A DNA stretch of 64,000 bases from Candidatus Bathyarchaeota archaeon (GCA_963702095.1 OY969706.1:2112001-2176000); one strand, 5' to 3'; positions 1 to 64,000 are shown, counted from the first letter of the stretch. Made by a program: numbers and translations. Notes: generated from the sequence alone by a model not told the origin.

Positions 1-1
1 G

Positions 2-604
2 TTGGTCATTGACCCCGTGGACGTTAAAGCAAAAAAACTAGGTAAACTCGACGCAGTTTTAATCACCCATGAACACTACGACCACCTCGACCCGCCCCTA
101 ATCATGGAAATCCAAAAACAAACCGGGTGCAAAGTAGTCGCCGACGCCGCCTCCACAAAAAAACTCGCCCACCTCCTACCCACCGATAAACTCCAAGAAA
201 TCAAACCCGGCGACCAAACCAAAATCGGCGCAGTCACCATAAAAGCAGAAAAAAGCAATCACCCCGCACAAGCCCCAGTCACCTACATCATCACAAGCAT
301 AGATGGCGTCAAAATCTATCATACCTCTGACAGCCTGCCATTCCCCGAGTTAGCGTCGATGGCGCAACAGGAACCATTCGACGTGGTCTTCTGTACCGTC
401 GGCATCGCTCCTGGCGCGACTTTCGAAACTGGTTTTGAAATCGCGCGTTTAACCAAGCCGCCGCTTGTCGTGCCCTATCATACCGCGTCGGTGCAGAGCC
501 AAACCATGTTCGAGGAACTCGTCAAACGTGACCTCCGCATGACCACCTGCTTGATTCCCCAGCAAAACAAAATCTACCAAATCACCAAGAGGCAAACCCC
601 ATGA
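2..604 (+). CDS. MBL-fold metallo-hydrolase (UlaG-like), probably 5'-partial
   Basis: THEHYDHLD motif, YHTSD, VVPYH. Confidence 0.8.
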   Translation: MVIDPVDVKAKKLGKLDAVLITHEHYDHLDPPLIMEIQKQTGCKVVADAASTKKLAHLLPTDKLQEIKPGDQTKIGAVTIKAEKSNHPAQAPVTYIITSIDGVKIYHTSDSLPFPELASMAQQEPFDVVFCTVGIAPGATFETGFEIARLTKPPLVVPYHTASVQSQTMFEELVKRDLRMTTCLIPQQNKIYQITKRQTP

Positions 605-1227
605 CACAAAAAGCAGCTTTAGACAAAAAAGAGCGCATGGCAAACATCCTCTTAAAAATCGACGCCGTCAAATTCGGCGTATACAAGCTTTCCACTGGCA
701 AAGCAAGCCCCTACTACATCGACCTCCGTGTCATCCCCAGTTTCCCCGACGCCTACAGAGAAATCTGCGACTTCTACACCCAGACCATCACCGCACAAAT
801 CGGCTTAGAAAACTTTGACCGCATTGCAGGCATCCCACTCGCCGGGCTACCCTTCGCCAGCCAAATCGCCTACAACCTCAAAAAACCCTTCCTCTACGTC
901 CGCAAAGGAATCAAACTCCAAGGACGCCAACGCCGAGTAGAAGGCATACTCATTTCAGGCGACCGCGTTCTAATTGTCGACGACTTACTCACCACCGCTG
1001 TAACACTCAAAACCGCTGTGGAAGCTGTCCGCGCAGAAGGAGGCGTAGTCACCGATGCAGTTGTGTTTTTGGATCGTGAGGAAGGGGGAAGAGAGATGCT
1101 TGAAAAAGAAGGCGTGAAATTGACTGCGCTGCTTAAGATAAGTGAAGTTGCACGTTCCCTCTACGAAATCGGTGGGTTGGACCAGGAAAGCTTGAGGACG
1201 ATTCTAAAACAGGTAAAGAAGCCGTAG
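601..1227 (+). CDS. pyrE: Orotate phosphoribosyltransferase
   Basis: KFGVYKLSTGKASPYYIDLR; PRPP motif VLIVDDLLTT. Confidence 0.92.
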   Translation: MTQKAALDKKERMANILLKIDAVKFGVYKLSTGKASPYYIDLRVIPSFPDAYREICDFYTQTITAQIGLENFDRIAGIPLAGLPFASQIAYNLKKPFLYVRKGIKLQGRQRRVEGILISGDRVLIVDDLLTTAVTLKTAVEAVRAEGGVVTDAVVFLDREEGGREMLEKEGVKLTALLKISEVARSLYEIGGLDQESLRTILKQVKKP

Positions 1228-1233
1228 TTGATT

Positions 1234-1794
1234 CTACTCGTAAAAGATCAAGCTGTATTCTTTTAGCAGCAAATGCAGTTTATCAACTGCGCCATAGACA
1301 TCTTGCTCTCTTTTGGCGCCGGTGCACACGAGTTTTCCACTGGCGAAAAGCAAAACAACCACTTTAGGTTCTTCCATGCGGTAAATTAACCCGGGAAACT
1401 GTTCAGGCTCATACATCGCGTGCCCCAACGAGTACGCGGCTTTTTCAAGGTCAATCATGCCGCCGAGTCCTCCTGAAGCAACGATGTTTTGGATTTTAAG
1501 TTCAGGTTTACTTATGATGATTATGCCGCCCTTTTTGAGTTCTTTAACCACTTTCATCACGGCGCGTTTGGCTTCTTTTTCAGATTTTGCGCCTGTGCAG
1601 ACCATTTTGCCAGAATTAAAGATTAAAGTGGCGGTTTTTGGGCGTTTGAGGCGGAAAACTAAACCGGGGAACTGTTCTGGGTGGTATTCGACGCCGGGGT
1701 AGCCTTTTACAACAGAGTTGAGGTCGACTTTCTGGTTAAGTGTTGCCGAAGCGACCACGTTCTCTATGCTTATCGAGGCTTTACCTTCTGGCAA
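1234..1794 (-). CDS. tbp: TATA-box binding protein
   Basis: Two repeats of NVVASA / Y.PEQFPGL / LIF.SGK.VCTGAK. Confidence 0.98.
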   Translation of the reverse strand: MPEGKASISIENVVASATLNQKVDLNSVVKGYPGVEYHPEQFPGLVFRLKRPKTATLIFNSGKMVCTGAKSEKEAKRAVMKVVKELKKGGIIIISKPELKIQNIVASGGLGGMIDLEKAAYSLGHAMYEPEQFPGLIYRMEEPKVVVLLFASGKLVCTGAKREQDVYGAVDKLHLLLKEYSLIFYE

Positions 1795-1859
1795 TAAATT
1801 CTCCCCTGCTATACCCGCTGTTAAGTATTCTTATTCCATATCTTTGTTAATAAATACAT

Positions 1860-2545
1860 CTATACCTGTATGCCTTCATGTTTTTGTTGTTGCTCAAGCC
1901 CCTTCTTCTTTTTGGCTTTTGTAATCGGCAAAATAAACTGCAAAATAATAATCAGGACTATAACGCCGACCACTGTAGGGAGAAACCAAGAGTTGGCGTT
2001 CATAAACAGAGTTATCCAGCCAAGATAGGGTATCCGCATAACTACTCTGCCCAACACCTGATCCTGTGATACTCCTTGTCCCGTAGTCCAGAGAGTGTTA
2101 GAGTCGTATTGGGAAGAATTCACTGAGTTGGCCAAGGTATACAGTTACCGTCGCCTTTAGTTTGAAAATACAGTGTGCCGTTGATAGTGTACTCTGCGAC
2201 TATGCGATGGACAATCGGGGTGGCTTTTAAATTGCCCATTACGGCGGGGTTCTGGTAAACGATTATGTCACTGTTTGGGTAATTGGCGTTGAGGTCTTTT
2301 GGGTCTACTTGTTGGATTATGATTACGTCCCCGACATGCAGGGTTGGTTCAAAAGGGTGGCTCCAACCGTCACATCCATCAGTATTGGTGCACATGCTTC
2401 CGCTTTCCACCACACGGATGGGCACTGAAGTCCCAAGCACCAGTCCTAAAGCCAAAAAAGAAGCGATCACAATGGCGATGACCAAGACGAGTGTGACCAG
2501 GACTGTGAAGGAATCGCTTTTTAGGAACTTGCGTAGTTGGGGCAC
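1860..2545 (-). CDS. sec11: Signal peptidase I (Sec11-type), split by a 1-nt frameshift near 2125
   Basis: VVESGSM, PTLHVGD, IVHRI, TKGDGN in the first ORF; RIPYLGW plus TM in the second; one extra C restores WPTPVNSS. Confidence 0.85.
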
Positions 2546-2658
2546 TTTTTGGGTTCACCGAAGATAAATATCCTTGTTTATCTGGGGGTTTAAAACTACC
2601 GCTCCTAAAAAAGAAAAAATAGAGTGCTCTAGAGAATGGCACTTTAACAGATGGGGGT

Positions 2659-2829
2659 TTAGATTTTCTGTTTACTTAACACTTCACGGAACACGTTGCC
2701 GCATTTGGGGCATTCATAAAGGCCGATTTCTAGTTGCATGCGTTTACCCGCTTTGTCTGGGCGGCCTGCCATTTTCCATGTTTTCTTTGGTTGTGCAACG
2801 TCGGTTCCACATTTTGGACATTTTGCCAT
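2659..2829 (-). CDS. Cren7-like small chromatin protein with zinc-ribbon cysteines (56 aa; not in ORF track)
   Basis: Hand translation MAKCPKCGTDVAQPKKTWKMAGRPDKAGKRMQLEIGLYECPKCGNVFREVLSKQKI; P.K.W...IGL(F/Y)..P..G..FR pattern of Cren7. Confidence 0.78.
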   Translation of the reverse strand: MAKCPKCGTDVAQPKKTWKMAGRPDKAGKRMQLEIGLYECPKCGNVFREVLSKQKI

Positions 2830-3147
2830 AAGTCGTTTATCTCCGTGTTATCGCTTTGAAGGCATTCGCCTGATTGGATAAAAAAGTTTCCATAGTATTC
2901 TCATAGATAATGGGTTTTGCTTCATAGAAATTAGACATCTTTATGTTTACGCCATGGAAAGCCGATAAAGGAAATGTCGAAAACGCCGATGCGATCATGG
3001 GCGATTCATCAGGAACAGAGTCAATAAATCAGGCAAACCTCAAAAACATATTGCCAAATTATGCTCGTAAACGGTGCATATGCGCCCTAACATTTTTTAT
3101 AGCACAACACAGGCTTATGTTCTAATCAGTTCGAGGTTCAATTTGTA

Positions 3148-6024
3148 TTGCAGGCAACATTGGAAACCGCTTTTGAAATGCTTGTAAAGCCAGTGCGACG
3201 GCTAGTTGAGCAGAAGGGATTCTCTAAACCCACCGAGCCCCAAGAAAAAGTGATACCTAAAATCCTCGACGGCAAAAACGTGCTGTTAATCTCTCCAACC
3301 GCCACAGGCAAAACCGAAGCTGCTTTTCTGCCTGTGCTTAGCATGCTTTTGCAGCAACCCAAGACTCCGGGCATAAAAGTGCTCTACATCACGCCGCTGC
3401 GGGCACTTAACCGGGACCTAATGGAGCGGCTGCAATGGTGGTGCAACAACCTCGACATAAAACTGGCAGTGCGCCACGGCGACACCGAGCAGAAGGAGCG
3501 CACACGCCAAAGCCAATGCCCCCCAGACATCCTCATAACTACACCTGAAACCCTCCAAGCCATACTCTCCGGTTGGCTGTTGCGGCAGCATCTTCAAGCC
3601 CTCAAATGGGTTGTCATTGATGAGGTGCATGAGTTAGCGGATACTAAACGGGGTAGTCAGCTGTCGCTGGCGCTTGAACGCATCCGCGGTTTAATCGGCA
3701 GAGAATTCCAAACCGTAGGCTTATCCGCCACTGTGGGTAGCCCCGAAAAAGTCGCGCAGTTCCTCGTTGGCAGCCAGCGCCCTGTCGAGATCGTGCGGGT
3801 GTCAGTGGCTAAGATGGTGAAGCTGCAGGTGATTTATCCTAAACCCACCGAAGAGGATGTGCAGTTTGCAGGCAAAATCTATACGCACCCCGAAGTGGCG
3901 GCTAGGTTAAGGATTATCCGCGATTATATGTCTAAGCGTAAATCGGTTTTGCTTTTTACTAATACGCGTTCTGTCAGTGAGGTTTTGGCTTCGCGTTTCA
4001 AGGTTTGGGATGTTGATTTCCCGATTTCTATTCATCATGGTTCTTTGGCGAAGCCCAGCCGCATCGCCGCTGAAACGGGGCTCAGACGCGGGGACCTCAA
4101 GGGGTTAATCGCCACCAGCAGCCTCGAATTGGGCATCGACGTTGGACACATCGACTTGGTCATTCAATATATGAGTCCAAGGCAGGTGTCTAGACTTATT
4201 CAGCGTGTGGGCAGGGCAGGGCACACCTACGGCAACCTATCTGAGGGCTTAATCATTGGCATGGACTCCGATGACACACTTGAAGCGCTGGTTATTGCCA
4301 GACGGGCATTACAGGAGCAACTCGAACCCATCGCAATACCCGACAAACCCTATGATGTGTTGACTCATCAAATCGCTGGGTTACTGCTCAAAAACAGGCG
4401 CCTGACCTTCCAAGAAATCCTTGACATATGCAGAAAAGCTGCCCCATTTCAGAACCTAACCATCGCCGATATAGAAAAAATCATCAAGTACATGCATGGA
4501 CGCTTTCCACGTTTGGCATGGGCATCCATCGAAGACCAAGTGGTCCTAAAACCCCAACGTACCAAAGCACTCTTCGAATACTATTTTGACAATCTCTCCA
4601 TGATTCCGGAGGAGAAACAGTTTTTAGTTATCGATGAAACCTCGGATTCATCCATAGGCGTCCTCGACGAGGCGTTTATGGCTGAATATGGGAAACCAGG
4701 CACCAAATTCATCATTCGCGGCAGTCCATGGCAAATCATCCATGCCACCGAAGAAAAAGTTTACGTGCGCCCAGTCGACGACCCCACAGGCAGCATACCT
4801 AGCTGGATAGGCGAAGAAATCCCCGTGCCCTATGAAGTGGCGCAGGAACTCGCGGAGATCCGGGGCTTCGTGGAAGAGGAAACCCACCGTGGCTGTTCGC
4901 CCCAACAGATTAGCGAGTCACTTTCACAGCGTTACCCCGCTGACCCAGAGAACATTTTGCATGCGCTCGCAGAGACCGTGGAGCAGGTGCACAGCGGTTT
5001 CCCAGTGCCTACGCCACAGCGGATTGTGGTTGAAGACTGGGGAGAATTCATAATTGTCCACTCTAACTTTGGCTCACTGACCAATAGGGCTTTGGCGCAG
5101 CTTCTGGGGCAGGTACTCTCCGATAAGTTCGGCCGCGGCATAGTCGTGCAGCATGACCCCTACCGCATATTTGTGCAGACCATGGGCACCATGACTGCCG
5201 ACCGCCTCGTCGAAGTCCTAAAAGAAATCAAAGCCCTCCCCGAACAAGTCATCCGCAGCACCCTGACAATGTCAACGGTGAAGACAGGCTTATTCAAACG
5301 TCGAGTCATACAGGTCGCCCGCCGCTTCGGAGCGCTCAAGAAGTGGGCTGACTTCGGCAACATCAGTTTACAAAAACTGATCAGCAGTTTCGAGGGCACC
5401 CCCATCTATGAGGAGGGCCTCAAAGAGGTTTTCAGCAAAGACCTTGACGCCGACGGCTTAGTCATGGTTCTTGGGCGCCTCCGCGATGGTAACGTGCGGT
5501 TGCAGGTGGTGGATACAGGCGGCAACGCGACGCCAGTGGCACGTGTCGGCATTGAACGGGTCAGCATGAAAACCGACCTTATCCCGCCTGAACAGATGCG
5601 TGCCGTCTTGGTTGAATCTGCCAAAGCACGCTTACTTAACGAAACAGGCAACTTTGTATGCACTGCCTGCTGGGATTACATGCAACTAATCCGCATAAAA
5701 GACCTTCCCGACAAGCCCAAGTGCCCCAACTGCGGTTCCGCAGCCATCGGATTGCTAAAGGTTGAAGAGGAAAAAGCCATGGGCTTGCTTGAAAAGAAAG
5801 GGGAACACTTAGCTAAAAATGAGGAGCGAATGCGCAGCCATGCCAAACAGACCGCGGAGTTAATCGAGCGGTATGGCAAGGTGGCGGCGGTTGGTTTGAG
5901 TGCAAGGCGTGTTTCGGCAGCGGATATTTTGGGTGTTTTAGAGAAGGAACCGAAGCTTTCAGACAAGTTTTACGAGTTGGTTTTGGAAGCTGAGCGTAAG
6001 GCATTGAGCAGACGTTTCAGGTAA
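3148..6024 (+). CDS. lhr: Lhr-family SF2 helicase with C-terminal zinc finger
   Basis: PTATGKT, YITPLRALNRD, DEVH, HHGSL, ATSSLELGIDVG, QRVGRAGH; CxxC...CPNCG near the C-terminus. Confidence 0.93.
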   Translation: MQATLETAFEMLVKPVRRLVEQKGFSKPTEPQEKVIPKILDGKNVLLISPTATGKTEAAFLPVLSMLLQQPKTPGIKVLYITPLRALNRDLMERLQWWCNNLDIKLAVRHGDTEQKERTRQSQCPPDILITTPETLQAILSGWLLRQHLQALKWVVIDEVHELADTKRGSQLSLALERIRGLIGREFQTVGLSATVGSPEKVAQFLVGSQRPVEIVRVSVAKMVKLQVIYPKPTEEDVQFAGKIYTHPEVAARLRIIRDYMSKRKSVLLFTNTRSVSEVLASRFKVWDVDFPISIHHGSLAKPSRIAAETGLRRGDLKGLIATSSLELGIDVGHIDLVIQYMSPRQVSRLIQRVGRAGHTYGNLSEGLIIGMDSDDTLEALVIARRALQEQLEPIAIPDKPYDVLTHQIAGLLLKNRRLTFQEILDICRKAAPFQNLTIADIEKIIKYMHGRFPRLAWASIEDQVVLKPQRTKALFEYYFDNLSMIPEEKQFLVIDETSDSSIGVLDEAFMAEYGKPGTKFIIRGSPWQIIHATEEKVYVRPVDDPTGSIPSWIGEEIPVPYEVAQELAEIRGFVEEETHRGCSPQQISESLSQRYPADPENILHALAETVEQVHSGFPVPTPQRIVVEDWGEFIIVHSNFGSLTNRALAQLLGQVLSDKFGRGIVVQHDPYRIFVQTMGTMTADRLVEVLKEIKALPEQVIRSTLTMSTVKTGLFKRRVIQVARRFGALKKWADFGNISLQKLISSFEGTPIYEEGLKEVFSKDLDADGLVMVLGRLRDGNVRLQVVDTGGNATPVARVGIERVSMKTDLIPPEQMRAVLVESAKARLLNETGNFVCTACWDYMQLIRIKDLPDKPKCPNCGSAAIGLLKVEEEKAMGLLEKKGEHLAKNEERMRSHAKQTAELIERYGKVAAVGLSARRVSAADILGVLEKEPKLSDKFYELVLEAERKALSRRFR

Positions 6025-6049
6025 TGTTGCTTGGAGCCTAAACGATTCG

Positions 6050-6207
6050 TTAGGGATCAAAATTTGGGCTTTTTTTATTTTTATTATTAGATGAAGGCAG
6101 AGTCGCCCTTACTCATCTTCTTCTCGAGGCTTTTAGGGTGGTTTGTTTTTTGTGTTCGGGCTTGAAGTGGCGTTGCTGGCTGGTTGTGGAGACTTTCTCA
6201 AGCAGAC
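6050..6207 (+). repeat. Dispersed structured element family A, copy 1
   Basis: Shares GCCCTTACTCATCTTCTT, TTTTGTGTTC, GTTGCTGGCTGGTTGTGG and a CAAGCAGA-type end with the reverse complements of the copies at 14.4 and 25.2 kb. Confidence 0.85.
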
Positions 6208-6272
6208 AGCAAACTTTGGAGCCACCATTAAACGCTAAAAGGGAGAGCCAAGTATTTTGGAAGCCTCCGTTC

Positions 6273-7055
6273 CTATGTTTTGCCACTCAAATTCCACTCT
6301 TTGGTCGTGTATTTTTCTTTATAGAGCTTGTTCGCCATCTCTTTTTCTTCGGCTATAAGCTCGCCCACTTCCAACTGTATTTTAAGCATGATACGGAAGC
6401 CCTGAGCTAAGGCGTTGGCGACTGTGTCGGGGCTGATTCTGTGCCCCAATTCAGCTTCGAGGCTGGTGATTTTGCGTTTGGCGATGTCGGCGGCTTGGAT
6501 GCAACTGGCTCCTTTGAGTTGGAGCAGCTGGAACATTTTCGGCAAATCCACGCTCCGTAACAAGGTGCCGTGTTGGAGGACGACGCCGTGGGTGATGGTT
6601 TGGCTGCTGCCGCTGATTTTTTTGCCGTTGACGGTAAGGTTTGGGCAGTTTTTTGCGTCTCCACTGCTAAAGTCTGAGCCTGAGCCCAAAATCCGCAGGG
6701 CATCTCTTACGGCACCGTAGATTTTGGTGTAGACGGCGGTTATGTCGGCGCCTCCTAAATCGGCGGTTTTGGCGACGACTGCGTAGGTGACTTCGCCTTC
6801 GCTGTCATGGTAGACGGTGCCTCCGCCGCTGATACGCCGAACCACATCCACGCCCAACTGCTTTGCCGCGTCGAGGTAGACTTCCGCTTCGGGGTTCTGG
6901 TTTCTGCCCACGCTGACCGCGGAGGGTTGCCAGCGGTAGAGCCTAAGCGTGTTGGGGGCTTTGTCGGCGATGCGGGCTTGGAGGATGGCTTCGTCGATTG
7001 CCATGTTCAATGCGGCATCGTTGGTTGAGAGGGGGAGGTAGCGCCATGTATCCAT
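6273..7055 (-). CDS. lplA: Lipoate-protein ligase A family (catalytic domain)
   Basis: NMAIDEAIL, RRISGGGTVYHD, KKISGSSQ, LQHGTLL. Confidence 0.9.
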   Translation of the reverse strand: MDTWRYLPLSTNDAALNMAIDEAILQARIADKAPNTLRLYRWQPSAVSVGRNQNPEAEVYLDAAKQLGVDVVRRISGGGTVYHDSEGEVTYAVVAKTADLGGADITAVYTKIYGAVRDALRILGSGSDFSSGDAKNCPNLTVNGKKISGSSQTITHGVVLQHGTLLRSVDLPKMFQLLQLKGASCIQAADIAKRKITSLEAELGHRISPDTVANALAQGFRIMLKIQLEVGELIAEEKEMANKLYKEKYTTKEWNLSGKT

Positions 7056-7103
7056 AGGGTTCACTATGGAGATTACCACTTAGTTCAACGTTAAAAGCGT
7101 AGC

Positions 7104-7598
7104 CTACTGCCCCTGCTGTTTTACGCGGGCGTTGATGGCTGTAATGTTTTCGTCAACGATTTCCAGCCACTGCTTGTTCTGAGCGGAGTCCAGGCCTTTG
7201 TCGGTGAAAATTTGTTTTGCCCGCATAAGCGCCTCCACTGCTGCGGGTAAGCATCCGAGCGCCGCCAATGCAGTGCCCTGATTCACCTGCGCCATCAACC
7301 ACCTGCCCACATCCGCTGGGTACTTGTCGCCGCATTGATCGTAGAAAACCAACGCCTTATTCGCCGCTGCGAAGCTCTCCAGATGCCTCTCCAACCGCCC
7401 CAACGCACCAGACAAACCCGCATAGCACGAAGCCTCAAAGCGACGGCGGTCAAACTCCGTGGTTTCTGGCAGGGACTGGCAAAGCCGCAATGCCTTGTTG
7501 TAGCATTCAACCGAACCCTCATAGTTACCCTCATGGAAAAGCCGATCGGCGTCTCTGTAAGCGTTCTGCATGTCCCTGATTACATGAGCCATTTTCAT
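7104..7598 (-). CDS. TPR-like protein (DUF3856-like)
   Basis: Helical repeats; FDRRRFEASCYAGLSGAL...AANKAL pattern recalls the Chlorobium TPR-like DUF3856 family. Confidence 0.6.
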   Translation of the reverse strand: MKMAHVIRDMQNAYRDADRLFHEGNYEGSVECYNKALRLCQSLPETTEFDRRRFEASCYAGLSGALGRLERHLESFAAANKALVFYDQCGDKYPADVGRWLMAQVNQGTALAALGCLPAAVEALMRAKQIFTDKGLDSAQNKQWLEIVDENITAINARVKQQGQ

Positions 7599-7715
7599 TA
7601 CTTAATCATGAAGGTTAGTTGCATACCGATTTTATCAATCTTTGTTAACGGCATTAGTACCAACTTTGGATACCTTCTTATTCAACCTGCAGCGTAAGGT
7701 TCTGTAGGTTGTAAG

Positions 7716-7958
7716 ATGGTAGCACGGAAATTTACTGTATTGCTGGAACCCGCAGAAGAGGGCGGCTTTATAGTTAAATCTGTGGAGCTCCCCGTTGCTT
7801 CGGAAGGCGAAACCAAAGATGAAGCCTTGAGCAATATCAAAGAAGCCATCGAGGGTTACCTTGAAGTTAAGGCTAAACTTCTTAACCGCAAAACCAAAGC
7901 TGAAAAGGCTGAAGTTGTTGTCGAAGCTCCCTCTGCTCTCATGGCGTGTTACCGTTAA
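7716..7958 (+). CDS. hicB: HicB-family antitoxin
   Basis: FTVLLEPAEEGGF...SEGETKDEALSNIKEAIEGYLE. Confidence 0.85.
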   Translation: MVARKFTVLLEPAEEGGFIVKSVELPVASEGETKDEALSNIKEAIEGYLEVKAKLLNRKTKAEKAEVVVEAPSALMACYR

Positions 7959-8133
7959 GGCACTTTCAAAGCTGGCTTTGAGGTTGCAAGGCAGAAAGGC
8001 AGCCATTTAATTCTTGTGAAAGGAGAGCGTATTGTGCCTGTTCCGAAACATGAGCAAATCAAGAAGGGAGTGCTCTTGGCAATTATTGAAGAGGCAGAGC
8101 TAACGAAAGAGGAATATAGAGCTGCTAAAGTAA
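7918..8133 (+). pseudogene. hicA: HicA-family toxin, frameshifted (not in ORF track)
   Basis: TTG start MSKLPLLSWRVTVKALS, shift near 7969, then AGFEVARQKGSHLILVKGERIVPVPKHEQIKKGVLLAIIEEAELTKEE; a probable second shift near 8115 gives IELLK*. Confidence 0.78.
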
Positions 8134-8184
8134 CTTGCAAAGGTACGAAGATAAAACCTTAAAACCTGAACCTGCATCACTAAA

Positions 8185-9084
8185 TTGCGAGAGGAAACAG
8201 ATTTGAAAATAGTCTCCGGTCCCGCGTCCAAGCCCTTGGCTGAAGCTGTTTCAGCCCAAAGCGGCATCCCAAACGTTCCAGTCATCTCCAAAATTTTCCC
8301 TGACGGCGAATCCTACGTGCGCTTAGACGGCGACGTAAAGGGCGAAGAAGTCGCCATCATCCAAACCACCTGTCCCCCAGCCCAAGACGGCAGGCTGTTC
8401 CAACTGGCGTTTTTAGCTGACTGTGCTAAGCGGGCGGGCGCCGCCAAAGTCACCGCAGTCGTCCCCTACCTCGCCTACGCACGGCAGGACAAAACCTTCC
8501 TCGCAGGCGAAGGCATAAGCGTTGAAACTGTTGCTCGCATGCTTAAAGGCGCCGGTATCGACGAATTCCTCACCGTAAACATCCACTCCGAGCACTCGTT
8601 GGCGCAGTTTCCTTTTCCTGCACGGACAGCGAGTGCCATCCCGCTCATCGCAGACTATTTCGTCAACAAGGGCTACAAGGGAGCCTACGCCCTCTCCCCC
8701 GACAAAGGCGCCATGTACATCGCAGAGCAGGCGCAGGCAGTGTTGGGCGGCGACGCAGGGCACCTAAACAAAACCCGCGACCGCTACACCGGACAAACCG
8801 TGCAGACCGCTGAGGGCTTAAACGTCAAAGACCAAACCGTCATCATTCTCGACGACATCATCAGCACAGGCGGCACCATAGTCGGCGCAGCAAAAATCCT
8901 CCGCGAACAAGGCGCCAAACACGTATTCTGCGGCTGCGTGCACGGCTTGCTCATCGGCGACGCAGAGAAACGCATCCTCGACGCGGGCGTGGAGGAAATC
9001 GTGGGGACCGACAGCGTACCCTCAAACATCAGCAAAGTGTCTTTGGCGCCGCTGATTAGCCGAGAACTTAAAGGGGCAAAGTAG
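8185..9084 (+). CDS. prs: Ribose-phosphate pyrophosphokinase
   Basis: FPDGESYVR, PYLAYARQD, SPDKGA, ILDDIISTGGT. Confidence 0.95.
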   Translation: MREETDLKIVSGPASKPLAEAVSAQSGIPNVPVISKIFPDGESYVRLDGDVKGEEVAIIQTTCPPAQDGRLFQLAFLADCAKRAGAAKVTAVVPYLAYARQDKTFLAGEGISVETVARMLKGAGIDEFLTVNIHSEHSLAQFPFPARTASAIPLIADYFVNKGYKGAYALSPDKGAMYIAEQAQAVLGGDAGHLNKTRDRYTGQTVQTAEGLNVKDQTVIILDDIISTGGTIVGAAKILREQGAKHVFCGCVHGLLIGDAEKRILDAGVEEIVGTDSVPSNISKVSLAPLISRELKGAK

Positions 9085-10133
9085 TGCCTAAACTCTTCTT
9101 TTTACTCTCCGGCGAAAACTCGACGTTGCCAGCGGCTGAAGTTGTGGCGATTCTGGAATCCGAAGGATACCCCTACAGCAACCCAGAGGAATTCGACCAG
9201 ATTCTGCGGCTCGACGCATCGGTGGAAAGCGTCAGGGCAGTGCAGATTCGCTCGGCTTACACGCGGGTCTGCGCACAGGAACTCTTCGTCACCGAAGCAA
9301 CTTACGCCGCTATTGCCCAAGCCGCCGCCAAAGTTGATTTTTCCGCGGTAATCCAGCCGGGCGAAAGCTTTGTGGTGCGCATCAACCGCATCAAAAACTA
9401 TGCTGACGCCGACATCAACACGATGCAACTGGAGATTAAGCTGGGCGAGCAAATCCTGCAGCAAACAGAGGGCGCCACAGTCAACCTCAAAAACCCAGAC
9501 AAAACCCTAATCGGCATAATCACCAACAACAAACTCATCTTGGGCTTAAAACTCACCGACATAACCAGCAAAACCTTCTCGGAACGTCGTCCCCGCAAAA
9601 AACCGTTTTTCCACCCGTCGGCGATGCCGTCGAAGATGGCGCGGTGCATGGTCAACCTATCGCATGCCAAAGCCGAGTCGGTGCTTCTCGACCCCTTCTG
9701 CGGCACAGGCACCTCACTCATCGAAGCCACTTTCATCGGCTGCCGAGCCGTCGGCGTTGATGCGCAGAGGCGGATGATTTTGGGTACCAGAAAAAACCTT
9801 GCCTACTTCCACATCCACGCCGAAGGGCTGCTGCTAGCGGATTCCCGCAAAATCCCGCTCTTTAAAGTCGACGCAGTCGTCACTGACCCACCGTATGGGC
9901 GCTCGTCGAGCACGCTCAAATCAACGACGATTCAGTTGGTGCAGGATGTTTTGGCAGCCTCCTATGCGCTGCTCAGTGTGGGGCAACGAATTTGTATAGC
10001 CGCGCCCAAAACATTAGACATATCCCGCCTCGGCGCCCAATCCGGGTTTAGACATGTTGAATCCCACTTCGCCTATGTCCACCAGACGCTGACAAGGGAA
10101 ATCGCGGTGTTTGAAAAGGTGCAGAAGCCATGA
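9084..10133 (+). CDS. trm11: tRNA (guanine10-N2)-methyltransferase Trm11/TrmG10 (THUMP + MTase)
   Basis: LSGENSTLPAAEV, RKKPFFHPSAM, LDPFCGTGT, TDPPYGR. Confidence 0.88.
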   Translation: MPKLFFLLSGENSTLPAAEVVAILESEGYPYSNPEEFDQILRLDASVESVRAVQIRSAYTRVCAQELFVTEATYAAIAQAAAKVDFSAVIQPGESFVVRINRIKNYADADINTMQLEIKLGEQILQQTEGATVNLKNPDKTLIGIITNNKLILGLKLTDITSKTFSERRPRKKPFFHPSAMPSKMARCMVNLSHAKAESVLLDPFCGTGTSLIEATFIGCRAVGVDAQRRMILGTRKNLAYFHIHAEGLLLADSRKIPLFKVDAVVTDPPYGRSSSTLKSTTIQLVQDVLAASYALLSVGQRICIAAPKTLDISRLGAQSGFRHVESHFAYVHQTLTREIAVFEKVQKP

Positions 10134-11050
10134 GCATCCGAGTAGTGTTCCTAGGAACAAGCGGCAGCGTGCCGACGCTTAAGCGGAGCTTGCCCTGCGT
10201 GGTTGTGCAGTGCCCCCGTGACCAATGGATGTTTGACTGCGGCGAAAACTCCCAGCGCCAGATGATGGCTTCGAAAGTAAGTTTCCACCGTAAAATGAAG
10301 GTCTTCATCACCCACCTCCACGGCGACCATGTGCTCGGTTTGCCGGGGCTGCTGCAGACGATGGCGCTTATGGAACGCAGAGAACCCGTAGAAATCTATG
10401 GCCCTGTCGGCATCAAAAACTTCCTCGTATGCACCAAAGAAACCCTGAATTTCGGCTTAAACTACCCCGTCACCATCAACGAAATCATCGCTGAAGGCAT
10501 CATCTGCGACACCGGCGAAATCCAAGTCACCGCGTTTCGCTCTAGCCACGCCGTGGAAAGCTACGCCTACGCGTTTGAAGAGAAGCCTCGTCCAGGCAAG
10601 TTTTACCCTAAAAAAGCGCAGGCGCTGGGCCTCCCAGTGGGGGAGTTGTGGTCTGAGTTGCAGAGTGGCCAAGAAGTCACCGCGTCAAACGGCAAAACTG
10701 TTAAGCCCAGTGACGTGATGGGTCCTATGCGGCGGGGCAGAAAAATCGTTTACACAGGCGACACCAAACCGTTTAGCGGCTTTGCCAAGTATGCGGAGGG
10801 CGCTGATTTGGTGATTCACGACTGCACTTTTGACGATTCTTTGAAGGAAAAAGCGGAAACGGACGGGCACTCGACACCCAGCCAAGCCGCAGCCCAAGCC
10901 AAAGCCGCAGACGCAAAACGCCTTGTCCTTAGCCACATAAGCGCACGCTACCCAGACGCCTCATCCCTGCTAGAGCAAGCCAAAAAAATCTTCCCCAACA
11001 CCATCTTAGCCGAAGACTACTTGGAGCTTGAGTTGCCCCTAAACGAGTAG
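10130..11050 (+). CDS. rnz: Ribonuclease Z
   Basis: FLGTSGSVPT, FDCGE, THLHGDH, YTGDT, GHST, SHISARY. Confidence 0.95.
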   Translation: MSIRVVFLGTSGSVPTLKRSLPCVVVQCPRDQWMFDCGENSQRQMMASKVSFHRKMKVFITHLHGDHVLGLPGLLQTMALMERREPVEIYGPVGIKNFLVCTKETLNFGLNYPVTINEIIAEGIICDTGEIQVTAFRSSHAVESYAYAFEEKPRPGKFYPKKAQALGLPVGELWSELQSGQEVTASNGKTVKPSDVMGPMRRGRKIVYTGDTKPFSGFAKYAEGADLVIHDCTFDDSLKEKAETDGHSTPSQAAAQAKAADAKRLVLSHISARYPDASSLLEQAKKIFPNTILAEDYLELELPLNE

Positions 11051-11821
11051 ACGCTTAAGCTCGGCGATGCTTTGGGGCACGTCTCGGATGGATTCGACGA
11101 GGACGGTTTTGTCGTAGCCAATTCGCTTGAGGTTGGCGATGACGTCTTGGTAGTTGATGTTGCCATCTGCGACGCCGTTGTGTTCGTCGTGTTCGCCGTG
11201 GTTGTTGCTGGCGTGGATATGCACGATTTTGTCGGCTAACTGGTCAAAGAAAAGCTGAATTTGCCCCTCTAAATTGGCGTGTCCAAGGTCAAGGGTGATG
11301 CCGATGGGCAAACCCGTTTCTTTGTAGAACCGCTGAAACTCCGCTGGAGAATTCATCAGAAACCCGTATTTGGCAGGCAAATTCTCCAACCCCATGTTCA
11401 AACCGTACTCCTCTGCCACAGCATAGAGTTCTTTGATGCTTTCGCAGCCCTGCTTAAAGAGCGCGTCAGGGTAGAACTGGCTTATCCCCGTGATTTGGGC
11501 GGGGTGGAACACCCACATTTTAGCGTCGAGTTCATGGGCGTTGGCGAGGGATTGTTTGAGGCGTTTTATCCCGGCGGCGAGCATGGGTTTGGCGGGGGAT
11601 CCGATGTTTATGTCTGCGAAGGGGGCGTGGAGGGAGTAGGTTAAGCCGTAGCTTTTGGCTGCTTCGCGAAGTTGTTGGATGCGGGTTTTGTTTAGGTCGT
11701 GGGTGCCGTCGTCAACGATTTCTATGTATTTGGCTTCCATGTTGCCGAGGCGCTTAACCATGCGGTTGAAGGGTTCGCCTAAGCAGTAGAGCATTGAAAC
11801 GCCGACTTTGGGTTTAGACAT
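11039..11821 (-). CDS. Sugar phosphate isomerase/epimerase (AP endonuclease 2 TIM barrel)
   Basis: LHAPFADINIGS, GLENLP, LDLGHAN, HIHASNN.G..DEH. Confidence 0.8.
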   Translation of the reverse strand: MSKPKVGVSMLYCLGEPFNRMVKRLGNMEAKYIEIVDDGTHDLNKTRIQQLREAAKSYGLTYSLHAPFADINIGSPAKPMLAAGIKRLKQSLANAHELDAKMWVFHPAQITGISQFYPDALFKQGCESIKELYAVAEEYGLNMGLENLPAKYGFLMNSPAEFQRFYKETGLPIGITLDLGHANLEGQIQLFFDQLADKIVHIHASNNHGEHDEHNGVADGNINYQDVIANLKRIGYDKTVLVESIRDVPQSIAELKRLLV

Positions 11822-11901
11822 AAAGTTTCCTCTGTAACTGGGTGTTTCTGGTTAAAAGCCAAAACCGCCTAAAGAACTTACCCAAAAACAACGTGGAAAA
11901 A

Positions 11902-12417
11902 TTATGGGAACAGATGTCTTCCCCATTGGTTTGGCTCAGAGGAAACCGGTCGGGTGGTCTTGTACTGGTTTTCTCTTTGTCCCAGCGCCAACTCTGTAAA
12001 CTCCTTAACTGTCGTATTACGGAACTCCCAAGTCGGCGTGCCAAACCGCAAGCCATTACACATTGTATCAGCATAGACGTAGAGAGTGTGCCCCATGTAC
12101 GGGTATTCAGCCTGTTTTGCTTCGCCGTATTTGGGTTCCGCCAATACCTTGAAAGGCCAGATTTTGCATGCGTTGGGCTTCATGCCTTGCAAGCCGCAGA
12201 AGTAGTTGTGGTTTTTGCTACAGAGAAAAGCGCAACTGCCGTCGCTGCATCGTTTGATATAGAATTTATCCAGTGCCGCCACAGTGGTTTGGCCGCCGAA
12301 GGTTTTGGTGAGGTTTAGCCATTCATGGAAACCTAAGACGACGCCGTAGAGTTTACAGCAATACCCGCAGCCTCTGCATCGCCAATCCGCAACGGTTTGC
12401 CATGGAACAAACTGCAT
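11902..12417 (-). CDS. YkgJ/FliB-like cysteine-cluster protein
   Basis: CRGCGYCC...CAFL...C...KPNACKIWPF. Confidence 0.8.
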   Translation of the reverse strand: MQFVPWQTVADWRCRGCGYCCKLYGVVLGFHEWLNLTKTFGGQTTVAALDKFYIKRCSDGSCAFLCSKNHNYFCGLQGMKPNACKIWPFKVLAEPKYGEAKQAEYPYMGHTLYVYADTMCNGLRFGTPTWEFRNTTVKEFTELALGQRENQYKTTRPVSSEPNQWGRHLFP

Positions 12418-12477
12418 CCTAAGCTACACTCAGAGGCAAAGAGGAGAGGCAACACCTAAAAAATCTTTTGAGCCAAC

Positions 12478-12954
12478 TCAGGGTTTACGATAGAGGTAAA
12501 TCGTGTGCGACGGGTAGCCCAACTGGGGGTTTTCGCAGAAGGTCTCTATTTTTTCTGGGCGCCAACCGACCACTTCGTAGTCGTGGGAGACGACGCGGGC
12601 GCCTTTTCTGAGGTCGCGTTCCAGTTTAGGCTTGATTTTCTCGTTTGCACTGGTGGTTAAGTACAGGTAAACCACGTCGGCGGAGGTCAAGTTCACGTTG
12701 AACATGTCGTCGTTTATGATGGTAACGCGGTTTTCTAAGCCGCTTTCATGAATAGTGCTCAACGCCTTCTTCGCCAAGTCCTCTCGAAGTTCTATACCGA
12801 CGCCTCTGGCGCCAAAGGTCCGCGCCGCCATAATCACCGTTCGACCATCACCGGCACCCATGTCAAAAAGCACTTCGCCCGATTTCAAATCAGCCAACTT
12901 CAGCATGTACTCTACTACACTGTTTGGACTTGGAACAAAAGGCGCAATAAACAT
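12478..12954 (-). CDS. Protein-lysine methyltransferase, aKMT/FAM173-like
   Basis: APFVPSP..VV..ML, DMGAGDGR, ADVVYLYL, N.KIKPKLE.DL.KG.RVVSHDYE..GW.P, H.IYLY, matching the Sulfolobus aKMT pattern. Confidence 0.8.
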   Translation of the reverse strand: MFIAPFVPSPNSVVEYMLKLADLKSGEVLFDMGAGDGRTVIMAARTFGARGVGIELREDLAKKALSTIHESGLENRVTIINDDMFNVNLTSADVVYLYLTTSANEKIKPKLERDLRKGARVVSHDYEVVGWRPEKIETFCENPQLGYPSHTIYLYRKP

Positions 12955-12987
12955 ACATAAACCTCTAAAAGCTAACGTTTGCCAATG

Positions 12988-13314
12988 TTATGCGACATAC
13001 GCGTCCTTTTTAGACTGCGGTCTTCTAGCTTCGCCGCATTTCACGCAACTTTGCGCACATAAGTCAAGGTATTTCTCTTCGTCTCCGGAGCCTATGGCGA
13101 CTGCGGCTTTGCTGCATAATTCGCTGGGTTCGCTGCAGCCTTCCTCTTTGCACAGTTTTGAGATGTGTTCGCATATTTCCTGTACGTCGTTGGGTTCAAG
13201 TACTGCACGGTTTGTGCGCACAAGTAAACAGAGTTCCCGCGCCATAACACAGGTTCTAACGAATTTGATTCGCTCCAAAACTTCGTTGCGTAGGTTTTTT
13301 CGGCTTATTTCCAA
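12988..13314 (-). CDS. Hypothetical cysteine-rich helical protein
   Basis: 108-aa ORF, first gene of a tight minus-strand run; multiple Cys. Confidence 0.65.
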   Translation of the reverse strand: MEISRKNLRNEVLERIKFVRTCVMARELCLLVRTNRAVLEPNDVQEICEHISKLCKEEGCSEPSELCSKAAVAIGSGDEEKYLDLCAQSCVKCGEARRPQSKKDAYVA

Positions 13315-13441
13315 CTTTTAATCTCCTATGGCACAACAAGCGCAAACAACAGAAATAGACGATTCTACACTTAAAAAGGTGATGTATTCTAAATATCGCA
13401 AAAGACTAAATAAGTAAAGAGCAATTTTTTAAAAAGAGATA

Positions 13442-14392
13442 GTGTTCGCCCCGAACAAGAAAAAAATCCTCATAACAGTAATAATAATAGCTTTAGCCCT
13501 AAACACATTCACTTTCATCACAGCGTACCCTCAAACCTTAAAGCCCTTGTCCTCATCGTTTGCAGCGGATTTCTCAGCCTACTACATCGGCGAATGGCGA
13601 TTCTTCCATAACCCCACCCAAATCTACGAAGCCGGCAGCTATCTGCCAGGCGACTACGTTATTGAACCAAGCCCTCAAAGCTTCATGTACACACCGTCTT
13701 TTCTGCTCTTCTTCGCACCCTTCCTCGCCCTAAACTACCAAAACGCACTCAACGCCTTTGATATTCTGCAGTTCTTTTCGGTCTTCGCTTTAGCCCTCTT
13801 CATCTACAAAATCGTCAAAGGCAAAAACCTTATTCTGGGTTGTGTGGCGACGGTGGTGGTTTTGCTTCTGCCCATACCCTACTCGATCAGTTTGGACCCT
13901 GCAGCTTTTTTCCAAGGTTACTATTGGGGCTATGCCTTGGCAAACGCGCATATAATCCAAGCATCACTTGCCGTGGGAGCATTGTATTTTGGCTTCACAA
14001 AAAGACCTTGGGCCTCCGCGTTTCTGCTTGCAGTTGCTTCCTTTGACCCCCGTGTTACGCTGGTCGCCCTGCCCTTGATGGTATGGTATAACAGGCAGAA
14101 ACTACTCAAGTTTGCATTGGGGTTTGTCGGGTTCATTGCCCTGTTGAACTTGCCCTTTTTCTTCTATTATGACGTAGGTTTCACTTTTCTGCAGAAAAGA
14201 GCATTAGGCCACATTGCAGTTCAGATGTACGCGTATGATTGGGTTCCAATATGCACCGTTTTAGCATTAACCATTGTTGAAGCAGTCACCGTTATCTCGG
14301 CAAAGAAGTGGTTCAATTTCCCAAAATTGCAGCGTCCAATGCGAGTTCACAACAAGGAGGTTGCGAATAATCAGCAAACCCCTCTCCTCTAA
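13442..14392 (+). CDS. GT87/DUF2029-like membrane glycosyltransferase
   Basis: ADFSAYY...FMYTPSFLLFFAPF; multiple TM helices. Confidence 0.65.
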   Translation: MFAPNKKKILITVIIIALALNTFTFITAYPQTLKPLSSSFAADFSAYYIGEWRFFHNPTQIYEAGSYLPGDYVIEPSPQSFMYTPSFLLFFAPFLALNYQNALNAFDILQFFSVFALALFIYKIVKGKNLILGCVATVVVLLLPIPYSISLDPAAFFQGYYWGYALANAHIIQASLAVGALYFGFTKRPWASAFLLAVASFDPRVTLVALPLMVWYNRQKLLKFALGFVGFIALLNLPFFFYYDVGFTFLQKRALGHIAVQMYAYDWVPICTVLALTIVEAVTVISAKKWFNFPKLQRPMRVHNKEVANNQQTPLL

Positions 14393-14408
14393 CAGCGGAT
14401 TGCATTGT

Positions 14409-14554
14409 TCTGCTTGTAGTTTGTTCCACAATCAGCCAGCAACCCATTGCCAAGGCAGAACACAAAACGCAGCCGCCTGCTAAGCCCATAGGAAGAAGAT
14501 GAGCAAGGGGGCATTGCCTTCTTCTTAAACTAGTAAAAACTTGATCTACCGATA
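14409..14554 (-). repeat. Family A element, copy 2
   Basis: High similarity to 25219-25376 (CCACAA.CAGCCAGCAACCC...GCAGAACACAAAAC...GCTAAGCCCA.AGGAAGAAGATGAG...TCTACCGATA). Confidence 0.9.
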
Positions 14555-14566
14555 AGCCGAGAGGAC

Positions 14567-15988
14567 CTAAGTTTTCTCTTTATGCCATCTTATGCCTTGT
14601 GCGGTGTCTTCTAGCACGATGCCCATGGCTTTTAGTTGCGCACGTATGGCGTCGGCTTCTTTCCAGTTTTTGGCTTTGCGGGCTTCCTCACGCTTCTGCA
14701 CCAACTCATCGATATCTTGGGGCAGGGCTTCTTCCACTTCAACTTTGCCGATGACGCCTAAAACCTCGTCAAGCCGCATCATTAAACCGCCTACATCCGC
14801 CGCCTCATTTTTGCCGACCAAGTTGACGTCAAGCAACGCGTTCATTTCACGGACAAAGTCGAACAGCGAGGAGAGGGCAATGCCAATGTTGAGGTCATCA
14901 TCCATGGAGCCGCCGAAGCAAGCTTCCAACTTTGCGGTTAAAGTGGCAACTTTTCCCGTGGCAGTTCCCTCTGCCTCATGGAGGCGCCTCACAAAATTCC
15001 GAAGCCTATCCACCGCCGCTTTCGCTGCGTCCAGTCCTTCGAAAGTGAAGTTGAATTGCTGCCGATAATGCGTCGACATTAACAGGTAACGTATGGCGAT
15101 TGGGTTATAGCCTTTGGCTAAGAGGTCGCGGAGCGTGTAAAAGTTGCCGAAGCGTTTGCTCATTTTTTTGCCTTCAACTTGGAGGTGCTCGTTATGCATC
15201 CAGTAATGCACAAAGGGTTTGCCTGTGGCGGCTTCGGATTGGGCTATTTCGTTTTCATGGTGGGGAAACATGTTGTCGACTCCGCCGCAGTGGACGTCAA
15301 AGGTTTCGCCCAGAAACTTCATACTCATCGCAGAGCATTCAATGTGCCAGCCAGGGCGACCCTTGCCCAGTTCAGTCTCCCAAAACACGTCGCCGTCTTC
15401 CGGGCACCACGCCTTCCAAAGTGCGAAGTCTTGGGCTTCTTCTTTGGCGTATTCATCTTGGCTGACACGTGCACCGGCTTTAAGTTCGCCGACTTTTAAG
15501 TGGGAGAGTTTGCCGTAATCAGGGAATTTGGCGACTGAGAAGTAGATGGAGCCGTCTTCGCCTTTGTAGGCGACGCCTTTTGCTATTAAAGTCTGGATTA
15601 TGTTAACCATTTCGGGGATGTGGTCGGTGGCTTTGGGGTAAACGTCGGCGGGTTCGATATTGAGGGTTTTGATGTCTTCGAAGAAAGCTTTAATGTAGAA
15701 GTCGGTGAATTCTCGGAGGGGGATACCTTGTTTTTGGCTGCCTTTGATGGTTTTGTCATCGATGTCGGTTAAGTTCATCACATGGGTAACTTGGTAGCCG
15801 CTGAATTTGAGCCAACGCTTCAAGAGGTCTTCAAAGAGGAAGGCGCGGAAGTTGCCGATGTGGGCGTAATCGTAGACTGTGGGGCCGCAAGTGTACATGC
15901 CGACTTTGCCAGGTACAATGGGAGTGAATTCCTCTTTTTTGCGGCTCAAAGTGTTAAAAATGCAGATGGACTGTTGCTTGGTGGTCAA
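14567..15988 (-). CDS. cysS: Cysteinyl-tRNA synthetase
   Basis: YTCGPTVYD, HIGN, GRPGWHIECSAM, KMSKR. Confidence 0.97.
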   Translation of the reverse strand: MTTKQQSICIFNTLSRKKEEFTPIVPGKVGMYTCGPTVYDYAHIGNFRAFLFEDLLKRWLKFSGYQVTHVMNLTDIDDKTIKGSQKQGIPLREFTDFYIKAFFEDIKTLNIEPADVYPKATDHIPEMVNIIQTLIAKGVAYKGEDGSIYFSVAKFPDYGKLSHLKVGELKAGARVSQDEYAKEEAQDFALWKAWCPEDGDVFWETELGKGRPGWHIECSAMSMKFLGETFDVHCGGVDNMFPHHENEIAQSEAATGKPFVHYWMHNEHLQVEGKKMSKRFGNFYTLRDLLAKGYNPIAIRYLLMSTHYRQQFNFTFEGLDAAKAAVDRLRNFVRRLHEAEGTATGKVATLTAKLEACFGGSMDDDLNIGIALSSLFDFVREMNALLDVNLVGKNEAADVGGLMMRLDEVLGVIGKVEVEEALPQDIDELVQKREEARKAKNWKEADAIRAQLKAMGIVLEDTAQGIRWHKEKT

Positions 15989-16058
15989 GTTCTCAGCTCG
16001 AATAAGGAAGGTTAGAGACCGAAATTATTTAAGGATTAACCAGGCAGTAGGCAACTGA

Positions 16059-16250
16059 TTAGCACGGGTTCTTCAGGCGACTTTTTTCCCGCGGTGTCAG
16101 CGTTGCCCAATAGAGGTCTATGGCTTCTCGGATGTTATCCAGCACTTCGGGTAATGTGTCGCCTTGTGTGTGGCATCCCTGCAGGGAAGGCACGATAGTT
16201 ACGTAACCGCTCGTTTCATCCTCCAAAAGAACAATATCAAAATCCTGCAA
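16059..16250 (-). CDS. hicB: Orphan HicB-family antitoxin
   Basis: GYVTIVPSLQGCHTQGDTLPEVLDNIREAIDLY. Confidence 0.78.
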   Translation of the reverse strand: MQDFDIVLLEDETSGYVTIVPSLQGCHTQGDTLPEVLDNIREAIDLYWATLTPREKSRLKNPC

Positions 16251-16593
16251 ATCAATTCGCTAACACGGTAGCGGAGAGCAATAAAAGCCTCAACTATCCA
16301 CGCGTCAAGTTGCACAGAGGTCGGCTGCAAACGCCCGGCAAAAACAAGCCGTATCCCACACATCCCTTTTGCAAAAGCCGCCAACTCAAGAACGCAGCCT
16401 ACTGCTAACCAGAGGACTATGCAAGCGTACAGCCTATATCAGTAGATCAAAATAGTTGTTTGTTTGGGGTTGGTGGCGGTGTGTCTGTTTGTTTTGCCAT
16501 GCTGGTGCCCCGACCTGCATTGCGCTGTTCTTTGTCTCGCTAAGAAAGTAGTCGATACATGTTTTCACACACACATCCAGTCCACCTCTGCAG

Positions 16594-16745
16594 GGAACCA
16601 TGTAGGGCGTGTGGAAGAAATGCATATCCCACACTGAAACAGACGCCTAAAAACAATGCAAACCAAAAAAGCAGCCGCCTCAAGCATTCTTGTGGCACCC
16701 CGTAACCGCCACACCCACATAAAGAATGAACAAACAACCAGCAAA
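16594..16745 (-). repeat. Family B element, copy 1 (152 bp; exact inverted copy of 19585-19736)
   Basis: Base-by-base reverse-complement identity checked by eye. Confidence 0.95.
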
Positions 16746-16799
16746 ATCCTCGGTGACCGAGTACTGTGAAGCTCGTTCACGCTGGCATATTCAGTGGCA

Positions 16800-18203
16800 T
16801 CAAATAGCAACATAACCCAATTCGCCGCTGTCTTCCTGTGGCAGAACTTTGCCTTTGAGGTAGGTTTGGGAAGCCTCAGTCACTTCAACCCGCAAGTTTT
16901 TGCCAAGCAGGTCCTCGCCGCTTTTAACGGCGACTGGTTTGTAGGCGAAGTTGCGTCCCACCCATGAACCCTCCACTTTACCCCGCTCATCAAACAGCAC
17001 CAACCCGCTCCAGCCGACCCAACGCAGGTTACGCTTAGCCGACAACTCACTAGCCAACTGAGCCGCCAACGTGCTTCGCCGCTTAATCTCTTCCCTATCC
17101 ACCAAACCCTCATGGAGGTCCCAAGCGGGTGTTTTGGGGCGCGCAAAAAACTTGGAGACGTTGGTTATGTCTGGCTGGATTTCTCTTAGCAGCTTGAGCG
17201 TGTTTTGGAAGGCTTCCTCTGTTTCACATGGGTAACCCACAATCACATCGGTTGCCAAAGTTAAATCGGGGAAAACCTCGCGGAAAGCGTCCACTACCTC
17301 CCTAAACTGCTCGACGGTGTAGAACCTACGCATCCCTTTAAGCACCGAATCATCACCGCTTTGCACCGGCAAATGCAGGAACTTGAAGATTTTCTGCGAC
17401 TCAAAAGCACACAAGAGCCGCTCCTCAATGTTGGCAACCAAGTTGGGAGTCATCATGCCCACTCGGACACGGAAATCACCCTTTAAACTGTCCAGTGCCA
17501 ACAGCAAGTCGGCAAGACTGGACTTGATGTCTCTGCCATAGCTTGCGGTGTCCTGTGAGGTAACCCAGAACTCCCTTGCCCCCGCCGCATAGTCGGCTTC
17601 CACACGCGCCACTATGTCTTTGATTGGGTAACTGCGGAGTTTGCCTCTTGCTTGGACAACGCAGCAGTAGGCGCAGCTGCCTAGGCAACCGTAGTTTATG
17701 GGAACTATGCTTACGGCTGGGTTGCTTCTTAGGTGCGGTAGACTCAACGGCGGCAGTGACTTCTCCTTAGAGGCAGCTAAATCAACCACTTTTTCCCCAG
17801 CCAAAACCCGCCGCACAACATCAACGATTGCTAGGCCTACCGCTGGGCCCACAGCGCCGTCAAAGCGGACTTCACGTTGGAGCCTTTCGTAACAAATTTT
17901 GGGGAGACAGCCTGAGACCACGATTTTTTTGCCTGTTGGCACCGTTTTTATGTCGTTGATTATGCGGTTCTCAGTTGGCCCTTTCACTGCGCAGGTGTTG
18001 TAGATGATTAGGTCTGCTGTGGCTTCGTTGTTTGTGAGGGTGTAGCCTGCTTGTTTTAGGCATCCTGCGAGGGTTTCTCCGTCTGCGGTGTTGCCTGAGC
18101 AGCCGTAGTTTTTTATGTGGATGTTTTGGGGCATGTTTGTCTGTTTTGTTAGTTGCTGTGTCTTGGCATAAAAACGTGTTCCCTGCATCTGCATATTTGA
18201 CAT
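16800..18203 (-). CDS. mtaB: tRNA methylthiotransferase, MiaB/MtaB family (likely start 18134)
   Basis: YGCSGN, NTCAVK, GCLP, radical SAM CLGSCAYC, HLPVQSG, C-terminal TRAM; archaeal t6A37 type inferred. Confidence 0.88.
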   Translation of the reverse strand: MSNMQMQGTRFYAKTQQLTKQTNMPQNIHIKNYGCSGNTADGETLAGCLKQAGYTLTNNEATADLIIYNTCAVKGPTENRIINDIKTVPTGKKIVVSGCLPKICYERLQREVRFDGAVGPAVGLAIVDVVRRVLAGEKVVDLAASKEKSLPPLSLPHLRSNPAVSIVPINYGCLGSCAYCCVVQARGKLRSYPIKDIVARVEADYAAGAREFWVTSQDTASYGRDIKSSLADLLLALDSLKGDFRVRVGMMTPNLVANIEERLLCAFESQKIFKFLHLPVQSGDDSVLKGMRRFYTVEQFREVVDAFREVFPDLTLATDVIVGYPCETEEAFQNTLKLLREIQPDITNVSKFFARPKTPAWDLHEGLVDREEIKRRSTLAAQLASELSAKRNLRWVGWSGLVLFDERGKVEGSWVGRNFAYKPVAVKSGEDLLGKNLRVEVTEASQTYLKGKVLPQEDSGELGYVAI

Positions 18204-18342
18204 TTCCCTGCTCCAAACATGTTTGCGCTTTTATATATGCTGGAACCAACATATTATGTGCATATATGTAGCATGATATGTAGGAGTATAAGTGTCGAGT
18301 AGCGTTGTATAGTTGTAAAAGCAGTAGGGGAGACTAACCAAC

Positions 18343-18498
18343 TTGAAACTAATCACTCTGTATCTACCTGAAACGTATATAAAAGCTTTGGACCAGTTAG
18401 TGGACGAACGGTTCTATCCCAACCGGGCTGAAGCTATCCGAGTTGCCATACGCGACCTCATCAGCGCAGAAGTTTGGAGGAGAAAAGGCGTTGACTAA
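18343..18498 (+). CDS. Ribbon-helix-helix regulator, CdrS/aCcr1-like (51 aa; not in ORF track)
   Basis: MKLITLYLPETYIKALDQLVDERFYPNRAEAIRVAIRDLISAEVWRRKGVD; GGGGAG upstream. Confidence 0.85.
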   Translation: MKLITLYLPETYIKALDQLVDERFYPNRAEAIRVAIRDLISAEVWRRKGVD

Positions 18499-18757
18499 AC
18501 ACTTACATGACGAACTCAAATGCCACGTCTCCGTTGAAGACGCCAAAGTGCTGCCGCAACTCATCGACAACACTTCCTTGGTTATCGGTGCTCCCGTCAT
18601 TAAAGTTAAAGATAAAAGGATGGTTAAGGCAAAAATGACCCCTAAAAAAACCAAACTTGACCGAGCCACAAGCAGCCTCTATGACCTCGAAGACAGCCAC
18701 GGCCCTGAAAAAACACTCAACATCGACTTGGGACTCTACCAAATGGAAGACTTCTAA
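18491..18757 (+). CDS. Hypothetical protein overlapping the RHH gene end
   Basis: TTG start overlapping the RHH stop, GGAGG upstream; 88 aa. Confidence 0.6.
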   Translation: MTKHLHDELKCHVSVEDAKVLPQLIDNTSLVIGAPVIKVKDKRMVKAKMTPKKTKLDRATSSLYDLEDSHGPEKTLNIDLGLYQMEDF

Positions 18758-18827
18758 GCCTTCCACCCCAACAGTTTTTGTTAAGTTTAGAAAAGCACTT
18801 ATTTTCCAGGTAACTGATAAGTTTGTT

Positions 18828-19538
18828 ATGAGTCCTCTCCTTGAGCAGGTCAGAGCAGAACTTGCCGCCAACACCGACCCGCAAACAAAAATGGGCGCCC
18901 AGCGTTATTTCAAGGAACCCATCAAAGTGTATGGCGTCAAAACCCCCTTGGTTGGGAAAATCGCCAAGAAGTATTTGCCTCAAACCAAAAAGTTAAGCAA
19001 AGAGGCGCTTTTGGGTTTATGTGAGGAGCTGCTTAGCTCAGATTACATGGAGGAAGCCTTCGTCGCCGCCGAGTGGCTGCCACATTACATAGACAAACTC
19101 CAAGCCAGTGACATACACACCTTCAAACGCTGGACAGAATCCTACATGGACAACTGGGCAAAATGCGACAGCTTCTGCAACCACACAGTGGGCGACCTCA
19201 TACAGAAGTGCCCCGAAGTCGCGGTGGAAGTGAAGAGTTGGGCGAAGAGTAGCAACCGATGGCTCAGGCGGGCTTCGGCGGTTTCGTTTATTGTGCCTGC
19301 GAAACGGGGCATGTTTTTAGAGATTTCGTTTGAAATCTGTGATGTGCTCCTGCTGGACGGCGACGATTTGGTGCAGAAGGGTTACGGTTGGCTGCTAAAA
19401 GAGGAAAGCCGAGTCCACCAAAAAGAGGTTTTCGACTATGTGGTCAAGCACCGCAAAGAGATGCCCAGAACAGCATTACGCTATGCAGTTGAGTTGATGC
19501 CCAAAGAATTCAAAGCGGAAGCAATGAAAAAAGACTAG
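18828..19538 (+). CDS. DNA alkylation repair protein (AlkD-like)
   Basis: YGVKTP, DNWAKCD, W.RRAS.V, DDLVQKGYGWLLKE, RTALRYAVE. Confidence 0.88.
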   Translation: MSPLLEQVRAELAANTDPQTKMGAQRYFKEPIKVYGVKTPLVGKIAKKYLPQTKKLSKEALLGLCEELLSSDYMEEAFVAAEWLPHYIDKLQASDIHTFKRWTESYMDNWAKCDSFCNHTVGDLIQKCPEVAVEVKSWAKSSNRWLRRASAVSFIVPAKRGMFLEISFEICDVLLLDGDDLVQKGYGWLLKEESRVHQKEVFDYVVKHRKEMPRTALRYAVELMPKEFKAEAMKKD

Positions 19539-19584
19539 CTGCGATGCCTCCTCTTTCCCCTCATCTCTCAGTAATCAAAAGTTG

Positions 19585-19736
19585 TTTGCTGGTTGTTTGT
19601 TCATTCTTTATGTGGGTGTGGCGGTTACGGGGTGCCACAAGAATGCTTGAGGCGGCTGCTTTTTTGGTTTGCATTGTTTTTAGGCGTCTGTTTCAGTGTG
19701 GGATATGCATTTCTTCCACACGCCCTACATGGTTCC
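19585..19736 (+). repeat. Family B element, copy 2
   Basis: Exact inverted match to 16594-16745. Confidence 0.95.
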
Positions 19737-19915
19737 ATGTTGAAACCGTCAGGGTGTGGATGTGAAACAATATGGGAACCTCAAAAGCCCAAGCGGTCTC
19801 TACCAACTGGGGCAGCAATCCTTTAACGCTTGTTTTTTTCCGGGTAGACAACCCCCGACAATTTTAAATAAGGATAAAGGGTAAAGTTTTATGTCGATTT
19901 TTGGAGCCCGAGCCA

Positions 19916-20470
19916 ATGAAAGTGGAAATTGCAGCAAAAAACAGCCTATACCCATTGCCCACCGTTTTAGCCGGAGCATTAGTTGCAGACAAACCCAACT
20001 ACATTGCAATAGCACACGTGGGCATAATTTCGCCGGACACCGTGTCTTTGGGCATGAACAAAACACACTACACTAACCAAGGCATAAAAACCAACAAAAC
20101 CTTCAGCGTAAACATCCCATCCGTCAAACAAATAAAAGAAACCGATTATTGCGGCTTAGTCTCGGGCAGAAAAGTGGACAAAGCAGCCCTGTTTAAAACC
20201 TTTTATGGCAAACTAAAAACTGCTCCCCTAATTGAGGAATGCCCCCTAAACATGGAGTGTGAACTCGTACAGACAATTGATTTTCCAGAGCACGATGTTT
20301 TTGTGGGCAAAGTCGCCGCTACCTACTGCGAAGAATCCATCGTCGCCCAATGCGCTGTAGACATTGAGAAGTTGCAGCCAATCCTGTTTGCCATGAACGA
20401 CCGCAGTTACTACGGCGTAGGCAAGAGGTTGGCAAGGGCTTGGGATGCTGGGAAAGACCTGAACAAATAG
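19916..20470 (+). CDS. Flavin reductase / flavoredoxin family
   Basis: LYPLPTVL, FSVNIP, DYCGLVSG, APLIEECPLNMEC. Confidence 0.88.
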   Translation: MKVEIAAKNSLYPLPTVLAGALVADKPNYIAIAHVGIISPDTVSLGMNKTHYTNQGIKTNKTFSVNIPSVKQIKETDYCGLVSGRKVDKAALFKTFYGKLKTAPLIEECPLNMECELVQTIDFPEHDVFVGKVAATYCEESIVAQCAVDIEKLQPILFAMNDRSYYGVGKRLARAWDAGKDLNK

Positions 20471-20572
20471 CTAAACTAACGTTTTAGGGTTCATCTCTCC
20501 CTTAGGGAAATCGACAAACGTACATAATCTATATAAAGTATGTTTTTTTTCTTCGAAATAGGTGCAAACCAG

Positions 20573-20983
20573 ATGTCATATAACCTGCAGAGTGGTAAAA
20601 CCTTTGAGGAAACAGTTGAAACATTATTCAAAGTCATGGGCTACAATACCAAACCCAAAACTGTACTGCATACTCGATCGGCACACATTAGTGCAGTAAT
20701 GCATCATCCGAAAGGAAAACAGAAACTACTCATAGAATGCCAAACTAACGAGGAACCCATAAGCATCCATGATGTGCAACAATTCTGCTCCAAAGTTGCT
20801 CACGCCAGAGAAAAATCAGAGGCGGATACCGGGGTGCTTGTTTCAACCACCGGTTTCAGCGATGAAGCAGTCGCATGGTGTACCAGCAATTGCTCATTTG
20901 TCCAGCTCAAGACTTACAGAGAAGTGATTTCAAAGACAAGCAACATTCAAAAACTGCTACGAAAGTTCCCACAGTTTTCTTAA
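20573..20983 (+). CDS. Mrr-like (type IV) restriction endonuclease domain protein, degenerate active site
   Basis: FEE.V..LF..MGY, LIECQ, ISIHDVQQF, GVLVSTTGFS.EA. Confidence 0.7.
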   Translation: MSYNLQSGKTFEETVETLFKVMGYNTKPKTVLHTRSAHISAVMHHPKGKQKLLIECQTNEEPISIHDVQQFCSKVAHAREKSEADTGVLVSTTGFSDEAVAWCTSNCSFVQLKTYREVISKTSNIQKLLRKFPQFS

Positions 20984-21534
20984 CCCCATTTATTAATTTG
21001 GTAAAAGAGGGTTAATTCCTCTTTCGTTATCCCTGCTTTCTGTAGCGTGGCAACGCAGTTTCGGTATTGCCTTGCTGTAAACTGGGCTTGTCTGATTGGC
21101 TGAGTCGTGAAATGGAGTGTTTTTTCTGTGGCTTTGCCCTTCTTTAATGCAGCAAGCTGTGTTTTGAATCTGTTTAGGGGTTCGCAATCGATTGTTTGCA
21201 TGCCAAAAAGTGTGTTGGGGTATTGTCGGCAGCCGTCAGGGCGGATTTCATAGATAGAACAGGTGTTGCCACTTAGGAATGGGCAGGGAGTATGGGTTAT
21301 GCGGTGCTCGTATTTTTCTGGGTCAGCCTCCCATAGCGTTCCTAGTTCTTCGTAGAGTGCATCAGCTTTGGCTTGGGCATCTGGGTTTTTTGGTTCAGTT
21401 TTGATTTTACCTGCAATCAAGAAATCGTCTAATGTGCAGCATACGCCGCATTTGTTGCAGAGAAAGGGCAGGTTGATTGACCATTTTCCGTTTTTGGCTT
21501 TGAATTCTAAATGGGCATAAACTGTCTCAATCAC
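20980..21534 (-). CDS. YkgJ family cysteine-cluster protein
   Basis: CNKCGVCC...CPFL...CSIYEIRPDGCRQYP. Confidence 0.82.
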   Translation of the reverse strand: MIETVYAHLEFKAKNGKWSINLPFLCNKCGVCCTLDDFLIAGKIKTEPKNPDAQAKADALYEELGTLWEADPEKYEHRITHTPCPFLSGNTCSIYEIRPDGCRQYPNTLFGMQTIDCEPLNRFKTQLAALKKGKATEKTLHFTTQPIRQAQFTARQYRNCVATLQKAGITKEELTLFYQINKWG

Positions 21535-21626
21535 AATGGATCAGCAACAGGTTATGTGTATCTCACTTTCAAGTTTTTCCCTAAGAAACCTACTAATTTA
21601 AAAACGATCTTGTGCTAGAATAACTT

Positions 21627-23588
21627 TTGTTAGTTATGACTATTAACGGCGCCAATTTACTCGAAGTCCTCAACAGAATCAAAGACAACATCGTTGCCCT
21701 CGACAACGACTACGTTATCACTTATGCTAACCCAGCGTTTGGCGAATTATTCGACGTTAAGGTCTCAGAGATCATTGGAAAAAACATTTGGAAGATTTTA
21801 CCCAAAGATGTAGAGGAAGTCGTTCACGATAAAGTTGTTGAGACCGTAGAGAAAAAAGAGATCACACTGTTTGAATGGGAAGGGGTATTCTCTGGCAGAT
21901 GGTGGGAAACCACAATTTACCCTTCTGAAAAAGGCATAACAGCCATTACCAAGGATATAACAAAGCGCAAAGAAGCCGAAGAAGCGCTAATCAACACAAA
22001 AAAAGAACTTGCCACAATTCTAGAAAATATCGATGACGGATTCTTTTCCTTGGATAAGAACTGGCGTTTTGTTTACATTAACGATAAAGCAGCCCGTAAT
22101 GTTGGTTATGAACCTGAGGATTTGGTGGGCAGGAACATTTGGGATTATTTTCCCAAGATTGCAAAAACAAACGCAGAAACACAATATCATAGAGCTATGG
22201 CAGAGAGAAAGACCCTGTTATTTCAGGAGCACGGCGTCTTAACTGACCGTTGGTATGAGGAAACCGTTTATCCGACCGCTCAAGGGATAGCTGTTTTTTG
22301 GAGAGATATCACAGAAAAAAAGAAAACAGAAGAAGCCATAGAAAAGCAAAGGAAACTCGGAGAAGCCATTAACCGAATCCTAGAAGAAGCGTTGAGCGCA
22401 GGAGATGAGGAAACTTTAGGCGAACTCTGTCTTTCTATCGCCGTAGAGTTAACAAATAGCAAAATCGGATTCATAGGTGAAGTTAACGGAGAAGGCTTGC
22501 AGGATATCGCTACCAGTAATCCAGGCTGGAACAATTGCTATGTTATAGCACCCGAAGGTCACCGGTCAAGGCCTGGCAGCTTAAAAGCACATGGTCTCTA
22601 CGGTAAAGTGTTAAAAGAAGGAAAAAGCTTCTTCACCAATGACCCCGCAAGTCACCCAGCGCATATAGGGTTGCCCACTGGTCATCCGCCGCTGACATCC
22701 TTCTTAGGCGTACCGCTCATTAACGAAGGCAACACAATCGGCATAATTGCAGTAGGTAACCATGAAGGCGGTTACACCCAAATTGAACTTGAAGATTTAG
22801 AGGCGCTGGCGCCCTCCATCGTGGAAGCTTTTTTACGTAAACGCGCCGAAGTAAAGCTTGAACAATACAGCAAGCACCTAGAAAGCTTAGTTGTGGAACG
22901 CAGCAGGCAACTGCAGGATAAGGAACGCTTAGCCGCGATCGGCGCCACCGCAGGCATGGTAGGACATGATATCCGTAACCCCCTGCAGGCGATTGTGAGC
23001 GATGTTTACCTGCTCAAAGAGTACCTTGAAACGATGCCTGAGATGAAAACCAAGTGTGATGTAACTGAAAGCCTCAACAGCATCGACCAAAACGTGGGGT
23101 ACATTAACAAGATAGTGGCTGACCTCCAAGACTACGCTAGACCCCTAAACCCTGAATACTCGGAAGTTGATTTGGCACAGTTAATCGGAAGCATCTTCAC
23201 CGTAATCCCCATACCCGACAACGTAAAACTATCGATTGATGTTAAAGAGTTCCCCAAACTATTAACCGACCCCATGTTCATCAGGCGGGCACTGACAAAC
23301 CTGGTGAATAATGCGCTTCAAGCCATGCCAGACGGCGGAAACCTGACGCTGGAAGGGACTGAACACGACAATCTTGTAACAATCACTGTTTCTGATACGG
23401 GCGTCGGCATCTCTGAAGGTGTGAAAACCAAATTGTTCACGCCTATGATGACGACTAAAGCGAAAGGGCAAGGCTTAGGTTTGGCGGTTGTTAAACGGCT
23501 GATTGAGGCTTTAGGCGGCTCCGTAACCTTTGAAAGCGAGGAGGGCAAAGGAACAACGTTTATTATCATTCTGCCCGCCAAACGCTAA
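21627..23588 (+). CDS. PAS-PAS-GAF sensor histidine kinase
   Basis: Two PAS/PAC (DIT.RK), GAF (FLGVPL), HDIRNPL, NALQA, DTGVG, GLGL. Confidence 0.92.
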   Translation: MLVMTINGANLLEVLNRIKDNIVALDNDYVITYANPAFGELFDVKVSEIIGKNIWKILPKDVEEVVHDKVVETVEKKEITLFEWEGVFSGRWWETTIYPSEKGITAITKDITKRKEAEEALINTKKELATILENIDDGFFSLDKNWRFVYINDKAARNVGYEPEDLVGRNIWDYFPKIAKTNAETQYHRAMAERKTLLFQEHGVLTDRWYEETVYPTAQGIAVFWRDITEKKKTEEAIEKQRKLGEAINRILEEALSAGDEETLGELCLSIAVELTNSKIGFIGEVNGEGLQDIATSNPGWNNCYVIAPEGHRSRPGSLKAHGLYGKVLKEGKSFFTNDPASHPAHIGLPTGHPPLTSFLGVPLINEGNTIGIIAVGNHEGGYTQIELEDLEALAPSIVEAFLRKRAEVKLEQYSKHLESLVVERSRQLQDKERLAAIGATAGMVGHDIRNPLQAIVSDVYLLKEYLETMPEMKTKCDVTESLNSIDQNVGYINKIVADLQDYARPLNPEYSEVDLAQLIGSIFTVIPIPDNVKLSIDVKEFPKLLTDPMFIRRALTNLVNNALQAMPDGGNLTLEGTEHDNLVTITVSDTGVGISEGVKTKLFTPMMTTKAKGQGLGLAVVKRLIEALGGSVTFESEEGKGTTFIIILPAKR

Positions 23589-23672
23589 AGTCTCAGGCAC
23601 CCACAAACGGATTCTATTAATATGAGTGGACACCATTGAAACTATCAGAGATTTCGTGTAGAGGCTGAAGTT

Positions 23673-25090
23673 TTGACAGTAGGAATGCGGTCTTATGAGG
23701 TTACTCCCGAAGTTCCACACTCTTATAACCGCACGCTCTACCAGTATATTTACCGGTTTTTTCTTCTCCCACAGAAGGAACGGTTCGCTGATATTTCGAG
23801 AGATGATTTTTCAATCAGTTATACTGTTATAGATGCTTCACAAAAAAGAAGATTAGAAGTTCAAGTTTCAGGCAGCGACTACTTGAAGGTTTCTATTGAG
23901 CCATTGGTTGATTCTGTTTCTGACGACGAATTTGTAAGATCAAAAGAAGATATCGACATCGCTGTAAACATGTTCGAAGACCAAGTAAGAAAAAACAGTG
24001 TCTTCTTCGCGTGGAGAGAAGGCGAATCAGTTGTGCCTGAAAAGGTTTCAGGAAAAGAGAACAAATCTTTGCAACGCATTTTCTTGGAAACCCAAATCTT
24101 ACTCATAGCCGTCTTCATGACTGTTGGCATATTCCTATTCTTCCTCATAGGTCCCTTGGTTCCCATTGTTTTGCTTGCCATACAATTCGTGTTCGTTTTT
24201 TACTCAAACAAGATAATCTCTAGGGCAGCTGATTGGCACATTACCGAAAAAAACCCATACATCCACATACTCCAATATCCCCTCTCCGCGGGAATAGATA
24301 ATCCCAGTGCGAAATTATCTGATCAAGAGTTAGCGCAGTTGAAACAACAGATTTACAAAGAAACCATAGCTGAGAACGGAGAACTTGACTGCCAAAAAGC
24401 CCACAGCATATTCTCCAAATTCGGGATAAACTGCGACCCACAGAATTTGATTGCACGAAAAGTAAATGTTTACGATATCGTGAAGACAACAGCCGATAAA
24501 TTCGGTTATAAGGTGCCTGAGACAGTAGTTTCCAACACCCTCTTGCCCAACGCGGCGGCTTCTGGCCCAGCCCCAGCCGAGGCTTGGTTCTAATAACAAC
24601 CGGAACTTTTCTGCAACTCAACGACGAAGAAATCATAACGGTTCTGGGCGATGAATTCGGCCATTTGAAGGGACGAGACCCGCTTTGGCTGTATGGGTTA
24701 TCAGCGGTTCAGTATATCTTCTGGTTCTATGTCCTTTTCGCTTATATTCAAACCACCTCCTTCATTTTGATATTTATCTATTTGTGGGCGCTTCTGACGC
24801 TGACTTATTTCATCGCCAAATTCTTCGAGGCGAGGGCAGACTTGATCTCGGCGATGGTTATAGGGAAACCTAAGCTTCTGGCGGATTCATTGGAAAAGAT
24901 AGGTTTCCAGAGGCTGCTCTACGAGCGCGTGCCCGCTTTTCGTTTTCAAGAATGGTTAAGTGCGGATCCGCATCCGCCTATCTACTTTAGGATAGCGCGA
25001 CTAAGAGCGCTTCCCGAGCCATACACTGAAAAGCATCCGCTGATCAGATCGGCAAATGAAGTCATAAGGGGCTTCCTACACAGTTTTTGA
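23673..25090 (+). pseudogene. htpX: HtpX/M48 membrane metalloprotease with N-terminal extension; frameshift near 24570 and HExxH altered to DEFGH
   Basis: PNAAASGP(SPSRG)LVLIT, GDEFGHLK, FFEARAD, HPPIYFRI. Confidence 0.75.
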
Positions 25091-25218
25091 GCAAGCCGTT
25101 TGATTTAGGCAAAGCGCCGGGCGAATAGTAAGCTCTCTTTACTTGGTTTTGTGCTCCATCACTGCAAGGCTATGTTTATGGCTGTGCAGAATAAAGTGAA
25201 ATCAAAGGGTTCTTTGGT

Positions 25219-25376
25219 TCAGCTTGCGGATTTGTCCACAACCAGCCAGCAACCCAAATCCGTTGCAGAACACAAAACACAACCGTCTGCTAAGCCCACA
25301 GGAAGAAGATGAGTAAGGGCGCATTGCCCTCTTCTAATACTAGAAAAACAAACAACCCAAATATTATCTACCGATA
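25219..25376 (-). repeat. Family A element, copy 3
   Basis: High similarity to 14409-14554; its head overlaps the DUF996 stop codon. Confidence 0.9.
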
Positions 25377-26107
25377 GTTGGAGGCACTGCGGCTTGGGCT
25401 GGGGGAGGCTGGATTCTAAAAAACGCCACTGCCAAGAGCAACCAAGCGATTTCCTGCACCACGGCACCTGGCAAAACCATGAGACTTAATTGATCATAAG
25501 TTATCAAATTGACATAAGCAAACACGCCGAAAACAACGCCGGATACAGCCATCAACAGACCGCCCGCCAACAGAACCTTAGCGGCAGTCCTAAACATTGG
25601 AACCCCCGATTTGCCGCCCAGCAGGTTGAAGGCAAGTACATCAAGCACGATGTTGATTAACGCAATAAAACCGAACACTGCCAGAAAAGACGCAAAGTAG
25701 GGCATTAATAGCGATTGAATTTGGCTCGATGAAGGCATGGAGGAAGCGGAACTTGGGAGGATGCTGGCAAAATAAACCAAGAAATATGCAATCATAACTA
25801 TCACGGCGACTATAGCGGCTACTATGCCGATGAGGAGCCCGTAGAGGACATAGTTGAAGATTCTGCGTTCACAGTAGTCTCTGGAGAACCCATACATTGC
25901 TACCAAGAACAGTATGAACCCGACAAACGCCAAGACGCCGACGGCGCCGGCGACCGCGGAAACTGCAAGGTCAGCAGCTAAGGATGTGGGATATAAGTAC
26001 CGAAATAGTGAAAGGGCGGTGCTGACGGCGCCGACCAGGGTGAAGCAGGCGCCTAACAAGCCCAAGGTTCGGTTACTCTGAATAGTCACGTTTAACACCC
26101 AAACCAT
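25364..26107 (-). CDS. DUF996-family membrane protein
   Basis: GFILFLVAMYGFSRDY.E.RIF, SGVPMFRTA, IAWLLLAVAFF. Confidence 0.72.
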   Translation of the reverse strand: MVWVLNVTIQSNRTLGLLGACFTLVGAVSTALSLFRYLYPTSLAADLAVSAVAGAVGVLAFVGFILFLVAMYGFSRDYCERRIFNYVLYGLLIGIVAAIVAVIVMIAYFLVYFASILPSSASSMPSSSQIQSLLMPYFASFLAVFGFIALINIVLDVLAFNLLGGKSGVPMFRTAAKVLLAGGLLMAVSGVVFGVFAYVNLITYDQLSLMVLPGAVVQEIAWLLLAVAFFRIQPPPAQAAVPPTIGR

Positions 26108-26142
26108 GTATTATGCAGTGAAGGGATAAGTTTTTTGTTCAG

Positions 26143-27171
26143 TTACTGAGCAGAAGCTTTCTGGGCCTTCAAATCCACTTTGCCCACCCGCAGCTTATCC
26201 ACCTCAGCCCTCTGCGGCAACGTCACCGTAACGGCTTTGCCGAGGCTGGTTTTTCCGTATTTGACGGTGGCTTGCGGGGTTTTAGCGTCAGAGTAGAACG
26301 CTGTCAGTTTTGCCGCGGTCTCTATTGCAGCTTTGGTTTTGGGACCCTGAAGAAGCGTGACTGGGCCAACAACTACTGGCAATTCAAAATAGTAGTCGCC
26401 CGGCAGTTTGTTGGCGGTTAAGTACTGGTTCTCAGAGCGGTTTCTGCCCACGATGAATTTGTTTTCGCCGACTCGGAAATGCCTGCCCACGCGGAGCAGG
26501 TCAATGTCGGAGGCTGAGACACGTTTTTTATGCTCGAAGAGGTCCCAGAGTTTTTTGCTGTACTCCTCGCAGGTCAAAAGGCAACCGCCCGCCGGAGAAG
26601 GATACACTTTTATGTCGTATTCTTTGGCAAGGGCAAACTGGGGTTTACGAGACCGACCCTGAATACCCAAAAGTTTGCTGCGGTCAACATGCCCATTCTT
26701 CTCAGCCTCAGTCTGCGCCAGCAATTTCGCTGAGAGGGGACGCAAAAGTTTACCCTCTAAACCGGCTTCCTGCGCGATTGTTTTAAGTGCAGGTCCATGC
26801 TGTGACATGGGGCGTTCGCCTAAAACTTCGCCTGTAAATAGAAAGTCAGCGCCGATTTCCTTGGCGTATTTCTTGGCTTGTTTTAGGATGAAGATTTTGC
26901 AGTCGACGCAGGGGTTGAGGTTTTTTCCGTAGCCGTGTTTGGGGTGGCGGAGCATTGTGATGTATTCTTTGTCCACGCATTTGATTACGAGTGGGATTTT
27001 GAGTTGTGAGGCGGCTTGGGTGGCTTCGGTGGCGCCGTCTTTTTTGGGTATGCCAAAGGGGGTTTTAACGTTGAAGGCTATGACTTCTATGCCTTGGCGG
27101 CGTATGAGTTCAGTTGCGAGTATGCTGTCGAGTCCCCCGGAGAATAAGCTTATTGCCTTAACCTTCGCCAT
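26143..27171 (-). CDS. ThiI/MnmA-like PP-loop tRNA-modifying enzyme with DUF814-like C-terminus
   Basis: SGGLDS, HGYGKNLNPCVDCK, TGEVLGERPMSQ, PAGGCLLT, GRHFR. Confidence 0.8.
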   Translation of the reverse strand: MAKVKAISLFSGGLDSILATELIRRQGIEVIAFNVKTPFGIPKKDGATEATQAASQLKIPLVIKCVDKEYITMLRHPKHGYGKNLNPCVDCKIFILKQAKKYAKEIGADFLFTGEVLGERPMSQHGPALKTIAQEAGLEGKLLRPLSAKLLAQTEAEKNGHVDRSKLLGIQGRSRKPQFALAKEYDIKVYPSPAGGCLLTCEEYSKKLWDLFEHKKRVSASDIDLLRVGRHFRVGENKFIVGRNRSENQYLTANKLPGDYYFELPVVVGPVTLLQGPKTKAAIETAAKLTAFYSDAKTPQATVKYGKTSLGKAVTVTLPQRAEVDKLRVGKVDLKAQKASAQ

Positions 27172-27365
27172 AACAGTGACTTAGGCTGACCACACAAATA
27201 ATAATGTAACTGTCCACTGCAAAAAAAATGCGAATGGAAGACAAAAAAAAAGGCGCTAACAGCAGGTTTGTTCATTCAAAGCGACTTGGCACTTACCTGA
27301 TACTAGAATAATTTAAAAAGCCTCTTGCGAATTACTCTTACTTTGAAGGCTTCAGGGACAAACAA

Positions 27366-28475
27366 ATGGACATCAGCATTTTCATTCCCGTTTACAAGGA
27401 ATCAAGCCAAGTAGAGGGCTTACTCAATAAGCTCTGTCCCCAGAACGTCAGTAAAGAAGTCTTCGTCACCGTAGACGCCCCAACCGAGGATTTCCAGAGG
27501 AAAATTAAGCAACTGCAAAGAGAAAACGTCCACTTCATAGTTAACTATGAACGCACAGGCAAAGCCAACTCCCTAAATGCGGCGGTACCCCAATCAACCG
27601 GCACAGTGCTGCTTTTTCTGGATGCAGACGTAGGTGTCCCAGACGACCCTGACTACCTCCGCAGAATCATCATGGAAATGCAGCATAACGACGTATTAGA
27701 CATCAAAAAACAGGTTATCAAAGACAAATCCTTCCTCTCAAAAATGGCCTACTACGAATACCTTACCTTTAACATAAGCGCATGGCTTGCATCCCGATAC
27801 ATGCACAAATGCCCAGCCGTCAACGGTGCAGCATTTGCTATCAGGCGGGAGATGTTTGAGAAAATAGGCGGTTTCCGCAAAGTCGTCGCCGAAGACATCG
27901 ACATTGCAACCCGCGCTTTCCTCCAGGACAGTCGCTTCGCCTACATTCAAGATGTGGAGGTACAGAATGTGGTGTTTGGCGACTGGAAAAAATGGTTTAC
28001 CCAGCGCCGGAGATGGGCAATTGGGCAGGCGCTTTGGCTCAAAGACTGGTATAAACAGTTAATCAGCCGTTTTATCAAAAAACCTCAGGTGTTCTTGCCA
28101 AGCCTGTTTTTCCTCTACCCGTCAGTTGCAGTGTTCTTTTTGAGTGCGGTGGTTCCTAGTCTCTGGATGTATAATGGGCTGCTGTTTTTCTCGCTTCTGC
28201 TCTCAGTTAAATTCAACATTGCCTTGCCCATCTTTTTGGTTTCGTTAGGAACGGCGGACATACTTAAAATTCTGCTTATTTCTATGTCAGGCTTCGCCAT
28301 AACAGCCGCGGTTTTCTATGGCTTCTCACGCAAGCTGGGTTTCAACGACTTTAAAATCCACGAACTCTTCGTCTATTATTTCCTCTATTCCTCAGTTTGG
28401 ATGATAATTATCGTAATTGGACACATTCAAGTGTTGGTTATGCGTAAAAACTCGGGGCCAGACTGGAAAACATAG
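27366..28475 (+). CDS. Membrane GT2 glycosyltransferase
   Basis: FLDAD, AEDID, QRRRW, C-terminal TMs. Confidence 0.85.
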   Translation: MDISIFIPVYKESSQVEGLLNKLCPQNVSKEVFVTVDAPTEDFQRKIKQLQRENVHFIVNYERTGKANSLNAAVPQSTGTVLLFLDADVGVPDDPDYLRRIIMEMQHNDVLDIKKQVIKDKSFLSKMAYYEYLTFNISAWLASRYMHKCPAVNGAAFAIRREMFEKIGGFRKVVAEDIDIATRAFLQDSRFAYIQDVEVQNVVFGDWKKWFTQRRRWAIGQALWLKDWYKQLISRFIKKPQVFLPSLFFLYPSVAVFFLSAVVPSLWMYNGLLFFSLLLSVKFNIALPIFLVSLGTADILKILLISMSGFAITAAVFYGFSRKLGFNDFKIHELFVYYFLYSSVWMIIIVIGHIQVLVMRKNSGPDWKT

Positions 28476-28606
28476 ACGGTCCAAAACGTTTTTTCAGCAT
28501 TTAATGGGCACTCTTTTCAGCCAATAGGAACCACCCCTTTTGCCCTTGCTTTGATAAGGCTTAATAGTTTCTTATACGGTGTAACATCAATTATACGTGA
28601 TTTGGC

Positions 28607-29890
28607 ATGGTTGATGTTTGGCTTCCCTACGGAAAAACAGACGTATGCGTCCGAATCCCGGCTCGAAACCTGCTTGGCACCATAGAGCCTAAAGAGAGGG
28701 CAGGCGTAACCGACCCAAAAGCCGAAGTAGATCGCGCACTAAAAGAACCCATCGGCACTAAACGTCTATCAGAAATCGCCAAACCCGAATCCAGAGTCAC
28801 CATCGTAGTCGACGACGCCACCCGCAACACCCCAAGCGAACATGTGCTACTGCCAGTGCTGGCTGAACTCAACAGCGTGGGCGTCAAAGACGAAAACATC
28901 ACAGTGATTTTTGGCTGCGGAACACACCGCGGAGTCACTCCCCAAGAAGCCCCCAAACTTATAGGGGAAGAAGCCTCAAAAAGGGTCAAAGCCATCAACC
29001 ATGATGCCGCAGCCGCTGACTTAGTCTACATCGGCACCACCAAAACATACAGCAACAAAGTGTTTGTGAACAAGGTGTTTGCCGACGCAGACGTTAGAGT
29101 GCTCTTAGGCGACGTGCAAATCCATTATTATTCGGGGTACGGGGGGGGCAGAAAAAGCGTGTTGCCAGCGGTGTCTGGTGCGGAGACCATCCGGCATAAC
29201 CACGCTTTGCTTGTTAACCCCAACGCCACTGCCGGCAACCTCGAAAATAACCCTGTACACATAGACATGACTGAAGCTGCTCGGTTAGCTAAAGTGGATT
29301 TCATCGTAAACGTGGTTGAGAATAAGAAGGGAGAGATCGTTAAGGCGTTTGCAGGCGATTTAGAGGCGGCATTCCTTGAAGCCGTGAAGCTGGTTGATGA
29401 ACTCTACAAGGTCAATGTTGACCGCCGCAGTGACATCATCGTGGTAAGCGCTGGCGGAAGCCCCTGGGACCTCACCCTTTACCAGGCGCTCAAAGGCATG
29501 GATGCTTCTTTGGACGCTGTTAAACGGGGAGGAGTTATCATTCTTGTCGCTGAATGCATCGAAGGCTACGGTAACCAAGTGTTCTATGAATGGATGACTC
29601 GACTGGGAGAAATTAAGGGGATGGAGCGTGAGGTTAAACGGAACTTTGCCATAGGCGGACAGCGAGCTTACTACCTGCTTAAGGCACTGCTAAACCACCA
29701 AATCATCCTCGTCTCTTCGATGCCTGATTTCTACGCTACCAGCATATTCAAGCTCAAAACTGCACGGGCAGTCAACGACGCCTTGAACGATGCATTGAAG
29801 GTGGCGGGTTCAGCGTCGCGTGTTTGGGCGATGCCGCAGGGCAGCAACACTTTGCCAGTTTACAAGTCACCTGAAGAAATTAAACAGTAA
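28607..29890 (+). CDS. larA: Nickel-pincer lactate racemase family (LarA)
   Basis: VDDATR, CGTHR, HYYSGYGGGRKSVLP, RHNH, YQALKG. Confidence 0.85.
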   Translation: MVDVWLPYGKTDVCVRIPARNLLGTIEPKERAGVTDPKAEVDRALKEPIGTKRLSEIAKPESRVTIVVDDATRNTPSEHVLLPVLAELNSVGVKDENITVIFGCGTHRGVTPQEAPKLIGEEASKRVKAINHDAAAADLVYIGTTKTYSNKVFVNKVFADADVRVLLGDVQIHYYSGYGGGRKSVLPAVSGAETIRHNHALLVNPNATAGNLENNPVHIDMTEAARLAKVDFIVNVVENKKGEIVKAFAGDLEAAFLEAVKLVDELYKVNVDRRSDIIVVSAGGSPWDLTLYQALKGMDASLDAVKRGGVIILVAECIEGYGNQVFYEWMTRLGEIKGMEREVKRNFAIGGQRAYYLLKALLNHQIILVSSMPDFYATSIFKLKTARAVNDALNDALKVAGSASRVWAMPQGSNTLPVYKSPEEIKQ

Positions 29891-29990
29891 AAAGTCAGTT
29901 TCCAGGTGAGACTAGACGGGCGCTGGGTTGACGTGGAAAGCGCAACCTTTAAAATCTGGACAAATAAATCCTGTTAGGCAAGGCGAAAAG

Positions 29991-30470
29991 ATGGAACCAA
30001 CCTTTACGCTCCGGAAGTTTGCTCCGGACGACTTACAAATGGTCATGCAAATTAATCGAGTGTGCCTACCTGAAAACTATACTGACTTCTTTTTTGTGGA
30101 TTTGCATCAACGGTTTCCCGAAACCTTTATTGTGGCAGAGCAAGAAGGCAAAGTCATCGGCTACATCATGTGCCGCATAGAAGTGGGCTTGTCAAACTAT
30201 GGTTTCGGCGGGTTAGTCCGCAAGGGACATGTTGTCTCCATTGCGGTTTTGCCTCAGTACCGGCGCAAAGGCGTCGCCCAAGCCATAATCAACCGTGCGC
30301 TCAAAGGCATGGAGTACTATAAGGCTAAACAGGGGTTTCTTGAAGTCCGCGTAACTAACGAAGCTGGAATTTCACTCTACAAGAAACTGGGCTTTGAAAT
30401 AACCCGGACAATCAGCGGGTACTATAGTGACGGCGAAGACGCCTACGTTATGACCAAAAAACTCGCCTGA
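29991..30470 (+). CDS. N-terminal acetyltransferase Ard1/RimI
   Basis: CLPENY, GYIMCRIE, GHVVSIAV, LEVRVTN, YYSDGEDAY. Confidence 0.92.
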   Translation: MEPTFTLRKFAPDDLQMVMQINRVCLPENYTDFFFVDLHQRFPETFIVAEQEGKVIGYIMCRIEVGLSNYGFGGLVRKGHVVSIAVLPQYRRKGVAQAIINRALKGMEYYKAKQGFLEVRVTNEAGISLYKKLGFEITRTISGYYSDGEDAYVMTKKLA

Positions 30471-30478
30471 CCATAGTT

Positions 30479-30630
30479 TTGCGGTAAATTACATTTCTTT
30501 TTTCTTTAGTTGTTGTTGGGGGAAACTCCCTATGCTCAACAACAACCAGGGGCATTTGTGGGCGATTGTTTTTTGGTGTCTGCGTCTGCTTTGGGTTGCA
30601 GGTTGGTTGTGGCGGATTCCACAAGCAGAC
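30479..30630 (+). repeat. Family A element, copy 4 (GTT-stem variant)
   Basis: TTGGGTTGCAGGTTGGTTGTGG..CCACAAGCAGA end; first stem GTTGTTGTTG/CAACAACAAC. Confidence 0.75.
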
Positions 30631-30741
30631 GCCCCTAAATCATGCCAAAACGGCAGTTTTCTGTTGCTTCTTCAAGCCAGCCACATATGCTTAAACTCTA
30701 CTTGACACTTCTGTTTGCCGCCAAGTGGAGGTGAACGTGTT

Positions 30742-30915
30742 TTGAGCAACAGAAAAAAAGATTTACCCATAAACGAAGCGGTTTCCGAAGACGTTGAGGT
30801 GGAACCCAAAGACCACACGGTCACCGTGCCCACAAAGGAAGGCATCAAGCATAAACCCGACACTCAAGAGGACCTCTACCATCGCAGGGAACGCCGCAGC
30901 AAACAGCATCTCTAA
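30742..30915 (+). CDS. Small hypothetical protein (57 aa)
   Basis: Strong GGAGGTGA RBS, TTTAAA-like TATA (CTTAAA) upstream. Confidence 0.6.
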   Translation: MSNRKKDLPINEAVSEDVEVEPKDHTVTVPTKEGIKHKPDTQEDLYHRRERRSKQHL

Positions 30916-31565
30916 GCCGCTTTCACGTGCAGGTTGGGTTTTGGCTGCGCAACCATGTGCCTTAGTGTTAGGGGAATAGCCAAATCCAAAGTGGCAATCA
31001 CGGCTATGAGTTCAAAACGCACACTTGAGGCAAGAGCAGCAGTGTCGACGAACACTTGGAAGTTCTGGGCGCCCGCCAACAGATTCATCGAACCCATCCC
31101 CAACGTGATCAGGGTCAGGGGAATGGCGGCGTAGAAGGATATTTTTTCTTTCATCTTATAGAGCAGAACATACGCGAATAGGAGTACAGGGGCATAGAAC
31201 GCAAACGCGCCAAGGATACCCAGAGGCCACCCCAAAGGGTTGAGTTCGATGGCTAAGCCTGTGACGTTTATGGCGTAGAAAGTTGTTATCATGTCATAGC
31301 TCCAAAACGCTAAGGCGACACCTTGAAAGGCAAAAAGCAGGTTGCGCCACTTATGGCTGTCTTGTGTTGCCGACGGGGGAGTTTTGAGTTTCAGGATGGC
31401 TATGCTTGCGGCGGGGATAAGCAGTATAAGCAGGTAGGTTAAGCCTAGCCAAGCGTCTCCCCCACGTATCAGCGCCGCCACGCTCAATATCCATATTAGC
31501 CCGGTGGCGACGAGAAAGCCCTGGGCTAAGCTTTTCAGTGAACCCACTATATTTTTTCTCCCCAC
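30912..31565 (-). CDS. Membrane protein (DUF5658-like C-terminal half)
   Basis: Six TMs; D..TT...ELNPLG motif. Confidence 0.6.
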   Translation of the reverse strand: MGRKNIVGSLKSLAQGFLVATGLIWILSVAALIRGGDAWLGLTYLLILLIPAASIAILKLKTPPSATQDSHKWRNLLFAFQGVALAFWSYDMITTFYAINVTGLAIELNPLGWPLGILGAFAFYAPVLLFAYVLLYKMKEKISFYAAIPLTLITLGMGSMNLLAGAQNFQVFVDTAALASSVRFELIAVIATLDLAIPLTLRHMVAQPKPNLHVKAA

Positions 31566-31688
31566 TTATTTGCCAATGGAAGCTAAGCTAATTAACTTTT
31601 ATTCCCCAGACCCACGCCTAAGCTTCTGTTCTACAGCGGAACAATTATAAGCGAACCCCCAGAACCCATAACTGACAGGCGAAGCAGC

Positions 31689-32144
31689 ATGATAAAAAAC
31701 GCTGTGTTGAAACATAGAAAACGTATAGCCCTCGTTGCGCATGACAACAAAAAAGAGGATATGATGCAGTGGGCAAAATACAATTTAGGCACATTGCAGA
31801 AGCATGACCTCTACGCCACGGGAACTACGGGGAGGCTGCTGCAGACAGAGTTGGGGTTGGAAATCCACAATTTGGAGTCCGGACCCTTAGGCGGCGACAT
31901 GCAGGTTGGCGCACGCATTGCAGACGGCGACATTGACTTTCTGATTTTCTTCTGGGATCCCCTTTCGCCTTTGCCCCATGACCCCGACGTGAAAGCGCTG
32001 TTGCGGGTAGCGGTAGTTTGGAACATACCCATCGCAATGAACCGGTCATCCGCCGACTTCATCATTTCGTCGCCGCTGATGTGTGAAGAATACATTCGCA
32101 AACTGCCAGACTACGAATGCTACAGGCACCGCTTAGACAAATAA
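31689..32144 (+). CDS. mgsA: Methylglyoxal synthase
   Basis: [32 protein letters not shown]...[11 protein letters not shown]. Confidence 0.96.
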
Positions 32145-32289
32145 TGGCTTAATTTTTGGTGTGATTGGGTACTCTCGATTGCTCGCGAAGGCTATTAAGC
32201 AGGCACTAAATATTGGGAAATACCTATCTCCAATTCGCAAAAACTAAAACATGAGCTAAATAACTAAATTAGAATAAAGAAAAATTGGT

Positions 32290-33147
32290 TTAAGCCGCTT
32301 TGGGCTTGGCTTTTTCTTGGACGATTGTTGCTTCTCTGTTGGCTTTGCGGATGATGTCTGCGATGGTTTCTTTGGTGGGTATGGCTGCGCCGACTGAGAG
32401 TGCAACTGCTTTCTGGTGGGCTGTCTGCAGTAGTGGCTTGATGGTTTCTTTGGTTGCATAACCGATGTGTATAGCCAATGCGAAGGCTTCTTGGTTGCTG
32501 GCTTCAACGCTGTGTTTGGTGGCTGCAACGTCAACGTGGAGTTGGTCGCCGTTAATCATCATGCCGTTGTCGAAGACCGCACGCATAGATATGCCCAACT
32601 CAACGGCTTTTATGCCGAGTTTGGAGAGGACACCGGCTAAGCGTTCGTTGATTGGTTCACCTCTGCGGACGACCAAGGTGTCTTTGCTGACCCAGACGCT
32701 GCCGTTTTCGATTTTAGTCGGTAAACCGACGGCGTTGAGTTGGCTGATGATGGGACCTGGAGGTTGACCTGTATTGCTGGATGGGACGACAACGTCGAAT
32801 GCTGCTATGTCGCCTGATTTCGCGGTGGTTTTAACTTTGCCCCGTTCCAGCAGTAGCGCCAGTTTGAAGGGGTTGAGGTCGGTGAATAGGAAAACGTTTG
32901 ATCCCTCCAAGTATTCCTCAAGCTTTTTGAGTTCCGCTTGGTTGAGTTCGTCAATGGCGAGTTTAATGAGTGTGTTTTTGAGGACTCGGAGGTAAACTTT
33001 GCCAGCCATGCTTTTCTTGAGTTCTTGCAACTGTGAAGCACGGACCTTTTTGAGGCTGGCGATGCCGACGGACTTGTATTCTTTGAATATGTCTTTGATT
33101 GCTGCTATTTCGCTTGATTTTTCGTCTAATACTTGTTGGGATGGCAT
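32290..33147 (-). CDS. rplJ: 50S ribosomal protein L10/P0
   Basis: KNTLI, NTGQPPGP, GLPTKIENG; follows L1. Confidence 0.95.
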   Translation of the reverse strand: MPSQQVLDEKSSEIAAIKDIFKEYKSVGIASLKKVRASQLQELKKSMAGKVYLRVLKNTLIKLAIDELNQAELKKLEEYLEGSNVFLFTDLNPFKLALLLERGKVKTTAKSGDIAAFDVVVPSSNTGQPPGPIISQLNAVGLPTKIENGSVWVSKDTLVVRRGEPINERLAGVLSKLGIKAVELGISMRAVFDNGMMINGDQLHVDVAATKHSVEASNQEAFALAIHIGYATKETIKPLLQTAHQKAVALSVGAAIPTKETIADIIRKANREATIVQEKAKPKAA

Positions 33148-33164
33148 GATATTTCGTCTCTTGT

Positions 33165-33816
33165 TTAAGCTTTAATTTTGACTGGTTCACCCATGGATGT
33201 CTTGATGAAAACGTACTTTACGTTTTTGAAGGCCACGCTTGAGCTTTCCATCTAAGGCACGGAGAACAGTCATGGTGTTTTCAACTATTTCTTCATCCTT
33301 CATCTGTTCTTGACCAACAGGAACTTGGATGATTGGTTGAGCACGCATCCTCACAAGCACTGTTTTGCGGTGTTTCGCAATCAGGGCTGTTAGGTCAGCG
33401 TTTGGTGGAACTGGAATAGGCATTTTTCCTCTTGGACCCAGAACTGGACCGAGGATTTTACCTACCAACGGCATCAACGGCAATTCGCAGATGAAAACGT
33501 CGTAGTCGCTGGCTAGTTTACGCAGGTCCTTCTTTTTACCGTTTAATGAATCTAAGTCTGCGCGTTCGATGACTCTTTCAGCTTGAGAGCTCTTAGCTTT
33601 AACTATAAAGTCTCCGCTCGAAGCAACAACACAGACCCTGTTAGGTTTGCCCACATGTGGCAACTCCACTATTTCTTGGATTTTGCCTTCTGGAGCCTTC
33701 ATGTCTATTTCGATGATGTCGAGTATTAAATCAACTGTCTGGTTGAATTTTTTCTGACCAGACTTCGCTTTTGCCTGTTTAACTGCTTCTGTGATGGTTT
33801 TGTTGTCTAGGGGCAT
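33165..33816 (-). CDS. rplA: 50S ribosomal protein L1 (1-nt frameshift near 33232, probable assembly error)
   Basis: KFNQTVDL, LGPRGKMP; removing one C restores KNVKYVFIKTSMGEPVKIKA*. Confidence 0.93.
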
Positions 33817-33871
33817 TTTTAAGCCTCGTGCCAATGAGGGATAAGAAACCCATTATAAAAATATTCGCTTA

Positions 33872-34363
33872 TCATTGTTGGCTACCGAATAGGGTTTCAT
33901 AGTTGCCAGCATCGATGTCTTTCTGGACTTCTCGGGGGTCTTTGCCTTCAACAGTGACGCCTAAGCTAACGCAGGTACCCAGCAACTCTTTAGTTGCATC
34001 CTTAATGTTGGATGCTAAAAGCTGCGGAGCCTTGATTTTGGCTATCTTCACCATCTGATCCATGGATAAGTCGCCGACTTTAACGGTGTTGGGTGTACCG
34101 GATCCTTTCTCTATCTTTAATTCAGCAACAAGAAGAGCGGATGAAGTAGGTGTACCGACGGTGACCTCGAAGGTTTTGTCTTCGGTATCAACACTGATTT
34201 TCACGGGAACCTTCATGCCAGCGTATTCTTTGGTGATTTCATTGATTTTGTTGACGATAGCAACTATGTTGACGCCTAAGGGGCCAAGAGCCGGACCCAA
34301 TGGTGGACCCGCGTTGGCTTGTCCGCCGTTGACAATTAATTCTACGACTTTTTTCTCTGACAT
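33872..34363 (-). CDS. rplK: 50S ribosomal protein L11
   Basis: GGQANAGPPLGPALGPLGVN, GMKVPVK. Confidence 0.97.
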   Translation of the reverse strand: MSEKKVVELIVNGGQANAGPPLGPALGPLGVNIVAIVNKINEITKEYAGMKVPVKISVDTEDKTFEVTVGTPTSSALLVAELKIEKGSGTPNTVKVGDLSMDQMVKIAKIKAPQLLASNIKDATKELLGTCVSLGVTVEGKDPREVQKDIDAGNYETLFGSQQ

Positions 34364-34374
34364 ATTGTTTCACT

Positions 34375-34848
34375 TTATGCTTTTGCTTTTTCTACTAGTT
34401 TTACATAGTCTGAATGTACTGTGATGGGCAAAGTGAAGGTTGCTTCGAGGAGTTCGAGCGTAACTTCGCCTTTGGATTTGTCGAGCCGCGTGATTTTGGC
34501 GCGCATACCTTTGAATGGTCCACCAGTGATTTCGACAACGTCTTCTTCGTTGAGGTCTTCCATGACTGGTTTGCGGACGATGTAGCGTTCAATTTCGTTG
34601 AAGCTGATGAGTCCGGGTATTCGGCTGCGAACGTGACGGACGCCTTGTATGGCTTCTTCGACGAGGTGTGGTCCATCTGCTTCTATGAACACATAGCCTT
34701 TTAGGGTGTCTGGGACAAGAAGAGCTTTGATTGGAATATGGGTCATCTCGACTTTTGACGCGATTAACCGTGCAACGTTGCGTTCTTGCCCTGTGGTGGT
34801 TTTTACCGCGAAAATCTTCACTGGTGAAAGCTCTTCTTTTTTGTCCAT
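34375..34848 (-). CDS. spt5: Transcription elongation factor Spt5
   Basis: FAVKTTTGQE, KGYVFIEA, KOW VEITGGPFKG. Confidence 0.96.
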   Translation of the reverse strand: MDKKEELSPVKIFAVKTTTGQERNVARLIASKVEMTHIPIKALLVPDTLKGYVFIEADGPHLVEEAIQGVRHVRSRIPGLISFNEIERYIVRKPVMEDLNEEDVVEITGGPFKGMRAKITRLDKSKGEVTLELLEATFTLPITVHSDYVKLVEKAKA

Positions 34849-34861
34849 AAGCGTTTGCCTT

Positions 34862-35038
34862 CTAAGCTGATGCTCCGCCAAGAGCGAATGATATGAGTTT
34901 AATGACGAAACCTATCAAGCCGATTACTCCTATGCCTAATGCGCTAATTTTAATGGAGAGCCACAGCTCTTCGCGTCCGGGTTTAACGGCTAGCTTCATC
35001 GTTCTTGCTGCCTGTTGTAGCCAAGATTTAATTCCCAT
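34862..35038 (-). CDS. secE: Protein translocase SecE/Sec61-gamma (not in ORF track)
   Basis: MGIKSWLQQAARTMKLAVKPGREELWLSIKISALGIGVIGLIGFVIKLI; conserved position upstream of spt5. Confidence 0.92.
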   Translation of the reverse strand: MGIKSWLQQAARTMKLAVKPGREELWLSIKISALGIGVIGLIGFVIKLISFALGGASA

Positions 35039-35201
35039 TTTTACCGCACCTTCAAGATTTCACTTAGATATAATAAATGTTACTGTAAGTTTTGGGCTTA
35101 AAAGGCTACTCTATAGAGGCTATTAAACATTTATGTTACTATAGAATTAGCATTTACAAACAGTTTTATAACCTTAAAAACATAATTAAGCTATTAAAAG
35201 A

Positions 35202-35711
35202 GTGCCTTACCTAATGCAGAGAGTAATCGGTATCACCTTACTTATTATAGTAGCGATTATTATTGCAGTTGAAGCAGTTGTTTTTCTTCACATTGCAAGA
35301 CTGCCCTTTGTACAAGTTAATCTGTTTGGATATTCCCAATCTTTAACGCATTGGATCAGTTGGGCAGGCACCCTATACATAGCCATTACAACCCCCATTT
35401 TGACCATCGTCAAATACCGAGCGCCAAAGCGGTATGCGGCAACCCGTAACGCCCACATGATTGGAAACTTGGTGGCTGTGCTACTAGTTTCAATTCATTT
35501 TGCACATCAAGTCACTCGACCCGCTGCTTTCTACCCAGAATTAGGCACAGGAATAGTGCTCTACACAACGATGGTTCTGTTGGTAGCCACAGGCATCATC
35601 ATGTCCACGGGATTAGCGGCGAGAGCCCATAAACAGATACGGTTTTTCCATCCAGCATTCGCAATAACATTCTACATGGTCATTATCCTGCATATAATTC
35701 AGGGATTATAG
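35202..35711 (+). CDS. Membrane protein with His-bearing TM helices
   Basis: About five TMs with H..G, SIHF, FHP, LHI. Confidence 0.65.
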   Translation: MPYLMQRVIGITLLIIVAIIIAVEAVVFLHIARLPFVQVNLFGYSQSLTHWISWAGTLYIAITTPILTIVKYRAPKRYAATRNAHMIGNLVAVLLVSIHFAHQVTRPAAFYPELGTGIVLYTTMVLLVATGIIMSTGLAARAHKQIRFFHPAFAITFYMVIILHIIQGL

Positions 35712-35721
35712 GCTGGGCTAT

Positions 35722-36564
35722 TTAGACTCGCCTGTAGGGTAACTGTGCTTTTTCAAGCGCAGCCAGTAACGATGGTTTATCTTCGCTTCGGATGCCCTTC
35801 CAATCCAGCAACGCCAAATGCACCTTCTCAAAAGTCCTCTCCATACACTGCTTAACCATAGCGGCATCTATGTTTGGAACGGCGTATTTAGGAATCATGT
35901 GTCCAAAAGCGGCTGCTCCAACCAGCGCCATTGTGGTGAATTTCTGGTTGTAGTGGGTACCGCCTATGCCTAAAACCGCTGACGGGGTGGACTCTTTGAA
36001 GGTTGCGATGGCGGTCATGGCGCTGTGTGCAACTGCCTCAGCGGCTTTGACGTCGCTCCACTGTGCGGGTGAACTGCCCAACTCAACAAACATTGTGGGA
36101 ACATTTAGGCTGGGTCCGTGATGAGTGCATTCATAGGAAACTTCATAATCAAACACCAACGACAGCGGCTCTTTGTAGTGCACCATGGCTTTTAGCGCGG
36201 TTTGCATGGCGAGGGCAGGCGCAACCGAGACTGTTTTGGGGGCTCCGCCGAGTTCTGCTGCGCCAAAGTTTCCAGGTGTGTGGACGGAGAGGGTGGGTTT
36301 GCCGCTTTGGCTACTGTGCCTTGAGATAAAAACGATAAACTTGGCAGCTGGGAACTTTTGGGGTAAATCTTGGGCTGTCACGGATTCACGGTTCAAGGTC
36401 ACAAGGGTTACTTCTTTGCCGTTAACGTCAGCCTCGTAAACTGGGTTGTCCTCGAAAACTTCAGTGCTCTCTTGGAAGATGTAGTTTTTGAGGAGTTGTT
36501 CTTTGATGTTTAAGCTTGCAGAGTCCTTGTTGGATGAGACGAGCAATATCATGCCTTTACCCAC
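35722..36564 (-). CDS. dtdA: D-aminoacyl-tRNA deacylase (DTD2)
   Basis: SRHSS, SVHTPGN, ECTHHGP, FVELGS, GGTHY. Confidence 0.93.
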   Translation of the reverse strand: MGKGMILLVSSNKDSASLNIKEQLLKNYIFQESTEVFEDNPVYEADVNGKEVTLVTLNRESVTAQDLPQKFPAAKFIVFISRHSSQSGKPTLSVHTPGNFGAAELGGAPKTVSVAPALAMQTALKAMVHYKEPLSLVFDYEVSYECTHHGPSLNVPTMFVELGSSPAQWSDVKAAEAVAHSAMTAIATFKESTPSAVLGIGGTHYNQKFTTMALVGAAAFGHMIPKYAVPNIDAAMVKQCMERTFEKVHLALLDWKGIRSEDKPSLLAALEKAQLPYRRV

Positions 36565-36653
36565 AGGTATGGTCAGTGTTGGTGCGGAAAAAGTTTTTGC
36601 ATAAAGCTTATTATTGCATGGCTGATTGAACCATCGTTGAAGGCATAGAAAAG

Positions 36654-37562
36654 ATGCATTTGCTTAACTTCAAAGAACTCTCAGGCAAAGACCTCGCAGA
36701 CCTCGTCGATTTAGGCTTAGAAGTAAAGCATAACCCCAAAAAGTACCTTAAAACCTACGAGGGCAAATCGGCTGCCTTGGTTTTCCAGAAAACCAGCACC
36801 CGCACCCGCGTGAGCTTCGAAGTAGCCATGACACAGCTAGGCGGCCACGCACTCTACATCGACTGGCGCACCACCAACTTCACATTAGCCGACGTCTCCG
36901 ACGAAATCAGGTACCTATCCCGCAACGTCGACTGCATCATGGCACGGCTGCTCTACCACTCTGACCTCCAAAAGATGGCGGCAGCTTCCCGCGTCCCAGT
37001 CATTAACGGTTGCGACGACATGTATCATCCTAGCCAAGCGCTAGCGGACTTAATCACCATCAAAGAGAAACATGGTAAACTTGAAGGCGCCAAACTCGTC
37101 TACATAGGCGTCCACAACAACGTTACCAACAGCCTCATCGAAGCCTGCACCAAAACAGGCGTCAAATTGACTACGGTGACGCCGATTTTCAACGAAGCAG
37201 CCAGAGATGAAGCGCTTTTGGTTGAAGCGGAGAAAACTGGGCTTTGGGAAAGCACCTTAGACGTTAAAAAGGCAGTTGAGGATGCAGATTTAGTTTACAC
37301 TGACACATGGATTGACATGGAGTTCTTCACCGACCCCAAATTCGCCGTGGAGAAAGAGAAGCGCATCAAGTTGATGATGCCCTACCAAATCAACGCCGAA
37401 CTGCTCAATGGGAGCGACGCCTACATCATGCATGACATGCCTATCCACCGCGGCTACGAAATCACCGCAGGAGCTATCAACAATCCCAAGTCAGTGATTT
37501 TTGAGCAGGCAGAAAACCGGTTGTATTCGGCAAAGGCTATACTTCTGACGTTAATACGATAG
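36654..37562 (+). CDS. argF: Ornithine carbamoyltransferase
   Basis: STRTRVSFE, HPSQALAD, YTDTW, QAENR. Confidence 0.9.
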   Translation: MHLLNFKELSGKDLADLVDLGLEVKHNPKKYLKTYEGKSAALVFQKTSTRTRVSFEVAMTQLGGHALYIDWRTTNFTLADVSDEIRYLSRNVDCIMARLLYHSDLQKMAAASRVPVINGCDDMYHPSQALADLITIKEKHGKLEGAKLVYIGVHNNVTNSLIEACTKTGVKLTTVTPIFNEAARDEALLVEAEKTGLWESTLDVKKAVEDADLVYTDTWIDMEFFTDPKFAVEKEKRIKLMMPYQINAELLNGSDAYIMHDMPIHRGYEITAGAINNPKSVIFEQAENRLYSAKAILLTLIR

Positions 37563-37675
37563 AACCGCAAGAAGAGGGATTTCTATAAGAAAACGGTAAC
37601 CTCACGGGTTTTCCTGAAAAAGGTTAAACCCTTGACCTTTCATATTTATTCATAGCAGTTTTTGGTGACATAACC

Positions 37676-38511
37676 TTGGGTTTAGAACAAGAAGCAGAAA
37701 CCGAACAGACACAGACAGAGAAAACAAGCGCGCCAGCACCCAGCCGCTCAATCTGGTCAGGCTCAATCACAATTGGACTCGTCAACGTCCCAGTCAAACT
37801 TTACTCGATGATTTACGATAAAGGCATCGCATTCCATTTCCTGCACAAAACCGACGGTCAACCAATCAAGTATGTGAAAGTCTGTGTTAAAGAAGACAAA
37901 GTCGTGCCTTGGAACGAGATTGCTAGGGGTTACCAAGTCTCCAAAGACGAGTACTTGCTGTTTGATAAAAGCGAGTTGGATGCTGTTCGCCCCGAATCGG
38001 ACAAGCGTATTCGCATCAGTAAATTCGTCGATTATTTCTCAGTAGACCCCATTTACTTTGACCGCACCTATGCATTGTTGCCAGACAAAAGCAAAGACGC
38101 CTACAGCCTGCTACTCAATGCGCTGGAGAAAACCAACAAGGCGGGGCCGGGCGAATTACCTTGCGTACTAAAGAGTACCCGGCGTTGCTGCATACTTACA
38201 AGGGTGCATTGGTTCTTACGACGCTGCGGTATGCCTATGACGTGGTGGACCCCCATGATTTTGATAAACTTCAGAAGTTACCTGAGCCCCAGAAAGCCGA
38301 AGAGGACTTAGCCGTCAAAATCGTCAAGGACCTCTCAGGCGACTTCGACATCGCCGAATTCAAAGACACCTACATGGAGCGGGTGCAAGAACTCGTAGAC
38401 CAAAAGTTGAAGGGTGAAAAAATCCATGTGGAGAAACCGCCAGAAGTAGAAGCTAAAGGACTCATGGTTGCACTGCGGGATACGCTTAAGCAGCTGGAAC
38501 AGCAGAAATGA
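37676..38511 (+). CDS. ku: Ku protein, split by a 1-nt frameshift at about 38145
   Basis: RSIWSGSITIGLVNVPVKLY, VDPIYFDRTY; one extra G gives AGAGRITLRTKE...FKDTY...LMVALRDTL. Confidence 0.9.
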
Positions 38512-39986
38512 GCCGAAGCCACCACTACAAACCCATGCTTGCAAAAGCTACAGAGCAAGCGTTTACGGATAGCGACTGGATTTTTGAGGTTAAATGGGAT
38601 GGTTTCCGTGCAATCACCTATATCGAGGAGCCATTAAGCATCCAAAGCCGCAACGGCAAAGAACTTAAACAAAACTTCCCCGAACTCGAACAACTTACTC
38701 ATCTTGCAAGCAACATCGTGGTGGACGGCGAAATCGTCGTCATGCAGGAAGGCACCCCCGACTTCCAAACCTTGCTCAAACGCGGCCAAGCAGTCTCCAA
38801 AGGCGAAATCCAGCGACAAGCCCAGCGCGCCCCCGCAGTCTACATCGTCTTTGACATTCTCGAAAAAGACGGCAACCCCCTCACCCAAATGCCGCTTACA
38901 GAGCGCAAAACCATCCTAAAAGACAGCCTCAAAGAAGGCGCCAACGTAGTCCTCTGCGACTACATCGAAGAAAAAGGCGAAGACTACTTCGGGCTGGTTT
39001 TACAGAAGGGCCTGGAGGGAGTGGTGGCGAAACGCAAAGACAGCCGCTATGAGGAAGGCTTGCGGACAGGGAATTGGCTAAAGATTAAGAAGCTAAAAAC
39101 CTGCGACTGCATCATCTTCGGCTACACCCATGGCCAAAATGTTCGCCAAGAAACCTTTGGCGCCCTGCTCTTGGGGCTCTACAACCAAAAAAAGCAGTCG
39201 GTCTACGTTGGCAAGGTAGGCACAGGCTTCACCGAGCAAATGCTCCGCCTCCTCATGGATAAATTCGAAAAAATAATCACTAAGGAACCACCGTTCAGAG
39301 CCGAGAGCGGCGACGTAGTCACGTGGCTGCAGCCCAAACTCGTTTGCGAGGTCGCTTATCAAGTTGTAACAAAGGATGGAAGGTTGAGAATGGCACGTTT
39401 CAAACGGTTAAGAGACGATAAACCCCCAGAACAATGCACCATAGACCAATTGACGCAGGTCCAACCCAAAACTGAGACGCCCGTGGCACCCCAAAATCCA
39501 AAACAAGCCGAGCTACCAGCAGACGAAAAACTCTCCCAATATGCCTCCAAACGCAACTTCCAAGAAACCCCCGAACCCAAAGGCACCAAAGAAAACAAAG
39601 AACCCCTAATCTACGTCATACAAGAACACAACGCCCGACGCCTCCACTGGGACCTCCGACTTGAAAACGGCGGCGTCCTGAAAAGCTGGGCGGTTCCCAA
39701 AGGTATCCCCGAAGAAACTAAAGTGCGCCACTTAGCTGTGGAAACTGAAGACCACCCCTATGAATACGCCAGTTTCGAAGGCACAATTCCCAAGGGGCAA
39801 TACGGTGCTGGGACAGTGAAAATCTGGGATAAGGGGCATTATGAGGCTAAAGTTTGGGAGAAAGACAAAATAGAAGTAAGGCTTGACGGCGAACGCCTGC
39901 ACGGGAACTACGTTTTGGTGCGGCTCAAGAAGTCTGAGAACCAGAAGGATTGGTTGCTGCTCAAGGGAAAAGACAGCCATGGCTAA
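38508..39986 (+). CDS. ligD: LigD-type ATP-dependent DNA ligase with C-terminal 3'-phosphoesterase domain
   Basis: EVKWDGFR, VDGE, FDIL, EGVVAK, WLKIK, GKVGTGF; PE: KRNF..TPEP, QEH.ARRLHWDLRLE, SWAVPKG, TEDHP, YGAG.V.IWD. Confidence 0.93.
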   Translation: MSRSHHYKPMLAKATEQAFTDSDWIFEVKWDGFRAITYIEEPLSIQSRNGKELKQNFPELEQLTHLASNIVVDGEIVVMQEGTPDFQTLLKRGQAVSKGEIQRQAQRAPAVYIVFDILEKDGNPLTQMPLTERKTILKDSLKEGANVVLCDYIEEKGEDYFGLVLQKGLEGVVAKRKDSRYEEGLRTGNWLKIKKLKTCDCIIFGYTHGQNVRQETFGALLLGLYNQKKQSVYVGKVGTGFTEQMLRLLMDKFEKIITKEPPFRAESGDVVTWLQPKLVCEVAYQVVTKDGRLRMARFKRLRDDKPPEQCTIDQLTQVQPKTETPVAPQNPKQAELPADEKLSQYASKRNFQETPEPKGTKENKEPLIYVIQEHNARRLHWDLRLENGGVLKSWAVPKGIPEETKVRHLAVETEDHPYEYASFEGTIPKGQYGAGTVKIWDKGHYEAKVWEKDKIEVRLDGERLHGNYVLVRLKKSENQKDWLLLKGKDSHG

Positions 39987-40803
39987 GCTGCATTTGGGGA
40001 CAATTGGGTGGAGCTACAACTTTTGGAAGGGCAGTTTCTACCCCGCCAAAACCGCGTCGAAGGATTTCTTGGCCTACTATGCCACCCAATTCAACACAGT
40101 AGAAGTGGACAGCACATTCTACCGCAACCCCACAGAACAAACCGTCAAAAACTGGCATGCCGTCGTCCCCGCGGGCTTCTTGTTTTCGCTAAAGTTTCCA
40201 CAACTCATCACCCATGTCCTGATGCTTAGGAACTGCCAGCCCCAAACCGACGCCTTCCTCGACCGCGTTGATCTTTTGGGGGAAAAGCTGGGTCCCCTGT
40301 TGCTCCAGTTTCCGCCCGCCTTCGCCGCAGACCACTTCTCAGACTTAGCCGATTACTTGCATAAGCTGCCTAAATGGCACCGCTATGTGGTTGAAGTACG
40401 GAACAAATCGTGGCTAACTCCGGAATTCTTTGGTCTTCTGCGTGATAGTGGAGTGGTTTTGGCTTGGGCGGATAGTGCGTTGATGGCTGAGTGTCGGGAG
40501 GTTACGGGGGATTTCTTGTATATGCGTTGGGAAGGCGACCGAGCGGCGGTGGTGGGGACTTTGGGCAAAATTGAGGTTGACAAAGCTGTGGATAGGGCAC
40601 GTTGGGCTGCAATTCTCAAGCCCTATCTTGAAAAGATAGAGGTTTTCGGATACTTCGCCAAATACTACTCGGGATTCCCGCCCCAAGACATCGCAGCCAC
40701 GTCTTCACTATTGGGTGCCCAGCCTAAAGCAGTCCAAGCCCTAAAGGAGAAACAAAACAGCTATTATCAGGCTGCTTCTAAAATCAAGTTAAAAGATGAG
40801 TGA
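39979..40803 (+). CDS. DUF72 (YecE) family protein
   Basis: GTIGWSY..W...FYP, VEVDSTFY, GPLLLQFPP, VEVRN.SW. Confidence 0.9.
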   Translation: MAKLHLGTIGWSYNFWKGSFYPAKTASKDFLAYYATQFNTVEVDSTFYRNPTEQTVKNWHAVVPAGFLFSLKFPQLITHVLMLRNCQPQTDAFLDRVDLLGEKLGPLLLQFPPAFAADHFSDLADYLHKLPKWHRYVVEVRNKSWLTPEFFGLLRDSGVVLAWADSALMAECREVTGDFLYMRWEGDRAAVVGTLGKIEVDKAVDRARWAAILKPYLEKIEVFGYFAKYYSGFPPQDIAATSSLLGAQPKAVQALKEKQNSYYQAASKIKLKDE

Positions 40804-41291
40804 AAATGAACATAGACAAGCTCTGGCAGTTAGCAACGCCTATCTTGGAGAAAAACGACTTCGGCATTTCGCACACCCAGCGAGTCTTCAACATAGCCAA
40901 ACAACACTTCCCCGTAAAAGCGGAACTCCAAAACTTAACCTACGCCTCCATAATCCTACATGACATCGGCGGTTGCACAATCAAAGAACAATACGAGAAA
41001 GGACCTCTAATCGCCGCCGAACTCCTCAAACAACTAAACTGTCCAGATGACTTCATCGGGCAAGTCTGCGACATAGTTGGCTCGCACCATGACCACCCAG
41101 ACAACCCATCGGAACCCTTCAGGGCACTCTATGATGCCGATAAACTGGTTATGTTCACAGCCGAGGAGTATCCCTACTATAATGCACGGGAAGGGTTTGA
41201 CTGGGACAAGATTGTGGCGTTGATTTACACGCAAAAGGGCAGAAAGCTTGCCGAGGAATGGTTGGCGCAGAGAAGAAAGAGCAGGGCATAA
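40800..41291 (+). CDS. HD-domain phosphohydrolase
   Basis: SHTQRV, LHDIG, SHH, DADKL. Confidence 0.85.
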   Translation: MKMNIDKLWQLATPILEKNDFGISHTQRVFNIAKQHFPVKAELQNLTYASIILHDIGGCTIKEQYEKGPLIAAELLKQLNCPDDFIGQVCDIVGSHHDHPDNPSEPFRALYDADKLVMFTAEEYPYYNAREGFDWDKIVALIYTQKGRKLAEEWLAQRRKSRA

Positions 41292-41307
41292 GGTGAAGGC
41301 GGCAGCG

Positions 41308-41922
41308 ATGTTTTTTAGGCAGATTCAGCGGCATGGAGACAACTTTTCGTATATCATAGCTGACGAAGCCAGCGGGGAGGCTGCGGTGGTGGATTCAAGC
41401 TACAACGCAGACGGGTTCATTAGTGTCCTAAAAACGCAGAATTTGACCCTAAAATACATAGTCAACACTCATGGGCACACCGACCACACCGCCGGCAACA
41501 CCGAACTCCAAGCTTTGTTCGGCGCAAAAATGGTAGCGTACAAACAATCAAAAACCCGCTTCGACATTGCGGTCAACGAAGGCGACGTGTTGGGCGTCGG
41601 CAAAATCAAGCTTAAAGTAATCTATACGCCTGGGCACACCCAAGACGGCATCTGCATCTTAGTCGACGACTCCAAACTCTTGACCGGCGACACCCTTTTT
41701 GTGGGGGAATGCGGAAGAACGGATTTGCCAGGCGGCAACGCAAAAAGCATGTATGACAGCCTCTTTAACAAGCTTCTAAAACTGGATGATAAGGTTGAGG
41801 TTTATCCGGGGCATGACTACGGTGCAAGACCTTCTTCAACGATTGGTTTAGAGAGGAAAACAAACTATACGCTACAGCCTCGGAGCATCAAAGATTTTCT
41901 GGAGTTTATGCGTCAACCGTAG
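41308..41922 (+). CDS. MBL-fold hydrolase (glyoxalase II/ETHE1-like)
   Basis: NFSYII, THGHTDH, TPGHT, TGDTLF...GRTDL, YPGHDY. Confidence 0.85.
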   Translation: MFFRQIQRHGDNFSYIIADEASGEAAVVDSSYNADGFISVLKTQNLTLKYIVNTHGHTDHTAGNTELQALFGAKMVAYKQSKTRFDIAVNEGDVLGVGKIKLKVIYTPGHTQDGICILVDDSKLLTGDTLFVGECGRTDLPGGNAKSMYDSLFNKLLKLDDKVEVYPGHDYGARPSSTIGLERKTNYTLQPRSIKDFLEFMRQP

Positions 41923-42816
41923 GGGCCACTGTTTCCTGGGGCGGGCGGCTACACCGATTATGATGAAGAATATGATGAAGGCAATTACTGCAAGGGCGAT
42001 TTCAGGGTGAAGCAGAAGCTGAAAGACTAACCCAAAAAACCGCACCACCGAATTGTTTTCTAGAGTTTGCGGCGGAGCGTTCTGCGGCGACACAGGTATC
42101 CCCTGATAGGTAATGTATGAGGGCAAGGTTACCGAGTGCGCAGTTAACCATCCGCTGACGGGGTAAAAACTCGTCGGGTTCTTCATCCAAGCAAATACAG
42201 TTGCGACCCCGTAAGCATCAAGCGAAGAAACCTCTTCTCCAGCGCCGCCGCCAACACTATAGAACAAATACATTAAGTCCCCGGTATAGTTGCAGTGTCC
42301 AAGCCCAAGCCCATGTCCCAGTTCGTGAAGAGCAATGTTCTGCATATCCACGTCATTTAGGCTCATCTGGTGGTTTGCATGGGCGGCAAGGCTGATGGTG
42401 CAATTAGTTATAGTGGTGTCTCGGCTAACGAAGGTTCGGGTTAAGCCGATTTCGTCTGAAGTGTTGCTCAGCGAAGCTTCAGTCCAGTTGATGTAGATGT
42501 CATAGCCGGATAAAGTCTCATTTGAAATATTAGACTGAATAATTAAGCCTGAGAGATACGAGTAATCCGTATTGTTTTGGGCAAACTGTGTAATGGCTTC
42601 GTTCCATTGCCCGATTGCTCTGAGCGTGGCATTAATGTAGAGGGGATTCCACCATGACTCGTTGTCAGCGGGGATAACAAGAGCGTTTAAGGAAGAGTGT
42701 GTCCAAGCAAACCCCTGCACCTCGAGAGCATACGCTTCTTCGCCTGCTACGTCACTGAGAAAGAAAGCGCCGAGCAAAAGCATGGAGAGCAAGGAAAAAA
42801 TTAAAAAATGCCGCAT
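41872..42816 (-). CDS. Membrane-anchored matrixin-like (M10) zinc metalloprotease
   Basis: Signal peptide, HELGHGLGLGH, Met-turn DLMY, C-terminal TM. Confidence 0.85.
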   Translation of the reverse strand: MRHFLIFSLLSMLLLGAFFLSDVAGEEAYALEVQGFAWTHSSLNALVIPADNESWWNPLYINATLRAIGQWNEAITQFAQNNTDYSYLSGLIIQSNISNETLSGYDIYINWTEASLSNTSDEIGLTRTFVSRDTTITNCTISLAAHANHQMSLNDVDMQNIALHELGHGLGLGHCNYTGDLMYLFYSVGGGAGEEVSSLDAYGVATVFAWMKNPTSFYPVSGWLTAHSVTLPSYITYQGIPVSPQNAPPQTLENNSVVRFFGLVFQLLLHPEIALAVIAFIIFFIIIGVAARPRKQWPLRLTHKLQKIFDAPRL

Positions 42817-43076
42817 GAATTAATCAATATAGAAAAGTGATGAAGCACTTTTAAGTTTTCTTACAAGCAAAACTCTAAAAATAAAAGCGTGATTGTGCCC
42901 AATAGATAAAGCGGTAGCAGCCTAAACCTATACTTGAGGTTAAGCGAATCAAGTTATTTGAGATATCTATTTATGCATCCTGTACCAGAAAATGGTTTTA
43001 AAAGTCTCTAAGTTCATACGAGGTTAAGAGTGAAAACAAAAGTTAAAAAGTTTAAAAAGGCATAGTGAACATTGTA

Positions 43077-43220
43077 ATGAAAATACGATTTGTCAGTCCA
43101 GAGAAACCTCAAGTTCTAAGCCTAGAGGCTTTAATTTTTGCTACACTGGACAGCGTAAATCATGTTAGTCAAACGGTGCAGTTGAAAACCGGCGGCACAG
43201 GGCTGGCTGAAAAAACATGA
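43077..43220 (+). CDS. Putative 47-aa leader micro-ORF coupled (ATGA) to GT2
   Basis: MKIRFVSPEKPQVLSLEALIFATLDSVNHVSQTVQLKTGGTGLAEKT; TTTAAAAA about 26 nt upstream. Confidence 0.45.
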   Translation: MKIRFVSPEKPQVLSLEALIFATLDSVNHVSQTVQLKTGGTGLAEKT

Positions 43221-44479
43221 TAGTAACTGACATTATCTCAATTGTGCTCTTGGCAGTTTTGCTTTTTTGGTCAGTGTATAACGGCTCAATCATCTACATC
43301 GGAATAAGGAATAAACGCAGAGTCCAAGCTGCTGCCCTTGTCTCCGCCGAATCCAAAAACGCCTCAGGGGAAACACCGAAGTTTTCATTAATCGTGCCTA
43401 CAAAAAACGAGGAAACCGTAATCCGACGGTGCCTAGACGGCATACTCAACTTAGACTACCCCAAAGACAAAATACAAGTAGTCGTAGTCGACGGAAAGTC
43501 TGCTGACAGAACCTGCGAGATATGCAGCGAATACGAGGAAAAGTATCCGGGCATGTTTAAAGTGATCTCAGAGCAAACCACACATGGCAAACCAGCAGCT
43601 CTCAATCTTGCCTTATCATACGTCAACGGCGACGTAGTGGGCGTTTTTGACGCTGACAGCCTACCCGAAAAAGATGTCCTCGCAAAAGTCAGCAAATACC
43701 TAGACGACAAAAAAATCATCGCTATACAAGGCATGACCACATCCATAAACGAGAAAAGCAACGCCCTCACCCGAGTTATCTCCATGGAAGAAAAAGCGTG
43801 GTTCCAAATGTTAATGAGTGGACGCGAAAGGCTACAGTTGTTTGTGCCCCTCACAGGAAGCTGCCAATTTGTCAGACGCAACGTACTAGAAGAATTGGGC
43901 GGCTGGGACGAAAACTCATTAACCGAAGACGTAGAGTTAGCGTTGCGTCTTGTTGAGAAAAATCACATTATCAAGTATGCACCGGATGTTTGTTCTGGAC
44001 AGGAAACCCCGAGTGTTCTGAAAAGTCTTGTTAAGCAGAGGGTACGCTGGTACCGGGGATACATGGAAACCGCTTTGAAGTATGGGCGGCTCCTTGACAG
44101 GATTAACAAGCGGACGGTGGACGCTGAAGTCTCTTTGGCAGGACCTTACATGATGGTGGTTTCACTGTTAAGCTACATTAACTGGTTTATAGTAGCTGTG
44201 TTTCTCTCCCAGAGTACACCGATCCTTAACTTTACGGGTTTAGTAATCGCTTTAACCGCGGTGTCGTTGGTCTCCATCGGAGTGGGCTTAATCGCCGCCG
44301 AGAAACCGATCAGGCTTCGAAACATTTTGTGGATACCCTCAATCTATGTTTATTGGTTACTGCAGATGTTCATTGCAGGCTGGGCATTCCTCAAACTGGT
44401 TTTCAGAAGCAAAAGAGACTGGACTAAAACCAGCAAAGACGGCTCCGTGGCTCCGATGACAAAAAACAGTCCTCTATGA
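43217..44479 (+). CDS. Processive-type membrane GT2 (cellulose synthase-like)
   Basis: VVDG.S, FDADS, TEDVE, QRVRW. Confidence 0.88.
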   Translation: MIVTDIISIVLLAVLLFWSVYNGSIIYIGIRNKRRVQAAALVSAESKNASGETPKFSLIVPTKNEETVIRRCLDGILNLDYPKDKIQVVVVDGKSADRTCEICSEYEEKYPGMFKVISEQTTHGKPAALNLALSYVNGDVVGVFDADSLPEKDVLAKVSKYLDDKKIIAIQGMTTSINEKSNALTRVISMEEKAWFQMLMSGRERLQLFVPLTGSCQFVRRNVLEELGGWDENSLTEDVELALRLVEKNHIIKYAPDVCSGQETPSVLKSLVKQRVRWYRGYMETALKYGRLLDRINKRTVDAEVSLAGPYMMVVSLLSYINWFIVAVFLSQSTPILNFTGLVIALTAVSLVSIGVGLIAAEKPIRLRNILWIPSIYVYWLLQMFIAGWAFLKLVFRSKRDWTKTSKDGSVAPMTKNSPL

Positions 44480-44661
44480 TAACTTTCAAACTTTGCGTAG
44501 AGGTTTTGGCGGTGAAACAAGTTATCGCCCTGACAAGGGCAAGGGTTTTTAGGATGTCAATCGAACAGATTCAACGGGAAAACCAAATCATGAGTTGGGC
44601 AAACAGTAAGCATACGCCTAGTTTCAAAAGACCCACTTTAAAGCATAACTGGGAGATTTAG
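44476..44661 (+). CDS. Small hypothetical ORF between GT2 and GT4
   Basis: ATGA overlap with the upstream GT2; ends 5 nt before GT4. Confidence 0.4.
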   Translation: MITFKLCVEVLAVKQVIALTRARVFRMSIEQIQRENQIMSWANSKHTPSFKRPTLKHNWEI

Positions 44662-44666
44662 AGCGC

Positions 44667-45809
44667 TTGAGGGTTTGCTTTGTATCCTCCTACCCTCCTA
44701 ACTGGGCTAGACTAAGCGAGTACGCGGAGAATCTTGTCGAGGAACTAGCCAAGCGTCCCAATATAGAGACGATATATGTTTTAGCGGATAAAACAGACAG
44801 CAACGAGAGCCTCAAGAATAATCCTAAAATTCAGGTAATTCGGGCGTGGAACCCAGATGACCCCTTTTCGATTGCCAAAATTCTCTTTTCAGCATTAAAG
44901 TTGCACCCTGATGTTCTCCATTTTAACATGCACTTTCAGAGTTTTGGCAGAAACAGAGTCGTGAACTTCAGCGGGTTCTCACTTGTTCTGCTCTCGCGGA
45001 TGTTTGGCTTGAAAACAGTGGTTCTTCTCCATAATTTGGGGGAAAAAGTTGATTTAAGAAAAATGAACCTCAACCCCAGCCTTTTAAATAAAGTCGGCAT
45101 CCTATTAGCAACAAAAATATTACTCACCGCTCAAAACGTTGTTGTACCAGTCCAATCATACGCTCAATACATCAAAACCCATCATAAATACAAAAACGTC
45201 AAATACATACCGCATGGAACCAATACATGCAACAGCCCAAAAAAAGATTGTGAGGACAAAAAGATTCTATTGTTTGGCCACATGGGACCATCAAAAGGAA
45301 TTCCAGTGATGTTTGAGGCCTTCAAAAAAATCGCAAAAGAACAAAAAAACGTGACCCTTATCGTAGCTGGAAACAGTCACCCAAATTATTCTCACTTCAT
45401 AGACAGCCTCAAAAAAATTGCGCCGCCGAACACCAAGTTCCTAGGCTATATCCCCGAAGAAAACCTCTCAAGCGTATTCAACGATGCAGACGTCGTTGTG
45501 TTACCTTACCTGATTGCTACGGGAACAAGCGGGGTATTTCACATGTCGTGCGGTTATGGTCGACCAGTGGTAGCCTCAGATTTGCCTGAGATTAGGGAGT
45601 TAGTCAACGATGGAGCCGCGGCGATTCTGGTGCCCCCCGGCGACGCTGAAGCATTGAAGAATGCGGTGCTGCAGGTGCTCTTCGACAAAGACGTCGCAGA
45701 AAAAATTAGCAAACAAAACCTATGTTTTGCCCAAAAAGAAAGCTGGAGCTCAGTCGCCAGGGCTTACGAAGATGTCTATTTTGAGTTGCAGCACACTAAA
45801 CATCCATAA
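44667..45809 (+). CDS. GT4 glycosyltransferase
   Basis: SSYPP, IPHG, SKG, ADVVVLPY, SGV...G.PVVASD. Confidence 0.88.
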   Translation: MRVCFVSSYPPNWARLSEYAENLVEELAKRPNIETIYVLADKTDSNESLKNNPKIQVIRAWNPDDPFSIAKILFSALKLHPDVLHFNMHFQSFGRNRVVNFSGFSLVLLSRMFGLKTVVLLHNLGEKVDLRKMNLNPSLLNKVGILLATKILLTAQNVVVPVQSYAQYIKTHHKYKNVKYIPHGTNTCNSPKKDCEDKKILLFGHMGPSKGIPVMFEAFKKIAKEQKNVTLIVAGNSHPNYSHFIDSLKKIAPPNTKFLGYIPEENLSSVFNDADVVVLPYLIATGTSGVFHMSCGYGRPVVASDLPEIRELVNDGAAAILVPPGDAEALKNAVLQVLFDKDVAEKISKQNLCFAQKESWSSVARAYEDVYFELQHTKHP

Positions 45810-45867
45810 AGCGTAACGTTGCCAGTAGGTAATCTTTAATTGCGTAGCCACGATTTTCCTTTTTACC

Positions 45868-47358
45868 TTGAATTCAAAAAAGCTACTGTTTCCTCTGCTT
45901 GCCTTTGTAATCCCCATGTTAGTCAGGTTTGTTCCTGAAATCATAATGGGTCCATACGTTGTAGGGTTCGACACGTTGGCGCATTATGTGCCGACAACGC
46001 TGCTGTGGCAGCAAGGCCAGGTGAACCTGTGGAGTTTCATCGGCACAGCACCTCTGCTCTACACGATAACAGTAGGGTTGACGGCTATAACTGGTTCAGT
46101 CATGGTTGTACTCAAAGTGCTCCCGTCTGTACTGCTGGGGTTCTTGGGGCTGTCAATTTATGTTTTTGCAAGGCGAGGCTTATCCTGGTCCACTAAGAAA
46201 AGCTTGGTGCCAGCCCTAGTTGGAACCCTCTATTTTGTGGCGCTACGGATTTCATGGGATGCACTGCGAGAAGAAATCGCTTTGATCTTCTTCTTTGTTG
46301 TCCTAACAGCAATCGCCGCCATGTCAACCAAGAAGTTTTCGTGGAAAAACTACCTTTTATTCGCGTTGGCGCTGGCTGCAGTAGTATTAGCTAATCAGGT
46401 AGTCGCTGTGTTGGTGTTGGGGGTTGTGTTATTCACCGTCATCTACAAGCTGTTCCACGAAGGACGCCTAAACGCTGCGCGGTTGGTGGCTTTCTCATTG
46501 CCGGCGGTAGCGTTGTTTTTAGCAGTTTTCTATTTGAGTCCCTCTATCCCCGAGTACCGTTTAATCTTCGGTTTCCCCAGCACCCCAGACGGTTGGCTGG
46601 CGCTGTTTGGCTACTCATCCTACTTAGACATGCTGGGCAGCACAGCAGTGTTTATCCTGTTTTGCTTCTTACCCCTTCTGCCTTTGGCGCTTTTGAGCGT
46701 GCGAAGCTTCAAGAACTTCCAGATGCGTATCTGGATTCTTTTGATTTTGCTGGCTGCTTTGGTGCCTATGGTTAGCCCAAGCAACCTGCGTTTGGTTATG
46801 CTGCTGAGTTATCCGCTGGTGTTTTTCGCCATTGAAGGGGCAAGCACGTTGCAATCAGTCCGTTGGAAGCGTTTTAAAAAACCGCTTTTGGGAGTGGGAA
46901 TGGCGTATCTTGTCGCTGTCACTGCGGTGTTCAGTTTAGGGTTTATGGTGTTGCCTTCGTCGTCGCCTTTTCCCTACTTTGTAGCGGGAGAATTCAACAG
47001 TCACATCTACCAGATACCCTCGTCTATGCTGCAAAACACCGTTTCCATAGAGGATTGCCCAGACGCGGCTAACGTGGTTCAATGGGTCAAAAACCACATG
47101 GACGCAGACTCGGTGCTGTTGACGCATAGGGCTTTCTACGGATGGGCGCTTCCAGAAATAAATTCCAGCCAAATAGTCTTGTACGAATACGATAATCCCG
47201 CCGACGCCGCAGGCAGCCTAACAGGCAATTACAGCCATGTCTACTTGGTTTGGTGGATAGACGGGGAAGGCTGGTACGGTTTACCATCGGTGCCCTCGGT
47301 GTTTCAACAGGTCTATCAGAGCGGTAACATGGCAGTTTACACGTATGCACCCAGCTAG
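45868..47358 (+). CDS. Multi-pass membrane protein (possible GT-C fold)
   Basis: VGFDTLAHY in the first loop, about 12 TMs, C-terminal soluble domain. Confidence 0.6.
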   Translation: MNSKKLLFPLLAFVIPMLVRFVPEIIMGPYVVGFDTLAHYVPTTLLWQQGQVNLWSFIGTAPLLYTITVGLTAITGSVMVVLKVLPSVLLGFLGLSIYVFARRGLSWSTKKSLVPALVGTLYFVALRISWDALREEIALIFFFVVLTAIAAMSTKKFSWKNYLLFALALAAVVLANQVVAVLVLGVVLFTVIYKLFHEGRLNAARLVAFSLPAVALFLAVFYLSPSIPEYRLIFGFPSTPDGWLALFGYSSYLDMLGSTAVFILFCFLPLLPLALLSVRSFKNFQMRIWILLILLAALVPMVSPSNLRLVMLLSYPLVFFAIEGASTLQSVRWKRFKKPLLGVGMAYLVAVTAVFSLGFMVLPSSSPFPYFVAGEFNSHIYQIPSSMLQNTVSIEDCPDAANVVQWVKNHMDADSVLLTHRAFYGWALPEINSSQIVLYEYDNPADAAGSLTGNYSHVYLVWWIDGEGWYGLPSVPSVFQQVYQSGNMAVYTYAPS

Positions 47359-47397
47359 ACGGTGGTTTCTAAAGAGGACTCAACATGCCTCCACGGC

Positions 47398-47512
47398 ATT
47401 GTAGAACAAAAACACAGTCGCCTGCCAAGTCCACAGGAAGAAGAAGCGTATAGGGGTCTGCGCCTCCTTCTAATAATAGGAAAATACAAAAAGCCAAAGT
47501 TGATCCACTGTT
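47398..47512 (-). repeat. Family A element, copy 5 (partial or diverged)
   Basis: GTAGAACAAAAACACAGTCGCCTGCCAAGTCCACAGGAAGAAG...CTTCTAATAATAG...TTGATCCACTG. Confidence 0.75.
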
Positions 47513-47548
47513 AACAAGGAGAGGGGAGGTCTATTAGAGTATAACAAA

Positions 47549-47863
47549 TTAGGGTTGAGTTTTGGATTCTTGAGGCTCCGCCGTCTTACGCTTCCTAAAC
47601 AGGATAAACACGTGTCCGCGGACTTCAACCAACGCTGCCTCAGTTTCCTTTGCCGCTTTATCCGCAATGGTCTCAGCAGTGTTTAGTTCCTTTAGTGCAG
47701 CGGGCAATATTCTGACTTTTACCATCTTGTTCTGTTGAAGCTGCTTCTCCATTTCAGCGATTGACTGCGCTGTTAAGCCGTCTTTGCCTACCCAGATTGT
47801 GGGGGTTTCATCCTTCAAGACATGCCTAACGTGACGCTTCATCCTTGTCGTTATCTTACTCAA
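47549..47863 (-). CDS. yhbY: YhbY/CRM RNA-binding protein
   Basis: PTIWVGKDGLT, MVKVRIL, VRGHVFILFR. Confidence 0.9.
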   Translation of the reverse strand: MSKITTRMKRHVRHVLKDETPTIWVGKDGLTAQSIAEMEKQLQQNKMVKVRILPAALKELNTAETIADKAAKETEAALVEVRGHVFILFRKRKTAEPQESKTQP

Positions 47864-48185
47864 CTTCGGTGTGCACCTTTTTCTTTAACATATAACGGGT
47901 TTGGTTCCCGCAGTTTAAACATGTTACTACCACGTGGGGCTCCCTTTTCTGTTTTACCCTAACACGGCAGTTGACGCCATGTACAAACATGGCATTGCAT
48001 TCTTTGCAGGTGCGGCGGCGAAACTCAAGGGGCAAACGGATTTTAGCTGCCATCGCAATTCGACGGGCAGAACCAACGTATTGAGCCGCCAACTTGGGGT
48101 CTGCCCTCGCTACTTTCTGGGCTTGCCCAAACAGTATTTCGATGCGTTGCCGCGCAATCTGCTTGATGCTGCTTTGCTTCATCAT
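47856..48185 (-). CDS. rnp4: Ribonuclease P protein Rpp21
   Basis: IARQRIEILF, CKEC, VVTCLNCG..TRY. Confidence 0.93.
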   Translation of the reverse strand: MMKQSSIKQIARQRIEILFGQAQKVARADPKLAAQYVGSARRIAMAAKIRLPLEFRRRTCKECNAMFVHGVNCRVRVKQKREPHVVVTCLNCGNQTRYMLKKKVHTEVE

Positions 48186-48254
48186 ATGTTTAAACGATGC
48201 AGAATGTGCGGTTCGCTTACATAATGCTTGCGCCTAAACATAGAAAGTTCTGTC

Positions 48255-48403
48255 TTCTGTGCCTTAATTTCTTGTTTTGGTTTAGTTGTTGTTGCAGAAA
48301 ACCCCCTACACACAACAACCAGCACTTTGTGGGGGCAACTGCGTTTCTGTGTTGGACTGAGAGTTGGGTTGCATGCTGGTTGTTGAGGAAACCGCAACCA
48401 GAA
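48255..48403 (+). repeat. Family A element, copy 6 (GTT-stem variant)
   Basis: TTTAGTTGTTGTTG...ACAACAACCAG...TTGGGTTGCATGCTGGTTGT...GCAACCAGA, closest to copy 4. Confidence 0.75.
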
Positions 48404-48890
48404 GATTTCCAAGCGGTATGGCTTTGCTGCTTTGCCGCATTCCGCCCCTCCCCACAAAAAGGCGGCTTTTCAATATACTTTTGAACTGGTTACCCGCCAA
48501 CAGCACCTACCCTCTCCAAGAGTCCACCACCCTCCAAAATGCGCCAAACGCACCCACCCGCCGACAACACAGACCCCTCTACAGGTTCTGCAACGATCTT
48601 CTATTTGTATCCAAATATGACGGCGAAAAACGCACCCAAGAAACCGCTTTACAGGGCAGCCGTTGCGTTTCCCGTGAAACCGTCATCTGGCTGAAAGGAA
48701 AAAAATCTTGGAAAGAAGCCATACTCCAAAGAAGCTAATACGGTCCAAGTTACGAGCTATTGTTTCATTTAGTGACTTGTGGGTTATAGCCAACTTGTTT
48801 CAGAAGGAACTTATTGGTATCCCTATTAACAATTTTCAGTAAACTTCCTTTTTCCCATTGTTTCTGTTTCCTCAGGGCTGAGTTATGTAC

Positions 48891-49329
48891 TTATTTCTGA
48901 TTTAGTGGGTCTTTGATTGTTAGGTTGGTGTTTTTCCAGGTTATTTTTTGGTATTTTAGGAGTTCTTTGTCGTGGGTGTACATGATGGGTGTTTGGTTGG
49001 CTAAAAAATTGGCTACTATGAGTGAGTCTCTTCCGCCCAAGCTGTACTGAACCGATATGTTGAGGGCTATTACGCTGTTTTTTCGAGTTTGATTGTAGTA
49101 TTGTGTGTTGTCTTCGTTTAGCAGTGTTTTTAGGGCGTCAGCGGCATCTTCAGGTAGCCATTTTTGCGAGCGGACTAGTGTATGGTATGCTTCATGGATT
49201 GTTGTGGCGTTGAACGCAATTTTATTTTCAAGGGTTCAGTTCAGAGAGCAAATGTTTTAGGGTTTCGTGTTCGGGGTATGCGTCGTCTAGGGCATAACAA
49301 ATGATGTTGGCGTCTAAGCCCACGATCAT
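48891..49329 (-). pseudogene. vapC: VapC/PIN-domain toxin, 1-nt frameshift near 49231 (not in ORF track)
   Basis: MIVGLDANIICY...TIHEAYH...GGRDSLI...YTHDKEL; overlaps the antitoxin stop. Confidence 0.82.
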
Positions 49330-49580
49330 TCAGTCTTGCTCCAGATTGACTTCATCTTTTCAGGCGACCAATTCTCAGGTGTCCCCGTGCGGCGATGTTT
49401 TGAGTTGATGATTCTGCGTAGTTTTTTGTTGGTGTCTTCTTTTTTGCCTGGTAAGAGGAGAAAACCTTCGGGGGTTCGCTTTAGGGTCGCGGTGTCGCCG
49501 ATTTCTTCTCGGATTTCTGCTGGGATACAGATGCGCCCTTTGGAATCCACTTTAACGGTGACTTCTTCCCCGAACTCCAT
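49326..49580 (-). CDS. vapB: AbrB/MazE-type VapB antitoxin
   Basis: VKVDSKGRICIPAEIREEIG. Confidence 0.85.
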   Translation of the reverse strand: MEFGEEVTVKVDSKGRICIPAEIREEIGDTATLKRTPEGFLLLPGKKEDTNKKLRRIINSKHRRTGTPENWSPEKMKSIWSKTE

Positions 49581-49790
49581 GTTCCCACGCTAACAAGTGG
49601 GCGAAAGAAGAATTTAAAACATCCCAAAAAATCTCTAACCGAAATGGAGTTTGGAGGGAGCAAAGAGGGAGGGGTTTTGCCGTGTTGGGTCTAAACCCCA
49701 TAGCAGTCACTGGCTGTCTAAGACATTGTGCGCATTATGTTCGGTTAGCCGTTGAGGGTATTGAGGGCTTGGTTAGGTAAGCTGCCGCAT

Positions 49791-50702
49791 TTAAGACGGT
49801 CCCGTATAGCTGGTTTTTTGGGTAAGCTCCAGTTTTAGCTGTTCAAGCGCCCTATCCATCGAGAGAGGTTTACAGTTCAGCGCCCGCTGCGCTTTGGAGG
49901 TGTCAAGCGAGGAGTCCTCTGGGCGTTTTGCGGGCCAAGAAAACTGTGAAGACACTGCCTTATCGATTAAGCTCTTGTCAAGACCGAAGACATCGGCGAT
50001 TTTCTCTGCAAACTCAAAGCGGCTAACCCTCGTAGCCCCACACAGATGGTAAACCCCTGTTAAGCGGCGCTCAACAACTTCCAAAGTCATCTCCGCCAAG
50101 CTCGTATTGAGCGTTGGCGTGTTCCATTGGTCAGTAACGATTTTCACGCGGTCACCCTTGCGGAGGGTTTCTATTAGCCATAGTGCAAAGTTGACTTTTC
50201 CAGCGGCAGGCGTTGAACCGTAAATCACGCTGGGGCGGGCGATTAAGAAGTCGGTTTCTGGGAGGGTTTGCACGATTTCTTCTGCGAGAAGCTTGGTTAA
50301 CCCGTAGTAGTTGGTGGGTTCAGGTGAGTCTGATTCGACGTAGCATCCTTTTTCGCCGCTAAACACGTAGTCGGTGGATATGTAGATTAAGAATGAACCG
50401 GTTTTTTGGCTGGCGTGGGCGATGTATTTTGTGCCGTCCACGTTGACTCTCCAAGCCAACGCCTTATCCAACTCGCATTTATCCACGTCCGTTAGGGTGG
50501 CTGCGTGGACGACGACGTCTGGTTTGATGGTTCTGAAGGCTTCCTCGACCCGGGCTCTGTCGGAGATGTCGAGTTTAACAAAGTTGCCGTAGACAGAGAG
50601 GCTTTGGATGTCTGATGAGTAAACCTCGATGCCTCTACTAAGGGCCAGCTGCGCCAGTTTCGAACCGTACAGTCCGCTGGCGCCAGTGATTAGGAGCTTC
50701 AA
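49791..50702 (-). CDS. rmlD: dTDP-4-dehydrorhamnose reductase
   Basis: ITGASGLYG, YISTDYVF, YGLTK, AKRP.DSSL. Confidence 0.93.
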   Translation of the reverse strand: MKLLITGASGLYGSKLAQLALSRGIEVYSSDIQSLSVYGNFVKLDISDRARVEEAFRTIKPDVVVHAATLTDVDKCELDKALAWRVNVDGTKYIAHASQKTGSFLIYISTDYVFSGEKGCYVESDSPEPTNYYGLTKLLAEEIVQTLPETDFLIARPSVIYGSTPAAGKVNFALWLIETLRKGDRVKIVTDQWNTPTLNTSLAEMTLEVVERRLTGVYHLCGATRVSRFEFAEKIADVFGLDKSLIDKAVSSQFSWPAKRPEDSSLDTSKAQRALNCKPLSMDRALEQLKLELTQKTSYTGPS

Positions 50703-51706
50703 TGGAAACCGCCCAGCTTCCAAGGCGTCGGGTGCAATATTACTTCAGTGGCAAACGGCAGCCACCAATGCTCGTTTTTAAGGTACCACTGCACCGTCGA
50801 CTCCAAAGCATCTTCGAAACTTGCCTTCGGCTTCCAGCCTAACTCATGGCGGGTTTTGCTGGAGTCCAAACTGTAGCGGATGTCGTGTCCGGGTCTGTCT
50901 TCAACGAAGGTTATTAGATTTTCAGGTTTGTTGAGTTGAGCGATGATTTTTTTGGCGATGTCTATGTTAGCGACTTCGTTACCTGCGGAGACATTGTAGA
51001 TTTCGCCTGGTTCCCCCTTTTCCAGTACAATGTTTACGGCTTCACAGTGATCAGTAACATAGATCCAGTCTCGGATGTTGGCGCCTTTGCCGTAGATGGG
51101 AATCGGCAGGTCGCGGAGGGCGCGGATGACGGTTTTAGGAATCAACTTCTCAGGAAGCTGATACGGGCCGAAGTTGTTGGTGCAACGGGTGATGGAGACG
51201 TTTAAGCCGAAGGTTTTGTGGTAAGCAAGAACAAACATGTCTGCGGCGGCTTTGGAGGCGGAGTAAGGGTTAGAGGGTTTTGGCGGCGTGTTTTCAGTGA
51301 ATGACCCTTCAAGTGCTTCACCGTAGACTTCGTCGGTGGAAACTTGAACAAACCGCGCCTTATGGTTATGCCTTCGTATAGCCTCCAAAATGGTGAATGT
51401 GCCCAACGTGTTGTTTTGCAAAAACACGTTTGGGTCTGCGATGCTTCGGTCAACATGCGTCTCCGCGGCGACGTTAACTATTGCATCCACCTGGTGAACT
51501 AAGCGGTTTATCAGTTGAGGGTTGCAGATGTCGCCTTTGATGAATGTATAGCGTTTATCGTTCTCTATATCGTGCAGGTTCGCGGGGTTGGCGCCTATCC
51601 CCACTTTGTCCACGTTTATCAATTCAATGTCAGAGTGCATTGCAAGCATATGCCTGCAAAAGTTGCTTCCAATAAAACCTAAACCACCTGTAACTAACAC
51701 TTTCAT
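50699..51706 (-). CDS. rmlB: dTDP-glucose 4,6-dehydratase
   Basis: GGLGFIGSNF, AAETHVDRSI, STDEVYG, YSASK, DRPGHD.RY. Confidence 0.96.
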   Translation of the reverse strand: MKVLVTGGLGFIGSNFCRHMLAMHSDIELINVDKVGIGANPANLHDIENDKRYTFIKGDICNPQLINRLVHQVDAIVNVAAETHVDRSIADPNVFLQNNTLGTFTILEAIRRHNHKARFVQVSTDEVYGEALEGSFTENTPPKPSNPYSASKAAADMFVLAYHKTFGLNVSITRCTNNFGPYQLPEKLIPKTVIRALRDLPIPIYGKGANIRDWIYVTDHCEAVNIVLEKGEPGEIYNVSAGNEVANIDIAKKIIAQLNKPENLITFVEDRPGHDIRYSLDSSKTRHELGWKPKASFEDALESTVQWYLKNEHWWLPFATEVILHPTPWKLGGFH

Positions 51707-51712
51707 AGTTCA

Positions 51713-52237
51713 TCACTTATGCGGCGGGTAATTCCAATCCCAGCTTTTACCAACACGAACATCATTCGTTTTGCCGTTTATGCTTTTGGGGATGAGTGTT
51801 GGATCATTCCATTCTCGGCGGTCTTCGTCAGGGTCGGCGGAGTCATAGAGATTAGTGGTGAAGTAAAGCAGCAACGCAGCTTCATCACCTAATGCTTTAA
51901 ACCCATGCCAATAGTGGCCTGGCACACGAACAAACTGCAGATTAGAGCCGCTGGAGACAACTTCGTCTAATTCACCGGTTTTATCGTCGAAGACACAGAT
52001 TTTAACTGAACCTTTCAGCAGCAAAAAATAGTCCACCTGACCCTTTAGGTGGCGGTGCCATGCACGGATAACACCTGGATAAGTAGAAGAGTGATTAGCC
52101 TGCACTATATCGTCTCCTGCGAAAAGGTCTTGCCAGTCTTTGCGCATGACTTCGCAGAAGAAGCCTCTTTCGTCTACAAAACGTTTTATCGGTCTAACTC
52201 TTACGCCTTCCAACATCAAGTTATCCTTGCCTATCAA
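51713..52237 (-). CDS. rmlC: dTDP-4-dehydrorhamnose 3,5-epimerase
   Basis: DERGFF, IRAWHRH, WHGF. Confidence 0.9.
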   Translation of the reverse strand: MIGKDNLMLEGVRVRPIKRFVDERGFFCEVMRKDWQDLFAGDDIVQANHSSTYPGVIRAWHRHLKGQVDYFLLLKGSVKICVFDDKTGELDEVVSSGSNLQFVRVPGHYWHGFKALGDEAALLLYFTTNLYDSADPDEDRREWNDPTLIPKSINGKTNDVRVGKSWDWNYPPHK

Positions 52238-52281
52238 ACATATCGATTAAAAATATTTATAATGTTTCCCTATTTTGGTTG

Positions 52282-53340
52282 CTAAACCTCCAACTCTGAG
52301 TAGTCGCCTACATGCAACTTCAGGGTGCGGTTGCGCTGGTTACGGGTTACTTTCGCGTTTCTACCGATTAAACTCTCTTCAAGCCGTTCAACGTCTCTGA
52401 TGGTAACGTGGTCTTGGACAACACAGTATTCGAGGTTTGAATTGATTATTTTAGTCTCGTCTCCGACGCTTGTGTAGGGTCCGATATAGGAGTGTTCGAT
52501 CAGCACATCCTTTCCGATTATGCACGGTCCACGGATTGTGCTGTCCACGATTTGTGCGTTGGAGTCCACTTTGACTCTCCCATCGACTTTACTGTTAGTT
52601 ATGGTTCCTTTGATGTCCCGCTGTATGTATTCATCAAGTATTCTTGCATTTGCCGATAAGATGTCGTCTTTTTTGCCAGTGTCAAGCCACCAGGAATTAA
52701 GAATCTCTGCTTTAACGGAAAAGCCCATGTTTATCATTTCTTGTATGGCATCAGTGATTTCAAGTTCTCCGCGCCAAGAAGGCTTAATCCGCTCAATTGC
52801 TTCATGGATTTTATTTGAGAATAAATAGGTACCTATGATAGCGAGGTTTCCTATGGATGTTTTGGGTTTTTCGACCAGTCGCACGATGTTGCCTTTTTCG
52901 TCCAGTTGTGCTATGCCAAAACTCGACGGGTTTTCTACCTCTTTTAAGATGATGAGGGCGTCGAGGTGTTCATTCTTGAATTTTTTGACAAAAGTCTGCA
53001 ATCCTTGACCTGTGACGTTGTCGCCAAGGCACATAACAAAGGAATCTTTTGCCAAAAAACGCTTAGCAGTCTTTACTGCATGCGCTAAACCCAACGGTTC
53101 CTGAGGAATATAGCAGACATTAAGACCCCAGTTTACCCCATCAGCCACATAGTCCTCGACATAATGCCCTGTTTCAGGGGCCGTTATGATGCCTATTTTT
53201 TTTATGCTAGTTGCTGCCACCTGATCCAAAACGTATCCCAAGATGGGTTTGTTAGCTACGGGGATAAGCTGTTTAGCGCAGGTAAAGGTTAGTGGACGGA
53301 GTCGAGTACCTTTGCCGCCGCTGAGAACAAGTGCTTTCAT
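52282..53340 (-). CDS. rmlA: Glucose-1-phosphate thymidylyltransferase (long form)
   Basis: GGKGTRLRPLT, AKQLIPVANKP, SWRGELEITDAI, beta-helix C-terminus. Confidence 0.94.
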   Translation of the reverse strand: MKALVLSGGKGTRLRPLTFTCAKQLIPVANKPILGYVLDQVAATSIKKIGIITAPETGHYVEDYVADGVNWGLNVCYIPQEPLGLAHAVKTAKRFLAKDSFVMCLGDNVTGQGLQTFVKKFKNEHLDALIILKEVENPSSFGIAQLDEKGNIVRLVEKPKTSIGNLAIIGTYLFSNKIHEAIERIKPSWRGELEITDAIQEMINMGFSVKAEILNSWWLDTGKKDDILSANARILDEYIQRDIKGTITNSKVDGRVKVDSNAQIVDSTIRGPCIIGKDVLIEHSYIGPYTSVGDETKIINSNLEYCVVQDHVTIRDVERLEESLIGRNAKVTRNQRNRTLKLHVGDYSELEV

Positions 53341-53774
53341 AGTCAGTCACTAACTAAATTTTAGTATAACCGATAATATTAACTTTAAAAAAAATAGTGG
53401 CTTACGCGAATTAAAACATCTTTTTTCAAATTGTTGTTGTGCAGGGACAATCACATAACGCTATAAACTAACAAGCAATAACTCTCTTCAAGGATTTTTA
53501 GATATAATTCGTTTTTAGGAGCATAAAGAATGAAAAACAGCATTCTTAATTTATTAACAGTGCATCGGGGAAAATGTAAATTCTCACGATCATGCGATTT
53601 CTTTTCGAGGTCAAGTTACACTTGTATGCATGCTGGTGGAGATTACTGTGGCAAGTACCGAATACTAAGCCGTTCTGACAAGGGAAAAGCAGCTAGACAC
53701 AGAAACAAGAGTTTGATTGAGGTCTCAGTGTAAGCAGACTTTTGCGGATAAATCCTCTACTGAGACCCTCTGGA

Positions 53775-55343
53775 TTATTTAGGCATAAACTTCTCAAGAA
53801 GGTTCAGTATCGCAAAAACGGGTTTTCTCAGAGGGCCAAGTCCGCTTACGATTTGGCGAATACTCGTCAGGTCATTTCTATCTATTGTCCGAGTAACTAC
53901 TGCAATCAATAAGAACACTACCGTAAACACCACAACTCCAATCACCAATTGCACTGGACTACTGAAGGGCAACAAGTTAAGCAAGAGATAAGTCAAGATG
54001 CCTGTAATGCCTGAGGAGAATAAAATCTTTGCCGATGAAGCCCAATCCAAAGATACGCCATAGTGTTGCTTTATGAACCGCAGGCTTAAGAGCAGACTCG
54101 GAACACTGACAATTATGGTTGTTACTATTAAGCCTATAATGCCGAACTGGGAAATCAAAATGAAGCTCAAGGGAAAACCGATTACAACCGTAATTATCGA
54201 GAGTTTAAGCGTATATTTTGTATCACCTTGACTGTTTATGAGGCTTGAGACGCTTAGGCTACCTGCCGCCGCAAAAAGGTAGGTAACCGCCAACAAGGCA
54301 AGAAACAGGGGGGCTTGGAAGTAGCTGTTTTGGAAGATAGTGCTGATTGCCGGTTGAGAAAGAACCATAACCATAACGGTGACAGGCATAACTATGAGTG
54401 CAGAGTACTTGACGGAGTATTGAAAAACGTTCTTGAGAACATCATAATCTTTTCGGTAATTTAGTTTTGAAAAGGCTGGCAGAAGCATTGTTGTCACTGG
54501 AACAGCAAAGAAATTGATTAAGATGACAAAGTTTAAGGCGACTGAGTAATTGCCTATGGCGCTGTTATCGATTACGAAGATTGCCATGATTATGCTGTAG
54601 AACTGGGTTAGAAAACCAGTCAAGATATTGCCTATAGAAAGAGGGAAACCATACTTGAGCATAGTTTTTGTTGTGGACACTAACTCTAATTTTGCGTCCG
54701 TCTGCTTGGGCAGAGAAGCATACATAGTGTACATAAGCAGTAAGCCGGTTATGCCAGCAACTAACACCGCTACGGAGAAACCAACGATTGCACCCAGCGT
54801 TCCTAAGCCTAAAAGTACTAGGCCAATTATGAGGGCAGTTTTAACTAAAGATTGAACAATAAGCATGACACTGTTAAGATGCATTCGCTCCAGACCGGTG
54901 AAAGAGGCGGTTGCAGCATTAACTAGTGCACCGGACAGAATAAACAACGAAGCGACTTGGATTAATTGAACTATAGCTGGTCTTTGGAAGACATCCGCGA
55001 GAAAACCTGAGATAGCAATAGAGAAGACCGTTAACGCTAAACCTAAAATAATTTCGAACAAGACACCCGAAACAAAAATGCTGCGGATTTTGGCAAAGTT
55101 GTTTTCACCGTTGTACTGGGCTGAATATTTCACCATGGCCATGTTGACACCCCAGTCTCGGAATGTAATGATAACGTTAGGCGCTGCCACGGCGATTGCG
55201 TAGATACCCATATTGTCGGTGCCTAATAAATTAGCGATGATTATGGTGGCAACGGCTGAGATAACTGTGGAAACGACAAGGCCCCAGAGCAGGTGAAAGC
55301 CGCCTTTCGCTGAAACCTTAGCCATCTCAGTTGCCTTGCTCAT
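53775..55343 (-). CDS. Polysaccharide flippase (Wzx/MOP)
   Basis: About 14 TMs with typical MOP pattern; glycan cluster context. Confidence 0.85.
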   Translation of the reverse strand: MSKATEMAKVSAKGGFHLLWGLVVSTVISAVATIIIANLLGTDNMGIYAIAVAAPNVIITFRDWGVNMAMVKYSAQYNGENNFAKIRSIFVSGVLFEIILGLALTVFSIAISGFLADVFQRPAIVQLIQVASLFILSGALVNAATASFTGLERMHLNSVMLIVQSLVKTALIIGLVLLGLGTLGAIVGFSVAVLVAGITGLLLMYTMYASLPKQTDAKLELVSTTKTMLKYGFPLSIGNILTGFLTQFYSIIMAIFVIDNSAIGNYSVALNFVILINFFAVPVTTMLLPAFSKLNYRKDYDVLKNVFQYSVKYSALIVMPVTVMVMVLSQPAISTIFQNSYFQAPLFLALLAVTYLFAAAGSLSVSSLINSQGDTKYTLKLSIITVVIGFPLSFILISQFGIIGLIVTTIIVSVPSLLLSLRFIKQHYGVSLDWASSAKILFSSGITGILTYLLLNLLPFSSPVQLVIGVVVFTVVFLLIAVVTRTIDRNDLTSIRQIVSGLGPLRKPVFAILNLLEKFMPK

Positions 55344-55457
55344 CTTTCTCTTCCAGTCCTCGTTTGGTTTTTAAGTTAACTGTTGGTGTTGAGGAGATGT
55401 TTATCGCTTTTGGTTTAAGAAGCTAAATTTTCAGACTATATGAAGCAAAGTTGGGTG

Positions 55458-56690
55458 TTAACGTGTTCCCCATTTTTTGTCTTTCAAGGTTAGCAGACTG
55501 TAGACGAAGATGGGTACGCTGATTAAAGAGAAAATCAACTGGAAAGTAACCCTTGACGTCCATGCATGAGTGTACTTGCGAGCATACAACGCGTATAGCA
55601 ATCCCAGAAGCGATAAACTGAAAATATAGAATACTGTTCCCATCCATCCCCCCTCTATGACAAATGGACAGATAAATAGCATAAATGTTAGAAAACCGTA
55701 ATTCACGAAATGCACAAGAGTACTAAGATAGAAAAAGATGCTTTTAGATTTGCGTTTGTAAGCAAAAGTCATCATGTAGAGGGTTTCACGTATCCAGCTT
55801 TTGGTCCAGCGGACTTGTTGCTTGAGGAATTTCTTGGCAGTGTCTGGAACTTCAGTTCGGGCGACTGCGTCCATCTGATAAACAGCCTCATACCCCTCGC
55901 GAATAATCAAGTTGGTTATTGCACGGTCAACCCCCGCTGTAACCTCTAAGCCCAAGAATTTACCGTAAAGCCACTCATTCTCTATCTCGGGCGTTATAGC
56001 AGAGCGCCGATGAGCTGAAAAAGCCCCCGCACAACAAGACACCATACCTATTTCCGATTCAGCGCCACGGTAAACCCTAAACCCGATGAAATACCAGACT
56101 TCTTGAAATTTTGTGAGAAGATTCTTGCTCCAGTTTTCAACTTGCAAGTGTCCGCTCACTGAGCCAACTTCCGGATTCTTAAACGGTGCAACTACGTTAA
56201 GAAGCGAGTTTTCTTCTAAGATTGTGTCCGAATCCAAGAAGACCATGATTTCACCTGTGGCGTTTTTAATGCCTTCCATGCGAGCGAATTTGTTGCCTCG
56301 GTTTTTTTCAAAGGAAATTATTTTTACTTCTTTTGGGTCAACTATTTTGCTTAGTTGCTTTACGGAGTCATTGGCGCTTCCGTCGTCGACGACTACGATT
56401 TCTTTTTTGCCTGCAGGGTACTTGGCTTTTTGAGTTGACTCTATAACTCGCTTTAAAACGTCGAGGGGTTCGTTGAAAACTGCGAGGACAATGCTGACTT
56501 TGGGTTGATAGTCTGGATCAACGGATACGGATTTGTACTTAACAGATAGGGTCAAAACTATACCAAGCACCACCGACGTCCCGATGGCATAGATAAACAG
56601 GGCGGGATTGTAAATGTGCGCTAACCTGTACAGTAGCAGCAGAACTATAGCGATTATTACTGTTGCAATCAACACTTTCTTATGCTGCAT
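55458..56690 (-). CDS. Class I hyaluronan-synthase-like GT2
   Basis: VDDGS, FLDSDT, CCAGAFSAHRR, KFLG...GVDRAITN, TEVP..FLKQQVRWTKSWIRE. Confidence 0.8.
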   Translation of the reverse strand: MQHKKVLIATVIIAIVLLLLYRLAHIYNPALFIYAIGTSVVLGIVLTLSVKYKSVSVDPDYQPKVSIVLAVFNEPLDVLKRVIESTQKAKYPAGKKEIVVVDDGSANDSVKQLSKIVDPKEVKIISFEKNRGNKFARMEGIKNATGEIMVFLDSDTILEENSLLNVVAPFKNPEVGSVSGHLQVENWSKNLLTKFQEVWYFIGFRVYRGAESEIGMVSCCAGAFSAHRRSAITPEIENEWLYGKFLGLEVTAGVDRAITNLIIREGYEAVYQMDAVARTEVPDTAKKFLKQQVRWTKSWIRETLYMMTFAYKRKSKSIFFYLSTLVHFVNYGFLTFMLFICPFVIEGGWMGTVFYIFSLSLLGLLYALYARKYTHAWTSRVTFQLIFSLISVPIFVYSLLTLKDKKWGTR

Positions 56691-56704
56691 ACCTGCAACC
56701 AGCC

Positions 56705-57556
56705 CTAGGACCCACGCTGCTTTACCAGTGGCACAAGCGGCGCTGGCTCAAGGGGCTTCTTTTGTTGACAGAAATGTTGCACGTAGGCATCGTTTGTCTG
56801 CATGGCTCCTTTCAAGAGTCCAAACTCAGAGGACAAGTTTGATAGAAAAGCGGTGTCTTTGGGGAGACATTCTTTGCCGATTCCGTCGCGTGCCTCAAGC
56901 AGTTTAACGTTCCACTTTGTGTTTATGGCTTCTCGCCATTCCTCAAAGTCCAAGCCGTTTTTGCTTGCGATGAGTTTGAGTTCCTCAACAAATGCTATTT
57001 CAACGTAGCGGTGAGCATTTTCAGCAATTTTGCTTGCTTCGGCTATTTCTAAAGTAGACACTAAATGTACGGGAATTTCGAGTTTACTGTAGAACTCCAT
57101 GGCTTTCCGGAGGGTCTCAACGTCGTAAGCGCCTAAAACCCGGATTTGTTTGACGCCATGGTTTTCTTGGTCATCTTCCCACCATCGATGGGGGCAAACT
57201 GCGACGAAGCTTAGACCATGTTTCAAACTCATTTTCCTTGCTGTTCCCACAGCGAGGGTTGATTCGAAACAGACTAATGCGTCATTGTTCAAGGCGCTGA
57301 TTTGCCTGCAACAACTATCGATGGCGGACATATCGATCATGCCGTTTCGGTAATAAGTATTAACGCAGACGACATAGACGTCGGCGCGTTGGGGAACAGT
57401 AGAAGAGTCCACGCCATTGTTTAGAGCACGCACTATAGCCTGCTGGTTAATGTCAAATCCGATAACGTGCGGAAAGTATTTCAATGCATACCGTGCAACA
57501 GGCAAGCCGATATTGCCGAGACCCATTATACATACAGTCACTTTCAATCCAGCCAT
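56705..57556 (-). CDS. Short UDP-sugar 6-dehydrogenase (WecC-like) lacking the C-terminal domain
   Basis: GLGNIGLP, FEST, CPHR, SKIAEN, GIGKECLPKD; only 283 aa. Confidence 0.72.
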   Translation of the reverse strand: MAGLKVTVCIMGLGNIGLPVARYALKYFPHVIGFDINQQAIVRALNNGVDSSTVPQRADVYVVCVNTYYRNGMIDMSAIDSCCRQISALNNDALVCFESTLAVGTARKMSLKHGLSFVAVCPHRWWEDDQENHGVKQIRVLGAYDVETLRKAMEFYSKLEIPVHLVSTLEIAEASKIAENAHRYVEIAFVEELKLIASKNGLDFEEWREAINTKWNVKLLEARDGIGKECLPKDTAFLSNLSSEFGLLKGAMQTNDAYVQHFCQQKKPLEPAPLVPLVKQRGS

Positions 57557-57726
57557 CCGAGTGTGCCTTCACTATATTGTTATGAAAATAAATATTTATT
57601 GTAAGCTTGTATCTACAGATATGTATGCACTTTGGCGCTAAACGGATTAATTTATTTTCAAAAGTATTTTCTCAACCAATTAAATCCATCAGTTAATAAA
57701 GGAAAAGAAAGCTGCCTCCATACCTG

Positions 57727-59070
57727 TTACTGCCCCAAACCAATTGCAAGGTAATTGAGTTTATCCCTAAACAATTCAGGGTTAAAGATGCGTCGACCAT
57801 CCACTATATTTGGCTGTTTCATAGCGGCTAAGAAATCTTGAGGAGTCAAACTTTTGAATTCCGGCCACTCAGTCACAATTATGCAGCCGTCCGCACCTTT
57901 CAAACAATCAATCGCTGAGACGGCGTAGGCAATTTTGTCTTGGAAAACTGCTTTTGCAGTTTGCTCAGCAACAGGGTCGTATGCAGTTACCACCGCTTCT
58001 TCTGTCAACAGTTGATTGATTATGGGGATGACCCGTGCTTCACGCATGTCGTCTGTGTTCGGCTTAAACGCTAAACCTAGAATCGCGATTTTTTTGCTCT
58101 TCAAATCACCAAGTTGCTGCTTGCACAGTTCCACGGCTTTAAGCGGCTGATGCTTGTTAACTTTCTCCACTGAATCTAGCAGTTCAGGCGTGTAACCGAA
58201 TTGTTTAGCGCACGCAATCAGGGCTTTGACATCTTTGGGAAAGCAGGAACCGCCGTACCCTAAGCCTGCATCAAGGAAAAGGGGTCCAATTCGTTTGTCT
58301 AAACCCATGGCTGTCGCCACAACTCTGACGTCCGCACCCGGAATTTCCTCACATATATTAGCGATGGTGTTTATGAAGCTGATTTTTGTGGCAAGCATGG
58401 CGTTGCTGGCATATTTTATAAGTTCAGCTGTTGAGAGGGTCGTTCGAATTATCGGCGGCACATGGGCGCTGTAGAAGTCCCGGTAGAGTTCTTCAAGTTT
58501 GTCAGCTGCGGTTTTGTCTTGTGAACCTATGACTACGCGGTCGGCGTTTAAGGTGTCATGGAAAGCTGAGCCTTGACGTAGGAACTCGGGGTTCATGCAT
58601 AAACCGAAGTGTTCACCGCATTTTTTACCTGATTCCTTCTCGAGAATGGGCAGGACCACGTTTTGGGTTGTTCCAGGTATGACAGTGCTTTTTATGATGA
58701 CGATGTGGTAGCGGTTTTTTTGTTTGAGGGCTTTGCCTATGCCTGTTGCCGCGTTTTCTATGTATTTGAGGTCTATACTGCCGTCTGAGTTACTGGGTGT
58801 ACCTACCGCCACGTAGGTGAAGTCAGTTTCCATTACTGCTTTATCTATCTCGTTAACTAAACCGCTAAGATTTCCTTTCCAGATAATTTCAGATAACTTC
58901 TCCTGCAGTTCAGGCTCAAAAAAAGGCGGAATTCCCTCATTGATTTTGCCGATTTTTTCGGCGTCAATGTCACATGCAATAACCGAGTAACCTTTACTTG
59001 CTAAACCCACTGAAGTACATAAACCGACATAGCCTACACCGATAACTGAAATTCTAAAGTGTTTACTCAA
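57727..59070 (-). CDS. ugd: UDP-glucose 6-dehydrogenase
   Basis: GVGYVGL, KSTV, NPEFLRQG, GYGGSCFPKD, AFKPNTDDMRE. Confidence 0.94.
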   Translation of the reverse strand: MSKHFRISVIGVGYVGLCTSVGLASKGYSVIACDIDAEKIGKINEGIPPFFEPELQEKLSEIIWKGNLSGLVNEIDKAVMETDFTYVAVGTPSNSDGSIDLKYIENAATGIGKALKQKNRYHIVIIKSTVIPGTTQNVVLPILEKESGKKCGEHFGLCMNPEFLRQGSAFHDTLNADRVVIGSQDKTAADKLEELYRDFYSAHVPPIIRTTLSTAELIKYASNAMLATKISFINTIANICEEIPGADVRVVATAMGLDKRIGPLFLDAGLGYGGSCFPKDVKALIACAKQFGYTPELLDSVEKVNKHQPLKAVELCKQQLGDLKSKKIAILGLAFKPNTDDMREARVIPIINQLLTEEAVVTAYDPVAEQTAKAVFQDKIAYAVSAIDCLKGADGCIIVTEWPEFKSLTPQDFLAAMKQPNIVDGRRIFNPELFRDKLNYLAIGLGQ

Positions 59071-59163
59071 CCCTTAAACCCACCAGATGACCTTAACTCA
59101 GAGTTTAGTTATAACATTAAATATATATCGGTTAAGATAAGAAAAGAAGAGAAGTGGACAGCG

Positions 59164-60033
59164 ATGGTTCAGAAAGTAATCATTCCAGCGGCAGGATTAG
59201 GAACACGACTGTTTCCAGCAACCAAGGAACAGCCTAAAGAAATGTTGCCAATATTCTCAAAAACAGCCCTTAGTGACATGACGGTTAAGCCCGTTGTGCA
59301 ACTTGTGTTTGAAGAGTTGCATGAAGCGGGGTTAAGGGAATTCTGTTTTGTTGTAGGACGAGGCAAACGTGGCATAGAAGACCATTTCACACCCGACGTT
59401 GACTGCATAAGAACCCTCGAGGGTATGGGAAAAAGTGGACAGGCCTCCGATTTGGAGGGGTTTTACAGTAAACTTGAAACTTCAACCATTATGTGGGTTA
59501 ACCAGCCTGAACCCAAGGGATTCGGTAACGCAGTGTTGATGGCTCAGCCCTTTGTTCAGAATGAAAGCTGTTTAGTTCACGCTGGAGATAGCTGTATTAT
59601 ATCCAAGAACATGGATTACGCAAAAAAACTACTTGAGGGTTTCGAGCACTTCAATGCAGACGCAGCCTTTTTGGTCTTAGAGATTGAAAATCCAAAACAA
59701 TATGGGATTGTAGTGGGTCAAGAAGTTGAGCAGGGTTATATAAAAGTAGAATCAGTGGAAGAAAAACCAGAAAAGCCTAAAACCAATTTGGCAATCATGG
59801 CGATGTATGTATTTCGCCCCGTAATTTTTAAAGCATTAGAAGCGACCAAACCGGGAAAAAACGGTGAAATCCAGTTAACGGATGCCATCCAGAAACTGGT
59901 GGATTGGGGACTCAAAGTATACGCAGTTAAACTCGATAAATCCTATGAGCATTTAGATATTGGTAGCCCCGAAAGATACTGGTCAGCCCTGGAATTATCG
60001 TACAATCAATTTTGTAAGAGAACAAAACAATGA
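59164..60033 (+). CDS. galU: UTP-glucose-1-phosphate uridylyltransferase
   Basis: PAAGLGTRLFPATK..PKEMLP, EKP, GEIQLTDAI. Confidence 0.92.
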   Translation: MVQKVIIPAAGLGTRLFPATKEQPKEMLPIFSKTALSDMTVKPVVQLVFEELHEAGLREFCFVVGRGKRGIEDHFTPDVDCIRTLEGMGKSGQASDLEGFYSKLETSTIMWVNQPEPKGFGNAVLMAQPFVQNESCLVHAGDSCIISKNMDYAKKLLEGFEHFNADAAFLVLEIENPKQYGIVVGQEVEQGYIKVESVEEKPEKPKTNLAIMAMYVFRPVIFKALEATKPGKNGEIQLTDAIQKLVDWGLKVYAVKLDKSYEHLDIGSPERYWSALELSYNQFCKRTKQ

Positions 60034-61043
60034 TAGATAGAATAATCAGCGAAGAAATAGAAGGCATTCGAAACGCCGTTAAAGAAGACGCCTTCGCAGG
60101 CAAGAATGTGCTTGTTACTGGCGGCGCAGGATTCATTGGCAGTTGGCTCTGTGACGTCCTAATCAGGTTTGGCGCAAGCGTAACAGTAGTCGATAACTTT
60201 TCTACCGGACGAATAAAAAACATTGACCATCTAATATCAAGCAATAACTTTAAGCTAATCAACGCAGACATCTGTGATTTCGCCGCCGACCAAAAGATCG
60301 ATTTTATCTTTCACATGGCAGCCCATGCCTCACCTGACGAGTACATGGCACACCCGATTGATACATTGCATACTAGCGCATTCGGTACCCAAAAAATCGC
60401 TGAATTAGCCAGAAAAAACGATGCAGCACTCCTGTTTGCGTCAACTTCTGAGGTTTATGGCGACGCTGAAATCGTGCCGACCCCTGAGACTTACTGGGGA
60501 AGAGTTAACCCGATTGGTCCCCGTTCCTGCTATGATGAGGGGAAACGTTTTGCTGAAGCTCTGTTAATGGCTTATGTTAAACAGTATGGGTTGAAAGTTA
60601 GGATGTCAAGAATTTTTAATTCTTATGGTCCACGCCTGCGAGAAGATGGATTGTATGGAAGGGCTTTGTCACGGTTTGTGCTTCAAGCGTTGACTGGTCA
60701 GCCGATTACTGTTTATGGGGATGGAAAGCAGACTCGATCTTTCTGTTACATTAGCGATACGGTGACTGGGCTGTTACTGTTAGCCGCTAATCAAAAGGCA
60801 GAGGGCGAAGTTGTGAACGTTGGCAGCACAGAGGAAATCACCATTTTAGAGTTAGCTCATAAGATTCAAGAATTAACCAGGTGCCGATCAACCATAACGT
60901 TTAGTCCGTTGCCTAAGGATGATCCAATGAGGCGTTGTCCCGATACTGCTAAACTTGAAAACTTAGTCGGCTGGAGGGCTGGCGTCGGGTTTGAGGATGG
61001 ATTAAAACGGACTATTACGTGGTTTGCTGACAAGTCGTTTTAG
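60030..61043 (+). CDS. uxs: UDP-glucuronate decarboxylase (UDP-xylose synthase)
   Basis: STSEVYGD, YWGRVNPIGPRSCYDEGKR, RIFNSYGPR, DDPMRRCPD. Confidence 0.92.
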   Translation: MIDRIISEEIEGIRNAVKEDAFAGKNVLVTGGAGFIGSWLCDVLIRFGASVTVVDNFSTGRIKNIDHLISSNNFKLINADICDFAADQKIDFIFHMAAHASPDEYMAHPIDTLHTSAFGTQKIAELARKNDAALLFASTSEVYGDAEIVPTPETYWGRVNPIGPRSCYDEGKRFAEALLMAYVKQYGLKVRMSRIFNSYGPRLREDGLYGRALSRFVLQALTGQPITVYGDGKQTRSFCYISDTVTGLLLLAANQKAEGEVVNVGSTEEITILELAHKIQELTRCRSTITFSPLPKDDPMRRCPDTAKLENLVGWRAGVGFEDGLKRTITWFADKSF

Positions 61044-61534
61044 TGGTTTTGGGTTGTTAATGTGGTCTGTTTATAGGCCTTGTTTGTACCCCTATATGGG
61101 GCTGGTGGGTGGTTGGCTTGTGTTGGTTTTGTGCGGCGGGTAGGTAAGGCTTGTGTGGTTTTGGCGAGTCTAACTGCGGCTGAGGCGGATGGAGTGACGC
61201 TTAGGTTTTATGTTGCCCACTTGATTCCCTCGAAGAGGATACGGTTCACTGCATTAACCAATTAGAACAGAAAGAGTGCCCAAAGAGTTCTACCACCCAA
61301 ACTGAAATCCAACATAACAGCCTTAACTTGTTAACTGCCCAAGCAAACTGGCGGAAAAAGAACTGCTTTAAAACCGATTTCATTTTTGTTGTACCGCTAC
61401 AACCACTCACATATTTTAAGGCAGCCATCAACTAGAAATGTTGGAATCCCCCTCACCCTGCACCCAGAAAACGGCTTCTAAAGAAAAAATGCGGCTCGGC
61501 AGTTACACATGCTAGGATTCTGAATTGTTTTTAG

Positions 61535-63058
61535 GTGAAGACACTTTTGCGTAATTATCCTATCAAAAGCTTAACCATAACGCTAATTGGCTTCTTGATC
61601 GTTTGCTGCTTTGGCACAAGTTTCTGCGGTTCAACAGAAGAAAACGCCACCAGCGACTCCTCAGCCTTCTGGCTAAACCTAGCCAACAACGCATGGAACT
61701 ACTTCCAACCCGGAGCAGGCATAAACCCCACCACGGGACTACCCCAAAACGGCGTCGGAGCAACCTACTTCACCGACTGGGACACAGGACTCTACATCCA
61801 AGCAATAATAGACATGGAGCAACTGGGTCTGCTAAGTAGCGGTAGCATATGGGGTGCAGACGACCGAATCAATAGGGTGCTGACTTTTCTGGAAACCCGC
61901 CCGTTGATGGCTGACGGTTTACCCTACCTTGCATACAACTCTTCCACCGGCAAAGAAGCTGATAAAACGCAGCAGGTTGCCACAGACGAAGGAAACCTCT
62001 TTGTCGCCCTAAAAAACCTTGAAACCGCCAAACCAGCCCTAAAACCCCGAATCGACAACATTGTCTACAACCTAACCAACTACACCCGACGTGAAATCTC
62101 AATCGATATCGTACTTGGCCAACTGCAAAAAGGCACACGACCACTAAACAGTTACGACTTCTATGTAACTTACGGGTTTGCAGGATATTGGCCTCAAAGG
62201 TTTAGCGCTGAAGCAGACGCCATCCTCAACCTTACGGTTACTGCGCCCAAAATAAACTATCAGGGAATAGAATTGCCTGCTGTGAAAATAGTCTCAGAGC
62301 CGCTGTTGCTCTCAATCTTTAACCTTCCTCAAGTTGACTCGCGGGTTGTGGCTTTGATGAAGCAGGCGTATTTGGCTCAGGAGGCACGTTATAACTTGAC
62401 AGGTAAGTTTACTGCTTTCAGTGAAGGCCCAGCAAATGGCTTGTTTGTGTGGGAGTGTGTGGCAATGCCTGATGGTCGCATGTGGGTAGTGCAGACCGGC
62501 GACTGTAACGATGTAGATACAGATGTGGATGTGACGCCGGTTGTGTTTTTGAAGGCGGCACTTGGGTTTTTAGCTGTTTATAATACGCCGTACGCTCGGG
62601 AGATGGTTAGTTATTTGCTTGAGCGGCAGCCATCGATTTCATTGGGCTACTACACAGGGAGTAACGAGGACGGTAACGTCATCACTGGGTCGAGGGATGT
62701 GGGCAACGCTTTAATTATCAGCGCATCAAAATACGCCATCAACAACCAAGTCTATGTGCCATTATCCGTCTATCCCCCACCTACAGGTACCCCTTCAATG
62801 ATCCCTGCCAATCCAAACCCAACCATCAGCAGCGCCCAATCCACAAAGTCAAGTCCATCACCTTCCAATACACTTAACCCTTCCGCAACATCGGTCAATC
62901 CAACTCAGGTTTTGCCCACCAACAATCTAAACCAAACGCCTATCCCTGTGCATGCACAAAATGCACTTTATGTGGCTTCTGCCTCAGCAGTCATAGGGTT
63001 ACTGGTTATTGTTAGTGTTTGGTATTTGAGGAAGGTTAAGTTGTCTGTTTTTGTTTAG
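61535..63058 (+). CDS. Secreted, membrane-anchored DUF3131-like putative glycoside hydrolase with S/T/P linker
   Basis: AWNYF...NPTTGL...TDWDTG.Y, LPYLAYN, SEP..L, QEARY..TG..TAFSE; C-terminal TM. Confidence 0.65.
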   Translation: MKTLLRNYPIKSLTITLIGFLIVCCFGTSFCGSTEENATSDSSAFWLNLANNAWNYFQPGAGINPTTGLPQNGVGATYFTDWDTGLYIQAIIDMEQLGLLSSGSIWGADDRINRVLTFLETRPLMADGLPYLAYNSSTGKEADKTQQVATDEGNLFVALKNLETAKPALKPRIDNIVYNLTNYTRREISIDIVLGQLQKGTRPLNSYDFYVTYGFAGYWPQRFSAEADAILNLTVTAPKINYQGIELPAVKIVSEPLLLSIFNLPQVDSRVVALMKQAYLAQEARYNLTGKFTAFSEGPANGLFVWECVAMPDGRMWVVQTGDCNDVDTDVDVTPVVFLKAALGFLAVYNTPYAREMVSYLLERQPSISLGYYTGSNEDGNVITGSRDVGNALIISASKYAINNQVYVPLSVYPPPTGTPSMIPANPNPTISSAQSTKSSPSPSNTLNPSATSVNPTQVLPTNNLNQTPIPVHAQNALYVASASAVIGLLVIVSVWYLRKVKLSVFV

Positions 63059-63059
63059 T

Positions 63060-63215
63060 TTTTGTTTTGTGTGGTTGTGGGTGGTTTGTATACCACTACT
63101 TCTTGGGTTGCGGTTTGGTTTGCTTTTCTGTTTTAGCGCCTGTTTCTTTTAGTGTTGGGTTGTGGGTGGGGGTTGTTTTGCCACTTCTGTACATGGGTCT
63201 ATGTTGGTTTGGGTT
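63060..63215 (+). repeat. Family B element, diverged copy 3
   Basis: Collinear blocks TTTGGTTTGC, TTTTAG(G)CG.CTGTTTC, CCAC...TACATGG shared with 19585-19736. Confidence 0.65.
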
Positions 63216-63815
63216 GGTTGTGGAAGTGGATGCATGTTGAGTTAGTTTCTTGGAACCACTGCTAAGAAGGGTTCAGGCTCCATGGCTGCAGTCGCATAAA
63301 CCGCCAACGTCTCTTGTTTTAAAAATTTTATAATCGATTGGGCATTGATAGGCGCCGTCTTGCACCCAAAATATCGCGTTATAGAGTGCTAACAAGAAAG
63401 CCACATTAATCGCAAGGTTTTCTGTTTTTGTTTTCCATGAAAAAAGAGTTAAGAGCTTGTTGCGGGCTTTTGAGGGGTTATTGAGGACGTTGTTGCGGCT
63501 TTTTCCATGCTTTTGTATGGTATGCAGCAGTTCCAGAGCCACAGCAGGCTTTAATCTTGTTAGCTCAGGGCGTTTTTGAAGAGATAAAAGTATGCTGGCC
63601 GTAAAGAACTTGATGCTGCAAGGAAGATAGACCTAAAATAGGCTTAAGAGAAATTATCTCTCAAGAGCTGATTTGGGTACCTCAGGCCCAACATTAGTGA
63701 GGACCATTTTCTATTTGATCAAATTTTTTGTTCCTTTTCCACCATGCAATTTTAGAGTTATAGCGATAATATTTTTAGACATCTGCTCTATTTAGAACTA
63801 TAACAAGGGGTATAA

Positions 63816-64000
63816 TTGAGTAGTTTCGAGCATAATGCTGAAATCCTCTCCAGTTTCGGCATGACGGTGAAACAGGCCAAAGTTTACTTGGCACTGGTCT
63901 TTTTGGGAACGTCAGCTGTAGGTGAAATCGCCAAATTATCCAAGGTCCGTCGAGAAGAAGTTTATAGGATTCTCCCCAAGCTTGAAAAAATGGGGCTCAT
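63816..64000 (+). CDS. TrmB-family transcriptional regulator, 3'-truncated by the window
   Basis: LSSFGMTVKQAKVYLALV..GTSAVGEIAKLSKVRREEVYRILPKLEKMGL. Confidence 0.85.
   Translation, partial: MSSFEHNAEILSSFGMTVKQAKVYLALVFLGTSAVGEIAKLSKVRREEVYRILPKLEKMGL

Follow-up and report, generated by a model that had tools for sequence, protein, structure and literature searches.

Streptococcus pneumoniae type 3 carries a single processive family-2 glycosyltransferase beside cps3D (Ugd) and cps3U (GalU) and makes a GlcA-containing polymer other than hyaluronan, so that a set of ugd, galU and synthase does not imply hyaluronan. Class I hyaluronan synthases (HAS) share the conserved motifs DxD, GDDR, QxxRW and WGTR (PMC11750622, in an excerpt). 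In the Chlorella virus enzyme CvHAS, K177 and R341 lie on either side of the GlcA carboxylate (excerpt of PMC12987647), and the start of the GDD helix frames the donor C6 pocket (excerpts of PMC12987647 and PMC11750622). The conserved active-site Lys of Xenopus hyaluronan synthase 1 (XlHAS1), K218, is described as essential in the excerpted part of PMC11750622, and we infer that it is the same Lys as CvHAS K177. In chloroviruses and fungi, chitin synthase genes cluster with UDP-GlcNAc 6-dehydrogenase and deacetylase genes (PMC5122149, in an excerpt).

The locus analysed here lies in a window of 64,000 nucleotides from a Candidatus Bathyarchaeota archaeon (Table 1). The original prediction had read it as an archaeal hasA/hasB/hasC-like set, with a hyaluronan-synthase-like glycosyltransferase (GT2) beside ugd, galU and uxs. 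Translation confirmed all four genes at their predicted coordinates, and these coordinates bear out the adjacency of ugd, galU and uxs. A fifth gene in the same interval, encoding a short dehydrogenase (sDH) between ugd and GT2, had been overlooked. The ugd gene is transcribed divergently from the galU-like gene, whose stop is overlapped by the uxs start; the GalU-like protein probably starts at M36 (position 59164), because its Pfam match begins at residue 39. The flippase gene, 114 nt downstream of GT2, is kept beside GT2 in the same gene order at both orthologous loci, L036 and L037 (identity 69% and 68%, respectively). The rml genes are likewise kept downstream of GT2, all four in L036 and all but rmlD, which went undetected, in L037. 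By hydropathy, the DUF3131 protein has a hydrophobic segment at each terminus and a Ser/Thr/Pro-rich linker, and a search of PDB sequences gave no match for it; it is probably exposed at the cell surface and only possibly part of the synthase system.

Table 1. Genes of the locus, with positions counted from the first nucleotide of the window
Gene or product	Position	Strand	Length	Assignment or match
GT2	55458-56690	-	410 aa	processive family-2 glycosyltransferase, HAS/NodC/chitin-synthase group
sDH (short dehydrogenase)	56705-57556	-	283 aa	PF03721 and PF00984, without PF03720
Ugd, UDP-glucose 6-dehydrogenase	57727-59070	-	447 aa	PF03721, PF00984, PF03720
GalU-like UTP-glucose-1-phosphate uridylyltransferase	59059-60033	+		NTP_transferase 2.9e-28
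UXS, UDP-glucuronate decarboxylase / UDP-xylose synthase	60030-61043	+		human UXS1 match
MOP/Wzx-type polysaccharide flippase	53775-55343	-	522 aa	Polysacc_synt 1.3e-31
rmlA-rmlC-rmlB-rmlD, dTDP-rhamnose pathway	49791-53340	-		downstream, on the GT2 strand
DUF3131 protein	61535-63058	+	507 aa	PF11329, 6e-33

The motifs previously described for GT2 are readable in the translation: GKFLG...GVDRAITN at residues 243-260, TEVP...LKQQVRWTKSWIRE at residues 279-302 and SCCAGAFSAHRRS at residues 218-230, with GVD at residues 253-255 where relatives carry GDD or GED. When compared with class I HAS, GT2 has D153-x-D155 (DSD), Q291-Q-x-R294-W295 (QQVRW) and the C-terminal W407-G-T-R410, whereas GDDR reads G253-V-D255-R. 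Hydropathy indicates two N-terminal and three C-terminal hydrophobic helices. GT2 matched Glycos_transf_2 (2.3e-26) and Chitin_synth_2 (4e-17) in Pfam, the NodC model of NCBIfam over the full length of the model (1.7e-50), and the solved structures of CvHAS (2.9e-32) and XlHAS1 (6.5e-27); the family matches of GT2, Ugd and UXS are far beyond chance. The 13 best PDB folds for the AlphaFold model of GT2 (pLDDT 92.2, pTM 0.90) were all HAS, either CvHAS or XlHAS1, with TM-scores of 0.67-0.80, a match that cannot tell HAS from NodC, as the PDB set holds no NodC structure. These matches support the assignment of GT2 to the membrane-embedded HAS/NodC/chitin-synthase group, with a predicted fold like that of hyaluronan synthase.

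If GT2 were a true hyaluronan synthase, it would alternate GlcA and GlcNAc, with Ugd in the role of HasB and GalU in that of HasC feeding UDP-GlcA. The HAS structures that lead both the sequence and the fold searches would fit this reading, as would the DxD, QxxRW and WGTR motifs, the retained catalytic Asp of GDD, the adjacent ugd and galU-like genes and the name 'hyaluronan synthase', assigned automatically by JGI to 5 of 13 close orthologue clusters. However, Rhizobium leguminosarum NodC matches the solved HAS structures about as well as GT2 does (XlHAS1 2.1e-34, CvHAS 8.5e-30), demonstrating that the resemblance is not HAS-specific and does not tell HAS from NodC. The phylogeny points in the same direction. 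Three trees were computed (FastTree, 228 rows; IQ-TREE LG+G4, 91 rows; LG+C20 mixture, 45 rows), with PgaC/IcaA poly-N-acetylglucosamine synthases as outgroup and with proxies in place of streptococcal HasA, CvHAS itself, the pneumococcal type 3 synthase and chitin synthases. In all three, the query clade had 100% support and fell outside a clade (support 99, 99 and 98; SH-like values only) that holds all named references, namely Bacillus HasA-type, NodC and giant-virus HAS-like proteins. Named members of the GT2 clade are all archaeal, with relatives named Bathyarchaeota and Hadesarchaea. The AU test rejected an exclusive clade of GT2 with Bacillus HasA-type proteins, modestly (p 0.025), and with NodC (p 0.0077). 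The tree that had been proposed as a check on the hyaluronan reading therefore speaks against it, since GT2 clusters neither with HasA-type or HAS-like proteins nor with NodC. Judged by this placement, GT2 is an orthologue of neither class I HAS nor NodC and belongs to an archaeal lineage of its own.

The same trees bear on the possibility that GT2 is a chitin or chito-oligosaccharide synthase that, like NodC and chitin synthases, would use UDP-GlcNAc only, the dehydrogenases serving other glycans. NodC is the best NCBIfam model and is matched over its full length, and GT2 has the same length as NodC and the same terminal motif (WLSR in NodC). Moreover, all seven neighbours tested in paralogous sDH-GT2 modules are NodB-type CE4 polysaccharide deacetylases, and these modules also neighbour two LysM proteins, one of them PL7 lyase-like and the other of the CE4-LysM type. 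Against it, GT2 scored 172 bits with the NodC model TIGR04242, far below the equivalog cut-off of 550, where a true NodC reached 717 bits and a Bacillus HasA-type protein 210 bits; the PgaC_IcaA model gave GT2 100 bits. Grouping with NodC is rejected by the AU test, and the 64-kb window contains no acyltransferase or CE4 gene and no nodA/nodB-like genes, the two PF01522 matches of the genome lying far from the locus. A neutral polymer would also leave unexplained both the tight, conserved dehydrogenase pairing and the PL7-type lyase of one related module, and the K-to-N and D/E-to-V changes described below are absent from NodC. We consider such a synthase unlikely.

Comparison of 25 clade rows (23 distinct) with 200 other family rows revealed that GNK and GVD replace GKR and G(D/E)D, which are otherwise near-invariant. 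N133 occurs in 25/25 clade rows, compared with K in 199/200 others, and V254 in 24/25, compared with D or E in 200/200 others; the clade-specific residues of GT2 are N133, K134, G243, V254 and Y331. In the sequence alignment from which the equivalences between GT2 and HAS are taken, N133 occupies the position of the active-site Lys of class I HAS, K177 in CvHAS, which helps to bind the GlcA carboxylate. Lys134, directly after N133, might substitute for the lost Lys. In addition, the clade has W where HAS-type references have R, at the position of the XlHAS1 IF1 Arg near GlcA-2, aligned by eye through a shared R-Y-x3-F-x3-R pattern. Both replacements argue against a hyaluronan synthase. The GVD pointed out in the original prediction is present and keeps its second Asp, but it is no isolated quirk, as it accompanies the loss of the Lys. 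As read from the alignment, the donor pocket of the clade is remodelled, from GKR to GNK and from G(D/E)D to GVD.

Such a pocket might instead take a non-acidic donor made by the neighbouring enzymes, such as UDP-xylose or UDP-glucose, and yield a xylan-type, glucan-type or mixed polymer. The pocket loses one positive and one negative charge and places a Val at the donor C6 pocket. In favour of a non-acidic donor, the GNK and GVD changes fall at positions lining the CvHAS donor site, and UXS, GalU-like and rml genes flank GT2. By contrast, no characterised relative carries the GNK/GVD signature, the only constant neighbour, sDH, is of the HexNAc-dehydrogenase type, and the flanking genes are poorly kept, as detailed below. 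We regard this option as quite unlikely.

Ugd scored 453 bits with the nucleotide-sugar dehydrogenase model TIGR03026 (cut-off 190), and 475 and 440 bits with the AglM and TuaD models, both under their equivalog cut-offs, while the GalU-like protein scored 207.7 bits with TIGR01099 (galU), below the cut-off of 326.8. UXS matched human UXS1 (2b69) over residues 25-333 at 2.7e-94, with the next families at 1e-41 or weaker; by this full-length similarity, it is assigned as a UDP-glucuronate decarboxylase. The combination of GalU, Ugd and UXS is the usual route to UDP-xylose, which explains the presence of the three genes without hyaluronan. Four query-clade loci were compared, those of the genome itself, of G193 and of G157, and a Hadesarchaea-type contig, L237, and ugd-galU-uxs lies beside the synthase in two of them. 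In G193, ugd is linked to the synthase but frameshifted. Near the G157 orthologue, 88% identical to GT2, ugd, galU and uxs were not found in 7.9 kb upstream and 9 kb downstream, and rmlA, rmlC and rmlB are retained downstream. On L237, whose contig ends 0.8 kb upstream, the surroundings with UXS, galU and rml are not preserved, and neither ugd nor galU was found in the 8 kb downstream. Within the flanks available, the ugd/galU neighbourhood, put forward as the mark of a has operon, thus appears poorly conserved. What stands of the has-operon reading is the genes and the HAS-type fold; the phylogeny, the non-specific similarity, the patchy linkage of ugd and galU and the UDP-xylose route all weigh against it. 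A uronic-acid-containing polymer is still plausible, but hyaluronan itself is weakened by the clade position, the active site and the neighbours, and we hold a true hyaluronan synthase to be very improbable.

The constant partner of GT2 is sDH, which ends 14 nt ahead of the GT2 start and adjoins GT2 upstream, in the same orientation, in all four query-clade loci. Across 301 genomes of the class, sDH is adjacent to GT2 at 12 of 24 GT2 places. The two genes overlap by up to 13 nt or stand up to 52 nt apart. The coupling is not exclusive, since sDH occurs without a synthase at 20 of its 36 places, where the neighbours tested (3/3) were DUF354. The protein belongs to the UDP-glucose/GDP-mannose dehydrogenase family, whose NAD-binding and central domains it shows. 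Pfam detected no C-terminal UDP-binding domain (PF03720) in it, nor a separate gene for that domain elsewhere in the genome; open frames at the 36 places measure 265-376 aa, two of them exceeding 330 aa. The catalytic residues Cys230, Lys176, Asn180 and Asp234 are kept, and all nine aligned sDH sequences share this Cys, Lys, Asn and Asp. sDH scored 140 bits with TIGR03026, below the cut-off of 190, and its best family models are UDP-ManNAc dehydrogenases (92 bits), compared with 31-37 bits for Ugd models, from which we infer that its closest relatives are UDP-ManNAc/HexNAc dehydrogenases. Hydropathy gave no transmembrane segment, and the best folds for its model (pLDDT 80.5) are nucleotide-sugar dehydrogenases. 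Since the domain missing from sDH is the one by which its relatives bind UDP, UDP-sugars may not be its substrates at all.

Taken together, the family, fold and motifs of GT2, its separate phylogenetic position, the clade substitutions and the tight, conserved sDH-GT2 pair are best explained by an archaeal two-gene unit making an acidic N-acetylhexosamine polymer from a donor supplied by sDH, an explanation to which we give somewhat better than even chances. GT2 would be a membrane-embedded inverting synthase, probably processive, with the architecture of class I HAS and NodC, and sDH, directly upstream, a soluble nucleotide-sugar 6-dehydrogenase that has kept its catalytic residues and lost its UDP-binding domain. 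sDH would supply a C6-oxidised N-acetylhexosamine donor, from which GT2 would build an acidic, beta-linked polymer containing N-acetylhexosamine and export it through its own transmembrane part; as read from the genes, an acidic amino-sugar polymer is probably the product. The CE4 deacetylases, the LysM proteins and the PL7 lyase-like neighbour of the paralogous modules speak for N-acetylhexosamine and uronic acid in such a polymer, and the chlorovirus and fungal chitin synthase clusters are a published parallel. In this genome, UDP-GlcA from the adjacent Ugd could serve as an additional donor. The full-length Ugd 170 nt upstream counts against the acidic N-acetylhexosamine reading, in that a GlcA-containing, hyaluronan-like product is possible, as do the absence of a CE4 deacetylase from this locus, the missing UDP-binding domain of sDH and its occurrence without a synthase. 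The GalU-like protein, Ugd and UXS would chiefly make up the UDP-xylose branch of a broader glycan island that takes in the rml genes and the flippase.

Among the known systems, the chlorovirus, phaeovirus and fungal chitin synthase clusters resemble the paralogous Bathyarchaeia modules in joining a synthase of the same superfamily with a 6-dehydrogenase of the HexNAc type and a deacetylase of the CE4 family; as described in the excerpt of PMC5122149, they have chitin synthase classes and full-length dehydrogenases, whereas this locus has a truncated dehydrogenase, an HAS/NodC-type synthase and no deacetylase. PgaC/IcaA with PgaB/IcaB recalls the related modules as a GT2 synthase and CE4 deacetylase pair, but PgaC/IcaA is much more distant from GT2 and lacks the priming-loop/GDDR region in the alignment. 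NodC shares with GT2 a full-length model alignment and a similar size and topology, and NodB-type deacetylases occur in the related archaeal modules; it differs in GKR, GED and WLSR, where the clade has GNK, GVD and WGTR, and in its nodA/nodB context. Class I HAS (CvHAS, XlHAS1, Bacillus pXO1-type and streptococcal HasA) differ by GKR and GDD, by the IF1 Arg in place of W, by the separate clade of the Bacillus HasA-type and giant-virus HAS-like proteins and by having Ugd as partner, where the conserved partner of GT2 is a truncated HexNAc-type dehydrogenase. Like GT2, they hold a GT-A domain between N- and C-terminal membrane helices, with DxD, the catalytic Asp, QxxRW and WGTR, and a dehydrogenase gene next door; the Bacillus HasA-type protein matches GT2 in size and in ending at WGTR in the alignment, and CvHAS superposes on the predicted GT2 fold at a TM-score of 0.80.

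The interval for which the original prediction proposed a hasA/hasB/hasC-like set, making a hyaluronan-like or related uronic-acid polymer, contains five genes rather than four. The window is part of a single 2.94-Mb contig. All motifs quoted in support of that proposal were found in the translation of the membrane glycosyltransferase (GT2), and the reported adjacency of ugd, galU and uxs to the synthase was borne out.

Genes of the GT2 region, by position in the window
Feature	Position	Strand	Remarks
rmlA/C/B/D	49791-53340	-	same strand, after GT2
MOP flippase	53775-55343	-	same strand, after GT2
GT2	55458-56690	-	410 aa
sDH	56705-57556	-	283-aa dehydrogenase-like gene
ugd	57727-59070	-	three domains all present; passes nucleotide-sugar dehydrogenase model
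GalU-like gene	59059-60033 (probable start 59164)	+	divergent from ugd; galU model 208 bits, below cut-off
UXS	60030-61043	+	human UDP-glucuronate decarboxylase match, 2.7e-94

Elsewhere in the window, a second glycan set (43217-47358) comprises a PgaC/IcaA-like GT2 (135 bits), a GT4 and a protein of 496 aa, perhaps a polymerase, that matches no family and has some ten or more hydrophobic segments. At 37676-39986, Ku is encoded next to a LigD-type ligase that carries a phosphoesterase domain, a bacterial-style end-joining pair within an archaeal genome.

Among solved structures, GT2 matched hyaluronan synthases (HAS) best, with E-values of 2.9e-32 for the Chlorella virus enzyme (CvHAS) and 6.5e-27 for Xenopus XlHAS1, and chitin synthases at only about 1e-7. 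Its AlphaFold model (pLDDT 92.2, 106 input sequences) superimposed on CvHAS at TM-scores reaching 0.80, and its 13 closest folds were without exception HAS. As controls, NodC of R. leguminosarum matched XlHAS1 at 2.1e-34 and CvHAS at 8.5e-30, and a Bacillus HasA-type protein matched the same two structures at 6.4e-38 and 4.1e-35. Because the HAS structures also match NodC and HasA-type proteins, these data assign GT2 to the broad HAS/NodC group and to nothing more specific. NCBIfam, which holds a NodC model and no HasA model, gave NodC scores of 172 bits for GT2, 210 for the Bacillus HasA-type protein and 717 for a real NodC (cut-off, 550). Viral contigs searched with the single GT2 protein yielded no relatives; scanned with an alignment, they yielded giant-virus HAS-like proteins, used here as proxies, with CvHAS itself absent. 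None of the papers searched combined Bathyarchaeota with hyaluronan, or the stem Bathyarchae with chitin synthase.

Phylogeny places GT2 among HAS/NodC-type synthases, in an archaeal lineage of its own. The family is very large, with 485 representatives (50% identity) at E<=1e-30. The 240 sequences gathered for the trees comprised the query with homologues near and far, the 150 best representatives, paralogues from Bathyarchaeia, six proteins of Bacillaceae (among them the pXO1-type HasA), three NodC, the glycosyltransferase of an Enterococcus/Lactococcus plasmid that was the best plasmid hit, two proteins from giant viruses matching XlHAS1 at 4.7e-77 and, as outgroups, IcaA, PgaC and the second GT2 of the window (43217-44479). 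Twelve sequences covering less than 75% of the profile were dropped. The three trees (FastTree, 228 rows; IQ-TREE LG+G4, 91 rows; LG+C20 mixture, 45 rows) were mutually consistent; their support values are SH-like only, and their sampling leaves out streptococcal HasA, CvHAS itself, the pneumococcal type 3 synthase and chitin synthases. Starting from a Bacillus 'hyaluronan synthase', a search for homologues gave mostly Bacillaceae and their relatives within Bacillota, not streptococcal HasA, and a genome-contig scan with the clade alignment, which relied on a generic VDDGS pattern, had neither clade members nor streptococcal HasA among the matches listed. In all three trees, GT2 and its 45-92%-identical relatives formed a fully supported clade (hereafter the query clade), which fell outside the different clade (support 98-99) uniting all the named references. 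The closest named relatives of GT2 come from Candidatus Bathyarchaeota and the more distant clade members from Hadesarchaea; a second Bathyarchaeia clade joins weakly (80-89). Constraining the query clade to group with the Bacillus HasA-type proteins cost 73.4 log-likelihood units (p-AU 0.025), and with NodC 74.4 units (p-AU 0.0077). The predicted HAS identity thus failed its phylogenetic check, the query clade lying apart from HasA-type, NodC and giant-virus proteins alike.

The active site points in the same direction. Setting 25 query-clade rows (23 distinct) against 200 other members of the family distinguished the clade at five positions: 133 (N in 25/25; K in 199 of the others), 134 (K in 25/25; R in 184), 243 (G in 24/25; Q in 143 and E in 38), 254 (V in 24/25; D in 164 and E in 36) and 331 (Y in 25/25; P in 123). 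In the alignment, position 133 corresponds to CvHAS K177 and position 254 to CvHAS D301, the first Asp of the GDD motif. According to the study of CvHAS and UDP-GlcA (PMC12987647), K177 pairs with D201, the GlcA carboxylate is sandwiched by K177 and R341 in the proofreading pose, and this carboxylate is framed by the loop leading into GDD. The study of XlHAS1 (PMC11750622) reports that replacing the conserved K218, which we infer to be the same lysine as CvHAS K177, abolishes activity, and that IF1 arginines lie near GlcA-2. At the position of one of these, R287, a by-eye alignment on R-Y-x3-F-x3-R placed R in HAS-type references, E in NodC and W in the query clade. The catalytic Asp D255 and the DxD, QxxRW and WGTR motifs are intact, so GT2 is probably active. 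Judged from its residues, the donor site would be unlike that of every characterised relative, and the changes speak against HAS-like recognition of UDP-GlcA. The query-clade synthases are natural variants at residues that HAS structural work links with donor recognition.

The genes that prompted the has-operon reading were found beside the synthase at two of the four query-clade loci, within the flanks available. GT2 homologues (E<=1e-40) occupy 24 places in 18 of the 301 genomes of the class, and true orthologues (88-92% identity) occur in only two of these 301, both of the same genus. Besides the window, ugd, galU and uxs adjoin the synthase in one of them, G193, where ugd carries a frameshift past about residue 175 and is set apart from the synthase by 2.7 kb of DNA that includes a terminase gene. 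At this 92%-identical locus (L036, G193:C6, 11458-15184), three ORFs lie between the short dehydrogenase gene and ugd: a terminase large subunit (PHROG 2, 1.7e-36), a D5-like regulator fragment and one without PHROG match. None of the three genes was found in the flanks obtained around the synthase of the other genome, G157, or on contig L237, of Hadesarchaea type, where the sequence stops 0.8 kb upstream. GalU, Ugd and UXS catalyse the route from glucose-1-phosphate to UDP-xylose in three successive steps, and their presence is therefore accounted for without hyaluronan. Taken together, the gene content and motifs of the has-operon reading stand, but the identification of GT2 as a hyaluronan synthase is not supported, given the phylogeny, the active site and the patchy occurrence of ugd and galU in the flanks available. 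That GT2 makes hyaluronan itself is improbable: no discriminating test supported it, and ugd plus galU beside a HAS/NodC-type synthase does not identify the product.

The constant partner of the synthase is instead the short dehydrogenase (sDH), found directly upstream and co-oriented at 4/4 query-clade loci and 12 of the 24 GT2 places (one additional place has a weak partial match), the two genes overlapping by 13 nt at one extreme and lying 52 nt apart at the other. Of the domains of the UDP-glucose/GDP-mannose dehydrogenase family, sDH has the NAD-binding and central ones and lacks the C-terminal one that binds UDP. All nine homologues compared end 20-45 residues past the central domain; in all of them the Gly-rich NAD motif is preserved, as are the catalytic Lys, Asn, Cys and Asp. 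The predicted structure (pLDDT 80.5) matches nucleotide-sugar dehydrogenases in fold. The best specific models were those of UDP-ManNAc dehydrogenases (about 92 bits, against 51 for TviB and 27-37 for Ugd), a preference repeated in three other sDH sequences. Across the class, sDH occurs at 36 places in 31 of the 301 genomes, always as a short frame. Provision of the missing domain by a separate gene was rejected, as the genome has no orphan PF03720. At 16 of the 36 places sDH adjoins a synthase of the GT2 family; at others its neighbour is frequently a protein of about 350 aa, identified as DUF354 in 3/3 tested. Such pairs with DUF354 (PF04007) lie at L138, L140 and L141 with no synthase nearby. 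The genome to which the window belongs carries a WecB-type epimerase and, at C1:31932-34187, another short dehydrogenase gene paired with DUF354, as well as a dehydrogenase central-domain match (86 bits) within a 1977-aa open frame (C1:1058190-1058459). PDB sequence searches gave no match for DUF354 or for DUF3131. The ESM Atlas holds further two-domain clusters of 245-340 aa from Archaea/Nitrososphaerota, Actinomycetota and phages, and a literature search on truncated UDP-glucose dehydrogenases in archaea returned nothing relevant among the matches listed. With sDH comes the wider question of how a nucleotide-sugar dehydrogenase can function when the domain that binds the nucleotide is missing.

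Related modules suggest, by analogy, what the product chemistry may be. In the second Bathyarchaeia clade the gene order is sDH-synthase-CE4 deacetylase (4/4 neighbours tested), and with more distant synthases sDH-CE4-synthase (3/3 tested). Three-gene modules of this composition were seen at L038, L042, L044, L031, L146, L148, L151, L045 and L046; L045 adds a PL7 alginate-lyase-like protein of 711 aa that contains LysM domains, and at L046 a 1290-aa CE4-LysM-cohesin/dockerin protein adjoins the synthase. Deacetylases and LysM domains are indicative of N-acetylhexosamine; uronic acids are the targets of lyases. In the wider family, synthases adjoin full-length dehydrogenases of Ugd or HexNAc type: Ugd on the Enterococcus plasmid, HexNAc on two viral contigs. 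The plasmid pair, our best plasmid hit (L003, E. faecium NZ_CP034948, 773-3190), has a synthase from a 416-member cluster spanning Lactococcus, Streptococcus thermophilus and Enterococcus. Another Bathyarchaeia genome carries a synthase (412 aa), a short dehydrogenase and a GalU-like gene in hasA-hasB-hasC order (L050, G290:C46, 5170-8375). Its dehydrogenase (320 aa, no C-terminal domain) is of Ugd type (TIGR03026, 225 bits); its synthase retains GKR and GDDR, has R at the matched XlHAS1 IF1 position and is sister to the Bacillus HasA-type proteins (SH-aLRT 90 in the 91- and 45-row trees, FastTree 98). This synthase is a better hyaluronan-like candidate than the GT2 of the window.

We conclude that GT2 and sDH probably make an acidic polymer based on N-acetylhexosamine. 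A fuller proposal, which we advance tentatively and consider rather unlikely in its entirety, is that a Bathyarchaeia and Hadesarchaea lineage with two donor-site residues replaced that are nearly invariant elsewhere, in obligate pairing with a dehydrogenase devoid of its UDP-binding domain, produces an undescribed acidic amino-sugar exopolymer. This would be an archaeal glycosaminoglycan-like material containing N-acetylhexosaminuronic acid, and sDH may dock on the synthase, substrate binding or hand-over being shared by both proteins. The automatic annotation 'hyaluronan synthase' is not justified for these archaeal genes. What the analysis isolates is a compact unit of two genes, for a synthase with a distinctive GNK/GVD pocket and for a domain-truncated dehydrogenase, that recurs among uncultured archaea of sediments, for which, to our knowledge, hardly any surface polymer has been described. 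A published parallel to the synthase-dehydrogenase-deacetylase modules comes from chloroviruses and fungi, in which, as described in PMC5122149, chitin synthase genes cluster with those for UDP-GlcNAc 6-dehydrogenase and a deacetylase.
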